In this document: one piece after another, positions 1 through 64,000 of the stretch | How the letters are laid out: each line of letters opens with the position of its first letter | Numbering within the stretch: position 1 is the first letter of the stretch | Source of the DNA: an uncultured Chitinophaga sp. | GTDB lineage: Bacteria > Bacteroidota > Bacteroidia > Chitinophagales > Chitinophagaceae | Direction of reading: 5' to 3' | DNA: 64,000 nucleotides | NCBI GenBank assembly: GCA_964386395.1 | Contig: CAYLRV010000001.1 | Location: 23,807-87,806, forward strand | Notes under the pieces: model-generated | What the model was told of the DNA's origin: nothing | Databases searched by the model: none | What the model saw: only the letters and a program-made list of their open reading frames with translations | Translations under genes and position numbers: made by a program

Positions 1-260
1 CTAAAAGTCCCTTGCTTAAAGAGACGAAACGGCTGGTAAGGGAAGTATTTGTGCCAGAAAAAAATATGCACCGTATCAGTTTTACACTTCCGCTGATTAA
101 TAAGGCCGCTAATGCAGCCTTCCTCGTTGCAGGTAAGGGCAAGGCTGCCATGCTGCAAACTATTTTGGGGCAAAAGAAAACGCAATTACCCGCAGCGCTG
201 GTTCACCCTGCCGGCAATCTATACTGGTTTCTTGACAAAGACGCTGCTTCACTCCTTTGA
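1..260 (+). CDS. pgl: 6-phosphogluconolactonase, C-terminal fragment (5' end outside window)
   Basis: The frame is open from the window edge to the stop at 258-260. The C-terminus RISFTLPLINKAANAAFLVAGKGKA...HPAGNLYWFLDKDAA resembles the DevB/SOL lactonase tail. Confidence 0.55.
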   Translation, partial: KSPLLKETKRLVREVFVPEKNMHRISFTLPLINKAANAAFLVAGKGKAAMLQTILGQKKTQLPAALVHPAGNLYWFLDKDAASLL

Positions 261-310
261 TACCTCCCGGCTTGCGCCATTCTGCCTATCTTAGGCTTAT
301 AATTTTTCGT

Positions 311-1855
311 ATGCGGTTATTGCTTTTATTCCTGCTTGCCCCGGCCTTTTGTTTTGCGCAACAACGCACCAATATTATTTATATCATGAGTGACGATCAT
401 GATGCAGATGCGATCAGCGCTTATAACAAAAAGTTTATTAGAACACCCAATCTTGATCGCTTAGCCAAAGAAGGGATGTTGTTCACCCGGAATTTTGTAG
501 CCAACTCCATCTGCGGGCCAGTACGGGCTACATTGATTACAGGACAACACTCACACAAGAATGGTATGAAGGATAACCGTACCCGTTTTGATTCATCGAA
601 ACTGACGATGCCGAAGATATTTCAGCAACATGGCTACCAGACAGCTATTGTGGGCAAGTGGCATCTCCACTCCTATCCCACCGGCTACGATTACTGGAAA
701 ATACTGCCGGGACAAGGTTTATATTTTGAGCCCCGCATTATTTCTATGAAGGGCGATACCAGCACCTATCATGGTTATGCTACAGACGTAATAACGGATG
801 AAGCCCTCAAATGGCTTGACAACCGTGCCCCTGATAAACCTTTTGTATTGCATATACACCATAAAGCGCCACACCGGTATTTTTTGGCACCGTTAAAATA
901 TATTGAACAGTACCATAGCAAAATATTTCCTGAGCCTCCGACATTGTATAATGATACGGTGGGGCATGGTACAGCCTGGCGTTTGCAAACCATGAGTATT
1001 CTGTACGACATGAAACTTTGCAGCGATTTGAAAGTTGACCCAAAATACCTGGCCGGTATTCCTGCTTTGAAACCAGATTCTGCTGAAGTGGCCTATTATA
1101 ATGCCATCTTCAACCGGATTCCGGAGCCAGACAGAAGCGCTATCAAAAAATTATATGAAGAAAGAGGAAAGCTGTTGCAGCAATTAAAACCATCGGGCAA
1201 AGAATTACTGAAATATAAATACCAGTGGTATATGCAGGACTACATGGCCTGTGTGGCTTCCGTAGATGAAAATGTGGGCAGAGTACTTGACTACCTCGAT
1301 AAAAACAAACTCACCAATAACACATTGGTCATGTACACCGGCGACCAGGGTATGTATTTAGGTGAAAACGGCTGGTTTGATAAGCGCTGGATGTATGATG
1401 TATCTATGAATGCCCCGCTGCTGGTACGCTGGCCCGGAAAAATCAAAGCCGGTTCTGTAAATGCCAACATGACGCAGACCATTGACTATGCCCCCACCCT
1501 TTTAGATGCTGCTAATATCAAAGTCCCGGATTTTATGCAAGGCATCAGCCTTGTTCCATCCATGACCGGGAAACAAAAAACGATTCCGCGGCATAGCCTC
1601 TATTACCATTTCTACGAAGACAAAGCTGATCATACTGTTTTAAAACACCTGGGTGTACGGAGCGAACGCTATAAGCTCATTTATTTCTATACCGTAGAAG
1701 AATGGGAATTATATGATTTGAAAAAAGATCCGCAGGAACAAAACAACCTGATCAAATCACCAAAACACCAGCAAATAATGGCTGATATGAAAAAGGAATT
1801 AAACCGGTTAAGGGATATCTATGATGATCATGAAAAGGCCGGATCACTTCAATAA
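311..1855 (+). CDS. Secreted sulfatase (formylglycine-dependent family)
   Basis: ORF 257..1855. The likely start is ATG 311 (MRLLLLFLLAPAFCFAQQ signal peptide). Contains IIYIMSDDHD and the CxPxR sulfatase signature SICGPVRATLITGQ. Confidence 0.85.
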   Translation: MRLLLLFLLAPAFCFAQQRTNIIYIMSDDHDADAISAYNKKFIRTPNLDRLAKEGMLFTRNFVANSICGPVRATLITGQHSHKNGMKDNRTRFDSSKLTMPKIFQQHGYQTAIVGKWHLHSYPTGYDYWKILPGQGLYFEPRIISMKGDTSTYHGYATDVITDEALKWLDNRAPDKPFVLHIHHKAPHRYFLAPLKYIEQYHSKIFPEPPTLYNDTVGHGTAWRLQTMSILYDMKLCSDLKVDPKYLAGIPALKPDSAEVAYYNAIFNRIPEPDRSAIKKLYEERGKLLQQLKPSGKELLKYKYQWYMQDYMACVASVDENVGRVLDYLDKNKLTNNTLVMYTGDQGMYLGENGWFDKRWMYDVSMNAPLLVRWPGKIKAGSVNANMTQTIDYAPTLLDAANIKVPDFMQGISLVPSMTGKQKTIPRHSLYYHFYEDKADHTVLKHLGVRSERYKLIYFYTVEEWELYDLKKDPQEQNNLIKSPKHQQIMADMKKELNRLRDIYDDHEKAGSLQ

Positions 1856-1861
1856 GGGGAT

Positions 1862-4483
1862 TTACAACTCCCTGTCACCATATTCACTAATCAGCTCTGC
1901 CACCAGGGCCGTCCATCCTGTTTGATGGCTTGCACCAATACCTTTACCGGTATCACCGTTGAAGTATTCATAAAATAATATAAGATGTTCATTGCCGGGT
2001 TGTCTATAAAACCAGTTGTACTCACCATTGAAACGGCGGTTGCCTTCCTCATCCCGCTCAAATAAACTAATCACCCGTCTCGTGAGCTCATATGCCACCT
2101 GCACCAGGTTCATTTTTACGCCTGAGCCAGTTGGATATTCCACCTGCAGATCATCACCATAGAATTCGCCGTAGTGCCGGAGCGACTGAATGATTAAAAA
2201 ATTAATCGGCATCCACATCGGCCCACGCCAGTTAGAATTACCACCAAATAAATCGGAGGTAGAATCACCCGGATCGTATTGAATAGTGTATGTTTGTCCA
2301 TCCATTCGTACGGAGTACGGATTTTGCTCATGGTATTTTGATAAGGCCCGGATACCGCTATCGGATAAGAACCCTTTTTCATCCAGCAGACGTTCGAGTA
2401 TTGAGACCAGCCTGTCTTTTGGTACTAACGATAAAAGAATTTCACCGTCCTTGCTTCGTTCTTCATTCGGCCAGAATTTATTATTCTTCAACCGGTAGTT
2501 TTCAAACCAGGTGATACGCTTTTTAAAATCAGGTAAGCTGTCCTGCCTCGCCTTGGATATGGTAGATACTGCATAGAGCGGGGCCACACCCACGATAGAC
2601 TGAATACGCAATGGTATGGGCGCAGCACCTGTCACACAAAGCACATCATAAAAGAACCGGTCTTCCTCATTCCACAAACCATGCTCATTGAGCGACTCGG
2701 CTATCAATACAAAGTGTTCAAAAAATTTAGTGGCTGTATCCTCAAAGGATTCATCGTGAATGGCAATTTCAATCGCCATATCCATCATATCAAGTGCGAA
2801 AGCACCCATCCAACTGGTGCCATCGGCCTGCTCCAGTTGTACTTCGCCAGTAAAGTGAAGGCTGCGGTTAAATACCCCGATATTATCCAGGCCAAGGAAA
2901 CCTCCCTCAAAAATGTTGTTGCCGTTTTTATCTTTCCGGTTTATCCACCAGGTAAAGTTGATAAGCAGCTTATGAAATACTTTCTTCAAAAAATTTATAT
3001 CACCGGAACCGCTTCTTCTTTTTTCAATCTGGTACACCTGCATTGCCGCCCATGCCTGTACCGGCGGGTTTACATCGCTGAAATTCCATTCATACGAGGG
3101 TAGTTGACCATCTGGCTTCATATACCATTCCCGCATAAGCAATAGTAACTGGTGTTTGGCAAAAGTGGGGTCTGCCACGGCCATTGAAATACACTGGAAA
3201 GCGAGATCCCAGGCCGCATACCAGGGATACTCCCATTTATCCGGCATCATAATGATGTCCTGGTTCTTCAGGTGCTGCCAGTCATTGTTGCGGCCTTTTT
3301 GTTTGCCCGGGTTTACCGGGGTGATTCCATCGCTTTTACCTATCCAGCGTTCCACATCAAAATGGTAAAACTGTTTGCTCCATAACATACCGGCCAATGC
3401 CTGGCGTTGTATACGTGCCACATCCTCATTCATTCCCTTTGGGAGAATAGCCGCATAATATTCATCCGCTTCTTGTTTGCGAAGTGTGAATACATCTTTC
3501 ACAATTTTTCCAAACGGCGCATCAAACAGTTCTGTACTGAGGCGGCAATAAATTGTTTTGGTAGCGCCACCGGCAATTTTCATTTTATATACCGGCGAAA
3601 ACTTAGTGCCCTTTTTTCGGGCGGCCAGCTCTTTTATATTCTTTCCTTCTATCACAGCATCATGAAAAGCGTCCTTTACAAAAATGTCTGCATTGGGTTG
3701 CCCGAGTATTTTTTCGTTGTTGGTTCGGTTATCGGTAAACAAGCAATTGTCTGCTGCCTGAAAATAGAAATAGTAATCACCAAGCCGTTCATGCTCCGCC
3801 CGTACCGTTGTTTTATCAATAAATTCAATACAAGGAAATTTTTTAAAGGCCTGGTAACTTTGCCTGTTATAAAACCAAAGGGTTGGCAGCACCGTTATTT
3901 CCGCTGCTTCTGTGTAGCGGTTGGTGATATCTATTTTGATAAAAATATCCTGCGCACTGTGTTTTGCATACGTAATCTGCACATCAAAATACTGGTTGTT
4001 ATCAAACACACCGGTATCTAATATTTCATACTCCGGCTCCAGCCTGTTGCGCTTCTTATTTTCGTCTTTCAGTTTTTGATAGGGAAATTCCTGCTGCGGG
4101 TATTTATATAAATACTCCATGTAGTAATGCGTGGGCAGGTTATCCAGGTAGTAGTATAGTTCTTTTACATCTTCTCCATGATTGCCCTGTGGATTGCTTA
4201 AACCAAAAAGCCTTTCCTTCAGAATTGGATCTTTACCATTCCATAAGGCCACTGCAAAACAGAGATTGCCAAAATAGTCGGTAATACCACCCAGGCCATC
4301 TTCGCCCCAGAGATAGCTGCGGCTATGGGCATGATCAAAAGGAAAATAATTCCAGGCATCTCCCCATTCCCCATAGTCTTCCCGCACGGTGCCCCATTGC
4401 CGTTCACTCAGGTAAGGCCCCCATTGCGCCAATGGAATTTCTTTGGTGGCGTTTACTGCCAGCCGTTGGTGTTCTGCTGTCAT
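1862..4483 (-). CDS. GH63-like / MGH1-like glycoside hydrolase
   Basis: 873-aa ORF. The size and W/Y-rich motifs (GGFLGLDNIGVFNRS, WRGPMWMPINF) recall YgjK / mannosylglycerate-hydrolase-type enzymes. The call rests on recollection of the family only. Confidence 0.5.
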   Translation of the reverse strand: MTAEHQRLAVNATKEIPLAQWGPYLSERQWGTVREDYGEWGDAWNYFPFDHAHSRSYLWGEDGLGGITDYFGNLCFAVALWNGKDPILKERLFGLSNPQGNHGEDVKELYYYLDNLPTHYYMEYLYKYPQQEFPYQKLKDENKKRNRLEPEYEILDTGVFDNNQYFDVQITYAKHSAQDIFIKIDITNRYTEAAEITVLPTLWFYNRQSYQAFKKFPCIEFIDKTTVRAEHERLGDYYFYFQAADNCLFTDNRTNNEKILGQPNADIFVKDAFHDAVIEGKNIKELAARKKGTKFSPVYKMKIAGGATKTIYCRLSTELFDAPFGKIVKDVFTLRKQEADEYYAAILPKGMNEDVARIQRQALAGMLWSKQFYHFDVERWIGKSDGITPVNPGKQKGRNNDWQHLKNQDIIMMPDKWEYPWYAAWDLAFQCISMAVADPTFAKHQLLLLMREWYMKPDGQLPSYEWNFSDVNPPVQAWAAMQVYQIEKRRSGSGDINFLKKVFHKLLINFTWWINRKDKNGNNIFEGGFLGLDNIGVFNRSLHFTGEVQLEQADGTSWMGAFALDMMDMAIEIAIHDESFEDTATKFFEHFVLIAESLNEHGLWNEEDRFFYDVLCVTGAAPIPLRIQSIVGVAPLYAVSTISKARQDSLPDFKKRITWFENYRLKNNKFWPNEERSKDGEILLSLVPKDRLVSILERLLDEKGFLSDSGIRALSKYHEQNPYSVRMDGQTYTIQYDPGDSTSDLFGGNSNWRGPMWMPINFLIIQSLRHYGEFYGDDLQVEYPTGSGVKMNLVQVAYELTRRVISLFERDEEGNRRFNGEYNWFYRQPGNEHLILFYEYFNGDTGKGIGASHQTGWTALVAELISEYGDREL

Positions 4484-4572
4484 TTACCGGTTTTATACTT
4501 TCCCATAACAGCAAGCAAAATCGTTGGAAAAGTGAAATTAGAAATTATAACGGAATTTAAGAAAGGATAAAG

Positions 4573-5406
4573 CTATTCGTATTTTTTACTAAGCTGGTAC
4601 AATACTTTCAGCTGCTGGTCATTTAATCCCTTCGTTGTATCCTGCAACCAATGACGTTTGAAACCAATAATGGCTGCATTACTGTCCTTTGTATCATATC
4701 CAATGATCCGCAAGGCATGCAAACGATTGAAATTTGCAGGTAGCTGCACATTCGCTATATCATCATACCAGTACCCGAATCCTTTCTCCGATAATTGCTT
4801 CCAGGGAAAGCGCCAGTTGGGATCATTTTTACGGGTGGGCGCTATATCGCCGTGGCCGATAAAATTGGCTGCTGGTATGGAGTACGCATTTTTCAAACGG
4901 CCAAGCAGGGTGATCAAGCTATTTATTTGTGCTTCGGAAAAAGGCTCAAAGCCATTATTATCAAGTTCGATACCAACTGAAGAGGAATTTAAGTCAGTAG
5001 CATTGCCCCATTTGCTTACACCGGCATGGTGTGCCCTTAATAAATCATTGAGCATATGGTGCACGGTACCATCCTTACAAATTACATAGTGTGCACTTAC
5101 TTCACGGTTGCCTTTCACGGTAAACGTTCTTAACGTTTCCTCACAACTTTTCTGGGCAGTATGGTGGATGATCACATAGTTAGGCCGGCGTATGGTGAAG
5201 TTGATAGTACCAGCCCAATCCGCAGCATAATTCAATCCCGCGGAATCCTGTAAAGGATATTCAGCCAACAACTTTGCATATGCTTTTACCTGTTGCTTAT
5301 AAATTTTATTCGTACCCGCATATTTCGATTGCGAACAACCACAGGCAATAATAAGGAAGGCAAGGGACAGGGAAATGAACAAGCGGCTTTTTAAAAAGGA
5401 TTTCAT
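4573..5406 (-). CDS. N-acetylmuramoyl-L-alanine amidase (amidase_2 / AmpD-like) lipoprotein
   Basis: Lipobox LIIACGCS. Motifs YVIIHHTA, SAHYVI, HHAG, NSSSVGIELDN and IGHGDIAPTRKNDP are typical of zinc amidase_2. Confidence 0.75.
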   Translation of the reverse strand: MKSFLKSRLFISLSLAFLIIACGCSQSKYAGTNKIYKQQVKAYAKLLAEYPLQDSAGLNYAADWAGTINFTIRRPNYVIIHHTAQKSCEETLRTFTVKGNREVSAHYVICKDGTVHHMLNDLLRAHHAGVSKWGNATDLNSSSVGIELDNNGFEPFSEAQINSLITLLGRLKNAYSIPAANFIGHGDIAPTRKNDPNWRFPWKQLSEKGFGYWYDDIANVQLPANFNRLHALRIIGYDTKDSNAAIIGFKRHWLQDTTKGLNDQQLKVLYQLSKKYE

Positions 5407-5424
5407 ACCACTAAAGTAAAGACC

Positions 5425-6366
5425 TTACTGGTACTTGCGGTACAATGCATAGATTATTTTACGCACGGTGGCATTCATGGCACCACCAGAGCCATCCCGC
5501 ATAAAGTGGCGCTTAAATGCCGAAACAGCCGATGAAGGGGAGGATATATCATAGCCGATTATACGCAGCGCCATCAGGTAGTCGAACTGATCCGGAACAA
5601 CCATATTCGTCGTATCACTCCACCACAGACCATAGCCCTTGTCGCTGAAGTGTTTCCAGGGAAAGCGGAAATTGGGATCCATTTTTCGTGTAGGTGCTAT
5701 ATCACCATGGCCAATAAAATTGGCATCCGGAATTTTATACGCTCTCTTCAGGCGGCCCAGTAATATTTCAAGGCTTTGCATTTGTGCGTCGGCAAAAGCT
5801 TCGTACCCGGTATTTTCCAGCTCGATGCCAATGCTTGCAGAGTTGAGATCGGTGGTATTCCCCCATTTACCATCACCAGCATGATGCGAACGAAGTAAAT
5901 CATTCAGCATGTGATACACGGTTCCGTCACGGCAAATAAGATAATGTGAACTGGCCTCCCGGCCACCTGGTTTTGTAAATTCTGCCAGCACTTCCCTGAA
6001 TCCCTGGGTGGCTGTGTGATGAATGATAACAAAGTTGGGACGGCGTATGCCCATATTGGGCGTACCCACCCACTCTGCTGCATAAGGCAAGCCGGCTGAG
6101 TCTTCCAGCGGAAATTCAGCAATCACCCTTGCCAGTGAATCAATCATTTTATAATACAACCGGTTTGCGTAAGCGTACCTGCCTGTTGGCATGTATCTGG
6201 CGCTATCTTTTAAAGCTGAATCCAATGGATTTTTTACGATCGGATTGGGGTATTCTGTAATAGGTTGTTCACCCGGTGGTTGTGCAGCAACTGCGCCACA
6301 AAAGAGAAGGGTGGCGATTGCGGAGAGAACAGTCAAATGTTTACATATTGTTAAGGGCTTGTACAT
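5425..6366 (-). CDS. N-acetylmuramoyl-L-alanine amidase, tandem paralog
   Basis: Shares the motif set of the neighbouring gene (FVIIHHTA, SSHYLI, HHAG, IGIELEN, IGHGDIAPTRKMDP) and has an extended N-terminus. Confidence 0.75.
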   Translation of the reverse strand: MYKPLTICKHLTVLSAIATLLFCGAVAAQPPGEQPITEYPNPIVKNPLDSALKDSARYMPTGRYAYANRLYYKMIDSLARVIAEFPLEDSAGLPYAAEWVGTPNMGIRRPNFVIIHHTATQGFREVLAEFTKPGGREASSHYLICRDGTVYHMLNDLLRSHHAGDGKWGNTTDLNSASIGIELENTGYEAFADAQMQSLEILLGRLKRAYKIPDANFIGHGDIAPTRKMDPNFRFPWKHFSDKGYGLWWSDTTNMVVPDQFDYLMALRIIGYDISSPSSAVSAFKRHFMRDGSGGAMNATVRKIIYALYRKYQ

Positions 6367-6384
6367 GGGGCTACACTATAACAG

Positions 6385-7680
6385 TTACCGCTTGTTTTTA
6401 TTGTTTGGATGACGATAAAAACGGCGTTGGGGTTTGCCAGCTCCGGCACTTCTTGTACGGGGTGTATAAGCAGGTACCGGGCCGAGTGAGGCCGGCACTT
6501 CTCCCTTATCCACTTCTTTTTCAATCAGTCTTTCTATAGCAGCGAATTTATTTTGTTCTTTCTCGCCCACCAATGTGTAGGCAACACCATCTGCTTCAGC
6601 CCTGGCTGTACGGCCAATGCGATGTACATAATCCTCTCCATCGCCCGGTACATCGTAGTTGATAACGAGATCGATAGTATCAATATCTATACCGCGGCTT
6701 AATATATCCGTAGCTACCAGCAGTGGAATTCTGCCGCTGGTAAATGCGGATAGTACATTTTCCCGCTGTGACTGCTCCAGGTCGCTATGTATTTCTTCTA
6801 TCGTAAAACCACCTTGCTTCAGTTCCCTGCGCAGCTGTTTTACTGTTTGCTTTTTACTGCAAAACACCAATGCATTTTTATATGGCGTTTCTTTCAGCAG
6901 CAGTTTTATCAGTGGCAGTTTTTGCGGATCATAAACTACAAAAGCTTTTTGTACCACTTTTGCCGGTGGTTTGGATATGGCAATATTGATTTCTGCCGGG
7001 TTTTGGAGAATACGGCGGGCCAGTTGCCTTATCTTATCCGGCATAGTGGCCGAGAACAAGAGGTTTTGTCTTTTTAACGGCAGCGCTTTGATAATTTTAT
7101 TAATGTCATCCTGGAAGCCCATGTCGAGCATACGGTCTGCTTCATCCAGTACAAGAAACTGCAGGCCCTTCATATTTACATAGCCCATGTTCAGGTGGGC
7201 AATCATACGGCCAGGTGTGCAAACGATTATATCAGCCCCCATTTGCAGGGCTTTTTTCTCAGCGATAAAATTATCGCCGCTGTTGCCACCATAAATGGCG
7301 ATAGAACTGAGATGGGTAAAATAAGAAAGCCCTTCAATATGTTGTGAAATCTGGATAGCCAGTTCACGGGTGGGAACCACGATCAATGCACCTGTTTGCC
7401 CGTCCACATGGTTCTTCAGCAGGCGGTTCATAACGGGAAGCAGGAAAGCTGCCGTTTTACCAGTGCCGGTTTGTGCGGAGGCAATCACATCCCTTCCTTC
7501 CAGAATAGGTGGTATAACCTGCTCCTGAACCGGGGTGGCGGTTTCGTAATTGGAGGCTTCAATGCCCTCTAAAACTTCTGGTAGAAAATCAAATTCGGTA
7601 AATCGCACTAGTTGCTCATTTTTAGGAAAGAGGCGAAGGTAGTTGAAAATAGTTTTAGCGGGGCAAGTAACCTTAATCAC
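6385..7680 (-). CDS. DEAD-box ATP-dependent RNA helicase (RhlE-like)
   Basis: Q motif TPVQEQ, Walker A AQTGTGKT, DEAD box VLDEAD, SAT, HRIGRTARA, and a basic C-tail. The true start is probably the in-frame GTG at 7608 (VRFTEFDF...). Confidence 0.9.
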   Translation of the reverse strand: MIKVTCPAKTIFNYLRLFPKNEQLVRFTEFDFLPEVLEGIEASNYETATPVQEQVIPPILEGRDVIASAQTGTGKTAAFLLPVMNRLLKNHVDGQTGALIVVPTRELAIQISQHIEGLSYFTHLSSIAIYGGNSGDNFIAEKKALQMGADIIVCTPGRMIAHLNMGYVNMKGLQFLVLDEADRMLDMGFQDDINKIIKALPLKRQNLLFSATMPDKIRQLARRILQNPAEINIAISKPPAKVVQKAFVVYDPQKLPLIKLLLKETPYKNALVFCSKKQTVKQLRRELKQGGFTIEEIHSDLEQSQRENVLSAFTSGRIPLLVATDILSRGIDIDTIDLVINYDVPGDGEDYVHRIGRTARAEADGVAYTLVGEKEQNKFAAIERLIEKEVDKGEVPASLGPVPAYTPRTRSAGAGKPQRRFYRHPNNKNKR

Positions 7681-8189
7681 AGCATTTGGAGCATTCCTTC
7701 AAACCGCCTCTTCATTTTCGCTCTCGAAAGCATGAAAAAATACAGGAAGAAAGGAGCCATCTGTAACAATATTATAGAAACATTAGAAAACCCCGTGTTA
7801 ACTATTTCGTACAGAGACAGCATACCAAGAATACCAGAGAGAAACAATAGCAAATAATTAGGACGGATGGTGATAGTAGTAATTGAACTTTCCGGTTCCT
7901 TACCAGCTTTTATACGACCTTCCAGTATAGCGAGGTGGCTCACGATTCCAAAAATTGCAAAATTGCCGAAGGTTATTTTTGGTTGCAGGATAAAGCTATT
8001 ATCATTCCTGAACCGGCCATAAAGATTAACCGACAAATCGTGCCAGGGTAAACTGATTAACTGCTTAATACCGGATTCAATACGCTCAACTGATCCATCG
8101 AGCGTATACTTATATTTTTTAGCTAAAAACAAGTGTCGGTTAAGATTACATATTCCGCCTGTACTGCCCCCCCACTTCATACAATGCAT
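7677..8189 (-). CDS. Hypothetical small membrane protein
   Basis: ORF only. It has a hydrophobic C-terminal half. Its 5' end overlaps the icmF stop region, so the real start is probably internal. Confidence 0.25.
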
Positions 8190-11100
8190 GTGTTATCTGC
8201 CCAAGCGAACAATACTTTACTGTTTCCATTAATTGTGCAAAGAGGTTTCCATTGTTGATGGCCACCCGCTTTAACTCTTTTAACTCCTTTTCACTCTTAG
8301 CTTCATTACGCTTCCAGAAAGCTTTTAAGGCCTCTATCTGCTGCTCCTTTTCTTCGGTGGTGCTGCGGATTACTTCGGAAGGGATTATTGTTGGTGAACC
8401 TTTTTTGTTCAGGAATGTATTCACACCAATCAAAGGCAATTCGCCGGTGTGTTTCTGGTGCTCATAGTACAGGCTTTCTTCCTGTATTTTATTCCGCTGG
8501 TACATTCTTTCCATGGCACCCAATACACCGCCTCTCTCGGTAATGCGGTCGAACTCGGCCAGCACTGCTTCTTCCACCAGGTCCGTCATTTCTTCAATAG
8601 CAAATGAACCCTGTGTAAAATTTTCTGTTTTGGCCGAACCCAATTCCCGGTTAATGATCAACTGTATAGCCATGGCCCGGCGCACACTTTCCTCTGTTGG
8701 TGTGGTAATCGCTTCATCATAGGCATTTGTATGCAGGGAATTGCAATTATCATATATCGCATATAAAGCCTGCAGCGTGGTGCGGATATCATTAAAATCT
8801 ATCTCCTGTGCATGTAAGCTTCTCCCCGATGTCTGAATATGGTATTTAAGCATCTGGCTGCGCTTGTTGGCTTTGTACTTATACTTCATTGCCTTCGCCC
8901 AAATGCGGCGGGCCACCCGGCCAATCACACTATACTCAGGGTCCATACCATTACTGAAGAAGAATGAGAGGTTTGGGGCGAAATCATCGATATTCATCCC
9001 CCGGCTGAGATAATACTCCACATAGGTAAATCCATTCGCCAGCGTAAACGCCAATTGTGTAATGGGATTAGCACCTGCCTCCGCAATATGATAACCACTG
9101 ATAGATACAGAATAAAAATTGCGGACTTTATTTTCAATAAAATATTCCTGCACATCACCCATCAGCTTCAATGCAAACTCTGTAGAAAATATACAGGTAT
9201 TCTGCGCCTGGTCTTCTTTTAATATATCTGCCTGCACCGTTCCCCTTACCTGTTGCAGGGCATCTGCTTTTATTTTGGCATATACATCAGCAGGTAACAC
9301 ATCGGCACCGGATAGGCCCAGCAACCGCAAGCCCAACCCGTTATTTCCGGCCGGTAGCTCACCATGCAGTTCACCTTTTTGCGGTATTACCGGTTTACCA
9401 TCCACACCAATATAGGTGGGCAATTCTCCGGCTTTATATTTTGCTTCAATAATTTTATTGACGTCCTCCCGCAGGTTATTCGCAATAATATATTTCTCAC
9501 ATTGCTGATCAATGGCTGCATTCATAAAAAAAGCAAGCAGCATCGGTGCAGGGCCGTTGATAGTCATACTTACCGAAGTCTTCGGATCGCATAAGTCAAA
9601 ACCACTGTATAATTTTTTGGCATCATCCACTGTGGCAATGCTCACGCCGCTGTTACCTACTTTACCATAGATATCAGGACGATGACCAGGATCTTCACCG
9701 TATAAAGTCACACTATCAAAAGCCGTGGATAAACGTTTGGCTGGCTGATCCACACTTACATAGTGAAAGCGCTTATTGGTACGTTCTGGTCCGCCTTCAC
9801 CCGCAAACATCCTCGTTGGATCCTCTCCTTCCCGCTTCAATGGAAATACACCGGCCGTAAAAGGGAAATGACCCGGCACATTTTCCTGTGCCTGCCATTT
9901 TAATATGTCACCCCAGTCTTTATATTTGGGCAATACCACTTTCGGGATTCTTGTACCGCTTAAACTGGTGCTCGTCATGGATTGTTTTATCACTTTATCC
10001 CTGACGGTGTATTCGTAAAAGTCTTTCTGGTATTCGGCTACTTTCTCCGGCCAGTTTGTTACCAGCTTGCGGCTTACCGGCGTAAGCTGCTCGGTATAAA
10101 AATCTATTTGCTCCTGTATTTGTGAAAGTAAAGACTGATCAGCCTTTTCTTTTAATACAACCAGCGAGCCATTCAACTGGTAAATTTTCGTGGCAATTGC
10201 AGCCTGGTCTTTTACCAGCTGATCATAATTACGGCTGGCCTCACTTATCTCACTCAGGTACCTGGTGCGGTTGGATGGAATAACAGCCGATGAAACCTTG
10301 GCCGTTTCCGCAAAATGAAATTCACCGAAACGGGTATTGGTCTTTGCTTCTATTTTCTTCAGCAACAGTTCAAAGAGATGGTTCACCCCGTCATCATTAA
10401 ACTTGCTGGCCATCGTTCCCACTATTGGCAATTCATCATCCTTCGCTGAAAACAACTGATGGTTGCGTTTATATTGCTTCTTTACATCAGCCAGTGCATC
10501 CAATGCGCCTGCTTTGTCAAATTTGTTGATGCAGACCAGGTCTGCATAGTCCAGCATATTGATTTTTTCTAATTGTGAAGCAGCCCCGTACTCCGGCGTC
10601 ATCACGTACATACTTACATCACAATAATCAAGGATACTGGCATCGCTTTGTCCCACACCGGCACTTTCCAGTATAACAAAATCAAAGCCCGCTGCTTTAC
10701 AAATATCAATGGCCTCCTGTACAGCACTGCTCAGTGCCGTATTATCTTCACGGGTGGCCAGGCTGCGCATATAAGCCCTGGGGTGGTTGATGGAATTCAT
10801 CCGTATCCTGTCACCCAATAAAGCGCCGCCTGTTTTTTTCTTGGATGGATCAACAGAGATTACGGCAATGGTTTTATCCGAAAAATTGTGCAGGAAGCGG
10901 CGTACAATTTCATCGGTTACCGATGATTTACCAGCGCCGCCTGTACCGGTAATACCGAGAACAGGAATCTTCCTGCCCTCAGCCGGAAGACCCGAAATTT
11001 CTTTAAGCTGGTTTGTATAATCACCTCCTTCCTCTGCAATACTGATTGCCCTTGCAATCCGCCGCACATCCTTCACTTCATCCAGTGGCAATTTTCCATT

Positions 11101-11547
11101 CCATTCTGCCGACTGCCTCATACCCGCTGCTGACTGATTAATCACATCCTCAATCATTCCTTCCAGTCCCATATGTCTTCCATCATCGGGCGAATAGATA
11201 CGGGTGATGCCGTAGTTATGTAATTCTTCTATTTCATCAGGTAAAATCGTACCGCCACCGCCGCCAAAGATTTTGATATGGCCGCAGCCGTTTTCTTCCA
11301 GCAAATCCTTCATGTATTTAAAAAATTCCACATGCCCGCCCTGGTAACTGGTAATAGCAATACCCTGCACATCTTCTTCAATAGCTGTTTCTACAATGTC
11401 TTTCACACTGCGGTTGTGCCCCAGATGGATGATTTCAGCCCCCTTACTCTGCATAATGCGCCGCATGATATTAATAGCGGCATCATGCCCGTCGAAGAGA
11501 CTGGCTGCTGTAACAATTCTAACCTTACTGACCGGGGTATAACTCAT
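8146..11547 (-). CDS. icmF: Fused isobutyryl-CoA mutase (B12-binding domain + MeaB-like GTPase + mutase domain)
   Basis: 1133 aa. N-terminal B12 motif [11 protein letters not shown], then P-loop [12 protein letters not shown], then a methylmalonyl-CoA-mutase-like catalytic domain. The domain order matches IcmF. Confidence 0.85.
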
Positions 11548-11817
11548 AAAAGCAATCTTAAGAAATGCAAATTTAGCTGATAAAGCTAATAACTGTTAGC
11601 TACAGGTTTTAGCCACGAATCACCCGAATTTCACGCATAATTCGATCCGGACCGGTATGTAATAGTTGTATCAAAAGATTTCCGGCATAGCACAGTTTTT
11701 TGATCCGAAAACAGCCCGTATGTTTTCCTGGCCTAACCGTTTTTAGTAAATAATCATTTGTGCGGTTCGTGGCATTCGTGGCCACCTCATTTGCGGCAGG
11801 TTATCTACATTTGCCAC

Positions 11818-13287
11818 ATGCAGCAAAAAACAGCATCCATTTCATCTTTATACACATCCTGGAAAGGCCAGGCCCCTGCATCGGTCGATCTGTTGCCTCA
11901 AAGTGGCAGCGAACGAAGATATTTCCGTTTACATGGCGGTGATGGCAGCACTGTTATCGGTACTTTCGGAGCCAACATACGTGAAAACGAAACGTTTATT
12001 TATTTCGCCCGCCAATTCACCAAACAAGGATTAGCGGCCCCTGAGATACTGGCTGTAAGCGACGACAAACAGTTTTACCTACAGGAAGATTTTGGTGATG
12101 TATCGCTGATCGATCACCTCGAACAAAAAGGCTATGTGCCTGAAGTTTATGAGTTGTTTAAAAAAAGCCTTGCTGCAATTGCCTTATTGCAGGTAAAAGG
12201 GGATAAAGGACTGGATTACAGCCAATGCCTGACCAATACCGAGTTTGGCAAACAGGCCATTATGGCCGACCTGCTATACTTCAAGTATTATTTCCTGGAC
12301 GCATTACGTAAGCCGTATGATAAACAAAAATTGATCGACGATTTTGAGGCGTTGAGCAATTACCTCACCCACACCGAATACAAATATTTCATGTTCCGCG
12401 ATTTTCAAAGCCGGAATATTATGATACGGGACGAACGACCCAATTTTATCGATTTCCAGGGGGGGATGAAGGGAGCACCTCAATACGATGTAGCGAGTAT
12501 GCTCTGGCAGGCAAGGGCCAACCTGCCCGATGACTGGAAAAACAATTTACTGGAAGATTATATTTCTGCATTTGAAGGGATAATAAAGCAGCCGGTTGAT
12601 CGTACCATATTCCGGAGCCAGTACAATGGGTATGTGCTGATTCGTTTATTGCAGGTCTTGGGCGCCTATGGTTTCCGTGGGTTGTTTGAACGTAAAGCAC
12701 ATTTTTTAACCAGCATACCATTGGCATTAAAAAACCTGAAAGAATTTTTTACCAGCAACAGTGTTGGTATTTCTGTCCCTGAATTTAAAAAAGTACTGGA
12801 TATCTGCGTAGCCGATGAAATCATTGCACAGTTTACACCTACACAGGCCACTGAACAAACACCTTTAGTAATAAAAGTTTGCAGTTTTTCCTATAAAAGC
12901 GGCGGTATTCCGACTGATGAATCGGAAAATGGTGGCGGCTTTGTTTTCGATTGCCGCGGTATTCTTAACCCCGGTCGTGTGGATAGTATGAAAACCCAAA
13001 CCGGCCGTGACAAAGAAGTAAAAGACTACCTCGAACAGCAAACGAAAATGCCCGAGTTCTTAAACAGTGTATTTGATATTGTAGATATTACTGTGGAGGA
13101 TTATATAAAACGTGGCTTTGGCAGCCTGATGGTGAGTTTTGGCTGTACCGGCGGACAACACCGCAGTGTATACGCAGCTGATGCCATGGCCCGGCATTTG
13201 AAAAATAAATTTAAAGTGAAGGTGGAGCTATCACATAAAATCCAGGATGCAAAAAACTGGCTGAACCCTTTACCTGACAAGAAATAA
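11818..13287 (+). CDS. APH-fold sugar kinase (AmgK-like) fused to a RapZ C-terminal-like domain
   Basis: Start at ATG 11818 (MQQKTASI). The N-terminal half has SERRYFRL and FRDFQSRNIM kinase motifs. The C-terminal roughly 150 aa has FVFDCRGILNPGR and GCTGGQHRSVYAADAMARHL, matching the RapZ C-terminal signature. Confidence 0.6.
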   Translation: MQQKTASISSLYTSWKGQAPASVDLLPQSGSERRYFRLHGGDGSTVIGTFGANIRENETFIYFARQFTKQGLAAPEILAVSDDKQFYLQEDFGDVSLIDHLEQKGYVPEVYELFKKSLAAIALLQVKGDKGLDYSQCLTNTEFGKQAIMADLLYFKYYFLDALRKPYDKQKLIDDFEALSNYLTHTEYKYFMFRDFQSRNIMIRDERPNFIDFQGGMKGAPQYDVASMLWQARANLPDDWKNNLLEDYISAFEGIIKQPVDRTIFRSQYNGYVLIRLLQVLGAYGFRGLFERKAHFLTSIPLALKNLKEFFTSNSVGISVPEFKKVLDICVADEIIAQFTPTQATEQTPLVIKVCSFSYKSGGIPTDESENGGGFVFDCRGILNPGRVDSMKTQTGRDKEVKDYLEQQTKMPEFLNSVFDIVDITVEDYIKRGFGSLMVSFGCTGGQHRSVYAADAMARHLKNKFKVKVELSHKIQDAKNWLNPLPDKK

Positions 13288-13324
13288 TTATTTACCGGGC
13301 TGCAGTACCCTGATTGGGCTTCCG

Positions 13325-13445
13325 TTGCGTCGCACACTTCAGCATCCTGTTCTCTAATCAACAATTTTCACCGCAGAGAAAAGAGAACGCTGAGTGTAAC
13401 GGAGAGGTCTCTGCAATTTTTTTACTCTTTTTCTCTGCGGTGACA
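13325..13445. repeat. Intergenic repeat: copy of the TTGCGTCGCACACTTCAGC element plus the CACCGCAGAGAAAAGAG inverted repeat
   Basis: The 19-mer at 13325-13343 recurs at 31167-31185 and inverted at 31338-31352. caccgcagagaaaagag (about 13369) and ctctttttctctgcggtg (about 13428) form an inverted pair. Confidence 0.6.
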
Positions 13446-13451
13446 AAAAAA

Positions 13452-14186
13452 ATGGGCATGCAAGCAATGATATTCAGCGCAGGATTAGGTACACGGTTTA
13501 AACCGTGGACTGATACACATCCAAAAGCATTGGCTATAGTCAATGGAAAGCCATTATTGCAACGCAATATTGAATACCTGCAGCGAAACGGTATTAAAGA
13601 TGTCATTGTCAACGTTCATCATTTTGCAGAACAAATAGAAGAAGCAATCGTTACCAACGACGGTTGGGGAAGCGATGTACTGGTAAGCGATGAAAGGGAT
13701 ATCGTATTAGAAACCGGCGGAGGTCTATTAAAAGCTAAAGATCTTTTTAACCCGGACGAACCTTTTATAACATGTAATGCAGATTTCTTAACCGACCTCG
13801 ATATCAATAAACTGATAGCATATCATAGTCAACAAAAAGCACTTATCAGCTTTGGCGTTACCAGCCGCAAATCTTCCCGCAACTTGTTATTCAATGCAGA
13901 CTACCGCCTGGTTGGCTGGAAAAACAACAGTACCGGAGAAACAAAAATTGCCATACCCGCAGAACCGGTTGCACATGAGCTGGCCTATAGCTGTGTGGTG
14001 GTGTTTGATTACCGCATTTTTGAACTGATGGAGCAATACGGCTTCAGTGGTAAATTCTCTTTGATAGACGTATATCTCAAACTTGCACCCGATCATCGGA
14101 TCATGGGCTACGAGCATACTGGCGACAAGCTGGTAGATGTGGGCAAACCGGAGAGTGTGGCAATAGCTGAAGCTTTATTCGAATAG
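13452..14186 (+). CDS. Sugar-1-phosphate nucleotidyltransferase (MurU-like)
   Basis: Start at ATG 13452. N-terminal IFSAGLGTRFKPWTDTHPKAL nucleotidyltransferase motif. Lies directly downstream of the AmgK-like kinase. Confidence 0.65.
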   Translation: MGMQAMIFSAGLGTRFKPWTDTHPKALAIVNGKPLLQRNIEYLQRNGIKDVIVNVHHFAEQIEEAIVTNDGWGSDVLVSDERDIVLETGGGLLKAKDLFNPDEPFITCNADFLTDLDINKLIAYHSQQKALISFGVTSRKSSRNLLFNADYRLVGWKNNSTGETKIAIPAEPVAHELAYSCVVVFDYRIFELMEQYGFSGKFSLIDVYLKLAPDHRIMGYEHTGDKLVDVGKPESVAIAEALFE

Positions 14187-14390
14187 GCAAGTGGCAAGAA
14201 GCTAGTGGGGGGTTACCATTCAACGGTTACACATCACCCCCTATTTTTTGCACCTCGCTACTTACATCAACCCCTACTCGCCACTTCCCACTTGCTACTA
14301 GCCTCTCCCTAAAGAAATGCAAATACCCTCCCCGCGGTACAGCCCTTGCAGCCTTTTGGCTTATCTTTCAATCCTAAAATAAAAAGACTG

Positions 14391-16352
14391 ATGAAGTACT
14401 TTCTTTCTTCCCTGCTGGGAATTCTATCCGTTACCATTTCCTTCTCACAAGTTTCGAAATATGACCATAAAGAAGCGTTTAACCCGAAGTTTTACCCATA
14501 CCCGGGCAATGATTACCGGAGTGCCAGCGGTGAGCCAGGGCCCAAATACTGGCAGAACCGAGCCGATTACGCCATCAACTGCACACTCGATACGGGTAAA
14601 CATACCGTAAGCGGCGACGTTACGATTACCTATACCAACAACAGCCCTGATAACCTGAAGTTCGTCTGGCTGCAGATGGATCAGAATATTTATAAGAAAG
14701 ACAGTAAAGGATCTGCAACTACGACTGAAACAGGCGGGCGTTGGGCCAATGGTGCTTTTACTGAGGGATATGTTACCTCCGGGTTGCAGATAAGTACTAA
14801 AGGATCCAGCTATAGTGATGCAAAAGTAATAACCAGTGATACCCGTATGCAGGTTTGGTTGAAAGAACCCCTGCGGAGTGGTGAAAAAGCAACCATCAAA
14901 ATGAACTATAGTTTCACTGTGCCTGAGTACGGTACAGATCGCATGGGGAGATTGAAAACAAAAAATGGAGTTGTATACGAAGTAGCACAATGGTTTCCCC
15001 GGCTCGCAGTATACGATGACATACAGGGATGGAATACCCTCCCCTATGTTGGCGCCGGAGAGTTTTATTTGGAGTATGGCGATATCAGCTTCAGCATTAC
15101 CGCCCCCGCTGATATGATTATCGTTGGTTCTGGTGAATTACAAAATCCGGCTGATTGTTATACCCCCGAACAAATGACCCGTTGGGCACAGGCGAAAAAC
15201 AGCGACAAAACAGTTATCATTCGCAGCGCTGCAGAAGTAAAAGATAAAAAAAGCCGTCCTTCAACTGCAAACATTACATGGAAGTTTAATATTACGAATA
15301 CCCGTGACGTTGCCTGGGCAGCAAGCAAAGCCTTTGTACAGGATGCAGCTAAAATTAATTTACCCAGCGGTAAAAATTGTATGGCCATCAGTGTCTATCC
15401 GGCTGAAAGTATTGTAAAAAATGGCTGGCAGCGGAGTACAGAATTCACTAAAGCAAGCATTGAACACTATTCTAATAAATGGTTTGAGTTTCCCTATCCC
15501 GCTGCAACCAATGTAGCTGGTATCGTTGGAGGCATGGAGTACCCGGGTATTGTATTCTGCAGTTCCGGTGCATCCGGTGGCGATTTGTGGGGGGTTACCG
15601 ATCATGAATTTGGCCATACCTGGTTCCCGATGATTGTAGGCAGCAATGAACGCAAATATGCCTGGATGGATGAAGGCTTCAACACATTCATCAATGATTT
15701 TTCAACTGCTGCATTTAATAAAGGCGAGTTTAAAGATCAGAGCTATTTCAGCGATCCCAACTCCTCCTTTATGATCAATTATACATTTGGCGAAACAATG
15801 GATGGGCTGTATAACGCACCTGACGTTATCCAGCAAAATAACCTTGGTATTGCCGCCTATATGAAGCCTGCACAAATGCTTCACCAGTTAAGAAATACAG
15901 TTATTGGTGCCGAACGTTTTGATGCAGCTTTCAAAGAATATATAAACCGGTGGGCGTTTAAACACCCCACTCCATGGGACTTTTTCCATACCATGGAAAA
16001 TGTAAGCGGGGAAGACCTCGGCTGGTTTTGGCGTGCCTGGGTGCTGAATACCTGGAAACTGGATATGGCCGTACGAACTGTGGAATATGAGGAGGAAAAT
16101 AAACCAGAAAAAGGTGCCCTTGTTACGATAGGCCTGGTGGAAAAAATGCCTATGCCGGTAACTGTTGTGGTTATAGAAACCAATGGCAAGCAACATACCT
16201 TTAATATGCCTGTGGAAATATGGCAGCGTACCCCCAACTGGACATTTGGTGTACCGAGTACCAGTGAAATTAAAGAAGTAATAATAGACCCCGACAATAA
16301 ACTGCCAGATGCTGACCGGGCAAACAATACCTGGAAGAAAAAAGGATTCTAG
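14391..16352 (+). CDS. M1-family zinc metallopeptidase, secreted
   Basis: Start at ATG 14391 (MKYFLSSLLGILS signal). HEXXH motif in VTDHEFGHTWF, with a downstream WMDEGF glutamate. Confidence 0.8.
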   Translation: MKYFLSSLLGILSVTISFSQVSKYDHKEAFNPKFYPYPGNDYRSASGEPGPKYWQNRADYAINCTLDTGKHTVSGDVTITYTNNSPDNLKFVWLQMDQNIYKKDSKGSATTTETGGRWANGAFTEGYVTSGLQISTKGSSYSDAKVITSDTRMQVWLKEPLRSGEKATIKMNYSFTVPEYGTDRMGRLKTKNGVVYEVAQWFPRLAVYDDIQGWNTLPYVGAGEFYLEYGDISFSITAPADMIIVGSGELQNPADCYTPEQMTRWAQAKNSDKTVIIRSAAEVKDKKSRPSTANITWKFNITNTRDVAWAASKAFVQDAAKINLPSGKNCMAISVYPAESIVKNGWQRSTEFTKASIEHYSNKWFEFPYPAATNVAGIVGGMEYPGIVFCSSGASGGDLWGVTDHEFGHTWFPMIVGSNERKYAWMDEGFNTFINDFSTAAFNKGEFKDQSYFSDPNSSFMINYTFGETMDGLYNAPDVIQQNNLGIAAYMKPAQMLHQLRNTVIGAERFDAAFKEYINRWAFKHPTPWDFFHTMENVSGEDLGWFWRAWVLNTWKLDMAVRTVEYEEENKPEKGALVTIGLVEKMPMPVTVVVIETNGKQHTFNMPVEIWQRTPNWTFGVPSTSEIKEVIIDPDNKLPDADRANNTWKKKGF

Positions 16353-16355
16353 ATT

Positions 16356-16386
16356 AAAAACCCTCTGTACTTCCAGAGGGTTTTTA
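16356..16386 (+). terminator. Rho-independent terminator
   Basis: ccctctg-tacttc-cagaggg hairpin (16361-16380) followed by ttttt. Confidence 0.75.
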
Positions 16387-16489
16387 ATAACAGCAAATGG
16401 GTTTTATCACCCTTTGTCTGTTATTGAACAGCTACTATCTTTACATCGATTGTAGCAATTTTATTAATTGAGGCTTTAACTTACTCCAC

Positions 16490-17323
16490 ATGAAACAAAA
16501 ACACTTTTTCTTTTACCTGTTCTTTACATTTATCAGTACCCTTGTTTTTGCGCAAAGCTCACCCTTCATCGGTACCTGGCAAGGAGAAATCCGCGGGTTT
16601 GATGACGATCTGTCACTGATTTGGCGGGCAAAAATAAAAGTAACGAGTTCAACCAGTGCTGAATTATTGTTGTATGATGATAATAAAGGCACTTATGTAT
16701 CCTATCTTACAGACAGCCGTTTTTCCGGACAAAAAAGAAAAGTAAGTTTTATCTCAAGCGGTATTACCGCCTCGCTGGTATTAAGTTATGAAAGCAGTAC
16801 GATGACCGGGCAGTCTGTATATAATATGCTTTATGATAGTAAAACGCAAATGGCCTCTGTTCTATGGAGCAATATGCATTCGGATATGACCGAATATTCC
16901 AAAGTGCTTGGCTATGGCGATTTCACGTCGGATAATAGCCCCGTCTACAGCGGCAGCAAACTGTTAGTAGGGGGTCAGTCCTATAGCTATATCAAGATTG
17001 ACAAAATCGCTGTGTCGGACCAGCAGACAGCCGTTACTTTTACTATTACCAATAATTCGGGCGAAGATATCAATGGCACATTTCATGAACCGGGCCACCC
17101 GACGGCTTTCTACATTACGAATGCAGACCGATCTGTAAAATACAAGCTGCGCTCAGCCGATAAAAGTTTACCCAAGGGTATAAAAATTGAACCAGGGAAA
17201 TCATTCACCATTACGCTCTATTTTGATCCTACTCCAAAATCAATGAAAGTGATGAATATTTTTGAAGGCGGCGACCCGACGACTGAACTCTGGAAATTTT
17301 TTGATATTGTGCTGAAAGACTAG
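16490..17323 (+). CDS. Hypothetical secreted protein
   Basis: ORF with a signal peptide (FFFYLFFTFISTLVFAQS). No recognisable motifs. Confidence 0.4.
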   Translation: MKQKHFFFYLFFTFISTLVFAQSSPFIGTWQGEIRGFDDDLSLIWRAKIKVTSSTSAELLLYDDNKGTYVSYLTDSRFSGQKRKVSFISSGITASLVLSYESSTMTGQSVYNMLYDSKTQMASVLWSNMHSDMTEYSKVLGYGDFTSDNSPVYSGSKLLVGGQSYSYIKIDKIAVSDQQTAVTFTITNNSGEDINGTFHEPGHPTAFYITNADRSVKYKLRSADKSLPKGIKIEPGKSFTITLYFDPTPKSMKVMNIFEGGDPTTELWKFFDIVLKD

Positions 17324-17334
17324 CAACACAAACC

Positions 17335-18435
17335 TCATAATGATAAATCAGACAGGGGGCTGCTTTCGAGCGGCTCCCTGCCTTTTTGGGCCGACCATTT
17401 CACCAGTCGTATCTCGCCGCCCTCAATTTCAATACCAGTAATATCTCCATCGCTGAAACAACAACACCCTGAATTAAAATAAGAGGGTTTCATCTGCATA
17501 TAGTCGACTGAAACAGAGGTAAAATCTTTCTCCCGCAGTCGTATCTCTTTTCGCACCGCATCCTGTTGGGCTTTATCGTCCCGCTTTATTGCATCCAGCA
17601 ATTGCTTATATAACCTTTCTAAATGTGTGAGTGAAGCAAAAACAGGCTGGTGCGTATGGCCGGTGATTAACACCAGCTTTTGCTGTTCACTGCTCCATTG
17701 GTACATGATATCATTATGCAGGGTTTTCCGCTCAGCATCGTAGGCAGGTGTATTCGGATTAATACGCAGGTAAGCCTGCAGTGGCGCCCATATCTTAGCA
17801 ACAAAAAACTTACTGAACCAGTTACCATCACTGCTTGCATCACCCTGATGCCCATGCGTTAAAAAAATAGTCAATGGCTTACTGCCTGCTGCAGACTGCT
17901 GACCGGAAGCTGAAGACTGTAGAACCACTCCCTCATACACCTTCACCTTTTGCCCGAAAATACTTTTCAATTGCCACCAGGCAAACGGATCATTATCCCA
18001 GAACAAATCGTGATTGCCGAATACTTTTATATATCGGTCTGCTGCTAAAAATTTCTTTTCCAGGTCAAAATTTTCCTTGTTATACTTCTTTACAGGCCAG
18101 AGACTGTTTTCCCATAATTCCTCGCTGTCACCCAAATTGATAAACGTGTACCCTTTCTCATAATAATATGCTAACGCTGCCATATAGTTTGGCTCAGCAA
18201 GCTTAAAATCATCTGCCCCGTTCTTTTTTCCTTTATGCTGATCAGAGAATATGATAAATTTTCCCGTTTGGCTGTCAAACGAAATAACCGGCCCCCGTTT
18301 ACCTGGTTCCGCATGAATGCTTTTATATAAATTATCTAAGGCAGTAAATATTCTTTCTTTCTTAGGCCTGGAAGAAAATTTAGCAGCCGCCCAAAGTATA
18401 GGCTTCAGCAATATGAACCGGAGAATTCTGCGCAT
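17335..18435 (-). CDS. Calcineurin-like metallophosphoesterase
   Basis: SDQHKG, GDSEELW, GNHD, THGHQGD and GHTH motifs appear in the order expected for the family. Confidence 0.65.
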   Translation of the reverse strand: MRRILRFILLKPILWAAAKFSSRPKKERIFTALDNLYKSIHAEPGKRGPVISFDSQTGKFIIFSDQHKGKKNGADDFKLAEPNYMAALAYYYEKGYTFINLGDSEELWENSLWPVKKYNKENFDLEKKFLAADRYIKVFGNHDLFWDNDPFAWWQLKSIFGQKVKVYEGVVLQSSASGQQSAAGSKPLTIFLTHGHQGDASSDGNWFSKFFVAKIWAPLQAYLRINPNTPAYDAERKTLHNDIMYQWSSEQQKLVLITGHTHQPVFASLTHLERLYKQLLDAIKRDDKAQQDAVRKEIRLREKDFTSVSVDYMQMKPSYFNSGCCCFSDGDITGIEIEGGEIRLVKWSAQKGREPLESSPLSDLSL

Positions 18436-18521
18436 GGATATTCCACAATATAATTATTCGGTACAAAATAAAAGTCCCGCCGGTTTGGCGGGACTTGGTT
18501 ATAATTAATTCCGAATACTAC

Positions 18522-21500
18522 TTATCGTATATGAACCTTCCCTTCTGCTAAGCGCTTGCCGGATGCATCGCCCACCACCAGGAGGTAAAGGCCAGTTCCC
18601 AGATGCGGCACAGTTACCGGCACTATGGTATAAGGTCCGCTCACGGCAAATTTGCTGTTATAAACCAGGGCACCTTTCGAATCGAATATGGTCATAGTGC
18701 GCTGAACAGAAGCACCACCAGGATTGTAATAGGAAACAGAGAAGTTACCATCGTTTGGAGATGGATAGATAAACAGTCTTGGGCTTACCGCTGCATCAAT
18801 ATTTAACACCTGTGAAAGCGCAGAGCAGAATAAACCTGAAGGCCATGTTTCCCGTACCTGTACCTGGTAAGCACCCGTATTGCCCACATTTACTACGTAG
18901 CTGTTACCTGTTACCGCCAGCGGATTTGTATTGTAGGTCCAAACAGTACTGAATGTACCCCCTGTTGATGCGCTCGTTGCCGCAGTAAGCGTCGTAGTTT
19001 GTCCCGGCAACAATGAAGTAAGTACCGGCGATTGGGTTAATGTAACAGTTGGCGTTAACCGTACCGTCAGCAAAGCTGCATTTGAAATGGTTGGTGCAGT
19101 GCAGGTTGCATTTGACACGAGAACACGATAACGGTTATTATTCATAACAATCAAAACACCGGGGACTGTCAACGTTGCTCCTGTTCCACCTGCCACGTTG
19201 GTCCATGTAGTACCACCATCTGTGCTAACCTGCCACACATAATTGATCGCTTCTGTACTATTGCCGGCTACTGTAAATGAAGCAGTAGTGCCGGAGCATA
19301 CTTCCGCATTCGAGGGCTGTGTGGTAATACTCACAGGTGCTACAACTGTAAGCACTGCTGCTGTCGTTGTGGCTGCCGGAGAACAAGTGCCGGCTACTAT
19401 ACAACGATAACGATAACCATTCATGCTAACCGTCACAGCAGAGACAGTATACGTTGAACTCGTCGCCCCGCTGATATTACTATACGTGACACCACCATCG
19501 GTACTCAACTGCCATTGATAAGTAATTGCTGTTCCGGTAGCTGTTACACTGAACGTACTACCAGCGCCAGCACAAAGCGTAACACTCTGCGGGTTGCTTG
19601 TTATGGCCGGCAACCTGTTTACGGTAAGTGTGGCCGCATTCGATGTGCCCGGTGTAGGGCATACACCGTTTGACACGATACAACGGTATTGGTTATTATT
19701 CAGAGCAACTGTTGCACCCGCAATACTATATGCAGAACTGGTTGCTCCGCTTATATTACCCCAGCTTGTGCCGCCATCAGTACTTAATTGCCATTGATAA
19801 CTCAGCCCTGCGCCACTGGCCCCTACCGTAAAGTTGGCATTACCCCCCTCGCAAACTGTCTGACTAACGGGTTGCGTGGTAATGGTAACGGAAGAAACAA
19901 CAGTGATTGTTGCACAGTTTGATGTGACAGTACCGCCGCAACCACCGCTCGCCGAAACTTTACAACGATAGGCGGCATTTGCAGACCCGGTTATAGTTAA
20001 ACAATTGCTGGTTGCGCCCGCTACATTCGTAAATGGCGCAGCACAGTTGGGCGCAGATTCCCATTGGTAGGTAAGTCCATTACCCGTTGCTGTAACACAA
20101 AGTGTAGTTGTTTGTCCCGTACAAACAGTAGCATCGCCGGGATGATTGGTAATAGTAGCCCCGGTATTCACAGTAAGTAACGCCGGGTTAGAATTTGTGC
20201 TGGCACATATATTACTTACCACACAGCGGTATTGATTGCCATTCATGCCTGCTGTTACTGCAGAAAGGGTTAAGGTTGAGGTTGTGGCTCCGCTGATATT
20301 TGCCCAGGTAGTACCGCCGTCTGTGCTTACCTGCCACTGGTACGTGCCAGTAGCCGTCACACTGAATGTTGCATTCGCACCAGCACAAACTGTTTGTGGC
20401 TGGGGCTGTACGCTAATCACTGGCCCTGTTCCGGGATTGATGGTAAAAGTAACAGTAGCTGTCTGTGTAACGCTGCCTGCCACACCTTGTATAGTTGCGG
20501 TATAGGTACCTGCCCCAAGTGTATTAGCATTATTCAGTGTTACAGTTGTGCTGTTACCTGGTGTAATAGAGGAAGGTAATACCGAAACGTTTAAACCTGC
20601 TGGGTTTGTTGATAATACGGTCAAGGAAATAGGTGTGGAGAATCCGCCCGTTGAAACCGTGGGCAATACCACATTCATTGTGGCAGGTGCAGGACAAGTA
20701 ACAGTGGTTGGTGTGGTGGCACCAAAAGTAAATCCTGATGCACCAGGAATAGTGGCTGTCCATATACCACGGCCGTGTGTACCCGCTGCAATAGTACGAT
20801 CAGATGAACGGTACTTGATCATGTCTGTTCTCACATTCGGGAAAGTAGTGTTCGGAGTCCACACTGTACTGGCACCATTCAATTGTTCTGTTTCCCATAC
20901 ACCGGTCTCGGTTGCGATAAATGCTTTCGTATCGCTATCAGGATGAAATAAGGCCCAGCGAACCGGCATATCAGGTAAGTTACCATCACTGGCAGCCCAT
21001 GTAGTACCACCATTCGTACTCACCCATACATTCGTTACACCGTAACTGGAGTAAGTAGCTATAAGATTATTGTCAGATGATCCGGTTACTATACTGTTCA
21101 AATAACCTGTTGCACCCGGAGGAGTAATGATAGTACTTGTAGGGGTTGCTGTATTCGCTGCATCCACTCTTACAAGCCTGTTGGTTCCACCACTTACGCC
21201 GAAGTATACACGGTGGGCTGTATAGGGTGATACGTGCACGGCTGAGACCTGCAGGCCGCCAAAATCTGTTATTGCAACCACGCTGGTCGTATTACCTGTT
21301 TGCGGATTATCCCAAAGCATATAATTGCCGGCTCCGCTGCATGCATAAATTTTGTTGTTGATATTATCGTAGTCCCAGGGGTTAACAAAACGCCCGGTAC
21401 TTTGATTATTCACCGGCGTTGTCCAGGTAGCTCCGTTATTTACACTACGCCGATAAACATTATAAACATACGACCCGAACTGAAACTGCGGTTCGTCCTG

Positions 21501-23069
21501 ATCAATAGCACTATAGCAACCATCACCGCCCACCACTTCCTGCGAGCTATCAAGGCCCGGGTGATTTAATTTGTGCATACCATTATCCTGTGTACCACCT
21601 ATAAAATGATTGGTTGAAGTAGGGTGTATTGCTACAGAATAAAACTGCTTTAACCGGAGTCCCTGGTTCCTGTCCGCCATCGACGTGCCTCCGTTGGTAG
21701 AATAGTGCACCCCGCCATCGCAGGCAAAGAGTAGTTTAGAACCCCCGTCCCACCATTGAATATTGTGCTGGTCAGCATGGATGTAAAAACCTGTTACGGC
21801 AGTGGCCCATCCGGATATTTTTACCCAGGTCAAACCACCATTGGATGTTTTGAAACAATCCAGACCGCCTACGATACACTCATCAGGATTAGCCGGATTT
21901 ATACCGCAGGACAATGAATACCAACCCTGCCCGCTCGCCCATCCGCTGGTAGGTTGTGTGGTAGTGGCCGCCCAGTTGATACCACCGTCGGTTGATTTAT
22001 ATATTGTCGGCACATTATTATTCGAATTATTTACCGGCAGGGCATATAGCCTGTCGCCCATTACGGCTATCTCGCATCTTTCATTAAATGTAGGAAATGC
22101 GGTGGCAGGTGCATTCCACCCGGCTGCGGTTGTAACGGTGGCAGGTATATCCGTATAGCGATAGGTTTGTGCTGAGCCAATACCTGTTACCATATGCAAT
22201 CTTGCTGGACCGGAGGTAGAACTGATTTCTAAATCACAAATACTTTGACTGGGCACACCTGCAGGTGTAATATTCGTCCAGCTTGTGCCACCATCTGTTG
22301 AGCGGTACAAGCCTCCGGGTGCACCGGCAGAGTTACGGGTAGCGAGATAGACATTGCCCTCGAAATCGCATACAATGCGGGTACATAGTATATGGGTACT
22401 GGTGCTGGACAAGAAATTCCAGGTGGCACCACCATCAATACTTTTAAATACACCGACCCCTCTCACTGCATCTGCGTTTCGGAATGATTCACCCGTACAG
22501 AAGTACATGATATTTTGAAAACCGGGGCGAGGATCCTGGCAAATAGCAGAGACTGCAAGATTACTCAGGTAGTCATTTACTAAAGTCCATGGCGAAGGGT
22601 TTACGGTAATATCCGTAGTTTTCCATAAACCTCCGTCCACACCACCGGCCCATACTGTTTTATGTGTCGGGTCTGTTGAGTCTACCATCAATGCCCGTAT
22701 CCTTCCGGATGTTTGCTGGCCTGTTGGCCTCGGGTTACCACCTACAGTAAAGTCACCTGTAGGGCCACGCTCCTGCCACGACAGGGCTTCCATAAAATCG
22801 GGTGTATTTCTACGGGCAGCTTTTGCCTGCTCTGTAAATTCTTTTGCCAGCCACAAACGGTTTGTTGGTACTCTGCCTGTGGCCGGATCCTTAGTCCGCT
22901 CCATTTCAAACAGCATAGCTAACTCAATACCATCGTAGCCATCCCTTCCCTCTTCTTCTTCATAGGCATATGCTGATTTATTGTTTTTGCCCTGGTTACA
23001 GGCGGCAAACAACAATACAAAAAAGGCTGCGGCAAGCAGCCAGAAACGATTTCTCAAAAATAATTGCAT
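18522..23069 (-). CDS. Giant T9SS-secreted protein (BNR/propeller-like N-terminal region, about 6 Ig-like repeats, Por C-terminal sorting domain)
   Basis: 1515 aa with a signal peptide. STDGG.TW / S.DGG..W propeller-like repeats, then repeated YQWQ.STDGGTTW...NQYRC.VSN modules. The C-terminus ...GTGLYLLVVGDASGKRLAEGKVHIR is typical of T9SS CTDs. Confidence 0.7.
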   Translation of the reverse strand: MQLFLRNRFWLLAAAFFVLLFAACNQGKNNKSAYAYEEEEGRDGYDGIELAMLFEMERTKDPATGRVPTNRLWLAKEFTEQAKAARRNTPDFMEALSWQERGPTGDFTVGGNPRPTGQQTSGRIRALMVDSTDPTHKTVWAGGVDGGLWKTTDITVNPSPWTLVNDYLSNLAVSAICQDPRPGFQNIMYFCTGESFRNADAVRGVGVFKSIDGGATWNFLSSTSTHILCTRIVCDFEGNVYLATRNSAGAPGGLYRSTDGGTSWTNITPAGVPSQSICDLEISSTSGPARLHMVTGIGSAQTYRYTDIPATVTTAAGWNAPATAFPTFNERCEIAVMGDRLYALPVNNSNNNVPTIYKSTDGGINWAATTTQPTSGWASGQGWYSLSCGINPANPDECIVGGLDCFKTSNGGLTWVKISGWATAVTGFYIHADQHNIQWWDGGSKLLFACDGGVHYSTNGGTSMADRNQGLRLKQFYSVAIHPTSTNHFIGGTQDNGMHKLNHPGLDSSQEVVGGDGCYSAIDQDEPQFQFGSYVYNVYRRSVNNGATWTTPVNNQSTGRFVNPWDYDNINNKIYACSGAGNYMLWDNPQTGNTTSVVAITDFGGLQVSAVHVSPYTAHRVYFGVSGGTNRLVRVDAANTATPTSTIITPPGATGYLNSIVTGSSDNNLIATYSSYGVTNVWVSTNGGTTWAASDGNLPDMPVRWALFHPDSDTKAFIATETGVWETEQLNGASTVWTPNTTFPNVRTDMIKYRSSDRTIAAGTHGRGIWTATIPGASGFTFGATTPTTVTCPAPATMNVVLPTVSTGGFSTPISLTVLSTNPAGLNVSVLPSSITPGNSTTVTLNNANTLGAGTYTATIQGVAGSVTQTATVTFTINPGTGPVISVQPQPQTVCAGANATFSVTATGTYQWQVSTDGGTTWANISGATTSTLTLSAVTAGMNGNQYRCVVSNICASTNSNPALLTVNTGATITNHPGDATVCTGQTTTLCVTATGNGLTYQWESAPNCAAPFTNVAGATSNCLTITGSANAAYRCKVSASGGCGGTVTSNCATITVVSSVTITTQPVSQTVCEGGNANFTVGASGAGLSYQWQLSTDGGTSWGNISGATSSAYSIAGATVALNNNQYRCIVSNGVCPTPGTSNAATLTVNRLPAITSNPQSVTLCAGAGSTFSVTATGTAITYQWQLSTDGGVTYSNISGATSSTYTVSAVTVSMNGYRYRCIVAGTCSPAATTTAAVLTVVAPVSITTQPSNAEVCSGTTASFTVAGNSTEAINYVWQVSTDGGTTWTNVAGGTGATLTVPGVLIVMNNNRYRVLVSNATCTAPTISNAALLTVRLTPTVTLTQSPVLTSLLPGQTTTLTAATSASTGGTFSTVWTYNTNPLAVTGNSYVVNVGNTGAYQVQVRETWPSGLFCSALSQVLNIDAAVSPRLFIYPSPNDGNFSVSYYNPGGASVQRTMTIFDSKGALVYNSKFAVSGPYTIVPVTVPHLGTGLYLLVVGDASGKRLAEGKVHIR
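19130..20470 (-). repeat. Tandem Ig-like coding repeats, period about 280 bp
   Basis: The reverse complement of the YQWQ/YVWQ codons recurs near 19231, 19509, 19788, 20062 and 20330. Confidence 0.6.
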
Positions 23070-23247
23070 AGTCTTGTTTTGAATAGTTAGGACACTAGTC
23101 CCTGAAGTCAGCGAAAGTAATCAAAAAAAGAGGTTAATTGCAAATCCGCCCTCAAGGATAACCACCTATAAATACCAGCGGGACAGAGTATAATTTTCAG
23201 TCATATATCGGGTAGGTAAGACGACATACGAATATGTATAGCAGGGA

Positions 23248-23628
23248 TTATTTCACCGCTATCATACTGATTTCCACATTTACAAACTTTGGCAGGGCGC
23301 CGGCTTGTACCGTTTCCCTGGCAGGAAAATCACCTTCAAAATATTTTCCGTACACTTCATTTACTTCAGAAAAACGGTGCATATCTGTAAGAAAGATGGT
23401 CGTCTTAACCACATTGCTGAAATCCATACCGGCTTCATGCAGTATTGCTTTCAGGTTGTGCATCACCTGATGTGCTTCTTCCTGGATATCCTTATTTTTT
23501 AAAGAGCCGGTAGCAGGATCAATACAAATTTGACCGGAAATAAACAGCATGCCGCCCGTAAGCACGGCCTGGTTATAAGGGCCAATAGGTGCAGGTGCCT
23601 GTGTTGTATTTATGATGGTTTTACTCAT
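23248..23628 (-). CDS. ridA: RidA family reactive-intermediate deaminase
   Basis: Start at ATG 23628 (MSKTIINTTQAPAPIGPYNQAV...). Full-length YjgF/RidA-like sequence of 126 aa. Confidence 0.85.
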   Translation of the reverse strand: MSKTIINTTQAPAPIGPYNQAVLTGGMLFISGQICIDPATGSLKNKDIQEEAHQVMHNLKAILHEAGMDFSNVVKTTIFLTDMHRFSEVNEVYGKYFEGDFPARETVQAGALPKFVNVEISMIAVK

Positions 23629-23701
23629 TTGTTTATGATTATAATAAATAGTGCAGACGAAATTAGGTTTATACGTTTTCTTTGCAAAAAATAACACCTG
23701 C

Positions 23702-24325
23702 ATGATAGCGGTAATAGCAGATGCACTGCAACAAAAGGAGCTGGCGGGATATGGTATCACTGAAGATCAACCCATTATCTGGTTGACAGCACCTGCAACG
23801 CATAATGCCGCAACGGTGTATATAGACCTGCGTTATGATGGCAGTAAGGAGCGGATCGAATTACTCCGGCAACTGCCTGCCGAATGCATTATCATCAATG
23901 ATGTGGCTGGCAGCCTGCGGGATTTGCCTGCTAATTTTGCTCGTTTCAACGGCTGGCCCGGCTTTTTACAACAAGCTGCCGTTGAGTGTGCCGTGGCAAA
24001 TGAAATACTCAAACCGGTTGTAGAAGAAACCTTTGCTATTTTCTCCAGGAAAGTTGTATTTACTCCCGACACACCCGGTTTTATCAGTGCCCGCATTATC
24101 GCTATGATTATTAATGAAGCTTATCTTGCAGCAGCAGAAGGTGTGAGCATAAAGCCGGAAACTGATACGGCTATGAAAATGGGAACAAATTATCCATACG
24201 GACCATTTGAGTGGGCCGAAAAAATCGGGTTGCAAAACCTGCACGCACTACTGGTAGCAATGGCCGATACCAATAAGCGTTATACACCGGCGCCTATGCT
24301 CACGCATGAAGCCACTACAACATGA
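23702..24325 (+). CDS. 3-hydroxyacyl-CoA dehydrogenase-family protein (C-terminal domain type)
   Basis: PGFISARIIAMIINEAYLAAAEGV...MKMGTNYPYGPFEWAEKIGL matches the HBD C-terminal domain. The N-terminus lacks a clear Rossmann GxGxxG. Confidence 0.5.
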   Translation: MIAVIADALQQKELAGYGITEDQPIIWLTAPATHNAATVYIDLRYDGSKERIELLRQLPAECIIINDVAGSLRDLPANFARFNGWPGFLQQAAVECAVANEILKPVVEETFAIFSRKVVFTPDTPGFISARIIAMIINEAYLAAAEGVSIKPETDTAMKMGTNYPYGPFEWAEKIGLQNLHALLVAMADTNKRYTPAPMLTHEATTT

Positions 24326-24990
24326 GTTATATTTTAAATATAGATACGGCACTGGAAACTGCCTCCATCTGTTTAGCAAAGAATGGCGAGACAGTTGCTT
24401 ATGCAGAGAACCACACGCAAAAAGATCATAGTACGTGGTTGCATTCAACTATTAAAACTGTCTTAGAAAAAAATGATTGCCAGCTAAGTCAACTTGAGGC
24501 TGTCAGTGTGAATAATGGGCCGGGGTCTTATACAGGTATTCGTATCGGCCTGTCTGCTGCAAAAGGTCTATGTTATGCATTACAAAAACCTTTACTAACC
24601 GTTACCAGCCTTGAACTGATTGCATTTACCGCTAAGAATATTGCATCCGGACTTATTTGTCCTGTTGTTGATGCCCGCAGGATGGAAGTATATTATGCTG
24701 TATATTCAAACGACATGGCATTACAACAAGAGCCTGCAGCACATATTATAACCGAAAATAGTTTTACCGATTTGTTACAATCAGGGCCAGTATTGTTTTG
24801 TGGTACGGGTTGCAAAAAACTGCAAACGGCTATACATCACCCCAATGCATCCTTCCATCCCATTAACGGAACTGCGAAGGAAATGAGCCCGATCAGTTTT
24901 AGAAAGTTCGAAAATGGAGAAACTGCACCGCTTGTGCAAACCGATCCTCTTTATATTAAAGATTTTTTTACTTTTGTCCAAAAGGCTTAA
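24322..24990 (+). CDS. tsaB: tRNA t6A biosynthesis protein TsaB
   Basis: MSYILNIDTALETASICL...GPGSYTGIRIGLSAAKGL is typical of YeaZ/TsaB. Confidence 0.8.
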   Translation: MSYILNIDTALETASICLAKNGETVAYAENHTQKDHSTWLHSTIKTVLEKNDCQLSQLEAVSVNNGPGSYTGIRIGLSAAKGLCYALQKPLLTVTSLELIAFTAKNIASGLICPVVDARRMEVYYAVYSNDMALQQEPAAHIITENSFTDLLQSGPVLFCGTGCKKLQTAIHHPNASFHPINGTAKEMSPISFRKFENGETAPLVQTDPLYIKDFFTFVQKA

Positions 24991-25096
24991 ATCTTTCTTC
25001 CGTCTTAGAGTAGAGCATAAAAAGATCATCAATAATTTTTATTAACGGGAATAGAAAATTAATTTTACTACCTATCCTCAAACAACGACCTGATCC

Positions 25097-25435
25097 ATGA
25101 ACAATTACTCGCTTACATTGAACAATGCCAAGGGAGGAGGTACGCCATTACAACTCGACCTCCTCAATCTGAAAAAAGCCGCACTTACGTTGCGTGCCGT
25201 TAATCACAAACTGCGGCAACAAATCCTGAAGATGATTGATGACCATGGTAAAATGACTGTAACAGAATTATATGTAAACCTCAGGTTAGAACAATCTGTT
25301 ACTTCCCAGCACCTGGCCATCCTGCGAAAAGCCGGTTTTGTAAAAACTACCCGTGATGGTAAGTTTATATATTACGCGGTAAACGCACCCCGTATTGAAG
25401 AACTGAACAGGTTTGTAAACCAGCTGCTCAACTGA
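25097..25435 (+). CDS. ArsR/SmtB-family transcriptional regulator
   Basis: 112 aa winged-helix protein (LRAVNHKLRQQILKMI...VTSQHLAILRKAGFV). Lies upstream of the MBL-rhodanese gene. Confidence 0.75.
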   Translation: MNNYSLTLNNAKGGGTPLQLDLLNLKKAALTLRAVNHKLRQQILKMIDDHGKMTVTELYVNLRLEQSVTSQHLAILRKAGFVKTTRDGKFIYYAVNAPRIEELNRFVNQLLN

Positions 25436-25451
25436 TTGTGGTCAAGCTTTT

Positions 25452-25481
25452 AAAGCCCTGTTTACTTAACAGGGCTTTTTA
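25452..25481 (+). terminator. Rho-independent terminator
   Basis: aaagccctg-tttacttaa-cagggcttt hairpin followed by a T-run. Confidence 0.7.
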
Positions 25482-25522
25482 TTTATTTGTGGTATTTTTG
25501 CTGCACAAATCAGCTATCACCT

Positions 25523-26932
25523 ATGTATATCAAACAATTATACACCGGCTGCCTGAGTGAGGCGGCTTATTATATAGAAAGTAACGGGGAGGCGGCCATT
25601 ATTGATCCGCTCAGAGATATTGATGTGTACCTGCAGCTGGCCAATGAAAGAAAAGCGAAAGTCAAGTATATATTTGAGACCCATTTTCATGCAGACTTTG
25701 TAAGCGGGCATATTGACCTTGGCAATGCCACTGGTGCTCCCATTGTGTATGGCCCGGGCACCATCACAAAATTTCCGGTACATGTGGCAAAAGATGGTGA
25801 AACGTTTTCTATCGGCGCACTCACCATTAAAGTATTGCATACACCCGGCCATACACTCGAATCAACCTGTTACCTATTGAAAGATGAAAACAACAACGAC
25901 CATTGTGTTTTCACCGGCGACACATTGTTTGTAGGCGATGTGGGCCGGCCCGATTTAGCACAGAAAGGGGAAGAATTGACGATGAATGACCTGGCAGGCA
26001 TGATGTATGACAGCATACAGAATAAGCTATTTCCCCTTGCCGATCATGTGATTGTATATCCTGCTCATGGCGCCGGCAGCAGTTGCGGCAAAAACCTGGG
26101 CAGTGAAACCTTCAGTACGATTGGTGAACAGAAAAAACATAACTATGCCCTGCAGGCTGCCAATAAGGAAGAGTTTATTAAGGCAGTAACGGACGGAATC
26201 AGCGCCCCGCCCCAGTATTTCCCTATCAATGCAAAAATTAACAAAGAAGGATACGACAGCATTGATGAAGTATTGAACAAAGGCATGCGGGCACTGTCGG
26301 TAGAAGAATTTAAAAAAGAAAACACAGATAATACTATTATACTGGATACACGTCATGCCGCTGTATTTACACAAGGATTTGTTCCGGGATCTATCAGCAT
26401 TGGATTAGAAGGCAGGTTTGCTGAATGGGCGGGAAGTGTGCTGCCCTTTTCACAACCCATTCTGCTTATAACAGAGGAAGGAAAAGAAAAAGAAACGATT
26501 ATTCGTCTTGCACGAGTTGGCTTTGATAAAATGATTGGATACCTCCAGGGCGGATTTGAAGCGTGGCAAAATGCCGGCGAACCTATCGATCTCATTATAG
26601 ATGTGGAAGCAGATGAACTGATCATGGATATTCCGCATGATCCTAAACTGGTAGTGGTGGACGTGCGCCGGGAAACAGAATATGCCGACGGCCATTTAAA
26701 AAACGCCATCAACCTGCCGCTGAACGAAATGAATGACCCCGCGATGATGGCCAGCCTTGAAGAGGATCAGAACATCTATGTGCATTGCGCCGGAGGATAC
26801 CGCAGCGTAATCGCTTCATCTATGTTGAAAAGACAAGGCATTCACAATATTCGTAACGTAGTCGGTGGCTGGTCTGCAATAAAAGAGCAGGAAAAAGCTG
26901 AGATAGTTAAAGAAACAAGTGTACTGAACTAA
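25523..26932 (+). CDS. MBL-fold persulfide-dioxygenase-like domain fused to two rhodanese domains
   Basis: Start at ATG 25523. THFHADFVSGH metallo-beta-lactamase motif. C-terminal rhodanese active-site loop HCAGGYRS. Confidence 0.8.
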   Translation: MYIKQLYTGCLSEAAYYIESNGEAAIIDPLRDIDVYLQLANERKAKVKYIFETHFHADFVSGHIDLGNATGAPIVYGPGTITKFPVHVAKDGETFSIGALTIKVLHTPGHTLESTCYLLKDENNNDHCVFTGDTLFVGDVGRPDLAQKGEELTMNDLAGMMYDSIQNKLFPLADHVIVYPAHGAGSSCGKNLGSETFSTIGEQKKHNYALQAANKEEFIKAVTDGISAPPQYFPINAKINKEGYDSIDEVLNKGMRALSVEEFKKENTDNTIILDTRHAAVFTQGFVPGSISIGLEGRFAEWAGSVLPFSQPILLITEEGKEKETIIRLARVGFDKMIGYLQGGFEAWQNAGEPIDLIIDVEADELIMDIPHDPKLVVVDVRRETEYADGHLKNAINLPLNEMNDPAMMASLEEDQNIYVHCAGGYRSVIASSMLKRQGIHNIRNVVGGWSAIKEQEKAEIVKETSVLN

Positions 26933-26952
26933 TAAACAGTTCTCCAAATTAT

Positions 26953-26983
26953 AAAGCCCTGTCATTTCTCATGACAGGGCTTA
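26953..26983. terminator. Bidirectional terminator between convergent genes
   Basis: aagccctgtcat-ttctc-atgacagggctt perfect 12-bp stem. Confidence 0.7.
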
Positions 26984-27003
26984 TTATTTAACTGCAGGTA
27001 TGC

Positions 27004-27711
27004 TTACATTTTTGATTTAATCCAGGCATCCAGTTCTGGTGAACTTTCTGTACTGATGATAGCTGCATACCTTGATTTTGTACCATTGTGTACCCCAACA
27101 TGCCAGAGTCGTTGAGAATCTACCACAAAGTGTGCACCTTTTGGCATCGGCACCCTCGCTTCTGATTCTTTAATAGGCAGGTTATTTTCATCACTATCGT
27201 AAAGCAGCATATAACTATCCGGATTGTCGGTAAGTTCTATCCACATGCGCACTACCCAACCTTCACCTTCCGGGTTCAGGCGGTTATTATCATCACGGTG
27301 TACAGATCGTATAGCCTGGTCATGTGTTTGTGGTTCAAGGCGTATGATACGCACCCTTCCGAAGTTGGCCGGAATCGATTTAATATATTCCATCAGTTTC
27401 GGGCAACCTTCAGAATTGGGTGTGAAGATGGCATCCTTATCTGTTTTACCATTTTCCCAAAACCCTTTGCATTCATTGGTGCCATCACAGGACGCCAGTG
27501 GTGCAAAGTTGGTATCGCCACCGCTTTTCCAGTCCATATACACTAAGTTTTCCCATTCAGATGCGGGAATATGCGATATGTCAAGCGTTTTCATAATAAC
27601 ATATCCTTTCTCTTCCATTACCGGCATGCGGTAGTGGTTTGTTTTGGCAGGAATTTTTACCGACCAATGCTCGCTATGCGGCCAGAAAATAGCAGGTGCA
27701 GGTGATGACAT
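27004..27711 (-). CDS. Hypothetical protein, possibly a cupin / 2OG-oxygenase-like fold
   Basis: ORF with good coding appearance. HRDD ... WHVGVH spacing is reminiscent of an HxD...H facial triad. No firm assignment. Confidence 0.3.
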   Translation of the reverse strand: MSSPAPAIFWPHSEHWSVKIPAKTNHYRMPVMEEKGYVIMKTLDISHIPASEWENLVYMDWKSGGDTNFAPLASCDGTNECKGFWENGKTDKDAIFTPNSEGCPKLMEYIKSIPANFGRVRIIRLEPQTHDQAIRSVHRDDNNRLNPEGEGWVVRMWIELTDNPDSYMLLYDSDENNLPIKESEARVPMPKGAHFVVDSQRLWHVGVHNGTKSRYAAIISTESSPELDAWIKSKM

Positions 27712-27727
27712 ATAAAATGATTAATGA

Positions 27728-29011
27728 TTGATTTTAAAATTCAAGGGCAAATTAATAAATAATCAGGTCCCCCCGCCTGATCTTCATCAAATTCCCCATC
27801 CGGCCTGTTGGTCTTTTATTTACCTTTCGGCAACAAAGACTGCCGTGAATCAACGCTTTTATTCCCTCGATGTATTCCGTGGTGCCACTGTTTGCCTGAT
27901 GATATTGGTAAATAATCCCGGCAGCTGGGGCCATATATATGATCCACTGGAGCATGCACCCTGGCATGGCCTCACTCCCACCGATTTGGTTTTCCCTTTT
28001 TTCCTGTTTGCCGTAGGCAATGCGATGGCTTTTGTGATGCCTAAACTGGAGCAGGCCGGAGATGCCTTGTTTTGGAAAAAAGTGATCAAAAGAAGTTTGC
28101 TGATTTTTGCGATTGGTCTATTTCTCGCCTGGTGGCCATTTTTTAAATGGAGTGGCGATTCATTGGTGTTCAAACCCTGGGAATACAGGGATGATAAAGG
28201 CAACCTGCAAGGTATTCGCATCATGGGGGTGCTTCCACGTATAGCTATTTGTTACTTCTTTGCGGCAATAATTGTATACTACTTGAAATTACGTAAGGCT
28301 TTTTATGTGGGTATGCTCATGCTTTTGTTGTATTGGGTACTTTCTGCTTTGTTAGGCGCAAAAGGAGATCCGTACAGCATTACCGGCTGGTTCGGCACCC
28401 GGGTGGATATTGCGGTACTGACGAAGGCCCACATGTACAAGGGGGAAGAACTGAACGGTATTAAGTACCTGTTTGATCCCGAAGGCCTGATGAGTACAAT
28501 GCCGGCAATTGTACAGGTAATCTTTGGGTATATAGCAGGTGACTATATTATAAAGAAGGGCAAAAACTATGAGATGGTGACAGGGCTTTTTGTAAGTGGT
28601 ATAGGTCTATTACTTGCCGGTTTTTGCTGGGATATGGTATTCCCCATCAATAAAAAAATATGGACAAGCTCTTATGTAGTATATACAACTGGTTTGGCGA
28701 TGATTACTATAGCCACCATGATATATATGATTGAATTCAAAAATGTAAAAGGGGGTCTGGCACGGTTCTTTGATGTATTTGGCAAGAATGCTTTGTTTGT
28801 ATTTGCGCTCAGCGCCTTTTTACCCAAGGGCCTTGCCCTTATCCGGTTGGGCGATGGGGTGAATCCATGGAACTGGTTGTACAAAAAAGTACTTGTCTAT
28901 ACACCCGGTCCCAAAGAAAATGGCTCACTATTATATGCTATATGTGTTATCATCTTTATGTGGGCCATTTGCTGGTGGATGGATAAGAAGAAAATATATG
29001 TGAAAGTGTAG
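27728..29011 (+). CDS. Heparan-alpha-glucosaminide N-acetyltransferase-like membrane acyltransferase (DUF1624/DUF5009 type)
   Basis: Polytopic membrane protein. LDVFRGATVCLMILVNNPGSW...WHGLTPTDLVFPFFLF matches the family N-terminus. The real start is probably GTG 27845. Confidence 0.6.
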   Translation: MILKFKGKLINNQVPPPDLHQIPHPACWSFIYLSATKTAVNQRFYSLDVFRGATVCLMILVNNPGSWGHIYDPLEHAPWHGLTPTDLVFPFFLFAVGNAMAFVMPKLEQAGDALFWKKVIKRSLLIFAIGLFLAWWPFFKWSGDSLVFKPWEYRDDKGNLQGIRIMGVLPRIAICYFFAAIIVYYLKLRKAFYVGMLMLLLYWVLSALLGAKGDPYSITGWFGTRVDIAVLTKAHMYKGEELNGIKYLFDPEGLMSTMPAIVQVIFGYIAGDYIIKKGKNYEMVTGLFVSGIGLLLAGFCWDMVFPINKKIWTSSYVVYTTGLAMITIATMIYMIEFKNVKGGLARFFDVFGKNALFVFALSAFLPKGLALIRLGDGVNPWNWLYKKVLVYTPGPKENGSLLYAICVIIFMWAICWWMDKKKIYVKV

Positions 29012-29104
29012 CCGGTTTCATTAACAATGTTTTAAACAAAAGCAGTAGTTGTGGGTTGTGTAGTCAATCTTCCAATTGCATCTATTAGCTGTAAAACTAA
29101 AATT

Positions 29105-29533
29105 ATGAAATCACTACATGTAATAGTTGCAGCGACGATGCTGGTTATAGCATCTTCCTGCTCCGCTCCTAAAACAGTTGTCGCAGAAGCACCGGCTGCC
29201 TCCCTGTATGACACAAAATGGTCTTTAAAGAAGATTTATGCCGATGGTGTGGTGCAGGACGTAGATACCAAGGCATTTATCCGTTTTGACAAAGAAAAAA
29301 ACAGTGCCGGAGGAAACGGCAGTTGCAATAGTTTTGGCAGCACGACCACCATCAATGGCAGCAGTGTAAGTCTTAAAAATATCTTCTCAACAAAAATGTT
29401 TTGCGAAGCAGTACAGAAAACAGAGGATAGTTTTTTCAGCCAGTTGGGAAAGGTAACTACTTACACGATAAAAGGTAAAACATTACAGTTGCTGGCCGAC
29501 AATACAGTGTTACTGGAGTTTATAGCAGAGTAA
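29105..29533 (+). CDS. META-domain (HslJ-like) lipoprotein
   Basis: Start at ATG 29105, lipobox VIASSCS. TKWSLKKI...FDKEKNSAGGNGSCNSF...MFCE pattern. Confidence 0.7.
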   Translation: MKSLHVIVAATMLVIASSCSAPKTVVAEAPAASLYDTKWSLKKIYADGVVQDVDTKAFIRFDKEKNSAGGNGSCNSFGSTTTINGSSVSLKNIFSTKMFCEAVQKTEDSFFSQLGKVTTYTIKGKTLQLLADNTVLLEFIAE

Positions 29534-29551
29534 ATAATCTTCTTCTTATAT

Positions 29552-29578
29552 AAAAGCCCGGTTTAGAACCGGGCTTTT
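29552..29578. terminator. Bidirectional terminator
   Basis: aaaagcccggtt-tag-aaccgggctttt. Confidence 0.7.
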
Positions 29579-29583
29579 GTTAT

Positions 29584-31035
29584 TTACTCTCCTACAACCT
29601 CCTCGCTTCCTTTCTTTCGCCAGGATCTATGTTTAGCCCCGTCCATTTTTACAATCTTCGGGGTAAACTTACCGACCACATCCACCAATGCCTTCTGTGA
29701 TTGCATCACAACATTAATATCCTTGTAGGCAAAAGGTGATTCATCCAGTCCGCCACCCAGCAGTTTTACGCCAAACTTATCCAGTTCGTCTTTCATCTGC
29801 TTATCGGTAACAGAAGCGATGGCCCTTGTACGGCTCATCTTCCGTCCGGCACCATGCGAGGCAGAGTTGACAGATGCGGATTCGCCTTTACCTTTTACAA
29901 TAAATCCATCGGCGGTCATTGAGCCCGGTATAATACCCAATACATCTTTACCTGCAGGTGTTGCGCCTTTACGGTGAACGATCACATCCTTACCTTCCCA
30001 TTTTTCTTTCCAGGCAAAATTGTGGTGATTCTCCACCATCTTCACTGGTTTACGTCCCAGTTGCTTCGCAATTTTGGCATGTATTACATGGTGACAGGCG
30101 CTGGCATAATCACCAGCCAGGTTCATTGCATTCCAATACTCTATGCCTTCTTCTTCATCCAGCAAAAGCCAGGCAAGATTTTTTGATTCCTGCGGCAAAC
30201 GCCTTTTGCTGATAGCCAGTTTAGTATAGTGGTTCGCTATGTTAGCACCTAGTGCCCGAGAACCGGAGTGAGTAAGAAAACCAATGTACTTACCAGCTTC
30301 TATACCCAATACCTGATCTTCTTCTGCAATATCCACGACGCCAAATTCGGCGAAGTGGTTACCCGACCCGGATGAACCTAACTGCTTCCACACACGGCCA
30401 TGCAATTTTTTCAGCATCGGTAGTTGAAAAAATAATTCATGCTCCATCACTTCGTGGTTAGCCGCCCGATCGAATTGTGCGCCGCTGCCAAACAATGTAG
30501 CCTCATTGATTTCACGGGCAAAATATGATTCCCGGTCCGTCAGATCTTTTGGGTTGATATCGAATACACTCAGGCACATACGGCATCCGATGTCTACTCC
30601 TACTCCGTAAGGGATAACAGCATTCTCGGTTGCCAGTACGCCACCGATTGGCAATCCATACCCGCTATGTGCATCTGGCATCAAGGCGCCGGCCACACTC
30701 ACCGGCAATTTAGCTGCCTGGTACATCTGGTGCATAGCGCCTTCTTCGATATGTTCCTGTCCAAATACATTAAACTGTATGCCGGTTTGGTTCAGCGAAA
30801 TTTCTGCCCCTTCCGTTTCTTTCTTTGGTATCAGCTGTTCTGCTATCAATGCAAGTACTGCGTCATTGCTGTACTCGATTGGATTGGCCAATACTTTTTG
30901 TAATAGTTCCATCACTTCCTCCTTTCCATGATGCTTATATTTTTTTTGCATCACATCCATTGCTATGCTAATTACCGGTCCTTCCGGGTAGCCAATAGTC
31001 CTTAGTTCTTTTCCTGTTATTTTTAGTTTACTCAT
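29584..31035 (-). CDS. rtcB: RNA 3'-phosphate/2',3'-cyclic-phosphate to 5'-OH ligase RtcB
   Basis: Start at ATG 31035 (MSKLKITG). Diagnostic blocks MPDAHSGYGLPIGGV, GVDIGCRM, GSGNHF, HSGSR, NHHNFA and SASHGAGR. The roughly 90-aa N-terminal extension is not found in E. coli RtcB. Confidence 0.9.
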   Translation of the reverse strand: MSKLKITGKELRTIGYPEGPVISIAMDVMQKKYKHHGKEEVMELLQKVLANPIEYSNDAVLALIAEQLIPKKETEGAEISLNQTGIQFNVFGQEHIEEGAMHQMYQAAKLPVSVAGALMPDAHSGYGLPIGGVLATENAVIPYGVGVDIGCRMCLSVFDINPKDLTDRESYFAREINEATLFGSGAQFDRAANHEVMEHELFFQLPMLKKLHGRVWKQLGSSGSGNHFAEFGVVDIAEEDQVLGIEAGKYIGFLTHSGSRALGANIANHYTKLAISKRRLPQESKNLAWLLLDEEEGIEYWNAMNLAGDYASACHHVIHAKIAKQLGRKPVKMVENHHNFAWKEKWEGKDVIVHRKGATPAGKDVLGIIPGSMTADGFIVKGKGESASVNSASHGAGRKMSRTRAIASVTDKQMKDELDKFGVKLLGGGLDESPFAYKDINVVMQSQKALVDVVGKFTPKIVKMDGAKHRSWRKKGSEEVVGE

Positions 31036-31039
31036 TGTT

Positions 31040-31130
31040 TTGTTTTTTGAAACACGGTGACAGAGAGACAGGGGCGGCACAGTGTTTTTCGGTGTTGCCC
31101 TGTGTCGTTATGCCTTTGTGGTTCTATTTT
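31040..31130. repeat. GAACCACRRAG-type repeat arm (family shared with the GxxExxY cassette flanks)
   Basis: The reverse complement reads gaaccacaaaggcataacgacacagggcaac.... Compare gaaccacggagacacaaggacaggg at 38937. Confidence 0.45.
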
Positions 31131-31166
31131 TTGTTTACCAGCGACAGTAACTCCGGTCATCTTATG

Positions 31167-31352
31167 TTGCGTCGCACACTTCAGCTGCATATCCCTAATC
31201 ATCATAATCCCACATAATTTACCCTTTATTTAGATTCTCAAGCGCATCAATAAACTGTGCAACCCTTTCATCTTCTGACTCCTTGATAATAAAATCTAAC
31301 CGTTCAAAAGTATTTTCCAATAGAATTACAACAGTACAAGTGTGCGACGCAA
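31167..31352. repeat. Perfect 15-bp inverted repeat (TTGCGTCGCACACTT) bracketing about 150 bp
   Basis: 31167-31181 is the reverse complement of 31338-31352. The left arm is also found at 13325. Confidence 0.7.
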
Positions 31353-31383
31353 GGGACGATGATAGAAGCAATACAGCCTGTAA

Positions 31384-31425
31384 CATAAAAACATAAAACA
31401 TCCGGTACCGTTATAATACCGGATG
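31384..31425 (-). terminator. Rho-independent terminator after the SPFH gene
   Basis: 9-bp stem catccggta/taccggatg (31399-31425). On the minus strand it is followed by TTTTATGTTTTTATG. Confidence 0.75.
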
Positions 31426-31429
31426 TATA

Positions 31430-32527
31430 TTATTTACTTACCAAAATCTGCTTCAACTGCTCTAATAGCTGACCGTTACCGCCTACGCTGATATTGCTGA
31501 TTTTGTCGGCAATTTTCTCCACGTATTCCATTTCCTTCAGCTTCCAAAGCATGGCATTTTCTTCCATCAGTTTGGCTGTGTTCAGCAGGCTACGGGTGCT
31601 GGCAGTTTCTTCACGACGCATAATGGTGTTGGCCTGCGCCTTCTTTTCTGCCACCAGTACCTGGTTCATAATCTCTTTCATATCACCTGGCAGTATGATA
31701 TCACGAATACCAAAACCATTCACCGCAACACCCAATGCTTCTGCTTTTCCTTTCACACTTTGCAGGATAAAAGGAGCAATGGCTTCCTTCTTTTCCAGCA
31801 ATTCATCAAAGCCGAATCCGGCAATGTATTCACGCAGGGCCAGTTGCAGCGCCACGTACAGTTGCTTATCGTATTCTTTGTTCAGCACCATAGCTATTTC
31901 AAGGTCTGTTACGTTGTACTGTGACCAGGCATTGATACGCAATGCAGCCTTATCACGGGTCAGTATTTCCTGACCGTTGATTTCCAGTTGTTGCTGACGC
32001 ATATCTGCTTTCGCTACATGGATAGTGATACTGTTCTTCCACCAATAGTAGGTACCTGCATCCAGTTGCTTTACAAACTTACCATCTATGAACAACACCG
32101 CTTTCTCATAGCTTTGCACCTCGTAGTTACGCACCCAGTTGCTCACCGGTGCTTTTACCAGTACGGCACGGTCGATAGCCGTATCGATTTCAACCTGGCT
32201 GATATCAGCCCGAACGAAATCATTTTGCACAACAGATTTCCAGAATGCATAACGGCCGGCCGCCAGCACCTGCTTCAACAGGCCATTTTCGTATTGCAAC
32301 ACTATTTCTGTGTCTTTCACTTCCACTACCTGCAGTATAGCAGCCAGCTCCTTGTCCTGCAACAGGATGTTTAGTTCTACCGGTGCAGTGAATTGTTTGG
32401 TAATATCATAGATATATACCTGTTCGTTTTTCCAGAACCAGTAATTACCAGTCAGCAGCAGGCGCTTGTAGGCGCCATCTTTGAACACCAAACCAACCTG
32501 CCATGCGTTAATTTTTACTTTTTTCAT
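31430..32527 (-). CDS. SPFH/band-7 (slipin-like) domain protein with a duplicated N-terminal beta-rich region
   Basis: Start at ATG 32527 (MKKVKINAWQVGLVFKDG). C-terminal SPFH-type block IRDIILPGDMKEIMNQVLVAEKKAQANTIMRREETA. The N-terminal half contains two similar YWFWKN / YYWWKN segments. Confidence 0.7.
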   Translation of the reverse strand: MKKVKINAWQVGLVFKDGAYKRLLLTGNYWFWKNEQVYIYDITKQFTAPVELNILLQDKELAAILQVVEVKDTEIVLQYENGLLKQVLAAGRYAFWKSVVQNDFVRADISQVEIDTAIDRAVLVKAPVSNWVRNYEVQSYEKAVLFIDGKFVKQLDAGTYYWWKNSITIHVAKADMRQQQLEINGQEILTRDKAALRINAWSQYNVTDLEIAMVLNKEYDKQLYVALQLALREYIAGFGFDELLEKKEAIAPFILQSVKGKAEALGVAVNGFGIRDIILPGDMKEIMNQVLVAEKKAQANTIMRREETASTRSLLNTAKLMEENAMLWKLKEMEYVEKIADKISNISVGGNGQLLEQLKQILVSK

Positions 32528-32839
32528 TTTACTTGTTTTGCCCGTCAATAAACATTTATTTACTGTCAGCATGATTAATTAAAATAAAGCCGTGCTTGCC
32601 GCCACCAGTTACTACGGAATGAGATTAATACAACCCAGTTTCGTACAGTTCTTCACTCCCTCATCAGCTATACGTATATAACAAACTATGAGTGACGAAG
32701 TATAGTCAACTTCATTATACGCTTCTTATTTCGGGTAGCTGCCCGGCTGTATTGGTACAGGCTGCTTTAGCGTCCCGACCAATTACAGGCAACAAACCCG
32801 GCTTTTATCGGTCACCATTTTTTGAGAAGTGGTGTACTT

Positions 32840-33020
32840 CTTTGATACAAGCATCCTAAGTGCTTTGCGTTTACCATTTCCGCCATTTCCCCTTTAGAGG
32901 GAAAGCGGGATTCGAACCCGCATATTGTCTGTTGCTCTGTCCACTAAGCTACCGGGCCCATTGCCCGGATGGGATTCGAACCCATGACCCACAGGTTGTG
33001 GTGATATATGTATCAGTGAA
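32840..33020 (-). ncRNA. Structured RNA with two tandem, circularly permuted tRNA-like modules (YrlA / Y-RNA-like)
   Basis: Minus-sense order is: GATAC ATAT [ATCACCACAA] CCTGT GGGTC; T-arm1 ATGGG-TTCGAAT-CCCAT (32969-32985); loop-closed acceptor hairpin CCGGGC-AATGG-GCCCGG; TA; D-arm1 GCTT-AGTGGACA-GAGC; A; ACAG ACA ATAT G; T-arm2 GCGGG-TTCGAAT-CCCGC (32905-32921); hairpin TTTCCCT-CTAAA-GGGGAAA; TG; D-arm2; anticodon-like arm AAGCA-CTTAGGA-TGCTT; GTATC. The outer segments GATAC/GTATC, ATAT/ATAT and CCTGT/ACAG are complementary. The ends of the RNA are uncertain. Confidence 0.5.
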
Positions 33021-33163
33021 ATAATAGCATACAGATAGCTATTGCGTCTGCACTGCCATGCTTGTTAAACATGTACCTGGTTTATTTTCAACAGGCATAT
33101 ATCATCTTGCCGTTAAGCAAGCCATTACGTTGATGTTTTCGCATCAACAATATTGTAAAGAGC

Positions 33164-34240
33164 TTAATTCATCAATGTCTCCGGCAGGCGAAACCCAATT
33201 ATCTCGGTCTGCTTTACTTCCTGCTGCTTTTCATGCGGGTTGGCGATCTCCGCTATTGTCATCGGACCGGTTATTGTTTTATCATATCCCAAATGTTCGC
33301 TTAGCCGCTGCGCTTTTTCTTTACTGAGCTTTCCGAATTCATAACGGGCTATCAACCTTCCTTTCCGCAACAGGGCACTGTCAATGGCTGTCAGTGAACT
33401 GTTGAATGTGCATATCAATTGCACATTCAGGAAGTCGGCCAGCAGACCATCTGATATATTCAGCAGGTTACTCACCGCTGAACTGCTGTTTTGCTTCCTG
33501 TCCATGATAATATTCTCGGCATCTTCAATTATCAAGACTGTATTCGGGTTATTGATCAGCAGTTCGATAAACTCAGGGTTCATCAGGTTTCCCGCTACCG
33601 ATGGTGAAAGGAATAAAACCCTTTTCTTTACCTTACCCACCAGGTACCGTAAATAGGTTGTCTTTCCTGTACCCGGTAAACCATGCAGCAGTACAATACC
33701 TTTGTCATTCTTTTGCCTGAGCCTTTTTTGTATGACCGTATCCACATCTTTAAAATCGTCTTCGTAAAAAAGTCCCAGATCCAGCTTTGTCCGTTTTATT
33801 TCCATCGCCCGCAGATCCATCGAATTCCGGCTTTGCACAATCAGGTTGATCTCCAATGGCTGCCGGCGTTGCCTTTCTTTAAACTGAAGGGCAATGGCAA
33901 CAATCGCTTTTACCAGTTCCCCGTCACTGCCATCGTGGAGTATTTCGCAATAGTCATCCTCCAGCTCCACAATACAGTTTTGTTGCAACACAATAAGCGT
34001 TTTATCAAACTGAAATTTCTTCTTTTTACGCTTGTACCAGGTCGTCCGATGAATGTTCTTTATTGATTGCGCAAATTTCTCCTGCAATACAGCAAACACC
34101 TTCTCCCCTTCCACATCGCTGATAAAATTGATGTTTGGCAGTGCGTTAAAACTGTACAGGTACAACATCTTTGCGTCCAGGAAAGAGTCGCCAAACACAT
34201 TGTTTGCGTTTATAACTTTCTGACTGTATAGATTTTCCAT
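33164..34240 (-). CDS. AAA+ ATPase (classical AAA clade, Bcs1-like architecture) with an uncharacterised N-terminal domain
   Basis: Walker A HGLPGTGKTT, Walker B VLIIEDAE, second region of homology with RKGRL. The N-terminal roughly 190 aa carry no recognisable motifs. Confidence 0.8.
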   Translation of the reverse strand: MENLYSQKVINANNVFGDSFLDAKMLYLYSFNALPNINFISDVEGEKVFAVLQEKFAQSIKNIHRTTWYKRKKKKFQFDKTLIVLQQNCIVELEDDYCEILHDGSDGELVKAIVAIALQFKERQRRQPLEINLIVQSRNSMDLRAMEIKRTKLDLGLFYEDDFKDVDTVIQKRLRQKNDKGIVLLHGLPGTGKTTYLRYLVGKVKKRVLFLSPSVAGNLMNPEFIELLINNPNTVLIIEDAENIIMDRKQNSSSAVSNLLNISDGLLADFLNVQLICTFNSSLTAIDSALLRKGRLIARYEFGKLSKEKAQRLSEHLGYDKTITGPMTIAEIANPHEKQQEVKQTEIIGFRLPETLMN

Positions 34241-34341
34241 TGTCTTACATTTTAGCTGTTCCGTTGCCGGTAACAGTGTTCCTATTAATTTTTCGTTCCT
34301 TTCCTAATCTCCCGCCCGCAGGCAGGAGACCGAAAAGGTTG

Positions 34342-34848
34342 TTACTGTACCACTTTATTTGCACAGCTGGAGCTGGCAAAAGCTTCCGGTTTAGCCTTGA
34401 AAGCAAAACCCCTGCCTGTCCGGCAGGCAGGCATTCCCATGATATAGCCCATAGCTTCCTTCAGGGCATCGTTACTTTTAAAGTTTGGGTTGGTGTTGAT
34501 GTCCGCATGCACTTCCATATCCACACTGTAGCGGCTGAATATGTTGCACAGTGCATAGGCTACTTCGATACTTTTCTGTACTTCCATCAACATCCGTTCT
34601 TTAATCGTCATACGCTGGCGGGTTGTTTCATTATGGATATACATGAAACCACCTTTCCCTTTCCGGATGAATACGATTACCGTGGCAAACTCAGTCACCC
34701 TGGCTTTCACCTGGCTATCGGTACCAATGCAGACTTTCAATTCATGTCCATTCTCTTTTTCCTGCATCAATACACGGCTTACCTCTTCCGCAATCGGGAT
34801 TTGAATCCGTTCACCGGTCAATTTTCTCCATTGTTGTTCCTGTTCCAT
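34342..34848 (-). CDS. YkuK/DUF458-family RNase-H-like protein
   Basis: 168 aa. KVCIGTDSQ, FATVIVFIRKGKGGF and KPEAFASS resemble the DUF458 family. Carries the 21-nt palindrome in frame at 34411-34431. The start codon lies 30 nt downstream (minus sense) of the last tRNA-like element. Confidence 0.55.
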   Translation of the reverse strand: MEQEQQWRKLTGERIQIPIAEEVSRVLMQEKENGHELKVCIGTDSQVKARVTEFATVIVFIRKGKGGFMYIHNETTRQRMTIKERMLMEVQKSIEVAYALCNIFSRYSVDMEVHADINTNPNFKSNDALKEAMGYIMGMPACRTGRGFAFKAKPEAFASSSCANKVVQ

Positions 34849-34877
34849 TGTTTTTGTTTTTCAATGTTGTGCTGCAT

Positions 34878-34943
34878 AAGTACAAGGATTCGATCCACCT
34901 CCGGTGGATTGTAAGCCATTATGCTACCGTTACATCATACTTG
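34878..34943 (-). ncRNA. Degenerate tRNA-like element A (66 nt)
   Basis: Acceptor-like pairing AAGTATG/TGTACTT plus A73. The interior has a CTTACAA loop-like segment, the hairpin TCCACC-GGA-GGTGGA, and TCGAATCC, but no canonical T-stem. Confidence 0.3.
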
Positions 34944-34950
34944 CTTTTGT

Positions 34951-35022
34951 GGACAAAACAGGATTCGAACCTGTACTGCTGCGGCTTCAACGCAGTGCTC
35001 TGCCATTGGAGCTATTTGTCCT
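34951..35022 (-). tRNA. tRNA-Phe(GAA)
   Basis: GGACAAA TA GCTC-CAATGGCA-GAGC A CTGCG-TTGAAGC-CGCAG CAGT ACAGG-TTCGAAT-CCTGT TTTGTCC A. A fully canonical cloverleaf with no encoded CCA. Confidence 0.9.
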
Positions 35023-35116
35023 TTTGTTTGTACCTGCACTGGCTGATCTTTTACACTTCATCACCGAATTGTGTTGCACAAACTCTGTCTTCCCGCCATA
35101 GCGGAATTATCATTGC

Positions 35117-35204
35117 GGAGAGTAAAGGATTCGAACCTTTGTACCGTTGTGAACGACAGCCCAAGCTTAGCAGGCTGGCACATTACCACTCTGTCAACCC
35201 TCCT
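35117..35204 (-). tRNA. tRNA-Ser(GCU), class II
   Basis: GGAGGGT TG ACA-GAGTGGTAA-TGT G CCAGC-CTGCTAA-GCTTG, long variable arm GTCGTT-CAC-AACGGT, AAAGG-TTCGAAT-CCTTT ACTCTCC G. There is one C.U mismatch in the anticodon stem. Confidence 0.75.
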
Positions 35205-35208
35205 TTGT

Positions 35209-35292
35209 GTGATTAATAAGATTCGAACTTATTCAGCCCGAAGGCAACGGTTTTACAGACCGTTACGACTCTCCGTCTTCGTCGTACTCACC
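35209..35292 (-). tRNA. tRNA-Tyr(GUA), class II
   Basis: GTGAGTA CG ACGA-AGACGGAGAG-TCGT A ACGGT-CTGTAAA-ACCGT, variable arm GCC-TTCG-GGC, ATAAG-TTCGAAT-CTTAT TAATCAC A. Has C8 instead of U8 and one G.A mismatch in the acceptor. Confidence 0.8.
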
Positions 35293-35303
35293 AAAATTTC
35301 AGC

Positions 35304-35380
35304 GGATGAAGAAAGGGTCGAACTTTCAACCATCGGCTTAACATCCGCCACTGGCGGACTGCCATTGAGCTATTCATCCA
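35304..35380 (-). ncRNA. tRNA-like element E (perfect acceptor and T-arm, non-canonical core)
   Basis: GGATGAA TA GCTC AATGGCAG [TCCGCC-AGT-GGCGGA] TGTTAAGCCGATGGTT GAAAG-TTCGACC-CTTTC TTCATCC G. It has no D-stem partner and no 5-bp stem with a 7-nt anticodon loop. ATGTTAA could be a GUU (Asn) loop only with a poor stem. Confidence 0.4.
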
Positions 35381-35384
35381 TTGT

Positions 35385-35458
35385 TGTCCCGGTGAGATTC
35401 GAACTCACAACCCCCCGGTTAAAAGCCGGGTACATCTTCCAGTTGAGCTACGAGACAT
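35385..35458 (-). tRNA. tRNA-Lys(UUU) with a weak D-stem
   Basis: TGTCTCG TA GCTC-AACTGGAA-GATG TA CCCGG-CTTTTAA-CCGGG GGGTT GTGAG-TTCGAAT-CTCAC CGGGACA A. U1-A72 pair. Only 2 of 4 D-stem pairs form. Confidence 0.65.
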
Positions 35459-35464
35459 TTTTGT

Positions 35465-35556
35465 TGCGGCTACCGGATTCACTGTCTGCCGACAGGCAGG
35501 GAACCAGTAACTCCTGCCATGTAAAAACAGCTTTCTCCCATTGAATTAAGCCGCAC
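35465..35556 (-). tRNA. tRNA-Val(UAC)-like with a 20-nt T-loop insertion
   Basis: TGCGGCT TA ATTC-AATGGGA-GAAA G CTGTT-TTTACAT-GGCAG GAGTT ACTGG-TTC[CCTGCCTGTCGGCAGACAGT]GAAT-CCGGT AGCCGCA A. The insertion occupies plus 35482-35501. Confidence 0.6.
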
Positions 35557-35573
35557 TGCTTCATAAGGTTTGT

Positions 35574-35645
35574 GATGGTTGACAGATTCGAACTGTCAGC
35601 CGCTATCGTATCAGGATAGTACTCTGCCATTGAGTTAAACCATCA
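35574..35645 (-). tRNA. tRNA-Ile(GAU)
   Basis: GATGGTT TA ACTC-AATGGCA-GAGT A CTATC-CTGATAC-GATAG CGGCT GACAG-TTCGAAT-CTGTC AACCATC A. Canonical cloverleaf. Confidence 0.9.
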
Positions 35646-35649
35646 TTGT

Positions 35650-35721
35650 TGCGGCTGCCAGATTCGAACCAGCATTTGAAGCTTATGAGACTTCTGAGTT
35701 AGCCATTACGCTAAACCGCAA
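35650..35721 (-). tRNA. tRNA with CAU anticodon (Met or Ile2; cannot be distinguished here)
   Basis: TGCGGTT TA GCGT-AATGGCTA-ACTC A GAAGT-CTCATAA-GCTTC AAAT GCTGG-TTCGAAT-CTGGC AGCCGCA A. One D-stem mismatch and a G.U-rich T-stem. Confidence 0.7.
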
Positions 35722-35730
35722 TTAATATGT

Positions 35731-35804
35731 AAGCCTGGTGAGAATCGAACTCACACTACATGGCTTCTAAGGCCATTGCCTCTCCCAATTGGGCTACAAG
35801 CTTA
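35731..35804 (-). tRNA. tRNA with Leu anticodon UAG on a class I (short variable loop) body
   Basis: AAGCTTG TA GCCC-AATTGGGAG-AGGC A ATGGC-CTTAGAA-GCCAT GTAGT GTGAG-TTCGATT-CTCAC CAGGCTT A. Confidence 0.7.
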
Positions 35805-35814
35805 TTTCATTTGT

Positions 35815-35887
35815 CGGCCAGACTGGATTCGAACCAGTAACCTTTTGCGTATAAGGCAACTGCTCACACCGTTGAGCTACAGGCCGC
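35815..35887 (-). tRNA. tRNA-Ile(UAU)
   Basis: CGGCCTG TA GCTC-AACGGTGT-GAGC A GTTGC-CTTATAC-GCAAA AGGTT ACTGG-TTCGAAT-CCAGT CTGGCCG A. One U.U mismatch in the acceptor. Confidence 0.8.
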
Positions 35888-35895
35888 TTGTTTGC

Positions 35896-35988
35896 TGACT
35901 CAGAAAGATTCCCTGCCAGTCGGCAGACAGGGAACTTTCATCTCCTCATTCGTAGTGAGGTGTTCTTCTCCATTGAACTATAAGTCAT
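35896..35988 (-). tRNA. tRNA-Arg(ACG) with a 20-nt T-loop insertion
   Basis: TGACTTA TA GTTC-AATGGAGAA-GAAC A CCTCA-CTACGAA-TGAGG AGAT GAAAG-TTC[CCTGTCTGCCGACTGGCAGG]GAAT-CTTTC TGAGTCA G. The insertion occupies plus 35913-35932. All four stems are otherwise good. Confidence 0.7.
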
Positions 35989-35993
35989 CATTG

Positions 35994-36110
35994 TACGGCT
36001 TCAGGAATTCCTGCCTGGCCGGCAGCCAGGGAACCTCTGCAACGATCACCTGCTATTTTCCTCTCAGAAAGAAAGGGAGGTGATTATGTTTCCATTACAA
36101 CAAGCCGTAT
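35994..36110 (-). tRNA. Aberrant tRNA-like gene (possible Gln-CUG) with a T-loop insertion and an elongated anticodon arm
   Basis: Acceptor ACGGCTT/AAGCCGT (or TACGGCT/AGCCGTA). Outer stem CACCT/AGGTG encloses CCC TTTCT-TTCTGAG-AGGAA AATAGC. T-loop TTC[CCTGGCTGCCGGCCAGGCAG]GAAT (insertion at plus 36012-36031). The T-stem is weak. Confidence 0.4.
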
Positions 36111-36113
36111 TGG

Positions 36114-36186
36114 GTGCACTGCGGGGCTCGAACCCTGTTCTCCCGATGCACAGTCGGGCACTTTACCAAATAAGCTACAGCCACCA
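36114..36186 (-). tRNA. tRNA-His(GUG) with encoded G-1
   Basis: G(-1) GTGGCTG TA GCTT-ATTTGGTA-AAGT G CCCGA-CTGTGCA-TCGGG AGAA CAGGG-TTCGAGC-CCC.. CAGTGCAC C. G-1 lies opposite C73. The 3' acceptor strand has TG where C is expected, giving a 1x2 internal loop. Confidence 0.7.
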
Positions 36187-36191
36187 TCTGT

Positions 36192-36283
36192 TACCCGGCT
36201 CAGACTCCCTGTCTGCTGACAGGCAGGGAACTGAGAATACCAGACTCAAATTCTGGTGTGTTGCCAATTACACCACCCGGTAA
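36192..36283 (-). tRNA. tRNA-Gln(UUG) with a 20-nt T-loop insertion
   Basis: TACCGGG TG GTGT-AATTGGCA-ACAC A CCAGA-ATTTGAG-TCTGG TATT CTCAG-TTC[CCTGCCTGTCAGCAGACAGG]GAGT-CTGAG CCGGGTA A. The insertion occupies plus 36209-36228. Confidence 0.7.
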
Positions 36284-36287
36284 TCGT

Positions 36288-36335
36288 GCAGCATGAGTGA
36301 ATCCCTGTCTGCAGACTGGAAGTGAACATGCAGCC
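36288..36335 (-). ncRNA. Acceptor-stem-like hairpin enclosing a short copy of the palindrome, flanked by AGTGAA direct repeats
   Basis: gcagcatg (36289-36296) pairs with catgcagc (36328-36335) with one mismatch. The interior is agtgaa-tccctgtctgcagactgg-aagtgaa. The 3' side is followed by CGAT, like the CAAT trailers of the array. Confidence 0.3.
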
Positions 36336-36455
36336 TTCCGCCGCGGCGGATATCCGGCCAATCGAAATGCTCCTATATTTTGCTCAAAGAACTTTTGGAA
36401 AAGCATCCCCGCTGCACCTGCGGGGAGCTTTGTCCCTCCTTCTGCACATAATCTG

Positions 36456-36593
36456 TTAACGCAGTTCATATTCTGCAGGGTGACGAACTTTGCAGTTGGT
36501 CATTCCTTTGTGATGAACATTGCTTTTATTTTCTTTCTTTATCAGCACTTTCACTATAAAGTGAATGGCCAGTACTATCAGTAAAAATTTCAT
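36456..36593 (-). CDS. Small hydrophobic peptide (45 aa), possibly a leader or toxin-like ORF
   Basis: MKFLLIVLAIHFIVKVLIKKENKSNVHHKGMTNCKVRHPAEYELR. The ATG at 36593 is preceded by GAAAGGAGGTAGCT, a strong SD-like AGGAGG that is unusual for this genome. Confidence 0.35.
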   Translation of the reverse strand: MKFLLIVLAIHFIVKVLIKKENKSNVHHKGMTNCKVRHPAEYELR

Positions 36594-36712
36594 AGCTACC
36601 TCCTTTCTATTAACTGCATTTTTTATTTCCGCACTCTTCACCAATTGATTTCCTAACACTTCAACGACGGGAAATCTTTGTGGCAACCCACCTTCGCCAA
36701 AGCTTCGGTGGG

Positions 36713-36749
36713 TAAATAAAAAAACCCGGTCGTTTTTAGCGACCGGGTT
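36713..36749 (-). terminator. Rho-independent terminator (minus strand)
   Basis: aacccggtcg-tttttag-cgaccgggtt hairpin (36723-36749). In minus sense it is followed by TTTTTTTATTT. Confidence 0.75.
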
Positions 36750-37080
36750 TCCTGGCAAGCACAATTGTACTTACCTATGGATTGTCCGGTCGCCGATGGT
36801 GATCATTCTCATTACCTATGGGCACAATACTCCTGTTCGCTTGCGCAGAGCAATAGCATATGGCTGATAGTTGATCATTCATCGTTTGACTAAATCGTTT
36901 ATGTCGTAATAGTTTCAGCATTCTTTATTTTTCGGTTACAATAGATTCAAAACTTTTCCGATTACATAACTATTTTTCTTGTCCACTTACACTGAAGCTT
37001 GGGATTATCGCTTTCGCTTGCGCTGTGGGTAACACTTCTTCGCCGGCGGGTAACCCACCTTCGCTAAAGCTACGGTGGGT

Positions 37081-37109
37081 AAATAAAAAGCCCCGACGTT
37101 TGCCGGGGC
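37081..37109 (-). terminator. Rho-independent terminator after the Dabb gene (minus strand)
   Basis: gccccg-acgtttgc-cggggc hairpin. In minus sense it is followed by TTTTTATTT. Confidence 0.7.
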
Positions 37110-37331
37110 CTGTATTTCATTGAATTCGTTAGTATAACTTATCCTGGCAAAATACATGCCCCACAAACAGTGTAGTCTCCCTTGGGACTAAACCAATTCG
37201 CTGATTCAATATGTAATTTTATGCGTAGCATGTTTTTGTTTTGCAGTGCAAAGATGAATTTATTTTTTTGATGTTGCCAAATTTTTCTTGAAGAATTTTT
37301 AAAAATTATTTTTTTGCGCACAATTCCTATT

Positions 37332-37739
37332 TCAAATATCAACTGAATCATACACTATTACTTTACTCCACAAATGCGAATATTCCTCAATGAAAAGCAG
37401 GTGAATGGGATCAGTTTGATAACTCGCATGGTCTGCATCATTTTCAAAATACACCAGCCAGGATACAGCATAGCCTCTTTCAATTACTTCACGATTAGTA
37501 TCAGCCGGTTTACCAATCCGGAAACTTTTTATCGTTTTTACTTTCGATAATTTATGCAAACCTTCCACTAATTTTTCCCTGTCAGCAAGATTGTCCGTAT
37601 TCTTTAACCAGAAGAATACATGATGAATAAATGCAGCCTTCTTTTTGCCAGTTGATTTTGTTCCTGAAAAAGAAGATAACCCTGTTACGAGTGCGGCTGC
37701 ACCTGCTTTATTGATAAATTGTTTGCGGGTTTGTTTCAT
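37332..37739 (-). CDS. Dabb (stress-responsive A/B barrel) family protein with a Tat-like signal
   Basis: Start at ATG 37739 (MKQTRKQFINKAGAAALVTG). FIHHVFFWLKN...ASYQTDPIHLLFIE is typical of Dabb domains. Confidence 0.65.
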   Translation of the reverse strand: MKQTRKQFINKAGAAALVTGLSSFSGTKSTGKKKAAFIHHVFFWLKNTDNLADREKLVEGLHKLSKVKTIKSFRIGKPADTNREVIERGYAVSWLVYFENDADHASYQTDPIHLLFIEEYSHLWSKVIVYDSVDI

Positions 37740-37800
37740 GATGCCTGTATTTTCGGCATAAGGTAATGCAAAATTAAATGCCGGCAATCGCAGACCTGTT

Positions 37801-38910
37801 TCAAAACAACCTCCCCTGCCCGCCCGGTACCTGGAACTTACTCCTGTCAAGGCTCCATTCCTCCGCATTCATGCCGTATAGCTTACCGTATTTTTTATAC
37901 TGCATCGCTACCATCTCTGCGATATTCCCTTCGCCACGCATGCGTACGCCCCATCGGGTATCATTTACTTTTCCATCGTGGCTTTGTTCGATCAGGTGCC
38001 ACACTTTATCTGCCCTGTCGGGAAAGTTCTTATATAACCAGTCGTGAAATAGAAATTTTATCGCCCCGTTGAGCCGTATGAATGTATACGCTGTAAAGGT
38101 TGCGCCGTTGTCCTTCGCTGCTTTCATGATACGCTGCATTTCATGTTCATTCAGGCCCGGTATCATCGGCCCCATCATGATGCCCATCCGTACTCCTGCG
38201 CTGCTTAACTCGTTTATCACTTTCAGTTTTTGCTTAGCTGTGGTGGTGCGTGGCTCCATTGCCCTTCGCAGATCTTCATTGAAGGATGTAATGGATACCA
38301 TGGCTGACACAATCTGTTTCTTGCCCATTTCCTGCAGCACATCCTTGTCCTTCAGTATCCAGGAGTTTTTGGTGAGTATACCTACCGGCTGGTTAAATTC
38401 ATTGCAGACTTCCAGTAATCCTCTCGTCAGCCGGTATTTTTGTTCGGCAGGCTGGTAGCAATCGGTATTGCCACTGAGCATGATCGGCGTGGCATCCCAA
38501 TCCTTTTTCATCAGGAATTTTCGCAGCAGTTGTGGTGCATTTTTCTTGACAATTATTTTTCGCTCAAAATCCAGCCCGGCACTGTAACCCCAGTATTCAT
38601 GCACATTTCTTGCATAGCAATAGATGCAGCCATGCTCGCACCCGGCATACGGGTTCATGCTGTACATCATTCCCACATCCCTGCTCTCTACTTTGTTTAC
38701 GATGGTTTTTGATTCCTGTTCCATGTAAATAGTTGGCACATTTGATTCTTCCCAGTCGTCAATGCCTTCAATGTGCTCTCTTGTTGTTTCATTTTTTAAA
38801 AACCGGTTCTTTGTATTGAACTGGGCACCGCGACCGGCGAGGTAGGGCTTTGTTTCTTCAGGTTGCTTCACTTCTACTTTGAAATGATCTTGTTGCAAAT
38901 CCTTGCTCAT
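37801..38910 (-). CDS. Radical SAM protein (PA0069 / SplB-like COG1533 family)
   Basis: CxxxCxxC cluster motif in AGCEHGCIYCYARN. The length and remaining sequence fit the PA0069-type family. Confidence 0.75.
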   Translation of the reverse strand: MSKDLQQDHFKVEVKQPEETKPYLAGRGAQFNTKNRFLKNETTREHIEGIDDWEESNVPTIYMEQESKTIVNKVESRDVGMMYSMNPYAGCEHGCIYCYARNVHEYWGYSAGLDFERKIIVKKNAPQLLRKFLMKKDWDATPIMLSGNTDCYQPAEQKYRLTRGLLEVCNEFNQPVGILTKNSWILKDKDVLQEMGKKQIVSAMVSITSFNEDLRRAMEPRTTTAKQKLKVINELSSAGVRMGIMMGPMIPGLNEHEMQRIMKAAKDNGATFTAYTFIRLNGAIKFLFHDWLYKNFPDRADKVWHLIEQSHDGKVNDTRWGVRMRGEGNIAEMVAMQYKKYGKLYGMNAEEWSLDRSKFQVPGGQGRLF

Positions 38911-38929
38911 GCAATTGTTTTAAATAGTG

Positions 38930-39482
38930 ATTATTTTGAACCACGGAGACACAAGGACAGGGAGATGCACAGATATACACATACTGCCGGGAGACAGTCA
39001 CGGTGAGCTGGCGACAGGGAGAAGCACAAAAGCCGTGCTTATTTTTAAAGAATCATCCTTTTAATGCCATCTTTCATAAGCGGTGCGTGAAAATTTAATA
39101 CATAGCCAAGCCGCTTTTGTGTAAGGCGCAGGTAACTTAATAGCTGGGCATCCCAAACGGGATGATAGTTATCCTGCGCTTTCAATTCAACAATTATTAA
39201 ATTGTCAATCAATATATCAATCCGAAGACCATCACTAATGATCAATTTATCGTATACCAGTTCTACATTTTTTTGAACAACAAACGGAATATCCCTTTTG
39301 GTCAATTCATAACAGAAGCATTTTTCATACACACTTTCAATTAAGCCCGGACCGAGAAACCTATGGATCTTTATAGCAATATCCATTATTTGATATGTCA
39401 GCCATATTTCCCTTTCGGTTAAAGGTTTATGCTTTTTTTCTGTGCCGCTCCGTGCCGTCATGCCGCTGTGGTTCAAAATATA
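38930..39482. mobile_element. GxxExxY gene cassette bounded by GAACCAC...GTGGTTC inverted repeats
   Basis: Left arm gaaccacggagacacaaggacaggg (about 38937). Right arm ...ccgtcatgccgctgtggttc (about 39455-39474). The gene sits between them. Confidence 0.5.
39045..39461 (-). CDS. GxxExxY protein (PD-(D/E)XK-like family)
   Basis: Eponymous motif GPGLIESVYEKC (G-x-x-E-x-x-Y). The likely start is ATG 39461. Confidence 0.8.
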   Translation of the reverse strand: MTARSGTEKKHKPLTEREIWLTYQIMDIAIKIHRFLGPGLIESVYEKCFCYELTKRDIPFVVQKNVELVYDKLIISDGLRIDILIDNLIIVELKAQDNYHPVWDAQLLSYLRLTQKRLGYVLNFHAPLMKDGIKRMIL

Positions 39483-39483
39483 A

Positions 39484-40095
39484 TCAGAATAACTCCCCCT
39501 GCTTCGTTGCAACCGGCAGGTTCTGGAATTGGAATGTTGCTGCAATACGATATTTCATTTCCCCCACCGGCCGTTTGAGCAAAGTCATGCCATCAGCAAT
39601 AAACCGACCGGTAAAATGCTTTTGACTATACTCCAGCCAGCCCTTTTCATACTGCCAGGGCTTTAATTTCCGGGCAATGGTCAGGTGGGGCTCCATGATA
39701 AAATGCGGTTTATTATCCTCGTTCAGTTTCATCAGGCGCTGGCTTTCTGTACGGATGCTTTTTACCAGGCCTTGTACCGGTAATTTGCTGGTTACATTGA
39801 TATAAATAGTATGCGCCGGAAAACTGCCAAAATCTTTCAGCTCCACTTTAAATGGCGGGAAGCCCATGGCCACATTCCGCAGCCGGTTTAGTATCCGTTC
39901 TTCCAGCATGGCATGCTGCACAAAATTGACCAGCGTAATATGCGGCTTGCCCCATCTTGCATGATCCGATTTGTACGCAGTAGCAAAATCCTCCTTCACT
40001 TTCATTATCCTTTTCCATAGCTCTTCGTGCGGACTAAGCACCAATAAGTACTCATATTCCCGGTAGCCCGGGATCGTGTTGATAATACTTTCCAT
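39484..40095 (-). CDS. 2H-phosphoesterase superfamily protein (LigT / ThpR-like 2'-5' RNA ligase family)
   Basis: Two HxT motifs at the expected spacing: KPHITLVNF and EPHLTIARK. Confidence 0.7.
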   Translation of the reverse strand: MESIINTIPGYREYEYLLVLSPHEELWKRIMKVKEDFATAYKSDHARWGKPHITLVNFVQHAMLEERILNRLRNVAMGFPPFKVELKDFGSFPAHTIYINVTSKLPVQGLVKSIRTESQRLMKLNEDNKPHFIMEPHLTIARKLKPWQYEKGWLEYSQKHFTGRFIADGMTLLKRPVGEMKYRIAATFQFQNLPVATKQGELF

Positions 40096-40247
40096 AACCC
40101 ACCCATTTAGGAATTGAAAAAATACTTACCCATTTTATTAGCATAAATTTACTAAATTATTTAGCTTTACCAAAAATTACCCCATTAAATTTTTGAAATA
40201 ATTTTTTCACCCCAGCCGGCACAGCCGGCAGGATAAACTGATTAACT

Positions 40248-40685
40248 ATGGACGGAGAAGATTTTTTTGGGGCCGCATATAAGGGCTCAAAGCAGTTCAA
40301 GCAACAGGAAGTAAAAACAGCGAACGCCACCGGCTTTGGCGCTGCCGCCGATGATTATATGGAACGGGGTATTGATTTGAATGAGCAACTGATACGAAAC
40401 AAGCCCGCCACCTTCTTCTTCCGCATGAAAGGCGACGCTATGCAGGAAGCAGGTATTTTTGACGGCGATACGCTTATTGTAGATCGCTCTATAAAACTGG
40501 CTAACGGAAAAATAATCGTAGCCATTCTTAACGGAGAATTACTGGTACGCCGGTTCCATAAAAACTTTTCTTCCGCTTTCCTGATTGCCGAAAACAACCG
40601 GTATAAAAATATCAACCTGGCCGAGTTCAGCAACTTCGCTGTGTGGGGGGTGGTGACGTATACGATACACCCCGTCGGCGGTTGA
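40248..40685 (+). CDS. umuD: UmuD-like S24-family protein lacking the Ser/Lys catalytic dyad
   Basis: Collinear with E. coli UmuD (DYMERGIDLNEQLI..., DGDTLIVDRS...). GDSM is replaced by GDAM, and the TVKK lysine region reads LVRR. Confidence 0.7.
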   Translation: MDGEDFFGAAYKGSKQFKQQEVKTANATGFGAAADDYMERGIDLNEQLIRNKPATFFFRMKGDAMQEAGIFDGDTLIVDRSIKLANGKIIVAILNGELLVRRFHKNFSSAFLIAENNRYKNINLAEFSNFAVWGVVTYTIHPVGG

Positions 40686-41371
40686 AAACCCGGCGGGGTT
40701 CGCTTACTAATAAAATTAATTTGTATGGATATTCAACCGATAATCGAAGGCCAGTACTTCCATATTTACAATCGTGGTGTAAACAGCGAAGATATTTTTA
40801 AAGAAAAAAAGAATTACTACTATTTTCTTAAACAGTACAGCTTTTATTGCAATACGGTACTGGATACACTGGCGTATTGCTTATTGAAAAATCATTTTCA
40901 TTTACTCGTGTATGTCAAAGAAAATGTGGAAGTACCCCGCACTGACGGAAAAGAAGGCAGCTTTCGTCTGCATGCATCCAAACAACTGGGGCATTTTTTC
41001 AACTCCTACGCCCAATCCATCAATAAGGCCTATAAACGTACGGGACAACTTTTCGAATCCCCGTTTGAAAGAAAACTGGTGGACGATGAAAGTTATATGA
41101 TGTCCCTGATCTATTACTGTAATCAAAACGCCGTACATCATGGCTTCGTTAAGAGCACAAATGACTGGGAATTTTCTTCCTACCACGCTGTAATAAAAAA
41201 CGATAAAAGCCTTGTGGCTGTAGACCAGGTACTAAAGCGATTTGGCGATATTCAGCGATTTAAAGAAGCGCATACAACTAATAGCATAAAAGAAAAAGAG
41301 CAACAATATATTATAGACTATTAATCACTCTCCTATTTTAAACTACCGTCGGGGCCTACAGCCGCCGACGG
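40672..41371 (+). mobile_element. Y1-transposase-like cassette inserted between umuD and umuC, bounded by a 13-bp inverted repeat
   Basis: accccgtcggcgg (about 40669-40681, overlapping the umuD stop) versus ccgccgacggagt (41362-41374). 12 of 13 positions are complementary. Confidence 0.5.
40725..41324 (+). CDS. IS200/RAYT-like Y1 (HUH) transposase-family protein
   Basis: YFHIYNRG, the HUH-like NHFHLLV motif, and the C-terminal tyrosine helix LIYYCNQNAVHHGFV. Confidence 0.65.
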   Translation: MDIQPIIEGQYFHIYNRGVNSEDIFKEKKNYYYFLKQYSFYCNTVLDTLAYCLLKNHFHLLVYVKENVEVPRTDGKEGSFRLHASKQLGHFFNSYAQSINKAYKRTGQLFESPFERKLVDDESYMMSLIYYCNQNAVHHGFVKSTNDWEFSSYHAVIKNDKSLVAVDQVLKRFGDIQRFKEAHTTNSIKEKEQQYIIDY

Positions 41372-41383
41372 AGTTTGCCGAAG

Positions 41384-42667
41384 ATGATGAAAGCAATCGT
41401 TGACTGTAATAACTTCTACTGTTCCTGCGAAAGGTTGTTTAAACCGGCGCTGGAGAATAAACCCGTTGTTGTACTGAGCAACAATGACGGCTGCATCATT
41501 TCACGCAGTAACGAAGCAAAAAAACTGGGCGTTGAAATGGCCGGGCCCTTCTTTATGGCCAGGCCCCTGATTAAAAAATATGATGTCGCTGTTTTCTCGT
41601 CTAATTACAATTTGTATGGCGACCTGAGCTGGCGGGTAATGGAAACCCTGCGGATACTATTGGGGGAAAATAATGTAGAAGTTTATTCGGTAGATGAAGC
41701 CTTCCTTGATCTGGATATTTTTCCGGTGAATGATCTGCAGGCCATCGGAGAAAAAATAAAAACCACAGTTGAAATGTGGACAGGTATTAAAGTATCTGTT
41801 GGTGTGGCTCCTACCAAGGTATTGGCCAAAGCAGCTAACCGCCTTGCAAAAAAGAACCCGGAGAAATACCAGGGCGTAATGGTGCTGCACAATGAAGAAG
41901 AAATTATATCGGCACTGCGGCAAACACAAATAGACGATATATGGGGTGTGGGCAGGCAGTATGCCCAGAAACTGAAAGAGCAGTATTGCATTTATGACGC
42001 CCTGCAGTTAAGCCGGATGAGTGAAGAGTTTGGAAGAACACAGTTAGGCGGTGTCACCGGCGTCCGCCTCCTGAAAGAACTGAAAGGAGAACCTGCGAAA
42101 GATATGGAAGATGAACTGGTGGTAAAAAAAATGATTGCCACTACCCGTATGTTCGGCAGCCCTGTGGGCGATATCGCATCTATCAAAGAAGCCGTAGCCA
42201 CTTATGCATCGAGGGCCGCTGAAAAATTAAGAAGGCAACATAGTGCGGCAAAAGTGATCAATGTCTTTGTCGTAACCAAAGAGGAGAACCACAATGTAGA
42301 TTTCCGGGGCGCCACCAACGGAACGTCCGTTATACTGCCCGCTGCTACGTCCGCTACCAATGAACTGATAAAACCGGCGGTGGCACTGGTTGACAAGTTA
42401 TTTGAAGCAGGAAAACTATATAAAAAAGCAGGCGTAATGCTGAGTGGCATTGTGCCAGACAACTCTATACAGGGTAATCTCTTTCTCCCCGGCACCAAAA
42501 ACTGCGAACGAAAACTGATGGACATGATTGATAACGTCAACTTCAGCCAGCGGGATGATGTTTTAAAATTTGCGGCCAGCGGTACTACCCGCAACTGGAA
42601 GATGCAGCAGAATTTTATCAGCGATCGTTATACCAGCCGTTGGAATGAATTGTATGAAGTAAGCTGA
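41384..42667 (+). CDS. umuC: Y-family DNA polymerase (UmuC, Pol V catalytic subunit)
   Basis: MMKAIVDCNNFYCSCE..., SNNDGC, YSVDEAFLD, KVLAK. The ORF-track start at 41375 is a TTG, so ATG 41384 or 41387 is more likely. Confidence 0.85.
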   Translation: MMKAIVDCNNFYCSCERLFKPALENKPVVVLSNNDGCIISRSNEAKKLGVEMAGPFFMARPLIKKYDVAVFSSNYNLYGDLSWRVMETLRILLGENNVEVYSVDEAFLDLDIFPVNDLQAIGEKIKTTVEMWTGIKVSVGVAPTKVLAKAANRLAKKNPEKYQGVMVLHNEEEIISALRQTQIDDIWGVGRQYAQKLKEQYCIYDALQLSRMSEEFGRTQLGGVTGVRLLKELKGEPAKDMEDELVVKKMIATTRMFGSPVGDIASIKEAVATYASRAAEKLRRQHSAAKVINVFVVTKEENHNVDFRGATNGTSVILPAATSATNELIKPAVALVDKLFEAGKLYKKAGVMLSGIVPDNSIQGNLFLPGTKNCERKLMDMIDNVNFSQRDDVLKFAASGTTRNWKMQQNFISDRYTSRWNELYEVS

Positions 42668-44923
42668 TTAGAACCCCTTGATTTCTTCATCGTTGTCCAT
42701 GGCTATTTTATAAGCCTTAATAAACAAAGCGCCGAGGTTTTTATACGGTGGGGTGTAGTCTTCTATTTCAGACTCATAAGAGCATGCCACCATCTCCTTC
42801 CAAAATGGCACCCAATCTACATTTTTTCCAGCCAGCATTTTGTCCGTCAGTACCTTCAAAAAACATTTATTAATCCCAGTGGCACCAATTTGTTTGGTGG
42901 ATACAATATGGGCATCTGAGGAAACCTCTAATACATCCTTTATCAGATGATATCCGCCGCAAGAACCAAGAAACACAATTTTGGAAGATGGTGCCATCTG
43001 CTGAATCGTTGATTCGGCATAATAACTATGACCACGGTGAACCGTTACAGTCGGATATAATTTATTTTTTACCAGGTATTCACCCAGCTCCTTTTGTGCC
43101 TTTTCATCTTCGCCGCCTTCTTCAGGCAGGGCCCGGTTGGCATAGATAGTAACCGGCTTTCCTTTTACCGAACGGACTTCAATCCATTTTTCCTTCGGTA
43201 TAATTTTCCAATTGCTGTTGGAGAACTGTTTTACAAACCCATTGAACACACCCATGCCATCCTTATCGCCATAGAAAAACTGCTGCATGATCACCCGGCC
43301 GCTGTCATTGGCCAGCGCTTTGAAGGGCACTTCATATACTGGCGGTATACCCAGTTCCTTTGTTAAATCAATATTCTTTGTGCTATCCGCGGAAAGAAAC
43401 AGGTAGTTCAATATTTTATATATCGCTATGCCCGTTTTGTTATTTGCTTCCGTATTACGCTGGTAGTTCTCCTGAACATTTTTCAGCATTTCATCAGCCA
43501 GTGGCTTTAATGTTTCGGCAATACTGGCATAGGAGTCGGCCACATCCACGGCATCTTCCGGACCATCGGATTTCTCCAGATTCTTCACAAACGATTTCAT
43601 CAGCACTTCGGCATCACTGGCCTCGCCCGGACTGCGCCGTGGCGGAAAGGACGCAAGGAATATACCCAGTGTATTATAACCCGCTGCCATTTTTATCAGC
43701 TTACGGTATTTATCAAAATGAACAGCCACCAACAGCGAATCGCCCCTGTTATTTATTTTTTTCATCATCAGGGGGAATACACCTTTTACAAAACTGGATG
43801 TATAGATGGACCCGTCTGATGACACAGCCAGATAATACAGTTCTTCCGCGGTTAAAGGTTGTATTGATTTGAACCGCACCTCTGCACTTTCATTATGAAG
43901 TCCGTTGATTACATTGACAAAATTTTCTTTTGCTTTTTTCTCCAGTCGCTTAGTCAGTTCTTTATATTCAAAAGCTGTGTCTTTGTTGTGCAGGCGTTCT
44001 ACATAGTCGATCTGTGTCTTTACGAGCAGACGATAATATTTCAGGGAATCGTCCTTTGCCGCATCAATATCTGCCAGTGTCATTTTGCCCCGGAAGATAT
44101 TATCAAAGAAAGGAAAGTACTGCATCCCGTTCTTGCTGCGGGCCATATCGGATATGGTCTTTATAAAAATGTCGTCTTTGATATTACGTATGACTGTACT
44201 TAGCTTACTGTTGGATTGTGCATAATCATACAATTGTTTGGGGTATCGCTGTGCCACAAGTCTTACCACACTGTCTGCAAAAGGCATATCCGGGTTATCG
44301 TACAATGTCCGCAGTGCTTTGGCCGGATAGGCCAAACAATACTTGAGTATTACTGTTTGCTTGCTTTCTGTATAACCTGCATTTTTTACGAACGTTACAT
44401 GGCTGCCATCCACCAGCGAGAGGGCTGTTTCATAAGGATAGGTTTTTATAACATCGGCAATTGATTTTCCGGCCCTGTCCAATGCATACATTTTCTCATA
44501 AGCGCTGATAATGTCTGGCAGGCGGAGCTTGCTGATTTTACCTGCCCGGGCATTTGCTATGTATGACCGCAGCTGGTTTTCTATTCCTTTCAGGTATTTC
44601 TTCTTTACCTGGTCGCCCATAGTGCTGTCCGTTTCAATCTGGCACTGCAGTGCATCAATGCGCTGAGTAGCAGCTTGTGTGAGCATAAAATTCACTTCTT
44701 CATTGGCCGAGGGTGTAAACTTATCGTCGGCTTTACCGTCAATACCAAGAATATTTTTTTGCTGTGTATCAACGTAGTCATGAAACAGTGACCGCTTGAA
44801 ATCAGGCTTACAGCCAGGTGCCGCAGTTGTGCTGCTCGACGCAAAAGATAGTTGTGCTGTGCTTTTTAAAACCAGCAATATAGAACTCGCTGCAAGGACC
44901 AGGTATCTCATTGATGTTGTCAT
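42668..44923 (-). CDS. Large hypothetical secreted protein
   Basis: 751-aa ORF with a signal peptide. The C-terminal TVHRGHSYY...VFLGSCGGY spacing is compatible with a His/Cys (clan CD-like) dyad, but no family was recognised. Confidence 0.4.
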   Translation of the reverse strand: MTTSMRYLVLAASSILLVLKSTAQLSFASSSTTAAPGCKPDFKRSLFHDYVDTQQKNILGIDGKADDKFTPSANEEVNFMLTQAATQRIDALQCQIETDSTMGDQVKKKYLKGIENQLRSYIANARAGKISKLRLPDIISAYEKMYALDRAGKSIADVIKTYPYETALSLVDGSHVTFVKNAGYTESKQTVILKYCLAYPAKALRTLYDNPDMPFADSVVRLVAQRYPKQLYDYAQSNSKLSTVIRNIKDDIFIKTISDMARSKNGMQYFPFFDNIFRGKMTLADIDAAKDDSLKYYRLLVKTQIDYVERLHNKDTAFEYKELTKRLEKKAKENFVNVINGLHNESAEVRFKSIQPLTAEELYYLAVSSDGSIYTSSFVKGVFPLMMKKINNRGDSLLVAVHFDKYRKLIKMAAGYNTLGIFLASFPPRRSPGEASDAEVLMKSFVKNLEKSDGPEDAVDVADSYASIAETLKPLADEMLKNVQENYQRNTEANNKTGIAIYKILNYLFLSADSTKNIDLTKELGIPPVYEVPFKALANDSGRVIMQQFFYGDKDGMGVFNGFVKQFSNSNWKIIPKEKWIEVRSVKGKPVTIYANRALPEEGGEDEKAQKELGEYLVKNKLYPTVTVHRGHSYYAESTIQQMAPSSKIVFLGSCGGYHLIKDVLEVSSDAHIVSTKQIGATGINKCFLKVLTDKMLAGKNVDWVPFWKEMVACSYESEIEDYTPPYKNLGALFIKAYKIAMDNDEEIKGF

Positions 44924-45143
44924 AAGGATGATTGTGCAAAGGTAACAAGCATACAGTATAAATAAACCAAATGCTTTGCCCTGATACAGACTGGTTTACA
45001 CATAAAAAGGCTGTCCCGGCCCTCATATTTATTTTCATCCATCAAAATGGATGTATTAACTTATCATTAAGTCTCTGTAAACAAGACCACAGATATTTCA
45101 TTGACATTCATTTAACAAGTAGGTTTGCGAAAATTTTTCCCTG

Positions 45144-45842
45144 ATGGAAAATTCCAAAGGAATCCATTCTGACAAGGCCCGGAAAGTACTAATAGCAGAC
45201 GATGAGCCGGATATTTTGGAGATTTTAAAGTACAACCTCGCAGCGGAAGGCTATGATGTGGTAACGGCCAAAGATGGTGATGAGGCCTTGGAAAAAGCCC
45301 GCCGTAACCAGCCCGACCTGATTGTTCTTGACGTAATGATGCCTAAAAAAACCGGGGTGGAAGTTTGTGGACTTTTGCGTGCCCAGGCCGCTTTTAAGGA
45401 CACCCTTATCATTTTCCTGACTGCACTAAATGATGAAAATACACAGATTAAGGGCCTGGAAACCGGTGCCGACGATTATATCAGCAAACCGATTAGTCCG
45501 AAAGTGTTTATTTCCCGGGTAAATGCACTTTTCCGCAGGCTGAATAAAACCGAAGCCCGCATCCTCACTATCGAAAATATGGTCATCGACCCCGAACGTT
45601 TTATCGTTACCGTGGGCGACCAGGAAATTGTACTGGCCAAAAAAGAGTTTGAGCTTTTATACCTGCTGGCGATTAAACCTGGCCGGGTTTTCCTCCGGCA
45701 TGAAATATTGAACCAGGTTTGGGGCAATGATGTGATTGTTGGCGACCGCACTATCGACGTACATATCCGTAAAATACGGCAGAAACTGGGCGTGGATTGT
45801 ATTACCACTGTAAAAGGTGTTGGCTATAAGTTTGAGCTCTGA
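45144..45842 (+). CDS. OmpR/PhoB-type response regulator
   Basis: Receiver domain (DDEPDI...DVMMPK) plus a winged-helix C-terminus (TVKGVGYKFE). Confidence 0.9.
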   Translation: MENSKGIHSDKARKVLIADDEPDILEILKYNLAAEGYDVVTAKDGDEALEKARRNQPDLIVLDVMMPKKTGVEVCGLLRAQAAFKDTLIIFLTALNDENTQIKGLETGADDYISKPISPKVFISRVNALFRRLNKTEARILTIENMVIDPERFIVTVGDQEIVLAKKEFELLYLLAIKPGRVFLRHEILNQVWGNDVIVGDRTIDVHIRKIRQKLGVDCITTVKGVGYKFEL

Positions 45843-45918
45843 CAAAAAGTTCAGGGCGCAAGCCTCTTATTAAATGAAGTTACTGGTCGCTGCAGCCCTG
45901 TATCTTGTTCCTTGATCC

Positions 45919-46983
45919 ATGTACCTTCGCAATATGTTCTCTACGAAAAACATTTCCCCTAAACAAATTGCCTTTTTTACAGCCCTGGTACTCGCTATAC
46001 CTGAGAGCCTGCTGGTATATATCGTGGAGAAAAAATGGTTGTGGGCAGTGGGTTCTTTTGTCATCTTCTTTACAGGCAGTTATTTCCTGGTTGCTTTCAT
46101 GCTCGAACGTTTTATTTACCGTAAAATAAAACTGATCTATAAGTTCATCAATAAAACGAAAGCCACCAGGCGGGAGGAAACCTTTTACAAATATGTATTG
46201 CCACAGAAAAGCATCGACGAAGTGCGGGAAGATGTAGAAAAATGGGCAGCCGAAAATGAAAAAGAACTGGAACTGCTGCGGCAAAACGAACAGTTCAGGC
46301 GTGAATTTTTGCAAAACCTTTCGCATGAGTTTAAAACACCGGTTTTTGCTATACAGGGATATGTAGATACCCTGCTAAATGGCGCATTGGCCAACCCGGA
46401 GGTAAACAAAAAATTCTTAGAAAAGACTTCCAAAAACGTCGACCGGCTTACCCACCTGCTTAGCGATCTCGATGAAATATCCAGCCTGGAAAGAGGGGAG
46501 CTGGTTTTATACAAACAGAATTTTATTATACAGGAGGTTGCGCGGGATGTTTTTGAAAGCCTGTCAGTAAAGGCGGAGGCGCAAAACATTACCTGTACTA
46601 TTAAGAAGGGCTGTGAGTCGCCACTCACCGTTTTTGCTGATAAAGAAAAAATAAGACAGGTTTTTACCAATCTTGTAGAGAACTCAGTTAAGTATGGAAA
46701 GATGCATGGAACAATCACCGCCAGTATGTATAAGACTGACGGCAAACGCATACTGATAGAAATTACTGATGATGGAATTGGTATTGGCGAAAAACACCTG
46801 CCCCGTTTGTTTGAACGGTTTTACCGTACGGATGAAGGCCGGAGCATTGATGTCAGCGGCAGTGGCCTGGGATTAGCTATTTGCAAACATATTATCGAAG
46901 CACACGGGCAAACAATACATGTGCGCAGCACCGCCGGCGTGGGCACCACGGTTGGGTTTACACTGGATGTGAAAAAAGACTAA
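45919..46983 (+). CDS. Sensor histidine kinase
   Basis: Two TM segments, H-box LSHEFKTP, N box NLVENSVKY, G boxes DDGIGI and GSGLGLAI. Confidence 0.85.
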   Translation: MYLRNMFSTKNISPKQIAFFTALVLAIPESLLVYIVEKKWLWAVGSFVIFFTGSYFLVAFMLERFIYRKIKLIYKFINKTKATRREETFYKYVLPQKSIDEVREDVEKWAAENEKELELLRQNEQFRREFLQNLSHEFKTPVFAIQGYVDTLLNGALANPEVNKKFLEKTSKNVDRLTHLLSDLDEISSLERGELVLYKQNFIIQEVARDVFESLSVKAEAQNITCTIKKGCESPLTVFADKEKIRQVFTNLVENSVKYGKMHGTITASMYKTDGKRILIEITDDGIGIGEKHLPRLFERFYRTDEGRSIDVSGSGLGLAICKHIIEAHGQTIHVRSTAGVGTTVGFTLDVKKD

Positions 46984-47393
46984 TACCAGCTTTTCCCCTC
47001 ACCAAGACTTTTCAGAAAATCAACTGCTTCGTTGCTCATTTCCGTACTCATGACTTTATTGTCAAGGTCAAAAGAGAAATGTTTACAATCATTTTCACTG
47101 AACTTAAATACAACAGGCAGTACCTGCTGGCCGTTGCGGAAGAACAGCATATTCCCGTCGTATCCGCATTTATATAATGCCGAAGCCTTTCCGTTCAGAA
47201 ATTTAGCCATACGTTGAATAGCCTTGGTATCAGTCGTACTCACCATTTTTATTACAGAATCGCTGTTGGGTGCATTGAAGTTAATCACCATGCTATCGCA
47301 GCCCTTTAATTTCTTACCTATTGCTGAATTGTTACAACTGCATAAAAACAGGACAACGCTTACCGGGATAAAGAGTTTGGAGAAGTGCTTCAT
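46980..47393 (-). CDS. Hypothetical lipoprotein
   Basis: Lipobox LFLCSCNN. No other motifs. Confidence 0.4.
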   Translation of the reverse strand: MKHFSKLFIPVSVVLFLCSCNNSAIGKKLKGCDSMVINFNAPNSDSVIKMVSTTDTKAIQRMAKFLNGKASALYKCGYDGNMLFFRNGQQVLPVVFKFSENDCKHFSFDLDNKVMSTEMSNEAVDFLKSLGEGKSWY

Positions 47394-47434
47394 ATTCCAA
47401 ATATAATTATCCGCCCAAACATTTTCATCTGTTT

Positions 47435-48532
47435 CTACCGGACAGATAAAGGAGGTGCCGCTTCCCCAATTTCATATTCCTCGCCCACCACCCATGCAAT
47501 CGTCTTCGCCAGTTGTGCTGTGTATTGCTGTTCCTTGTCTGTTATTTCACCCAGCGGGTGAATACCAGGTCCCAACAACGCTGCCCATGTTTGCGATGAT
47601 CCACTTATAAACCGGCCATGTGCATCCCAACGTTTTGTTTTATTTCCCCTGCCATGATCGGTGGTGATAATAAACGTGGTGCTATTCTTATATCCCGGTG
47701 TACTCTGAACCAGTTGCCACAGCTCAGCAATCATACGGTCTGCTTCGGCTGCTTTCTGCAAGTAAAGATCGTAGCGGCCTTCATGTGCATATTCATCTGT
47801 TTCGCCAAGGCCCAGGAATACAACCCTCGGCTGCTGCGTCTTTATATATTCTTTGGCGGTAAGAAAAGTAAGCATATCCTGCCTCGTGCTGTGCCTTTCC
47901 CTGGTTATCTTTTCCTGCACAGCATTAATGTACCGCTGTTCGGCTGAAGCATTATTGACCATATTCATATACCCGCTATTTACCGGCAGTGCATTTCGTT
48001 CCGTATTTAGAATATACGGAAATACATCCCATGATGTAAAAGCCACCACCTCACCTGCAAAGCCCGGACGTGCCGCAATATGCTCCAGCACATTGATATT
48101 GGGGTTCTCAATTTTCCGGTTGGAAGATATACGCGGATCGGCATGGCCTGTGAGCATCTCATTGTAACCCGGGTATGATATAGCATAGCTATTCGCCACA
48201 TTTAGTTTATTACCTGCATCCCGGTTACCCAGCAATTGTCCCTTCGTTGCTATTACATTCCAGAAAAATGGAAGTAACTTCTTTCGTCGTTCTTCCGCAG
48301 TTGACCCACCATATAAAAGCATGGCTGTTTCACTATCAGGTGTGCATTCGTCATCCAGCAGCAGCGATGAGTCGGCACCCCTGTACAACTCCTGCCAGCG
48401 AAAACCATCCAGTGTAATAATGAAAAGATTTTTAGTGGGTGTAATAGCAGGTTCCGCTGCAGGTGCCCAGGTTTTTGAGCCCGGTGATTGAATGATGGCC
48501 AGGCACACGAGTGGCCCGATCAGTTTTTTCAT
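47435..48532 (-). CDS. Alkaline-phosphatase-superfamily metalloenzyme (ENPP / phosphodiesterase-like)
   Basis: Start at ATG 48532. FIITLDGFRWQE, GETDEYAH and ITTDHGRG motifs. Confidence 0.6.
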   Translation of the reverse strand: MKKLIGPLVCLAIIQSPGSKTWAPAAEPAITPTKNLFIITLDGFRWQELYRGADSSLLLDDECTPDSETAMLLYGGSTAEERRKKLLPFFWNVIATKGQLLGNRDAGNKLNVANSYAISYPGYNEMLTGHADPRISSNRKIENPNINVLEHIAARPGFAGEVVAFTSWDVFPYILNTERNALPVNSGYMNMVNNASAEQRYINAVQEKITRERHSTRQDMLTFLTAKEYIKTQQPRVVFLGLGETDEYAHEGRYDLYLQKAAEADRMIAELWQLVQSTPGYKNSTTFIITTDHGRGNKTKRWDAHGRFISGSSQTWAALLGPGIHPLGEITDKEQQYTAQLAKTIAWVVGEEYEIGEAAPPLSVR

Positions 48533-48612
48533 TGTGTAACGGTTTTGCAAAGGAACAACGGCAGTTTAAACCCAGTTTTATGCAAACGTTACGGTTAGGT
48601 TATATCACCAGG

Positions 48613-49182
48613 TCAATGCTGGTGACCATGACCTGCAGTTATCCATGCACTGATCTTATTTCGTTCCTGCAATGGCAGCAGGCCAGTCTGCGGCATGGGT
48701 GAAGGATTGCCATCAACTGCCCTCGCTTTTATCCGATCCCAGTTATTGAGTATGTCACAGCTGCGTGTCCAATCATGGCCTGCCTGTGGGTTTACTCCGC
48801 TATGGCAGGAAAGGCAATTTGCTGCAAGCAATGATTTAACGGCAGTAAATAAAGTCCCTGCATTGCTTTCAGGTATTATTATTGATGATGTGTATTCACA
48901 TCCACCGTTATCTCTTGCCACTACTTTATACGTACCCGGTAGCAAAGAAGAGAAAACGGGTGAGGATTGAAAAGCGCTGTTTCCAATCTTGTATGAGATC
49001 CCATTACCAACCGGAGAAGTAATGCTGATGCTGCCGCCAGCCACACATGGATGTGATGATGCAGTATCCGCTGTAATAACCAACGCCGGGCAATTGGCGG
49101 GTGATGTGGCATTTTTTGAACAACTTATCAAATAAGAAAGTATTGCCAGCAGGGCGATATAAATTCTTCCACAGCTTGCCAT
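48613..49182 (-). CDS. Lipoprotein with a C-terminal c-type haem-binding motif
   Basis: Lipobox YLISCSKN. One CxxCH motif (CLSCH). Confidence 0.5.
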   Translation of the reverse strand: MASCGRIYIALLAILSYLISCSKNATSPANCPALVITADTASSHPCVAGGSISITSPVGNGISYKIGNSAFQSSPVFSSLLPGTYKVVARDNGGCEYTSSIIIPESNAGTLFTAVKSLLAANCLSCHSGVNPQAGHDWTRSCDILNNWDRIKARAVDGNPSPMPQTGLLPLQERNKISAWITAGHGHQH

Positions 49183-49183
49183 A

Positions 49184-50992
49184 TCAATACACTTGACGTT
49201 TATCAGTCAGCGATTGCATGAACGAAACAATTGCCCTTTTTTCATTTACGTTTAATGTCAGTGAATCAAACGGCAGCGACTGGTAAGGCAAATCGATTCC
49301 GAGCCCCACACCTCCACCCTTGTGGTAAAACTCGACTACTTCATCCAACGTCCCATAAACCCCATTATGCATATACGGGGCTGTCATTGCCGCATTGCGA
49401 ACAGTGGGCGTTTTAAATGCGTATAACAATTCGTTGAGCTGATTAATACGGTAACGGCCCGAATCACGGTCAATCACTGCACCCCGCCAAACCGGTTTTG
49501 CCGGCACACCAATAATTTCTGACTCTGACTTCGTAAACCACGGGGGTATGTTGCCGTTAAACAAAGGAACAAAATGGCAGGTGGCACATTTTGCTTTACC
49601 TGCAAAGAGGTTAAACCCATTTTTCTCTTCTGCACTCAGTGCATTATTGTCGCCTTGCATATATTCATCAAAACGGGAGGAGAATGGGTTCAGTGAACGG
49701 ACAAAGGCAGCCAGTGCATTTCTCACTTCATATCCGCCGATAGTGTCAATGCCGGGGAAAGCTTCAAAAAAAAGATTCCTGTAGCCTGTATCCCTGCTGA
49801 GCTTATTAGCTATACCAGATGAGCTGAATGCAAACTCCTGGTGGTTCTTCATCACCTCATTTGCCTGATCTTCCAGTGTAACCGCCCGCAGATCGTAGAA
49901 TTGATGACTTTGTAAAGAAGCGTAATAGAGGCCGGGTGTATTTCTTTCCAGTAATCCGCCATGTACCAGATTACCGGCCTTTTCTTTTCCGTCTGTAAAG
50001 AATTTATCCGGCTGATGGCAACTGCCACAACTTATCTTACCCGAGAGCGAAAGCGATTTGTCGAAGAATAGTTTTTTACCGAGGCTTGTTTTTTCTGCGC
50101 TGGTGGTAGCAGACGCATAGCCAGCATAATAATCCGGATTCAATCCATTGCCTTCCAGCAAATCGGCTAAAGTCCCATCAAATACCTTTATTGCCAGGCT
50201 GTCGGTATCCGTCTTCTTATCCTCATTCACCAGCATTTTACTAAGCGGTGCCAGGTAATGCCGCATAAAAGTGAGCCTGTCAAAGGAATCGAAATCGGTG
50301 TGCCGGTCAAGATACTCTATGCACTTGTTAAAATTAGTACCCCATCTATCATTACCAGTTTCACCAAAATATAAATGGCTAAAGGACGCCACACCTTGCA
50401 GCGCCGCCCTGGCCTCCGGCAGTGATTGCTTGCTCAAGGGTGCATCGAAGCCCGTAATGCCCTGTGTAGCTATGCGTATCAGCTCATGTTGAATAATTTC
50501 CCGGGCATGTTGTGGCAATATTGTGGTTTGCTCCATGGAAGTTTTAATAAACCGCAGATCTGTTTGGAGCAATTTTATTTCGTTGGACACAACAGGGGCC
50601 AATGAATCGTGGTAGCTGATATACAAATATTGCTCTATTACCTGGAACCCATGGGGCGGCCATACCTGGCCGTCCTCCGTTTTCACATCCGGTAATGCCG
50701 GCCCGTTCACCCGTTTCATCAATCCCTGGAAATAATATTCAGTTATACCCTCAGTTTGTTTGTATAACAATCTAGCTTTACCAAACTGATTTTTAAGTTC
50801 GGTTGCGGGACGCTTTCCCTGTGCGGCCTTACTGAGTTCATCCAGTTGTGCAAGCAGGGAATCTGTCTGTCTGTTGAAATATTCTTTCACCACAGGTTCG
50901 CCATACTGCTTATTATTTATCCGGCAACTCTGGATCAACACATAGCCCGTAGTAATAATGAATGCCAGTAAGCCAGTGACTTTTTGTTTCAT
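49184..50992 (-). CDS. Di-haem cytochrome c peroxidase family protein
   Basis: Two CxxCH motifs (CGSCHQ and CATCHF) with CCP/MauG-like surrounding sequence (PTVRNAAMTAPYMHNG). Confidence 0.8.
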   Translation of the reverse strand: MKQKVTGLLAFIITTGYVLIQSCRINNKQYGEPVVKEYFNRQTDSLLAQLDELSKAAQGKRPATELKNQFGKARLLYKQTEGITEYYFQGLMKRVNGPALPDVKTEDGQVWPPHGFQVIEQYLYISYHDSLAPVVSNEIKLLQTDLRFIKTSMEQTTILPQHAREIIQHELIRIATQGITGFDAPLSKQSLPEARAALQGVASFSHLYFGETGNDRWGTNFNKCIEYLDRHTDFDSFDRLTFMRHYLAPLSKMLVNEDKKTDTDSLAIKVFDGTLADLLEGNGLNPDYYAGYASATTSAEKTSLGKKLFFDKSLSLSGKISCGSCHQPDKFFTDGKEKAGNLVHGGLLERNTPGLYYASLQSHQFYDLRAVTLEDQANEVMKNHQEFAFSSSGIANKLSRDTGYRNLFFEAFPGIDTIGGYEVRNALAAFVRSLNPFSSRFDEYMQGDNNALSAEEKNGFNLFAGKAKCATCHFVPLFNGNIPPWFTKSESEIIGVPAKPVWRGAVIDRDSGRYRINQLNELLYAFKTPTVRNAAMTAPYMHNGVYGTLDEVVEFYHKGGGVGLGIDLPYQSLPFDSLTLNVNEKRAIVSFMQSLTDKRQVY

Positions 50993-51053
50993 AGAAATAA
51001 AAATATCCCCCCGCTAATAAGGCAAGGGGGATGTTATAATTGCTGATAGTATT

Positions 51054-52478
51054 TTAACGGGGAACGCCTCTTAACAACAATGTTTGTCCACCTGATTTAT
51101 ATGCCTGCACGGAAGTAGCCCGGCTTGGATTCAGGAACCTGTCTCCTTCCACCCATGAATGGGCATGTATATTTATGATGAATGTATTCGGCTCTCCAAT
51201 AATATCAGAGATGTCAAGCATAGCACCATGCTCCCACAAGGCAAAGCGCTGATCATTGGTTGGGTTATAAACAGTAGAACCCAGTGTTTTATTCTTCAAA
51301 TCAATCATACGCTTCTTCGTACCTGTGGCAATATCATATTGCCATATCAGTGAATTGTGCGAAGCGCCGGGGAAGAATGAGTCGCCGTCTTCCTGTATGT
51401 ACACATAGTTCTGTGTTACGCAAAGGTTATCGGGGTTGATAATTTCATTACCTGGATTTAAATCGCCATCTTCAACAATATCAAGCTTACCTGTCAATGG
51501 ATTAGCGGCATCCATTTTCAAACGGTACACACGGCCCCAGTATGTTTTTTCAGGCTGGCCGCTTACACCTGTTGCAACAAAATACACTTCGCGGCTGTTG
51601 GCACCACCGCCCTTACGGTAATCCAGATCTTCCACCCGGGCAAACTGTATAGACTTCAGTGAACTGTTCAGGTTTTCAATCTCAGCACCCGTCAGGTTTT
51701 TAGCATTGGGCACTTCCACAAATTCCACATCGTACACATTGCCTTTGGTCATGTTTGTTTCGATCTGGTTCTGGTTGGTCCTTCTGAGCACATACAGTTT
51801 ACCATTATCCAAATCACCGGGTGTATTGGATACATACAGATACACCTGTCCGTTACCGGCATCTTCGCCAAGGATAATTACTGTTTTACCAGCGTATGCA
51901 TCTTTTGCTAATGGCACTGCGTTCTCCCCGCTGAATTTACCCAAGGCTGGCTTTACCCGTGACTGATTAGCTGCGTCTGCCGGAGCAATTGGATCAATTG
52001 CATGTGTCATAGCGTTTACATTGCTCTCGCCTGTGGAAAGGAACATCGGTTTAGGAAATCCGTGTTCTTCCGGCGTGGCCAAAGTTCCGGAGCAAAGGCG
52101 GAACATACCACCATCTGTATTGACAATATACTCCCCTTTAACCGGGTTCAGTTTTTTATCAAGATAAACCCTGGATATGGCGTAGGTATTCTCATGATTG
52201 GTAACCATGATATAACCGCTTCCGTCGGGATTCTTTAGGAAACCTTGTCCATCCGGCGCACCACCATACACAAAATTGGGATAACCGGGAATAGTGTCAC
52301 TGCTGCTTATCAATGTGTAAGCACTTACACCGGAAAACGCCGGATCAATGGTGACAAAAGATTCTGCATTTGACCGGTTTTTAAACTCAGGCTTTTCTGC
52401 CGGTTGGTCATTTTTGTTTTTCTTGCAGCTGGCAAAAAAGATAGCGGCTACAGCGGTTAAGGTTACAATTTTTCTCAT
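51054..52478 (-). CDS. Hypothetical lipoprotein
   Basis: Lipobox FFASCKK. Beta-rich sequence with no diagnostic motifs. Confidence 0.4.
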   Translation of the reverse strand: MRKIVTLTAVAAIFFASCKKNKNDQPAEKPEFKNRSNAESFVTIDPAFSGVSAYTLISSSDTIPGYPNFVYGGAPDGQGFLKNPDGSGYIMVTNHENTYAISRVYLDKKLNPVKGEYIVNTDGGMFRLCSGTLATPEEHGFPKPMFLSTGESNVNAMTHAIDPIAPADAANQSRVKPALGKFSGENAVPLAKDAYAGKTVIILGEDAGNGQVYLYVSNTPGDLDNGKLYVLRRTNQNQIETNMTKGNVYDVEFVEVPNAKNLTGAEIENLNSSLKSIQFARVEDLDYRKGGGANSREVYFVATGVSGQPEKTYWGRVYRLKMDAANPLTGKLDIVEDGDLNPGNEIINPDNLCVTQNYVYIQEDGDSFFPGASHNSLIWQYDIATGTKKRMIDLKNKTLGSTVYNPTNDQRFALWEHGAMLDISDIIGEPNTFIINIHAHSWVEGDRFLNPSRATSVQAYKSGGQTLLLRGVPR

Positions 52479-52694
52479 CGGGATTTTGTTGAATTGTGTT
52501 TCAAATAATATATATCATCTGCTGATTTCGCTGCAAAACTGCCATGTCAATGTTACCTTCCTGTTAGCCAAAGTTTACCAGATTATGAAATGAATTGTTG
52601 CCGTGGATAATTTGCAGAAGTGATTTCGTTTATACATATAAAAAAAGCCAGTCCTCCAAGAGGAGGACTGGCTTTTCAAACTACAATTACCTGA

Positions 52695-55600
52695 TTACTG
52701 CTTAACGAATTTCTGCGAACTGCCATCTGCAAAACGCAGCAGGTAATAACCGGCAGCTAACTGTGAAATGTTTATGGTTGTTGATTGATTGCTGATTCGT
52801 ATTGATGATAATTGGCGCCCCTGCATATCATGCAATTGCACAGTAGTGTTTTGAAGTGCTGCAGGAACAGTCAAAACAATCACATCACTCGACGGGTTGG
52901 GATAAAGCGTAATCAGTCCTTCGCCGGTGGTACTCAGTTTCATCACTGCAGAATAACCAGAACGTCCGCTAAATTCAACCTGCCTGATACGGAAGAAGGC
53001 AGTACCGGTAAGGCGTACGGGTTGAGTAAACGTATAGCTGTTTTCACCATTACCGCTGCTGCTTACGGTGCCAATGAGGGTGTAGTTTATTCCATCCTCA
53101 CTTCTTTCAATTTCATAACGGGCAATGTTTGATTCCTGTACTTTCCATTTTATAACTGGCTGTTTCAAACTGTTGAGGCTACCAGCAACAGTTAACCAGT
53201 TCAATGGTAATGTACTGCCGATTGATTTAATAAAGAACCCGCTGAAGCCCGTTACATCAAAACTGATTTCCCAGCGATTGTCAACATTGTTCCATACAAT
53301 ATCGGCGTCGTTCGGGTTTATTGTTTCCGGTGCCCCGGGATAGGAGGCCGGCAGACCTGAACCATCACTGCTTGTACCACCTCTTTTTTCAACCAGCAGG
53401 TTAGCCTTACCAGCAGCGTCACCGGGATTTTGTGGTAACAGTGCTGTGTTCAATGCATTGAAATCATCAAAATCTTGTTGTGTAAAGAATAAGGTAATCC
53501 GCCCTGTTGAAGTAGCAGGGTTTGTAACAGGTGTTATTTCGTAATGTCTTTTTACAAATTCGGCAGGAGGCGTGCTTTCAATCCAAACTTCTGCATCCAC
53601 TTGCCCGGTTACAGGGCTTGCACCGGCCTGTGCCAGGTTTGCAATAAGACTGGTACAGGTGCCAAATGAGGTAACAGTACCTTGTGTGGTCTGCACTGCA
53701 ACATTTGTCATAGCCAGGGAAGATGAAATAAGGCTAAACTCATATATCGTTACAGTCCGGCTTACTTCGGCAGTAGCAATCACCAATGCCCTTCCGGTTG
53801 GGCTTTGATTGGCGGGTACAAATAACAATCCCTCCACACCCAGGTCGGCAGGATGATCAATGTATTGCAGGAACACGGGTGCAAGCGGGTTGCTGATATC
53901 ATAAACAAAAATATCACCGGTACGTTCACTACCTACGAATGCATACAATACACCATTTACTGTTCCGGTGGTAACCGCTTCTACTTCTGGTCCTTTATTA
54001 TCGCTACGTGTATCAAAACTTGCTGATGTACCATCGGAGTTGAATACCGTTGGGTTTTGTTGTGCGGAAATTTGCTCTAACTGATCGCCACTGTCAAACA
54101 CCTGTGTATAGCTGCTGTTCCAGATGCTGAATGAACGTGCACCCAAGGCATGTATCTGATCGTAATCACCATCAGTATCTGTATCACCAGTAGCGCTTGT
54201 CAGTTGCAGACGGCCCAGGTTCTGGTTTAATTTTAAAGTGGCTGCATTTGGAAATACAGTCGGATCCAGTGTATATCCACCAGCACCTACCCTTATTTCT
54301 TCTGAAAAACCTGTCCAAGCCCTTGCATCACCTTCGTTGGCTGTTATATAGTAAGTATTGCCTCCAACAGTAAAGCTGCCAATGGCATCCGGCTGGTACA
54401 TCCCAAATACCGGCCAGTTTTGAATATTAATAGCACCTGTGCTGAAGCCCGGTGCCAAATCACGGTCACTGGCATCAAGGCCGTTGCCGGCCAGGTTATG
54501 ATTTTTTAATCCGAGTGGAACAATCTGTGTTACGGTAGCTGATGCAATATCCACTTCTGCCAGTGCATTATTCTCCTGTAAGGTTACGATTGCTTTTGTA
54601 CCGTCACCGGAGAAGGTGATATATTCCGGTTCCAGGTCCTGTGCTACGGTAGCACCAGGACCATAGATGCGTACACCGGCTGCCCGCAGGGCAGCAATTT
54701 GCGGATTGAAACTCGCAAAGCCTGCGGTTTGTACGGTTGCGGCTAATACACCTCCGGATATATCAATGATGGAAACAGAACCTTCCGGATCAAATGAATT
54801 GCCTTGTCCATAACTATTGGGTTCCCCTTCGTTGGCCGTCAGTACTTTTGTTCCGTCTGGTGAGAAGGTAACCATATCCGGCAGATAGCCTACAGTTACA
54901 TGGTTGATATACGCACCGGTAGCTGCTGTATAGAAAGCAACAATACCCTGTTCTTGTGCACTGCTGCTGTTATTTACAATCGCATAGCCTACGGCAACGA
55001 TACCATTTCTTATTGCAACACTATTGGGCAGCGCCGTGGTGCCGCCGGGTGCACTAAACCCGAATGGGAGGTTGGTTGGGCCACCGATTGTGCCTGTATT
55101 ACTTACAGTATAATATTCCATAGCAGGGCCTGCGACGGTATAAATTCGTAACGAAGCCGCATCGAATGCTGAAATCTCTGCACCATTTGCACTCGTTCCT
55201 GTTGATTTATGAATAAGTACCTGGCAGGTATTATCTGCAATGGTTATATTTTGTGAAACGGGTGAACCCAATATGACACCCGCAGAGGGGTTGCTGATGG
55301 TTAGTACAGCCGTTTCAGCTCCTTCCGTCGCTGCATCATTTCTTATTGTAAATGTTACCGTACCTGTGGTTTGTCCGTTCAGGATAGTGATAGTAGTACC
55401 GGATAATATATAATCACCCGCTGTAATACCCGTGCCGTTTACAGCCAGGTTCACTGTTTGATTCCCCGATACCGGTGCGGATGCGGTAGCCGTTACGGTA
55501 ATGGAGGTAGCAGCCGCTTCACTACCTGCGTTGCTGCTCACAGACAGGTTCACTGTTGGTAAAGCCACATCATTATCGGTGATATCTACGTTCTGGGAAA

Positions 55601-56597
55601 GAGTAGAGCCCAATATAATACCTGCTGATGGGTTGCTGATGGTTAATACCGCTGTTTCCAGGCTTTCGATTACAGCATCATCTACAACGGTAAACGTGAC
55701 CGTACCCAGGGTAGCTCCGTTCGGAATGGTTATCGTCGTGTTCGATAAATTATAATCACCTGCTGTAATATTTGTCCCGCTTACACCAAGGCTTACGGTC
55801 TGATCACCTGTAACTGGTGCTGATGCTGTAGCTGTTACCGTAATACTTGTAGCCGCTGCCTCGCTGCCAGCATTGCTGCTTACAGAGAGTGACACGGATG
55901 GGGTTGCTGCTATATCTGTGCCGCTTACTGTCACCATATCAAAACGCCAGGTACCTGAGCCTGCATAACTGCTGCCTGAATTGGAAGGTGCATAGGCTGA
56001 AGTAGAAGGCGCAAAAACCGATACGATACGGAAAGCGAAATTGGGGTTATTGTTAACCGCAGTTACTGAACTCAAATCAATAGTACGCTGGTTAAACCAG
56101 GTATCGCCGGCATTGCCATCGAAGGGAGCGCCGAAGTCAACAAAGGTTGATCCGTTGGTACTGTACTGAAACTGTTCGTAGCGGCTGGATGTGTTACTAT
56201 GCCGCAAATCATAACGGATAATAATATTTTGCTTTCCTGCTGTACTTACATTGTATTGGGTACCCGCAGTTTTGTTGGCTGCTCCCACAGCCGGATACGT
56301 GGTCGTACCCCAGCCATAGTTGGGCGGGCTGGTAGTTACCGGGTCACTTGAGCCACCATTGGATACACCACTTGCATACGAAGCGGTTGCGCCCCCAATT
56401 AATGCCGCAGTCCCAGTACCTGTAGCAGGGGTAGGTGCGGTGGTGCCTCCGGGAACAGTGCTGGTGGACGTCCCGTTAAAATTCCATTGTGTAATCACTG
56501 TTTGTGCTTGCATCACAGGGCCAATCGCCATGAGCAACAAAACCATAGAAGTTGTCAAAAAACCGTAAACACTTTTTTGCGTATAACTTTTTCTCAT
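52695..56597 (-). CDS. Giant T9SS-secreted protein with two Calx-beta-like repeats and a propeller-like central region
   Basis: The likely start is ATG 56597. Two near-identical roughly 110-aa modules (SVSSNAGSEAAATSITVTATASAPV...TAVLTISNPSAG). C-terminal Por sorting domain (LYPNPSSDVIVL...GYYLLRFADGSSQKFVKQ). Confidence 0.7.
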   Translation of the reverse strand: MRKSYTQKSVYGFLTTSMVLLLMAIGPVMQAQTVITQWNFNGTSTSTVPGGTTAPTPATGTGTAALIGGATASYASGVSNGGSSDPVTTSPPNYGWGTTTYPAVGAANKTAGTQYNVSTAGKQNIIIRYDLRHSNTSSRYEQFQYSTNGSTFVDFGAPFDGNAGDTWFNQRTIDLSSVTAVNNNPNFAFRIVSVFAPSTSAYAPSNSGSSYAGSGTWRFDMVTVSGTDIAATPSVSLSVSSNAGSEAAATSITVTATASAPVTGDQTVSLGVSGTNITAGDYNLSNTTITIPNGATLGTVTFTVVDDAVIESLETAVLTISNPSAGIILGSTLSQNVDITDNDVALPTVNLSVSSNAGSEAAATSITVTATASAPVSGNQTVNLAVNGTGITAGDYILSGTTITILNGQTTGTVTFTIRNDAATEGAETAVLTISNPSAGVILGSPVSQNITIADNTCQVLIHKSTGTSANGAEISAFDAASLRIYTVAGPAMEYYTVSNTGTIGGPTNLPFGFSAPGGTTALPNSVAIRNGIVAVGYAIVNNSSSAQEQGIVAFYTAATGAYINHVTVGYLPDMVTFSPDGTKVLTANEGEPNSYGQGNSFDPEGSVSIIDISGGVLAATVQTAGFASFNPQIAALRAAGVRIYGPGATVAQDLEPEYITFSGDGTKAIVTLQENNALAEVDIASATVTQIVPLGLKNHNLAGNGLDASDRDLAPGFSTGAINIQNWPVFGMYQPDAIGSFTVGGNTYYITANEGDARAWTGFSEEIRVGAGGYTLDPTVFPNAATLKLNQNLGRLQLTSATGDTDTDGDYDQIHALGARSFSIWNSSYTQVFDSGDQLEQISAQQNPTVFNSDGTSASFDTRSDNKGPEVEAVTTGTVNGVLYAFVGSERTGDIFVYDISNPLAPVFLQYIDHPADLGVEGLLFVPANQSPTGRALVIATAEVSRTVTIYEFSLISSSLAMTNVAVQTTQGTVTSFGTCTSLIANLAQAGASPVTGQVDAEVWIESTPPAEFVKRHYEITPVTNPATSTGRITLFFTQQDFDDFNALNTALLPQNPGDAAGKANLLVEKRGGTSSDGSGLPASYPGAPETINPNDADIVWNNVDNRWEISFDVTGFSGFFIKSIGSTLPLNWLTVAGSLNSLKQPVIKWKVQESNIARYEIERSEDGINYTLIGTVSSSGNGENSYTFTQPVRLTGTAFFRIRQVEFSGRSGYSAVMKLSTTGEGLITLYPNPSSDVIVLTVPAALQNTTVQLHDMQGRQLSSIRISNQSTTINISQLAAGYYLLRFADGSSQKFVKQ
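55230..55905 (-). repeat. Tandem duplication encoding the two Calx-beta-like modules
   Basis: Blocks starting near 55545 and 55890 are highly similar at the DNA level (gcagccgcttcactacctgcgttgctgct versus gtagccgctgcctcgctgccagcattgctgct). Confidence 0.6.
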
Positions 56598-56808
56598 ATC
56601 CAGTAATAGTTTGCGCAAAGAAACCTGTGCGGCATGATGTATATGTTACCGCTATGTTACCAGAATATTATCATGGTCCGGTTGAATTCATCATACTATC
56701 AAAACAAGCGTTACTTAACATTTACATAATAGCAAAGTCATGGTAATTTAAACTTACCGTCTCATTCAGGTAACAAACAGTTGTGTTCTTTGCCAAACCC
56801 CTGTACAC

Positions 56809-57654
56809 TTGAAAAAAAGAAACCTTGGCGTTGTTGTTATCTCCGATGTTCACCTGGGCACATATGGTTGCCATGCCGGGGAACTGGTCAACTACCTCCG
56901 CAGCATCAGTCCGCAAATACTTATCCTGAATGGTGACATCATTGATGGCTGGCAGTTCAGCAAACGGTACTTTCCTCCCACGCATTTACAGGTAATAAAA
57001 GAAGTGCTGAATATGCTTAGCAACGGTACCCGTGTTATCTATATCACCGGCAACCATGATGAAATGATGCGCCGGTACTGCGACTTACAACTCAGCCATT
57101 TTCAGCTTACAGATAAGCTGGTTATGGAAATCAATGGGAAGACAACCTGGATATTTCATGGCGATGTGTTTGACAACACCACAAAAGGCAGTGCTAAATT
57201 CTTCGCAAGGCTTGGTGGCCACGGGTACGACTGGCTGATACTGCTGAACCGTTTTGTAAACTGGTCGCTGAAGAAAATGGGCCGGCCGAGAATGAGTTTT
57301 AGCAAAAAGATAAAAGATGGAGTAAAGAAAGCCGTAAAGTGGATTGCTGATTTTGAGCAGACGGCTGCTGAACTGGCTATTGAAAAAAAATATGACTATG
57401 TCATCTGCGGGCATATCCACCAGCCGCAAAAGCGGGTCATTGAAACAGCCAATGGCAAAGTTATTTACCTGAACAGCGGCGACTGGGTGGAGAACCTCAC
57501 TGCGCTGGAGTACAATGACAATGAATGGACGATTTACCAATATAAAGAAGAGCATTATGAAGCAGCTCCAGTTATTCCGCTCGACAAGAAGTTACCAGTG
57601 CTGAATGTGGTAACAGATGAAATAAACCTGTTTATAAATTCACTCGGAACCTAA
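56809..57654 (+). CDS. UDP-2,3-diacylglucosamine diphosphatase-like metallophosphoesterase (LpxH family)
   Basis: VVISDVHLG, LNGDIIDGW, GNHDE and CGHIH motifs. Confidence 0.7.
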   Translation: MKKRNLGVVVISDVHLGTYGCHAGELVNYLRSISPQILILNGDIIDGWQFSKRYFPPTHLQVIKEVLNMLSNGTRVIYITGNHDEMMRRYCDLQLSHFQLTDKLVMEINGKTTWIFHGDVFDNTTKGSAKFFARLGGHGYDWLILLNRFVNWSLKKMGRPRMSFSKKIKDGVKKAVKWIADFEQTAAELAIEKKYDYVICGHIHQPQKRVIETANGKVIYLNSGDWVENLTALEYNDNEWTIYQYKEEHYEAAPVIPLDKKLPVLNVVTDEINLFINSLGT

Positions 57655-57663
57655 ATCCAACGT

Positions 57664-58707
57664 ATGAAGATATTCTACGCCGTACAGGCCACGGGCAATG
57701 GCCATATCAGCCGGGCCATGGAATTATTACCGCACTTGCAGCAACATGGCACAGTGGATGTTTTTTTAAGCGGCAACAACAGCCATCTTGAACCCAATTT
57801 GCCGGTAAAATTCAGAAGTAAGGGCCTCAGCCTGTATTATAATTGTAAAGGCGGGCTTAGCTACTGGAAAATGCTGAAAGACTTCCATCCCTTCCGAATA
57901 AGACAGGAGATAAAAGACTTACCGGTGGAAAACTATGATTTGGTACTGAATGATTTTGATTATATCACTTCCGCAGCCTGTGCGGCAAAGAAAGTACCAT
58001 CGGTACATTTTGGCCACCAGGCCAGTTTTCAATCAGCGGACACTCCACGCCCTGCATCTGTCAGCCAAACCGGTGAATGGTTGCTGAAGAACTATGTGAA
58101 AGCTACGCATCATGTGGGCATTCACTTTAAACGCTATGCTGATTTTATTTTCCCTGCCGTGGTAAAGAAGGCTATTTTACTGGCCGAGCCAGTTGATAAG
58201 AACTATGTCACGGTTTATCTTCCTTCCTATTGTGAAAAGCAACTGACCGCTATCCTGCATGGCCTGCCGGACTTTCGTTTTGAAGTATTTTCCCGTGAGG
58301 CAAGTGCAGTAAGAACAGAAAAAAACATAACTTTTATTCCCATTCAAAAAGATCGGTTTACGGAGAGCCTGATCAATTGTACCGGTATTATTTCCGGTGG
58401 TGGTTTTGAAACACCTGCGGAGGCATTGCATTTAGGTAAACGCATAATTGCCATACCTATCCGCGGGCAGTATGAGCAGCAGTGTAATGCGGCGGCATTG
58501 GCGGGCACTGGTGCGCTATGCCTGGACAAGATAGACGACCAATTCCCAAACTTATTTCACCAATGGATAAGCGGCCCGGCCCCTGCTGCCTGCAATTATA
58601 ATGGCGCTGCTGAAGCCTGTATTGAGTATATCCTTTCACTCCAACTCCATCGTCGCCCTCACTACGCATATCCTGCCACAGCAGACAATGGAGGAAAGGC
58701 GGCATAA
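57664..58707 (+). CDS. Glycosyltransferase (GT-B, MurG/GT28-like family)
   Basis: MKIFYAVQATGNGHISRA N-terminus and a C-terminal GGGFETPAEALHLGKR nucleotide-sugar-binding block. Confidence 0.65.
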   Translation: MKIFYAVQATGNGHISRAMELLPHLQQHGTVDVFLSGNNSHLEPNLPVKFRSKGLSLYYNCKGGLSYWKMLKDFHPFRIRQEIKDLPVENYDLVLNDFDYITSAACAAKKVPSVHFGHQASFQSADTPRPASVSQTGEWLLKNYVKATHHVGIHFKRYADFIFPAVVKKAILLAEPVDKNYVTVYLPSYCEKQLTAILHGLPDFRFEVFSREASAVRTEKNITFIPIQKDRFTESLINCTGIISGGGFETPAEALHLGKRIIAIPIRGQYEQQCNAAALAGTGALCLDKIDDQFPNLFHQWISGPAPAACNYNGAAEACIEYILSLQLHRRPHYAYPATADNGGKAA

Positions 58708-58897
58708 AAAAACCATCCCGGAGAACCGGAATGGTTAACTGCTTGAGAAAAATCGGGAATTTACGCTAACGGTAAGCGCAGCTGTTATGCAACCTGATCA
58801 AGAACTGGTGCAAAATTGACGGCTGCTTGTTACCAGTTTATTTCGTTGTGGTTAAGCTATCGTTACGTTATTCAGTGCCTGGCTTTCACAAACGAGT

Positions 58898-58952
58898 TAT
58901 AGGCATACTATAGGCGAATTATAGGCATATTATAGGCGTACTATAGGCAAAC
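58898..58952. repeat. Five tandem 11-bp repeats TATAGGCNNNN
   Basis: TATAGGC starts at 58898, 58909, 58920, 58931 and 58942. Two TATAGAT motifs follow. Confidence 0.85.
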
Positions 58953-59047
58953 ATCGCTATAGATGCTGTATAGATATTGTACTGATATGGTAGCTGTCAC
59001 CGATAGTTTAACAGTCATTAAGTTGTTGTTATCGTATTTATTCCTGC

Positions 59048-60862
59048 TTAGTTTGATTTCTTTTTCATGGCGGCATTTTCTGCTTCCAGTTTTTCCAGGC
59101 GCTTGTTCATCTCAATCATATGCAGGGTCATTTCTTCAATTTTCTTCAGGAGTACCGCCTGCCCGTCACCAAGATCAAGGCCTTCTTTTTCTATTTCTTT
59201 TGCAGAGGGAACGCCGGGCAGGTGACTATTGGCTTTTATGAACTGTTCTGTTTCAGGGAGGGTTGGCAGGTTGTAACTGGGCTTAAATACATAATCAGGC
59301 CAGATGCTTGACTGCAATTTTACCCTTACCTTTTCAGCAATAACATTGCCTGCTACTGCCAGTTTGTAATTGCCTGTGGCAGGAAAAGTAGTGACAGCAC
59401 CAATACTAACTTCTCCGTTAAGATGCGTGGTGCCGCTTACAGCCAGCTTGTATGCCGGCGTAGTGACACCTATACCTACATTTCCACTATTGTAATATAT
59501 ATCAGAACCGGTTGTTGTCCATTGGCTGCTACCACCACCGCTACCTACTGCAGACCAGCCTGAGGATTTATATTGATAGAGCCCTTCAGTGCCATCTGTT
59601 TGGTAGACTACTAAGCCTGTGGCAGGACTGCTGATGGCAGAACGTTGTGTTGCTGTCATACGGGGTGGCAGGAAACCCTTTGTTGTGGAATTGGCTGTTA
59701 GTACTGCACTCGATGCAATACCGCCGTCTCCAAATGATCCATTACCGTAACTATAAAAATCACCATTCCCATAAAATATATGGGTAGTCGGGCCGGAGAA
59801 GGTTGGCACATTTATGCCAATATCACCCGAGGAGTTAATGATGCCAATTCCCCTGGATATCACACCACTTAAGTCGAGTGTCAACGATGGACGTATATTA
59901 TCCCTGATCTGTATACCAGCATTACCACTGCTTGTTTCTGTTACCAGAGATGTGGCTGCGCCAGTATACAGGTATGATGTGGCGGTTGCAGAATAAGACA
60001 GCATGGACACATTACCTGTAAATCGGCCAGTACCATTCACATCAAGTTTATAAGCTGGCGATGTGGTTCCAATACCAAGGCGGCCAGCATCATCAAAGAA
60101 GGCGGTGGTGATTGCATTGGCACCGATAGATAATGTTGTTGTACCGGGCCTGGCTCTTGTATTAATAGCATTTGGAGTAAGTTCAAGCCCATCCAATCCA
60201 TCGTTATCAGAATTGATTCGCAGTTTTCTTTTTAATATGACATTGTCGTTTTGCCCGCCATCGTGTTTACCCATTAAATATAGCGGGCCGTTATTGGCTA
60301 CCAGCATACCTCCAGAAGCCCGGTACGAATACAGCGCATCTATCTCCGCACCATCCGGGTTAATTACCCACCCGTATGAACTGCTGTTACCAAAAATAGC
60401 TTTGCCGGTACCGCGAATAGTGCCATCAACTTCCAGTTTATGAGCCGGGCTGGTGGTGCCAATACCCACATTACCATCGGAAGCAACCCTGAACCTTGCC
60501 AGGCTGTTTGTATAAATCGTATAATTGGCATTTTCATAACCGTACAAATAAAGATCGTTGCTATTATTTGCCCCATATCCAAAATTCCAGCCACCGCCTG
60601 CATTGGTAGATTGCTTCAGGTGCATCACCAGCTGTCCTGTTTGGGCCGTACTGCCGAAATGAAAACTGGGTCCCCCCACTTTTAAACTACCGTTTACATC
60701 CAGCCTTACCGTTGGGTTGTTGGTGCCGATACCTACATTACCCAGTTGAGTATTATAGATATCATCGCTGGTGCTGCCTACAGAAGACCAGAGTGCCTGT
60801 GCATTGGCCATACTTGCTGACAGCAAAGCAACTGCCAGGATCATTACTTGTATTATTCGCAT
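59048..60862 (-). CDS. Secreted repeat protein with tail-fibre-like repeats and a C-terminal coiled coil
   Basis: Signal peptide. Repeated GNVGIGT..P..KL.V.G blocks. C-terminus WPDYVFKPSYNLPTLPETEQFIKANSHLPGVPSAKEIEKEG... followed by heptad-rich sequence. Confidence 0.55.
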   Translation of the reverse strand: MRIIQVMILAVALLSASMANAQALWSSVGSTSDDIYNTQLGNVGIGTNNPTVRLDVNGSLKVGGPSFHFGSTAQTGQLVMHLKQSTNAGGGWNFGYGANNSNDLYLYGYENANYTIYTNSLARFRVASDGNVGIGTTSPAHKLEVDGTIRGTGKAIFGNSSSYGWVINPDGAEIDALYSYRASGGMLVANNGPLYLMGKHDGGQNDNVILKRKLRINSDNDGLDGLELTPNAINTRARPGTTTLSIGANAITTAFFDDAGRLGIGTTSPAYKLDVNGTGRFTGNVSMLSYSATATSYLYTGAATSLVTETSSGNAGIQIRDNIRPSLTLDLSGVISRGIGIINSSGDIGINVPTFSGPTTHIFYGNGDFYSYGNGSFGDGGIASSAVLTANSTTKGFLPPRMTATQRSAISSPATGLVVYQTDGTEGLYQYKSSGWSAVGSGGGSSQWTTTGSDIYYNSGNVGIGVTTPAYKLAVSGTTHLNGEVSIGAVTTFPATGNYKLAVAGNVIAEKVRVKLQSSIWPDYVFKPSYNLPTLPETEQFIKANSHLPGVPSAKEIEKEGLDLGDGQAVLLKKIEEMTLHMIEMNKRLEKLEAENAAMKKKSN

Positions 60863-60972
60863 ACCTGTTGGTTTTAGTTATGTTAATTCTTTTTTATTGT
60901 AAAAAAACTACTCTTAAATAAATGCCACCCACGCTGTTCTGAGTTTGCAACTCAGGACACGACACTCACATA

Positions 60973-61548
60973 CTATATTAATACAACTTCCAGCAATCCG
61001 CACTTCTTTCCAAACGCATAATCCCTGCCGCTGCTATACAAATAATCTTCGGGCTTGAGTACTATCCATGCTTCCACAGGATTATTATGAATATAGTTCA
61101 GCTTTTGTACAGTAAACCCTGAACTAAAAAGCTCTTTTGGCTGATTATCTTGCCTCCAGAACTGGTAGTTACTATTCCGGCTGTTGCACTCTCCCGCTTT
61201 TCTAAATATTTCCAGCATCCATTCCCTCCTGCTTTCTTTTTTATTTTCCTGTATAGCTTTTATAATTTTTTTACTGGTAAACTTCTTAAAGTCCCTTAAT
61301 ATCTCACTTGTATCATTGCTTTTGGCCGCCACTACCATATGGATATGGTTGCTCATCAAGCACCATGCATATAACACCAATCCCTTTTCTGCCTGGCAAT
61401 ACCTGATACTTTCCAGCACGATGTCCCTGTATTCCTTTCTTGTAAACACGTCCACCCATTCGACTACGGCAAATGTTATAAAATGAATACCTTCTTTGTT
61501 TCGTATTTTATAACCTCCGTCATTGATATTTTCATCCGTTTGCTTCAT
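60973..61548 (-). CDS. REP-associated tyrosine transposase (RAYT) / IS200-like Y1 transposase-family protein
   Basis: IHFITFAVVEW, the HUH motif NHIHMVV, and the tyrosine helix YIHNNPVEAWIV. Confidence 0.7.
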   Translation of the reverse strand: MKQTDENINDGGYKIRNKEGIHFITFAVVEWVDVFTRKEYRDIVLESIRYCQAEKGLVLYAWCLMSNHIHMVVAAKSNDTSEILRDFKKFTSKKIIKAIQENKKESRREWMLEIFRKAGECNSRNSNYQFWRQDNQPKELFSSGFTVQKLNYIHNNPVEAWIVLKPEDYLYSSGRDYAFGKKCGLLEVVLI

Positions 61549-61760
61549 TTTTACAGATAGCCTTAGTTGTTAACTAAAACAAATAATATTCCTTTTTACT
61601 TTAGCAGCATATACTGCTGTCTATTTTTACGGCTTTTACAAAGCCGGTACTGAGACACAGTCTCAGCACAGCCTTTCAACATTTTTTTACGACTTCATCG
61701 TTTCCTGTTGATTTTATCGTTCTCCCTTTTTTGCCGAACACTACGGACAGCGGGGGAACA

Positions 61761-62210
61761 TTACCACACTCCTATGAACTTTGTTTCCTTTTGATAAACA
61801 ATTGTCTCCAAAGCTTCAAAAAAATTACGCCCAATTTCAAAAATTGCATCATCGTCAGCTATAAAAAAAACTCCTGAATAAGATACTAATAATAATCCTG
61901 AATAGAAATGTACACACCCAACAGCTATTATTTTATCCTGAATCAAAAGCTCACATTTCTTTATAGCTTTTTTGTCAACGCCCAACCCATAATCTATATT
62001 TAGCTTGATATTGCTAAACTGGCCATCCGGCGTTTTAAACTCCAATTCAATATTCCAAAATTCTGTTAATAAACTTGCAATCAATTGATTGGGCAGATTG
62101 TATCCTCTCTTATTCAGGTCCTCAATCATATAATCTATTTCAATCTTTCGGCCAGGGTACCATCCAGATTCTTCTAAAATTTCTCTTATCTGATTATTCA
62201 TTAGTTTCAT
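61761..62210 (-). CDS. SUKH-family immunity protein (SUKH-3-like)
   Basis: 149 aa. N-terminal ILEESGWYPGRKI. Lies immediately downstream of the RHS toxin C-terminus. Confidence 0.55.
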   Translation of the reverse strand: MKLMNNQIREILEESGWYPGRKIEIDYMIEDLNKRGYNLPNQLIASLLTEFWNIELEFKTPDGQFSNIKLNIDYGLGVDKKAIKKCELLIQDKIIAVGCVHFYSGLLLVSYSGVFFIADDDAIFEIGRNFFEALETIVYQKETKFIGVW

Positions 62211-62222
62211 CGTAATAATTTT

Positions 62223-64000
62223 TTAATTCCCTTTTGTTCCTTTTAGAGTTTGAACACAATTGGCACATGCTGGAACTGCTTTAATCGGGTTAGGCTTAAT
62301 ATAGTCTAAAGTAATTGGGCTATTTCCCCTATAGCTAAATCCGCTTTTTAAAGTAAATGAACTTGAATATATCGTTGCCTCATCAGTAACTAGTAGCGCT
62401 TGTGAAACTGTAATATTTCTCTTTTTTATTCCCAAATTTAAAAGTGTATTTATTGCTTTTGGCTCTGCGCACTGCAATGCTGGCCTTCCACTTTTCATCA
62501 AACTCACCAATGGAGCTTTCAGGTTTCTATTAATATTCATTGGATAATGACTTCCATTAACTCCAACAGAAACAAAGCCATTCCCTTCAGCTGCTGATAC
62601 TACTTGAATACCTTTATTATTAATTGGAGCTAAATGTGTCATCTTGAGAATAGCATAATCATTTGCAGCCATTTGAGCAGTATATTTTGCAGCAGGAGCA
62701 GATGCGATTTTTATACCACTGGAGATCTTCGAAGTATAACCTGGGGCTAGGAAAGCAATTCCATTCTCCAAGGTTTGAGGATTTTTGAGAGCATTCCATG
62801 AGTCCTCTAATTGTACTCCAAATGGAGTGTTCCAGGTATAATTCCATGAGCTTACGACACTATTGTTAATACCACTACTTATAACATTTAACTCATCAGC
62901 CAAATCAGCAAAAAAAGTTCCATTCTTAATACTATTTACGCCTTTGATGGTTCCATTCGTAAAATCCACAACTGTCCAATTCCATGCTTTTATTAGTCCA
63001 TTAGGCACCGCACTTAACCAGTCTACAAGATTTCCTTGCTGAGGAATTGTACGAACATATCCTACATATGGAATATCATTAGCTGTCTTAGGATCTGCGC
63101 ATTCTCCGCTATGTTCTTTTCCGCAGACCGGGCAATTCCCACCGGCATGGTCACCATTCACATCAGATAAAAGAACTGGATTCCCTGCAAAACATAAATA
63201 AGAACTTTCATATTCTTTAACTATCGGGTCCACATTCCACCTCCTCACAATCCTTGCATCATACTGCCAGAACTCTGCAGTTGTACTATTAGCTCCAATT
63301 TCCGGCGTTTTCTCCTGCCCGTTTATTGAGTACCGGTAACTGCTGCCCGCCTGCTCAAATTTCCGGCCCGGCATTTCCATACCACCACTGTAGCCGTCAA
63401 CGGCTGTAGCCACATCAGCCGTGTAATATGCTACCGTTGTATTGTTGGTACTCACCTGTATCTTCCTGTCACTCACCGTTACCAGCACATTCCCTAAATG
63501 GTTACTCAGCTCATACACCGTACTGCCCCTTTCAAAACTGTAGATACCTATTGTATTTGCAACCGGGTTCTCCACATTTACATCGCGGTTCACAATACCG
63601 AGACGACTGCTGCCATAGAGGTGTACTTCGGCTTGTATCAAATCCTTCATCGAGCCACCAATTACATCCGAAGGCAATGGCAGCTTTTCATATACACTCA
63701 TTACATTACCACTGGCATCACGCACATAAATAGTGGTGCTGGGGCCGCCCGTTGCTATAGGAGGAGTTACCACTTTGCTGATACGATTACCACCTGCATC
63801 ATAGGTATAAGCAATCGTAGTAGTTTCACCACTCTTCACTTTAGTTATGCTGCTTATTTTTCCATATACATTCCACTCAATATTAGTAATACCTTCTTTT
63901 ATATCTTTTACCAGGTTACCAATCTCATCGTACTCATAATTATCATCTGCCTGGTTGTCTATATCTTCCTGGTAGTTAGCATCGCCTATGGCATCTTTTA
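62223..64000 (-). CDS. RHS/YD-repeat polymorphic toxin, C-terminal part (N-terminus outside window)
   Basis: The frame is open to the window edge (...YEYDEIGNLVKD...IEWNVYGKI...YTYDAGGNRISK). The core ends at NPVLLSDVNGD (PxxxxDPxGL-like). A variable C-terminal domain of about 310 aa follows. Confidence 0.8.
   Translation of the reverse strand, partial: KDAIGDANYQEDIDNQADDNYEYDEIGNLVKDIKEGITNIEWNVYGKISSITKVKSGETTTIAYTYDAGGNRISKVVTPPIATGGPSTTIYVRDASGNVMSVYEKLPLPSDVIGGSMKDLIQAEVHLYGSSRLGIVNRDVNVENPVANTIGIYSFERGSTVYELSNHLGNVLVTVSDRKIQVSTNNTTVAYYTADVATAVDGYSGGMEMPGRKFEQAGSSYRYSINGQEKTPEIGANSTTAEFWQYDARIVRRWNVDPIVKEYESSYLCFAGNPVLLSDVNGDHAGGNCPVCGKEHSGECADPKTANDIPYVGYVRTIPQQGNLVDWLSAVPNGLIKAWNWTVVDFTNGTIKGVNSIKNGTFFADLADELNVISSGINNSVVSSWNYTWNTPFGVQLEDSWNALKNPQTLENGIAFLAPGYTSKISSGIKIASAPAAKYTAQMAANDYAILKMTHLAPINNKGIQVVSAAEGNGFVSVGVNGSHYPMNINRNLKAPLVSLMKSGRPALQCAEPKAINTLLNLGIKKRNITVSQALLVTDEATIYSSSFTLKSGFSYRGNSPITLDYIKPNPIKAVPACANCVQTLKGTKGN

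Follow-up and report, generated by a model that had tools for sequence, protein, structure and literature searches.

A tRNA-Leu(UAG) without a long variable arm and a tRNA-Ile(UAU) in a tRNA array beside an RtcB/Band-7 operon of Chitinophagaceae

The stretch of DNA analysed here (64,000 nucleotides from an uncultured Chitinophaga sp., GCA_964386395.1 CAYLRV010000001.1:23807-87806, hereafter the window) carries an array of about 16 tRNA or tRNA-like units, all located on the minus strand between positions 34875 and 36282 (ARAGORN and Rfam). These units are packed into 1.4 kb, with spacers ranging from 3 to about 110 nt. The first part of the array consists of Gln-UUG, His-GUG, a Glu-like unit, Arg-ACG, Ile-UAU, Leu-UAG, Met-CAU and Ile-GAU. 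Ile-GAU is followed by Val-UAC, Lys-UUU, a degenerate Asn-like unit, a Tyr-GUA-like unit, Ser-GCU, Phe-GAA and a weak tRNA-like unit. ARAGORN detects seven tRNAs between 34949 and 35886, and the His-GUG, Tyr-GUA-like and degenerate Asn-like units surface only at lower thresholds. CCA is encoded by none of the units, CAA being the commonest trailer. The unit with a CAU anticodon (35648..35720, minus strand; ARAGORN call, 49.8 bits with Rfam, 18 orthologues) looks like an elongator tRNA-Met because of the G4-C69 and G5-C68 pairs of its acceptor stem, tRNA-Ile2 being a possible alternative. It is followed by tRNA-Ile(GAU) (35572..35644, minus strand; ARAGORN call, 65.8 bits with Rfam). An earlier note on this DNA, made from the sequence alone, had placed Ile-UAU, a CAU tRNA and Ile-GAU within about 320 bp; according to the ARAGORN calls, they span 315 bp (35572-35886).

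Several other units of the array are interrupted. In tRNA-Gln(UUG) (36191..36282), tRNA-Arg(ACG) (35895..35987) and tRNA-Val(UAC) (35464..35555), all on the minus strand, a 20-nt palindrome (36208-36227, 35912-35931 and 35481-35500, respectively) is inserted in the T loop after C56, and each of these units becomes a clean ARAGORN tRNA once the insert is removed in silico. A 20-nt palindrome also follows C56 in one non-standard unit, and the Glu-like unit, non-standard by its long anticodon arm, is among those with a T-loop palindrome. Altogether, palindromic insertions affect four to five units of the window array and at least three units are degenerate; these interrupted and degenerate neighbours fit a relaxed selection on the array. 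In the predicted fold of the insert-bearing units, the T arm becomes a long hairpin. Without their insert, they show 92-93% best identity to their orthologues, versus 84-96% for the intact units. The canonical 20-mer (CCTGCCTGCCGGCAGGCAGG) is found in other Chitinophagaceae loci within T loops, beside D arms and outside of arrays. It is also present in at least 120 metagenome contigs, where its flanks are mostly unrelated to tRNAs; on visual inspection, some of these copies are placed within other hairpin loops or within the D loops of tRNAs. Neither the insert-bearing nor the insert-free form of the Val tRNA was retrieved by a metagenome scan. The T-loop palindromes had been considered as array-specific introns ligated by RtcB, an idea that was downgraded as the 20-mer is widespread and mostly located in non-tRNA contexts. 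This distribution rather indicates a generic small palindromic insertion.

Downstream of the array and on the same strand lie, in this order, a gene encoding an RNase H-like protein (YkuK/DUF458, PF04308; 34342..34848, directly adjacent to the array; Pfam E-value 2.2e-34), a gene encoding an AAA ATPase (33164..34240; Pfam), a conserved structured RNA (32573..33163), a gene encoding a Band-7/SPFH protein (31430..32572; Pfam E-value 5.1e-27) and a gene encoding an RtcB RNA ligase (29584..31080; Pfam E-value 3.3e-81). From the array to the Band-7 gene, the only strong terminator-like site is an in-frame 21-nt palindrome (34411-34431) within the RNase H-like gene. Upstream of the array are found genes encoding a LigT-like 2H phosphoesterase, a PD-(D/E)XK nuclease and a radical SAM protein. 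RtcB, the RNase H-like protein, the 2H phosphoesterase and the PD-(D/E)XK nuclease are all encoded in this neighbourhood, within 6 kb. The scan of window ORFs revealed no Rsr/Ro60 gene.

The conserved RNA carried by the spacer between the AAA and Band-7 genes is about 450 nt long and made of two circularly permuted tRNA-like modules in which the T arm is followed by a closed acceptor helix and then by the D arm. Module 1 matches the Rfam YrlA model at 32927-32993 with 39.2 bits (E-value 2.4e-6), which is less than the gathering score of 69. At the end of module 2 is an anticodon-like hairpin whose stem covaries and whose 'anticodon' depends on the genome (UAG, GAG, GUA, GAU, GUG and others). 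This tRNA mimic is conserved in the 14 loci inspected. The CUUAGGA loop that had been noticed in the permuted module 2 is real (GCACTTAGGATGC at 32851-32863, minus strand). It is not a tRNA gene but a part of this conserved tRNA mimic, which matches the published description of tRNA-like RNAs associated with RtcB and a Band-7 protein (see below).

The AAA protein was used as an anchor for the search of related loci. This protein has 356 relatives in GTDB genomes, the best 80 of which (65-77% protein identity) were compared. Almost all of these 80 loci are labelled as Chitinophagaceae (including Terrimonas, Niastella, Lacibacter, Ferruginibacter and Puia) or as unclassified Bacteroidota, one contig bearing a stray Bordetella label. 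In 50 of the best 80 loci, the same position upstream of the AAA gene is occupied by an array of 3-16 tRNAs. The RtcB gene is found downstream in 63 of them, the RNase H-like gene in 60 and the Band-7 gene in 52. The layout consisting of the array, the RNase H-like gene, the AAA ATPase gene, the tRNA-mimic RNA, the Band-7 gene and the RtcB gene is conserved in Chitinophagaceae. The commonest members of the related arrays are Lys-UUU, Phe-GAA, Asn-GUU, Arg-ACG, Gln-UUG, His-GUG and Asp-GUC; Ile-UAU is found in 18 and the short Leu in 11 of the best 80 loci. A prophage origin of the island was rejected on the basis of the family-wide synteny and of the chromosomal-type genes seen among the ORFs examined, none of which is a phage gene.

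The Leu-UAG unit (35730..35803, minus strand) is a tRNA-Leu of class I size, supported by ARAGORN (tRNA-Leu(tag) at 35729-35803), by the Rfam tRNA model (59.0 bits at 35730-35803, E-value 3.4e-10, for a gathering threshold of 29 bits) and by a dedicated covariance model. Read 5' to 3' on the minus strand, its 74 nt comprise an acceptor stem AAGCUUG/CAGGCUU, UA before the D stem, a 3-bp D stem GCC/GGC enclosing the loop CAAUUGGGAGA, a single A before the anticodon stem, an anticodon stem AUGGC/GCCAU with the loop CUUAGAA, a 5-nt variable loop (GUAGU) and a T arm GUGAG-UUCGAUU-CUCAC. Next to the acceptor strand CAGGCUU comes the discriminator, an A (35730), and CCA is not encoded. The perfect ATGGC/GCCAT anticodon stem, the CTTAGAA loop and the 5-nt variable loop reported by the earlier note are exact, the unit being on the minus strand with coordinates shifted by 1-2 nt. 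The adjoining Ile-UAU unit that it had mentioned is also present (tRNA-Ile(tat) according to ARAGORN, 35813-35886, minus strand).

Besides the window, the short Leu body is present in 11 other Chitinophagaceae loci, with a CAG anticodon in six of them and UAG in five. It is also found in phages of Vibrio, Lactobacillus and Cronobacter, with UAG, UAA or CAA, and in at least 120 viral contigs. Among the viral matches listed, 133 out of 133 have Leu anticodons (UAA 57, UAG 39, CAA 22, AAG 5, GAG 5 and CAG 5). The search pattern also permitted Phe-GAA, which was found in none of the 133 matches listed. A73 is present in 119 of these 133 matches and is invariant in the alignment of the Leu family. 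A body that is found with each of the six Leu anticodons, and with no other anticodon, is a leucine body. In the 17 members of the family, 97.1% of the cells are paired and both sides have changed in 16 of the 20 pairs, a level of covariation that was reached by none of 500 shuffles and that no slid register approached. Pair 1-72 is mismatched in several Leu orthologues, some of which also have a 3-70 mismatch. A covariance model built from the 17 members, window copy included, gives 93.3 bits to the window unit and 82-94 bits to the 12 Chitinophagaceae copies; the next best class corresponds to the Lys-UUU genes of the arrays (60-72 bits).

The leucine identity of this unit can be appreciated from what is known of the E. 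coli LeuRS, which relies on A73, on an A15-U48 pair and on G18G19 and A20a in the D loop (PMC9976931). The anticodon and the long variable arm are both dispensable for this enzyme, and a minimal tRNA-Leu devoid of this arm is still active (PMC9976931). The Leu-UAG unit has A73, a variable loop that ends in U and would allow an A15-U48 pair, and G18G19 and A20a in its D arm, the position numbers in the D arm being assigned by alignment only. The D arm associates a 3-bp stem with an 11-nt loop (NAAUUGGNAGA), which is the architecture found in leuW and leuQ of E. coli (leuW and leuQPV were fetched directly for this comparison). Placed side by side, the arms read GCC-CAAUUGGGAGA-GGC in the window unit and GCG-AAAUUGGUAGA-CGC in leuW. 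A structure-aware pattern of this arm (3-bp stem, NAA..GGNAGA loop) was run on the 1516 ARAGORN tRNAs of all fetched loci. It is found in only 3 of 1302 non-Leu tRNAs, in the four E. coli Leu genes out of four and in 18 of the 36 long 'Leu' calls of ARAGORN; at least three of the long calls lacking it look like ARAGORN mis-assignments. The specificity for Leu is given only by this structure-aware motif (3-bp stem and loop ending in AGA), as Leu could not be told apart from generic GCUC-AAUUGGUA-GAGC arms by a nearest-neighbour test using plain D-region alignment scores. A BLAST search of the unit against E. coli genomes gave no match, even at an E-value of 10. The window unit has no long arm, defined as a stem-loop exceeding 10 nt; the variable arm of E. 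coli leuW and leuQ measures 15-17 nt when aligned in the same frame.

Judging from these sequence features, the UAG unit is a tRNA-Leu that lacks the long variable arm and that would carry what a bacterial LeuRS reads. Its aminoacylation identity had been described as unclear in the earlier note. This does not hold, given A73, the possible A15-U48 pair, the E. coli-type Leu D arm and the Leu-only anticodons of the relatives: the body is effectively assigned to Leu with confidence, by means other than isotype models, which is the outcome that the note itself had opposed to its proposal. Position 37 is an A in the window unit, A, G or C among its orthologues and G in E. coli leuW and leuQ. This A37 is a real departure of the unit from housekeeping Leu tRNAs reading CUN codons, which have a G (m1G37).

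The Ile-UAU unit (35813..35886, minus strand), supported by ARAGORN, by covariation and by the Rfam tRNA model (64.2 bits at 35814-35886, E-value 1.2e-11), has an anticodon loop CUUAUAC, A73 and the pairs C1-G72, C4-G69 and U12-A23. It has 18 orthologues in the related loci. In these 19 sequences, the CUUAUAC loop, A73, C4-G69 and U12-A23 are invariant, 95% of the cells are paired and compensatory changes are seen in 13 of the 21 pairs. Outside the wobble base, the determinants of bacterial IleRS are A73, C4-G69, U12-A23, A35, U36, A37, A38 and C29-G41 (PMC9976931). A73, C4-G69, U12-A23 and A35-U36-A37 are present and invariant in the Ile-UAU family. Position 38 is a C instead of A; instead of C-G, pair 29-41 consists of U-A in the window unit and of A-U or U-A in the orthologues. 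The long ORFs of the window make common use of AUA (19.2 per 1000), and their main codon for Leu is CUG (29.6 per 1000). A scan for the SGGxDS PP-loop motif of tilS retrieved no ORF within the 64-kb window. Both units are thus real tRNA genes and not chance matches, their cloverleaves being backed by covariation in the orthologues. The Leu unit is carried by 12 of 81 sources and Ile-UAU by 19 of 81, which indicates that neither is indispensable.

The data directly support the integrity of both genes, their Leu and Ile identity signatures, the selection acting on their structure and the conservation of the array beside RNA-repair genes. Both are intact genes of the expressed type, in a probably supernumerary array located upstream of an RNA-repair operon and on the same strand, where they would provide reserve tRNAs. 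A37 and the 1-72 mismatches in the Leu family, the lack of encoded CCA, the limited occurrence of both units, the interrupted or degenerate neighbours and the outcome of the plain D-region test speak against this view. The host LeuRS and IleRS would charge Leu-UAG and Ile-UAU, as suggested by their identity elements. Leu-UAG would then decode CUA and CUG, and Ile-UAU would read AUA directly, with no need for the lysidine made by TilS. The array might serve as a pool if anticodon nucleases, translational stress or similar events lead to the cleavage or depletion of housekeeping tRNAs, and the reserve tRNAs might act alongside repair by RtcB. A housekeeping class II Leu-UAG, an Ile2-CAU and tilS would be encoded elsewhere in the genome.

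One alternative hypothesis is that a class I body of another isotype gained a UAG anticodon and inserts an amino acid other than leucine at CUA and CUG codons. The short variable loop resembles that of non-Leu tRNAs, the nearest non-Leu genes according to the covariance model are the Lys-UUU genes of the arrays (60-72 bits) and simple similarity in the D region is not specific for Leu. However, A73 is present in this unit together with a D arm of the Leu type, G3-U70 and therefore the Ala determinant are lacking, and LysRS, IleRS, ValRS and MetRS read the anticodon (PMC9976931), which is UAG here. Furthermore, the family only has Leu anticodons, belonging to both the CUN and UUR boxes, and a reassignment would be highly disruptive since CUG is the commonest Leu codon in the window. 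Such a recoding or mischarging is thus largely refuted; the predicted identity elements make it extremely improbable and nearly exclude it. Another hypothesis gives the array a role outside translation: its units would mainly be decoys or sponges for toxins targeting tRNAs, or else cofactors or substrates of RtcB and the Band-7 protein, instead of amino-acid donors at the ribosome. The operon does contain a conserved tRNA mimic, with a closed acceptor helix that does not allow charging and an anticodon-like loop that differs between genomes; the array includes units that cannot be standard tRNAs (long anticodon arm, T-loop palindromes); and position 37 varies freely in the Leu family. A role as sponge was also proposed for the operonic tRNAs of Anabaena (PMC8421152), but the same article reports that these tRNAs are functional and may take part in translation. 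The conservation of the acceptor stems, A73 and aminoacyl-tRNA synthetase identity elements, which would be superfluous in a decoy for anticodon nucleases, and the restriction of the anticodons to Leu boxes across hundreds of relatives render this role improbable.

The array might also be a decaying remnant of a phage-derived cluster under relaxed selection, in which the two units would be intact but functionless and on their way to becoming pseudogenes. Such a decay would agree with the highly variable content of the arrays (3-16 detectable tRNAs per locus), with the four to five window units that have palindromic insertions and the at least three that are degenerate, and with the 1-72 or 3-70 mismatches of some Leu orthologues. 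Nevertheless, the position of the array beside the operon has been kept across many genera whose AAA proteins share 65-77% identity, and the insert-bearing units, once rid of their insert, are as conserved as the intact ones (92-93% versus 84-96%). Moreover, the many compensatory substitutions found in both the Leu and Ile-UAU families reveal purifying selection on structure. A functionless remnant therefore appears quite improbable. A more elaborate proposal would make the array a vertically inherited 'spare parts' module of the RtcB/Band-7/tRNA-mimic operon, with tRNAs that are deliberately non-standard, and not a passive phage relic. These tRNAs might escape the toxins or the dependence on modifications that disable housekeeping tRNAs; examples would be a Leu tRNA devoid of both the long arm and G37, an Ile tRNA reading AUA through U34 and not through lysidine, and the lack of encoded CCA. 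This proposal is possible but unlikely. If true, the toxin-resistant tRNAs known from phages would have in this module a counterpart encoded by the host.

Whatever the exact role of the reserve tRNAs, the tRNA-Leu without a long arm is a recurrent and selected design, common in viruses and in accessory tRNA arrays. It agrees with biochemical data, according to which the long arm is dispensable for bacterial LeuRS. Annotation pipelines and screens for code reassignment should therefore not count short-armed Leu genes as evidence of recoding. The surrounding operon is more interesting than the two tRNA genes, as a bacterial family keeps a variable array fused to an RtcB/Band-7/tRNA-mimic operon. 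This locus of Chitinophagaceae offers a natural system to test whether a tRNA array and RNA ligation cooperate in restoring translation after tRNA damage.

The pair formed by Leu-UAG and Ile-UAU is of a kind already known from phages and from transferred tRNA clusters. Class I sized tRNA-Leu genes like that of the window are carried by Vibrio phage V05, Lactobacillus phage Bacchae, Cronobacter phage CR9 and many IMG/VR contigs. They share with the window unit a size of 73-79 nt, a variable loop of 4-5 nt, a GYCCAA..GGNAGAGRC D arm, A73 and a location within a tRNA cluster, the identity reaching 81% over 73 nt. They differ from it by their viral location and by the CCA that many of them encode, whereas the window copy is chromosomal and lacks CCA. 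In Mycobacterium mucogenicum and M. phocaicum, a Leu(TAG) with a short variable loop and an Ile(TAT) are found in horizontally transferred clusters (Behra et al. 2019, PMC6582537), so that the same unusual pair lies inside a tRNA cluster, as in the window; this likeness is drawn from the published description. [quoted passage not shown] The mycobacterial clusters belong to Actinomycetota, are sporadic and are linked to HNH homing endonucleases, in contrast to the array described here, which belongs to Bacteroidota, is syntenic family-wide and is linked to RtcB. The isoacceptors had been presented as unusual. This is right insofar as a class I sized Leu and an Ile-UAU are atypical of a bacterial housekeeping set, but the same pairing exists in the mycobacterial clusters (PMC6582537). 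The apparent anomaly is thereby removed, as the identity of the Leu unit is not unclear and the pairing has a precedent.

Mycoplasma mobile has a tRNA-Ile(UAU). In Lactobacillus plantarum, a tRNA-Ile(UAU) exists alongside tRNA-Ile2(CAU) (Tomikawa 2018 and Uesugi 2022, as cited in PMC9976931). In both species, as would be the case in the window, AUA is read by a UAU anticodon, which is redundant with the lysidine route or replaces it. Their tRNA-Ile(UAU) genes are housekeeping genes, whereas that of the window is an optional member of an accessory array.

Long tRNA arrays (L-arrays) were defined, and reported in Bacteroidetes, by Santamaria-Gomez et al. (2021, PMC8421152). L-arrays are described as normally silent, with a proposed role in translational stress. 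The array of the trn operon of Anabaena PCC 7120 is induced by translational stress, rtcB is its neighbour and is co-regulated with it, and the array tRNAs are reported to be functional and may take part in translation (PMC8421152). L-arrays and the window array have in common their length, their location on a single strand, their short spacers, their redundant isoacceptors and the vicinity of RNA-processing genes including rtcB. They differ in their distribution, since L-arrays are described as sporadic and spread by horizontal transfer (PMC8421152), whereas the array analysed here is conserved in position (50 of the best 80 loci) and variable in content. The literature search retrieved no paper linking tRNA arrays with Chitinophagaceae and no description of a family-wide array fused to an RtcB/Band-7/tRNA-mimic operon in this family. 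The operon itself can be related to the systems that combine RtcB with a neighbouring Band-7 protein and a non-coding RNA resembling tRNA (b7a-tRNA, YrlA; Burroughs and Aravind 2016, as summarized in bioRxiv 10.1101/312249). As in these systems, RtcB and a Band-7 protein are associated in the window with a tRNA-like RNA, module 1 of which matches YrlA below threshold. Compared with the b7a-tRNA/YrlA systems as summarized there, the RNA of the window is distinguished by its two permuted modules and its anticodon-like arm, and its operon by the lack of an Rsr/Ro60 gene among the ORFs scanned and by the full tRNA array that lies upstream.

Four tRNA-like units of the minus-strand array are interrupted by a 20-nt GC-rich palindrome, CCTGYCWGYCGRCWGRCAGG, which is found in both orientations and in each of these units lies in the T loop, after C56. 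These units are tRNA-Gln(UUG) (palindrome at 36208–36227), tRNA-Arg(ACG) (35912–35931), tRNA-Val(UAC) (35481–35500) and one non-standard unit (36011–36030); a partial copy of the palindrome is located at 36304–36318. In silico removal of the palindrome restores canonical Gln, Arg and Val tRNAs, and the units that carry it match those lacking an insert in degree of conservation.

Copies are not restricted to tRNAs. A 21-nt member of the same palindrome family, CCTGCCTGCCGGACAGGCAGG, lies at 34411–34431 within the RNase H-like gene (34342–34848, minus strand), where it is in frame and adds seven residues, PACRTGR. Upstream of the array, a UACCCACC...GGUGGGU hairpin comes after each of two similar terminator-like hairpins on the minus strand (about 36700–36760 and 37060–37115), and in the metagenome locus L228 the 20-nt palindrome is housed in a hairpin of the same type. 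The exact 20-mer CCTGCCTGCCGGCAGGCAGG is widespread, being carried by at least 120 metagenome contigs (L209–L328) and by nine related genome loci (L017, L020, L021, L022, L032, L033, L048, L051 and L066). Among the matches listed, the sequence flanking it is mostly non-tRNA and some copies, as judged by eye, are located within the loop of another hairpin or within the D or T loops of tRNAs. This wide spread, together with the copies found in hairpin, D and T loops, suggests that the palindrome is a very small insertion element that targets hairpin loops.

Some units of the array depart from canonical tRNAs in other ways. The unit at 35994–36108 (minus strand), whose window copy also bears a T-loop palindrome, has a greatly lengthened anticodon arm and is kept in two related genome loci, L057 (8444–8537) and L066 (6861–6954); the tip of its arm is a CCUYUC-UUUCU-GARAGG hairpin, the loop of which could be read as Glu-UUC-like. 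Two further minus-strand units are detected at low thresholds only: a degenerate Asn-like unit (35303–35379), in which a UCCGCC-AGU-GGCGGA hairpin replaces the anticodon region, and a Tyr-GUA-like unit (35208–35291) with an imperfect acceptor stem. Taking together the window array (34875–36282) and those of the related loci L007–L086, CCA is rarely encoded, as the three-base trailer that follows the discriminator is CAA in 156 cases vs CCA in 29. In the alignment of the short-variable-loop tRNA-Leu family, position 37 is not an invariant G. The window copy has A there, as do several phages; some copies carry G, and those of loci L014 and L019 carry C. Many short tRNA-Leu therefore cannot bear m1G37.

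The interval that separates the AAA gene from the Band-7 gene (32573–33163, minus strand) contains a conserved, structured RNA about 450 nt long, which includes two circularly permuted tRNA-like modules at about 32850–33000. Module 2 carries an anticodon-like hairpin whose stem covaries and whose 'anticodon' varies from genome to genome. No Rsr gene was seen among the window ORFs scanned; the RNA itself gives a sub-threshold match to the Rfam model of YrlA, a tRNA-like non-coding RNA.

Follow-up and report, generated by a model that had tools for sequence, protein, structure and literature searches.

A conserved tRNA-like gene family with a rebuilt anticodon arm and a palindrome in the T-loop of its member in a Bacteroidota tRNA array

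The 64-kb window, by which we mean the whole stretch of DNA that was analysed, is chromosomal DNA of a member of the Bacteroidota, with T9SS sorting domains and housekeeping genes, and carries, within an accessory L-type tRNA array, an unusual tRNA-like gene that we call X (Table 1). The reading that we favour, and which we hold to be probably correct, is that a conserved, non-decoding X family and an independently inserted mobile palindrome (PAL) are superimposed in this one gene. Judging from its homologues, remodelling of the anticodon arm is ancient and conserved in the family, and the T-loop palindrome is a recent insertion; the extended arm and the T-loop insert, treated as features of one RNA in the original prediction, would thus have separate origins. 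The range of roles offered at that time (decoy, regulatory RNA or pseudogene) was wide enough to include the answer reached here.

Table 1. Features of the tRNA-like gene, the palindrome copies and the surrounding genes in the window
Feature	Position	Strand	Basis or remark
X gene (tRNA-Gln-derived, tRNA-like)	35993..36109	-	sequence, fold, homologues, covariation, tRNA-Gln match
Degenerate T-arm region of X, GCAGAGG-TTC-[PAL]-GAAT-TCCTGA	36001..36040	-	alignment and fold
PAL in X, CCTGGCTGCCGGCCAGGCAG[G], 20-21 nt	36010..36030	.	between TTC and GAAT; boundary ambiguous by one G
Remodelled anticodon arm of X	36045..36084	-	covariation, pairing, MFE
PAL in tRNA-Gln(ttg) T-loop	36208..36227	.	tRNA callable by ARAGORN once PAL removed
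PAL in tRNA-Arg(acg) T-loop	35912..35931	.	PAL removal and orthologue comparison
PAL in tRNA-Val(tac) T-loop	35481..35500	.	PAL removal; L121 orthologue without PAL
Degenerate PAL in T-loop of Pro/Gly chimeric pseudo-tRNA	36304..36323	.	sequence and comparison with Pro/Gly genes in other arrays
21-nt PAL inside ykuK (PF04308) frame	34411..34431	.	in frame; encodes PACRTGR
Accessory L-type tRNA array, ~19 units	34875..36375	-	ARAGORN, Rfam
YkuK / RNase H-like (PF04308)	34342..34848	-	Pfam E = 2e-34; directly downstream of array
AAA ATPase	33164-34240		conserved cluster YkuK, AAA, Band_7, RtcB
Band_7	31430-32572		conserved cluster YkuK, AAA, Band_7, RtcB
RtcB RNA ligase	29584..31080	-	Pfam E = 3e-81
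Upstream cluster genes, span	37801..40095	-	profile matches; synteny in L172-174, L176
PA0069-family radical SAM	37801-38910	-	upstream cluster
GxxExxY/PDDEXK_3	39045-39545	-	upstream cluster
LigT/2H phosphoesterase	39484-40095	-	upstream cluster
HUH/Y1 RAYT-like transposase gene	40725..41324	+	NCBIfam REP_Tyr_transpos E = 5e-12, below curated cut-off
Second Y1 (IS200-like) transposase-family gene	60973..61548	-	Pfam Y1_Tnp 35.9 bits vs cut-off 23

Structure and ancestry of the tRNA-like gene

X had been proposed as a 117-nt tRNA-like unit, and this unit is real and lies on the minus strand (36110..35994), with the gene proper shifted by one position to include a discriminator base (C, 35993). 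Its acceptor stem of 7 bp is free of mismatches (TACGGCT/AGCCGTA, 36109-36103 with 36000-35994) and its D-arm (TTGT-AATGGAA-ACAT) contains G18 and G19, both as in canonical tRNA (RF00005), and homologues are found at the same array position. The minimum free energy (MFE) fold at -44.7 kcal/mol has z = -3.4 and is more stable than all of 200 shuffled sequences, with an inner hairpin that differs from the one first drawn. Common tRNA finders do not recognise the gene: neither X in the window (E <= 10) nor the intact X of locus L122 (E <= 1) matches the Rfam tRNA model RF00005, and ARAGORN in default mode calls neither X nor its intact homologues; deleting the T-loop insert brings no call of X by either tool.

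A grossly extended, two-tier anticodon arm had been described, and the arm is indeed 40 nt long. Its outer stem (CACCT/AGGTG) exists and covaries, with three pairs changed on both sides, though it comprises 7 bp instead of the predicted 5 bp (ATCACCT/AGGTGAT, 36084-36078 with 36051-36045); in RNA form (AUCACCU/AGGUGAU), it resembles an anti-SD:SD duplex in the window copy, a reading that we dropped because the resemblance is not kept in the homologues. Beyond an asymmetric internal loop of 1 nt versus 8 nt (AAAAUAGC) follows an inner hairpin with 6 bp and a 5-nt loop (CCUUUC-UUUCU-GAGAGG, 36076-36060) that both folds return as the MFE structure and whose helix (CCUUUC/GARAGG across homologues) is paired in 100% of cells, compared to 91% for the inner stem TTTCT/AGGAA of the original prediction. 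The latter stem, drawn with a 7-nt loop and the anticodon CUG, is not supported: it is absent from the MFE structure and broken in L166 and L167, and CUG has become CCG in L167. The arm therefore departs from the 5-bp stem, 7-nt loop, U33 and conserved anticodon of a decoding tRNA. Reading the anticodon loop as interrupted by a 19-nt intron fares no better, given that inspection of sequence and folds revealed no bulge-helix-bulge or BHL motif in the arm (the internal loop is 1 x 8) and that the intron models of ARAGORN yield a different anticodon for each homologue (Glu, Ala, Gly, Val). With no consistent anticodon or intron model, X is, as far as its sequence tells, a non-decoding tRNA mimic without a conserved anticodon.

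Homologues of X were found by nhmmer in L112, L121, L122 (=L123, L126), L124, L166 and L167 (=L168-171), in every case flanked by tRNA-His and tRNA-Arg(ACG) within related arrays of the Chitinophagaceae type, and together with the window copy they give an alignment of seven distinct sequences. The copies of L166 and L167 were located via a neighbouring protein gene, independently of the RNA motif, while the invariance of the inner 22 nt in five homologues is an ascertainment effect because that motif was used to find them. Across the alignment, 95% of cells at paired positions can pair as compared to ~40% in slid-partner controls, and two-sided changes are seen at ten pairs, four of them in the acceptor stem and three each in the outer stem and the T stem. 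The T-loop is uninterrupted in five of the seven copies (TTCGAAT/TTCAATT/TTCAACT), and these five PAL-free copies all have perfect cloverleaf arms, including a canonical T-arm with 5-bp stem and TTCRANY loop. The double changes in three helices and the perfect arms of PAL-free copies argue for purifying selection on the X fold. With the anticodon module masked, X aligns best to the tRNA-Gln of its own array (score 22.5 versus at most 8.5 for all others), and its body is Gln-like with U1:A72. By sequence, X is a conserved family of tRNA-like genes and a paralogue of the array's tRNA-Gln. It is missing from several related arrays (L017, L020, L162, L172-176).

The window copy itself is damaged. 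As first noted, its T stem is weak (three of five pairs left, with the unpaired sequence at alignment columns 70-89 and 74-85 belonging to the window) and its T-loop holds a palindrome: PAL splits the loop exactly between positions 56 and 57 (TTC|GAAT), and in the MFE fold the PAL hairpin takes the place of the T-arm. Damaged helices occur in both PAL-bearing copies, i.e., the window (T stem) and L112 (acceptor stem), and in none of the five PAL-free ones (Fisher p = 0.048, our own calculation). Since PAL-bearing copies are the only damaged ones, and since the T-loop is destroyed and the T stem decayed, the window copy is probably crippled, being either inactive or hypomorphic.

We suggest that X originated when the tRNA-Gln(UUG) gene of the array was duplicated, and that its 7-nt anticodon loop would have been swapped for a module of ~28 nt comprising two extra stem pairs, the asymmetric internal loop and the hairpin of 6 bp and 5-nt loop. 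Because X has retained the acceptor stem, D-arm and variable region, and in intact copies also the canonical T-arm, RNase P and RNase Z would be expected to release it from the array transcript like its neighbours. Its most likely role, assigned from genomic context and with low certainty, is that of a tRNA mimic in the stress/RNA-repair cluster surrounding the array (LigT, radical SAM, YkuK, AAA, Band_7, RtcB), where it might serve as decoy, sensor or substrate of enzymes that target tRNA anticodon arms.

The palindrome in the array and across genomes

PAL is a GC-rich palindrome of 20–21 nt (consensus CCTGCCTGCCGGCAGGCAGG) that, within the 64-kb window, is confined to 34.4-36.4 kb and to the inside of genes: besides X, it occupies four T-loops of the array and one in-frame position in ykuK. 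Deleting 20 nt from the affected tRNA-Gln, tRNA-Arg and tRNA-Val genes brings back TTCGAAT, upon which ARAGORN calls all three; PAL thus masks tRNA genes from standard finders, with three missed in this window alone. Orthologues differ in the presence of PAL, e.g., the tRNA-Arg(acg) of L020 carries it whereas those of L121 and L122 do not. The cloverleaves of the Gln, Arg and Val carriers are otherwise intact, which runs counter to a PAL that disables its hosts.

A genome scan found PAL at no fewer than 120 loci where ~4 would be expected by our own calculation (19 fixed bases, 1.2e12 positions). The element is near-identical in at least seven bacterial phyla, with Bacteroidota, Patescibacteria, Bdellovibrionales, Elusimicrobia, Omnitrophota, Planctomycetes and Proteobacteria represented among the matches listed, and in phage contigs. 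It is 20 nt long in 188 of 194 copies and a perfect palindrome in 113 of 176 non-redundant ones, and its hairpin stays paired through coupled double changes (positions 5:12 or 9:16). PAL targets the T-loop of tRNA genes (GGTTC|GAWTCC), biology's most conserved DNA motif, and is also found in D-loops (in some tRNAs at both elbow loops, T-loop and D-loop), in variable loops and in intergenic DNA of phages, in either orientation. Removing it yields a complete tRNA for 20 of 175 copies, and the remaining 155 lie in fragments or chimeras. PAL generates arrays of tRNA 3' fragments. In seemingly sole-copy tRNAs at their locus, PAL sits in Arg-CCG (L025, L110) and Leu-UAA (L070), which would be odd if it simply killed the gene.

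PAL also adds peptides to proteins. Homologues of ykuK carry in-frame 21-nt copies at two sites, with amino acids that have since diverged (PACRTGR, PACRSGR, PACRAGR; also SACPAGR, PAYRTGR); at the site used in the window, PAL is missing from the homologues or diverged in them (PACRSGR, PACRAGR). One viral ORF contains two 21-nt copies, and the ORF-frameshift test of 20-nt copies has to be read against GC-rich viral contigs crowded with spurious ORFs.

Being missing in most X homologues and present in unrelated genes and phyla, PAL behaves as mobile DNA that is distinct from any tRNA feature. It would have entered X at the DNA level, exactly at T-loop position 56/57, as a miniature element that may resemble REPs or Rickettsia palindromic elements in behaviour. 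Such an element would prefer single-stranded loops of tRNA genes, chiefly the palindromic TTCGAA of the T-loop, and in protein genes only in-frame 21-nt versions would survive and become translated. In X of the window, PAL disrupts the T-loop, and the T stem has decayed. No accompanying protein gene was found when 1,601 ORFs from 126 PAL loci were clustered (no family in more than eight loci, the top families being housekeeping genes), and there was no Y1 transposase beside PAL in phage loci or any other locus searched. We also considered that PAL might be the two termini of a larger transposon joined together and rejected this idea, the half-site search having returned only eight hits that were all degenerate palindromes. 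Literature searches for the PAL sequence, for T-loop inserts with introns or RtcB, for palindromes in tRNA genes and for extended anticodon arms found no description.

Competing readings of the insert and the arm

A first alternative is that these inserts are removed from RNA: an endonuclease would cut out the PAL hairpin at position 56/57, and perhaps the module of the X arm as well, and the co-located RtcB would reseal the ends. We regard this as unlikely, and equally doubt the version in which PAL hairpins of both T- and D-loops are intervening sequences with the X module as a possible second substrate. In its favour, excision in silico recreates canonical T-loops and callable tRNAs, RtcB, LigT and the RNase H-like YkuK are kept beside the array, and the linked double changes in the hairpin as well as the sole-copy carriers would fit an element that is spliced out. 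The proximity of RtcB and a 2H phosphoesterase is what a splicing or repair model wants. Yet no bulge-helix-bulge was found by hand at the T-loop junctions, which face each other directly on a continuous helix, and ~60 ORFs of the window scanned against Pfam contained no EndA-like splicing endonuclease (tRNA_int_endo). The copies in ORFs have 21 nt, keep the frame and diverge as amino acids, and therefore are translated and not removed. Splicing is further at odds with the predominance of copies in tRNA fragments or chimeras, the decay of PAL-bearing X copies, the occurrence of PAL in either orientation and in phage intergenic DNA, and the lack of a neighbour gene common to more than eight of 126 loci; for the X arm, homologues would give no consistent spliced anticodon. 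If true, it would mean a protein-catalysed tRNA splicing pathway in bacteria and a mobile "mini-intron" spread across phyla, and the tRNAs with PAL offer a clean test of RtcB-dependent removal of short tRNA inserts in bacteria.

Alternatively, the whole unit including its two-tier arm could be a functionless, decayed pseudogene and the X family nothing but shared ancestry, a view to which we give little credence. The array does contain broken units (the Pro/Gly chimera and an Asn gene with its anticodon stem swapped for another palindrome), X is missing from the arrays named above, and Anabaena L-arrays include pseudogenes (PMC8421152). Against simple decay stand the compensatory double changes in three helices over seven distinct sequences and the perfect arms of the five PAL-free copies, which fit the conserved family that we favour.

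More doubtful still seems an "expansion segment" at the tRNA elbow, i.e., a hairpin that is retained in mature RNA and either tolerated or used as a protein-binding handle. The insertion sites in T-loop (56/57) and D-loop are adjacent in three dimensions, so the hairpin would project from the elbow, and the use of both loops in the same tRNAs, the conservation of PAL across phyla and the intact state of the Gln, Arg and Val carriers would agree with such a segment. However, an insert that separates C56 from R57 disrupts the T-loop motif, the G19:C56 pair and the stacking of R57, the MFE fold of X has a long hairpin and no T-arm, and PAL also occurs in ORFs and phage spacers and mostly within tRNA fragments. 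Finally, a working tRNA-Gln(CUG) with its anticodon ~5 bp further out from the elbow, for which the Gln-like body and a drawable 7-nt loop UUCUGAG might speak, is contradicted by comparative data and can practically be dismissed: loop and stem are unconserved and differ from the MFE structure, and an arm of ~40 nt cannot span the fixed distance from anticodon to CCA on the ribosome.

Genomic setting and known counterparts

The setting of X fits our preferred combination of a conserved tRNA mimic and a mobile palindrome. ARAGORN calls seven tRNAs of the array, Rfam more, and 13 are called after PAL removal. Long, dense and same-strand with RNA-processing neighbours such as rtcB, it conforms to L-type arrays as defined in PMC8421152, for which induction under translational stress and charged tRNAs are further hallmarks. 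The ykuK gene is syntenic in all related loci, followed downstream by AAA, Band_7 and/or RtcB in L162-171, L175 and L176, with the order YkuK, AAA, Band_7, RtcB repeated in L167-171, L175 and L176; radical SAM and LigT genes stand upstream of the array also in L172-174 and L176. The array was compared with INPHARED phages in near and distant DNA searches, which yielded only generic tRNA matches; a phage origin of the window was rejected.

A close counterpart is the L-type array, or trn operon, of Anabaena (Santamaria-Gomez et al. 2021, PMC8421152), which is likewise a dense, same-strand accessory array of ~20 tRNA genes, some of them non-functional. Bacteroidetes are listed there among the phyla with L-arrays, and rtcB, nearby and co-regulated, is found alongside other RNA-processing genes. 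Cyanobacterial arrays are flanked by an HNH gene, where ours has YkuK, AAA, Band_7, radical SAM and LigT instead, and term searches of the Anabaena paper returned neither T-loop palindromes nor any tRNA-like member whose anticodon arm is rebuilt.

Like REP elements mobilised by RAYTs, PAL is a short, imperfect palindrome with many copies in both orientations and presence/absence polymorphism, its hairpin is preceded by a 4-nt motif (CCTG + CCTGNC..GN'CAGG), and T-loop insertion leaves no target duplication. The window encodes two Y1/RAYT-like proteins that share an HUH motif; homologues of the gene at 40725-41324 are labelled RayT by JGI, and its product is a candidate for mobilising palindromes generally. 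PAL flanks neither gene and is limited to the array island, so a cognate RAYT is not apparent in the window, and the inverted repeats around the gene at 40725-41324 are unlike PAL. REPs have a GTAG head, are specific to a species and lie outside genes in large numbers throughout the genome, whereas PAL is near-identical across phyla, lies within genes, and in this window is neither extragenic nor widespread. Classical REP spread is lacking in the remainder of the 64 kb, which runs counter to mobility of the REP kind.

Rickettsia palindromic elements (RPEs) and mitochondrial GC clusters (the latter also in PMC4478555) are palindromic repeats of small size found inserted in genes, including in-frame insertion in protein genes, where they are translated and drift; RPEs measure 100-150 bp and are restricted to one genus. 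PAL shares their in-frame, translated insertion into ORFs and differs by its 20-21 nt, its multi-phylum range and its strong preference for tRNA T-loops.

YrlA bacterial Y RNAs are encoded beside rtcB (PMC4201824) and, like X, are non-coding RNAs with a tRNA-like module in an RNA-repair gene cluster. While the 5' and 3' ends of YrlA form a Ro-binding stem, X has a true acceptor stem and only its anticodon arm is altered; unlike for YrlA, no Ro60/Rsr (TROVE) match was found among the scanned window ORFs, and the sole Rfam YrlA match (19 bits; gathering score 69) lies away from X.

Archaeal non-canonical tRNA introns are cut at a bulge-helix-bulge and joined by RtcB. Introns of this kind (reviewed in PMC6379350 and PMC3400036) resemble PAL as short inserts at non-canonical positions, including the T-arm, whose exact removal restores a tRNA near an RtcB gene, but PAL resides in a bacterium, shows neither BHB nor BHL, has no EndA-like match among the scanned window ORFs, and is translated in ORFs and present in phage spacers. 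As for the arm, tRNA-Sec, tRNA-Pyl and allo-tRNA also depart from the 7/5 arm rules and keep the elements of the L-shape, yet in known natural tRNAs the anticodon stem gains no more than one pair and the 7-nt loop is retained (PMC7609411), which further speaks against decoding by X with its 40-nt arm that lacks an anticodon loop. With its tRNA-Gln body and rebuilt anticodon arm, this conserved mimic within Bacteroidota stress/RNA-repair arrays offers a concrete candidate for the roles outside translation that array tRNAs have long been suspected to play.

A conserved, structured tRNA-Gln paralogue without an anticodon

The tRNA-like gene of the window (X) reads, 5' to 3', TACGGCT-TG-TTGT-AATGGAA-ACAT-A-ATCACCT-C-CCTTTC-TTTCT-GAGAGG-AAAATAGC-AGGTGAT-CGTT-GCAGAGG-TTC-[CCTGGCTGCCGGCCAGGCAG]-GAAT-TCCTGA-AGCCGTA-C, with a 7-bp acceptor stem free of mismatches and a GG dinucleotide in the D-arm. 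The long two-tier arm, weak T stem and T-loop palindrome described in the original prediction are all present, and the minimum-free-energy structure, which includes the acceptor stem, the outer stem and an inner hairpin, is more stable than any of 200 shuffles (-44.7 kcal/mol; z = -3.4). Neither ARAGORN nor the Rfam tRNA model calls the gene, and the latter also misses the intact copy in contig L122.

Homologues were collected by scanning metagenome contigs for the inner-arm motif, by a genome scan, and by independent retrieval via the neighbouring ykuK gene. They lie in contigs L112, L121, L122 (= L123, L126), L124, L166 and L167 (= L168-171), always between tRNA-His(gtg) and tRNA-Arg(acg) of the local tRNA array. 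Across the seven distinct sequences, standard pairs fill 95% of cells versus ca. 40% after shifting partners by 1-3 columns, and ten pairs show two-sided changes (four in the acceptor stem, three in the outer stem, three in the T stem). Masking the arm module leaves tRNA-Gln(ttg) from the same array as by far the best alignment partner of X (score 22.5; other members at most 8.5); the two have in common the D-arm, TGTT in the variable region and the outer stem's first five pairs. X is therefore a Gln paralogue with a replaced anticodon loop.

The inner 5-bp stem originally drawn (TTTCT/AGGAA, loop TTCTGAG, anticodon CUG) did not survive this comparison. It is paired in 91% of cells and broken in exactly L166 and L167, the two homologues retrieved without the motif, and the putative anticodon becomes CCG in L167. 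By contrast, no sequence breaks the alternative CCUUUC/GARAGG stem (6 bp, 5-nt loop), and both folds give it as the minimum-free-energy structure. Invariance of the inner arm in five sequences is due to ascertainment, and true covariation is absent from both inner helices among the seven. The suggested intron-like insertion is not supported either: intron-allowing ARAGORN returned Glu(ttc), Ala(agc), Gly(tcc) and Val(aac) for different homologues, each with different "introns" and no consistent spliced tRNA. Among known natural tRNAs, the anticodon stem is lengthened by no more than one pair (PMC7609411). The most fitting description of X is a tRNA mimic that does not decode; a functional tRNA-Gln(CUG) with a long arm is very unlikely. 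Intact copies would be processed like a tRNA and may serve the surrounding repair and stress cluster as decoy, sensor or substrate.

A palindromic repeat polymorphic in T-loops and reading frames

The T-loop insert of the window's X is one copy of PAL, a GC-rich palindromic repeat of 20-21 nt. Five of the seven distinct X sequences have an ordinary T-arm (e.g. TTCAG-TTCGAAT-CTGAA), and only the window and L112 carry the insert. A similar 20-nt insert follows the T-loop TTC in four more array units of the window (Gln, Arg, Val and a Pro/Gly chimera), and once it is deleted computationally, ARAGORN recognises tRNA-Gln(ttg), Arg(acg) and Val(tac). Its presence varies independently among orthologous tRNAs of related arrays, and in some of these tRNAs it occupies the D-loop or D-arm rather than the T-loop. 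PAL is a repeat with presence/absence polymorphism that inserts without target duplication at T-loop TTC|GA; it is found in ORFs too.

Damaged helices occur only in the two PAL-bearing X copies (2/2 vs 0/5, p = 0.048): the window's T stem retains three of five pairs, and the L112 acceptor stem has three mispairs. The window copy is probably crippled. Given the paired helices and two-sided changes across the family, it is unlikely that all X genes are pseudogenes, and retention of PAL as an elbow extension is unlikely as well; both are less likely than the RNA-level splicing considered below.

Within ykuK, a 21-nt PAL in frame adds PACRTGR where homologues read GM|GF. Database homologues show PACRSGR, PACRAGR or LACRAGR there, and a second position has SACPAGR or PAYRTGR; these diverged peptides indicate that ORF copies are translated and drift as protein. 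Among the matches listed, only 6 of 194 copies have 21 nt, three of them in ORFs. PAL most likely acts at the DNA level. As a separate observation, the PF04308 alignment has three inserts at the GM|GF boundary depending on the genome (PACRTGR, ARPDDPVGR, PVRPGHPGG), which suggests a structural insertion hot spot common to several palindrome families.

Spread of PAL and its possible routes

Scanning one genome per species for GTTC-CCTGNCTGNCNNCNGNCAGN-GA gave at least 120 loci versus ca. 4 expected by chance (19 fixed bases), among the matches listed from Bacteroidota, Patescibacteria, Bdellovibrionales, Elusimicrobia, Omnitrophota, Planctomycetes and Proteobacteria. The perfect palindrome CCTGCCTGCCGGCAGGCAGG makes up 113 of 176 non-redundant copies among the matches listed. 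In the commonest variants, positions 5 and 12 (or their mirror, 9 and 16) change together, so that a 6-bp hairpin, CCTGNC-NNNN-GN'CAGG, and its 4-nt CCTG/CAGG tail are preserved; these variants occur in either orientation. Copies also occur in variable loops and phage intergenic DNA. Removing PAL leaves a complete tRNA for only 20 of 175 copies among the matches listed, and most copies sit in tRNA 3' fragments (T-arm and acceptor 3' strand) immediately downstream of the same tRNA in intact form. No protein family is common to more than 8 of 126 PAL loci, and a literature search did not find the PAL sequence in any paper.

Across many phyla (loci L001-L120), these fragments start at the anticodon loop or T stem, further examples being L086 and L030, and some are tandem with an 80-81-nt period; the layout looks like a permuted piece [57..76 + spacer + k..56] inserted just 5' of PAL. 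The perfect 20-nt palindrome is also found in 35 stretches of viral-contig DNA (IMG/VR, L127-L161), mostly intergenic and often between short imperfect direct repeats (e.g. TTGCGGA|PAL|TTGCGGA in L145), which hints at target duplication at non-tRNA sites.

A REP/IS200-like route, in which hairpin DNA in single-stranded form enters exposed loops of tRNA genes, may account for the spread of PAL. It works in a manner like REP and RPE elements but differs from REP in genomic distribution, head motif and RAYT flanking; neither Y1/HUH gene of the window is flanked by PAL, and none was found accompanying PAL at other loci. RNA-level splicing by a nuclease plus RtcB, for which the conserved RtcB and LigT neighbours and PAL in apparently sole-copy tRNAs (L025, L110, L070) speak, is improbable given the lack of a BHB motif, the translation of in-frame copies, the location of most copies in fragments and the decay of PAL-bearing X genes. 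PAL also makes bacterial tRNA splicing directly testable. X and PAL both appear to be new, each as a variant of something known, and of the two PAL, a T-loop palindrome that spans phyla, is more surprising; Y RNAs resemble X in idea only, as tRNA-like RNA beside rtcB.

The array island and its other palindromes

The window belongs to a Bacteroidota chromosome and encodes T9SS sorting domains besides genes of ordinary metabolism. Its array has ca. 19 tRNA or tRNA-like units, of which ARAGORN found seven and Rfam a few more. From the upstream side, the island comprises umuD-like, RAYT-like and DinB-like genes, then LigT, (GxxExxY) and a PA0069-family radical SAM gene, two sRNA-like regions, a small ORF with hairpin, the array, YkuK (PF04308), an AAA ATPase, Band_7 and RtcB, and this order recurs in the related contigs fetched. 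L-arrays, a published class of long arrays of accessory tRNA genes with a neighbouring, co-regulated rtcB, are reported from seven phyla, Bacteroidetes among them (PMC8421152). The window's array is of this kind.

Coordinates of features in the window and in comparison contigs
Feature	Contig	Position	Strand	Basis
tRNA-like gene X	window	36109-35993	-	
tRNA array	window	about 36375-34875	-	
In-frame PAL in ykuK	window	34411-34431		
TCCGCC..GGCGGA palindrome	window	35344-35358; 36337-36350		
tRNA-Asn-like unit	window	35303-35379		miscalled Thr-agt
tRNA-Pro/Gly fusion	window	36375-36288		
tRNA-Ile(UAU)	window	35813-35886	-	
Small ORF and hairpin	window	36398-36593	-	
Non-coding stretches	window	36720-36900; 37090-37290	-	
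Repeated hairpin	window	36686-36713; 37053-37080		
RAYT-like HUH/Y1 transposase-like gene	window	40725-41324	+	homology
Y1/HUH transposase-like gene	window	60973-61548	-	Pfam Y1_Tnp
TCCCGAT..ATCGGGA palindrome	L112	3640-3660		
TCCCGAT..ATCGGGA palindrome	L020	about 4345-4365		
TCCCGAT..ATCGGGA palindrome	L124	1875-1895		
TCCCGAT..ATCGGGA palindrome	L017	about 4440-4460		
PAL-bearing tRNA 3' fragments	L074	38-306		
PAL-bearing tRNA 3' fragments	L117	1-330		
PAL-bearing tRNA 3' fragments	L034	90-230		
Glu-like tRNA(UCA)	L020	3761-3834		ARAGORN 'SeC tca'

The RAYT-like gene is bordered by inverted CCGTCGGCGG / CCGCCGACGG and sits between an umuD-like and a DinB/umuC-like gene, an arrangement shared with L172-174. 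In the tRNA-Asn-like unit, the 5' anticodon stem has given way to a member of a second palindrome family (TCCGCC..GGCGGA), and so has the anticodon arm where a tRNA-Pro 5' part is fused to a tRNA-Gly 3' fragment; this element also breaks up Asp and Lys genes of L121 and is present in the CPR tRNA loci L007, L061 and L085. A third palindrome (TCCCGAT..ATCGGGA) occupies TTC|GA of the T-loop or takes the place of inner parts of array tRNAs, and larger inserts of ca. 60 nt (GAAATGTAGCGAAGCGAAATTC...) split the T-loops of Leu in L121 and of an Arg-like unit in L112.

Immediately 5' of the array's first unit, a small ORF (MKFLLIVLAIHF..., ca. 45 aa) and, after it, a hairpin (GTGCAGAAGGAGG...CCCCGC..GCGGGGA..TTTT) are kept in all related arrays (L112, L121, L122, L124, L162, L166) and may form a leader or attenuator. 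Two conserved non-coding stretches (ca. 150-200 nt), both with a terminator-like hairpin at the end and without an Rfam family above threshold, are common to the window, L121, L122, L162 and L166 and are candidate island sRNAs. The hairpin ACCCACC-(GTAGCTTTAGCGAAG)-GGTGGGT is found twice in the window, and a similar GTAGCTT[T/C]AGCGAAG motif lies beside tRNA fragments in L002 (Patescibacteria) and also in L115. In bacteria, AUA is usually decoded by a CAU tRNA carrying lysidine, which makes the tRNA-Ile with genomic UAU anticodon, present in the window's array besides Met(cat) and Ile(gat), unusual. The related array in L020 contains a Glu-like tRNA with anticodon UCA, a possible opal suppressor.
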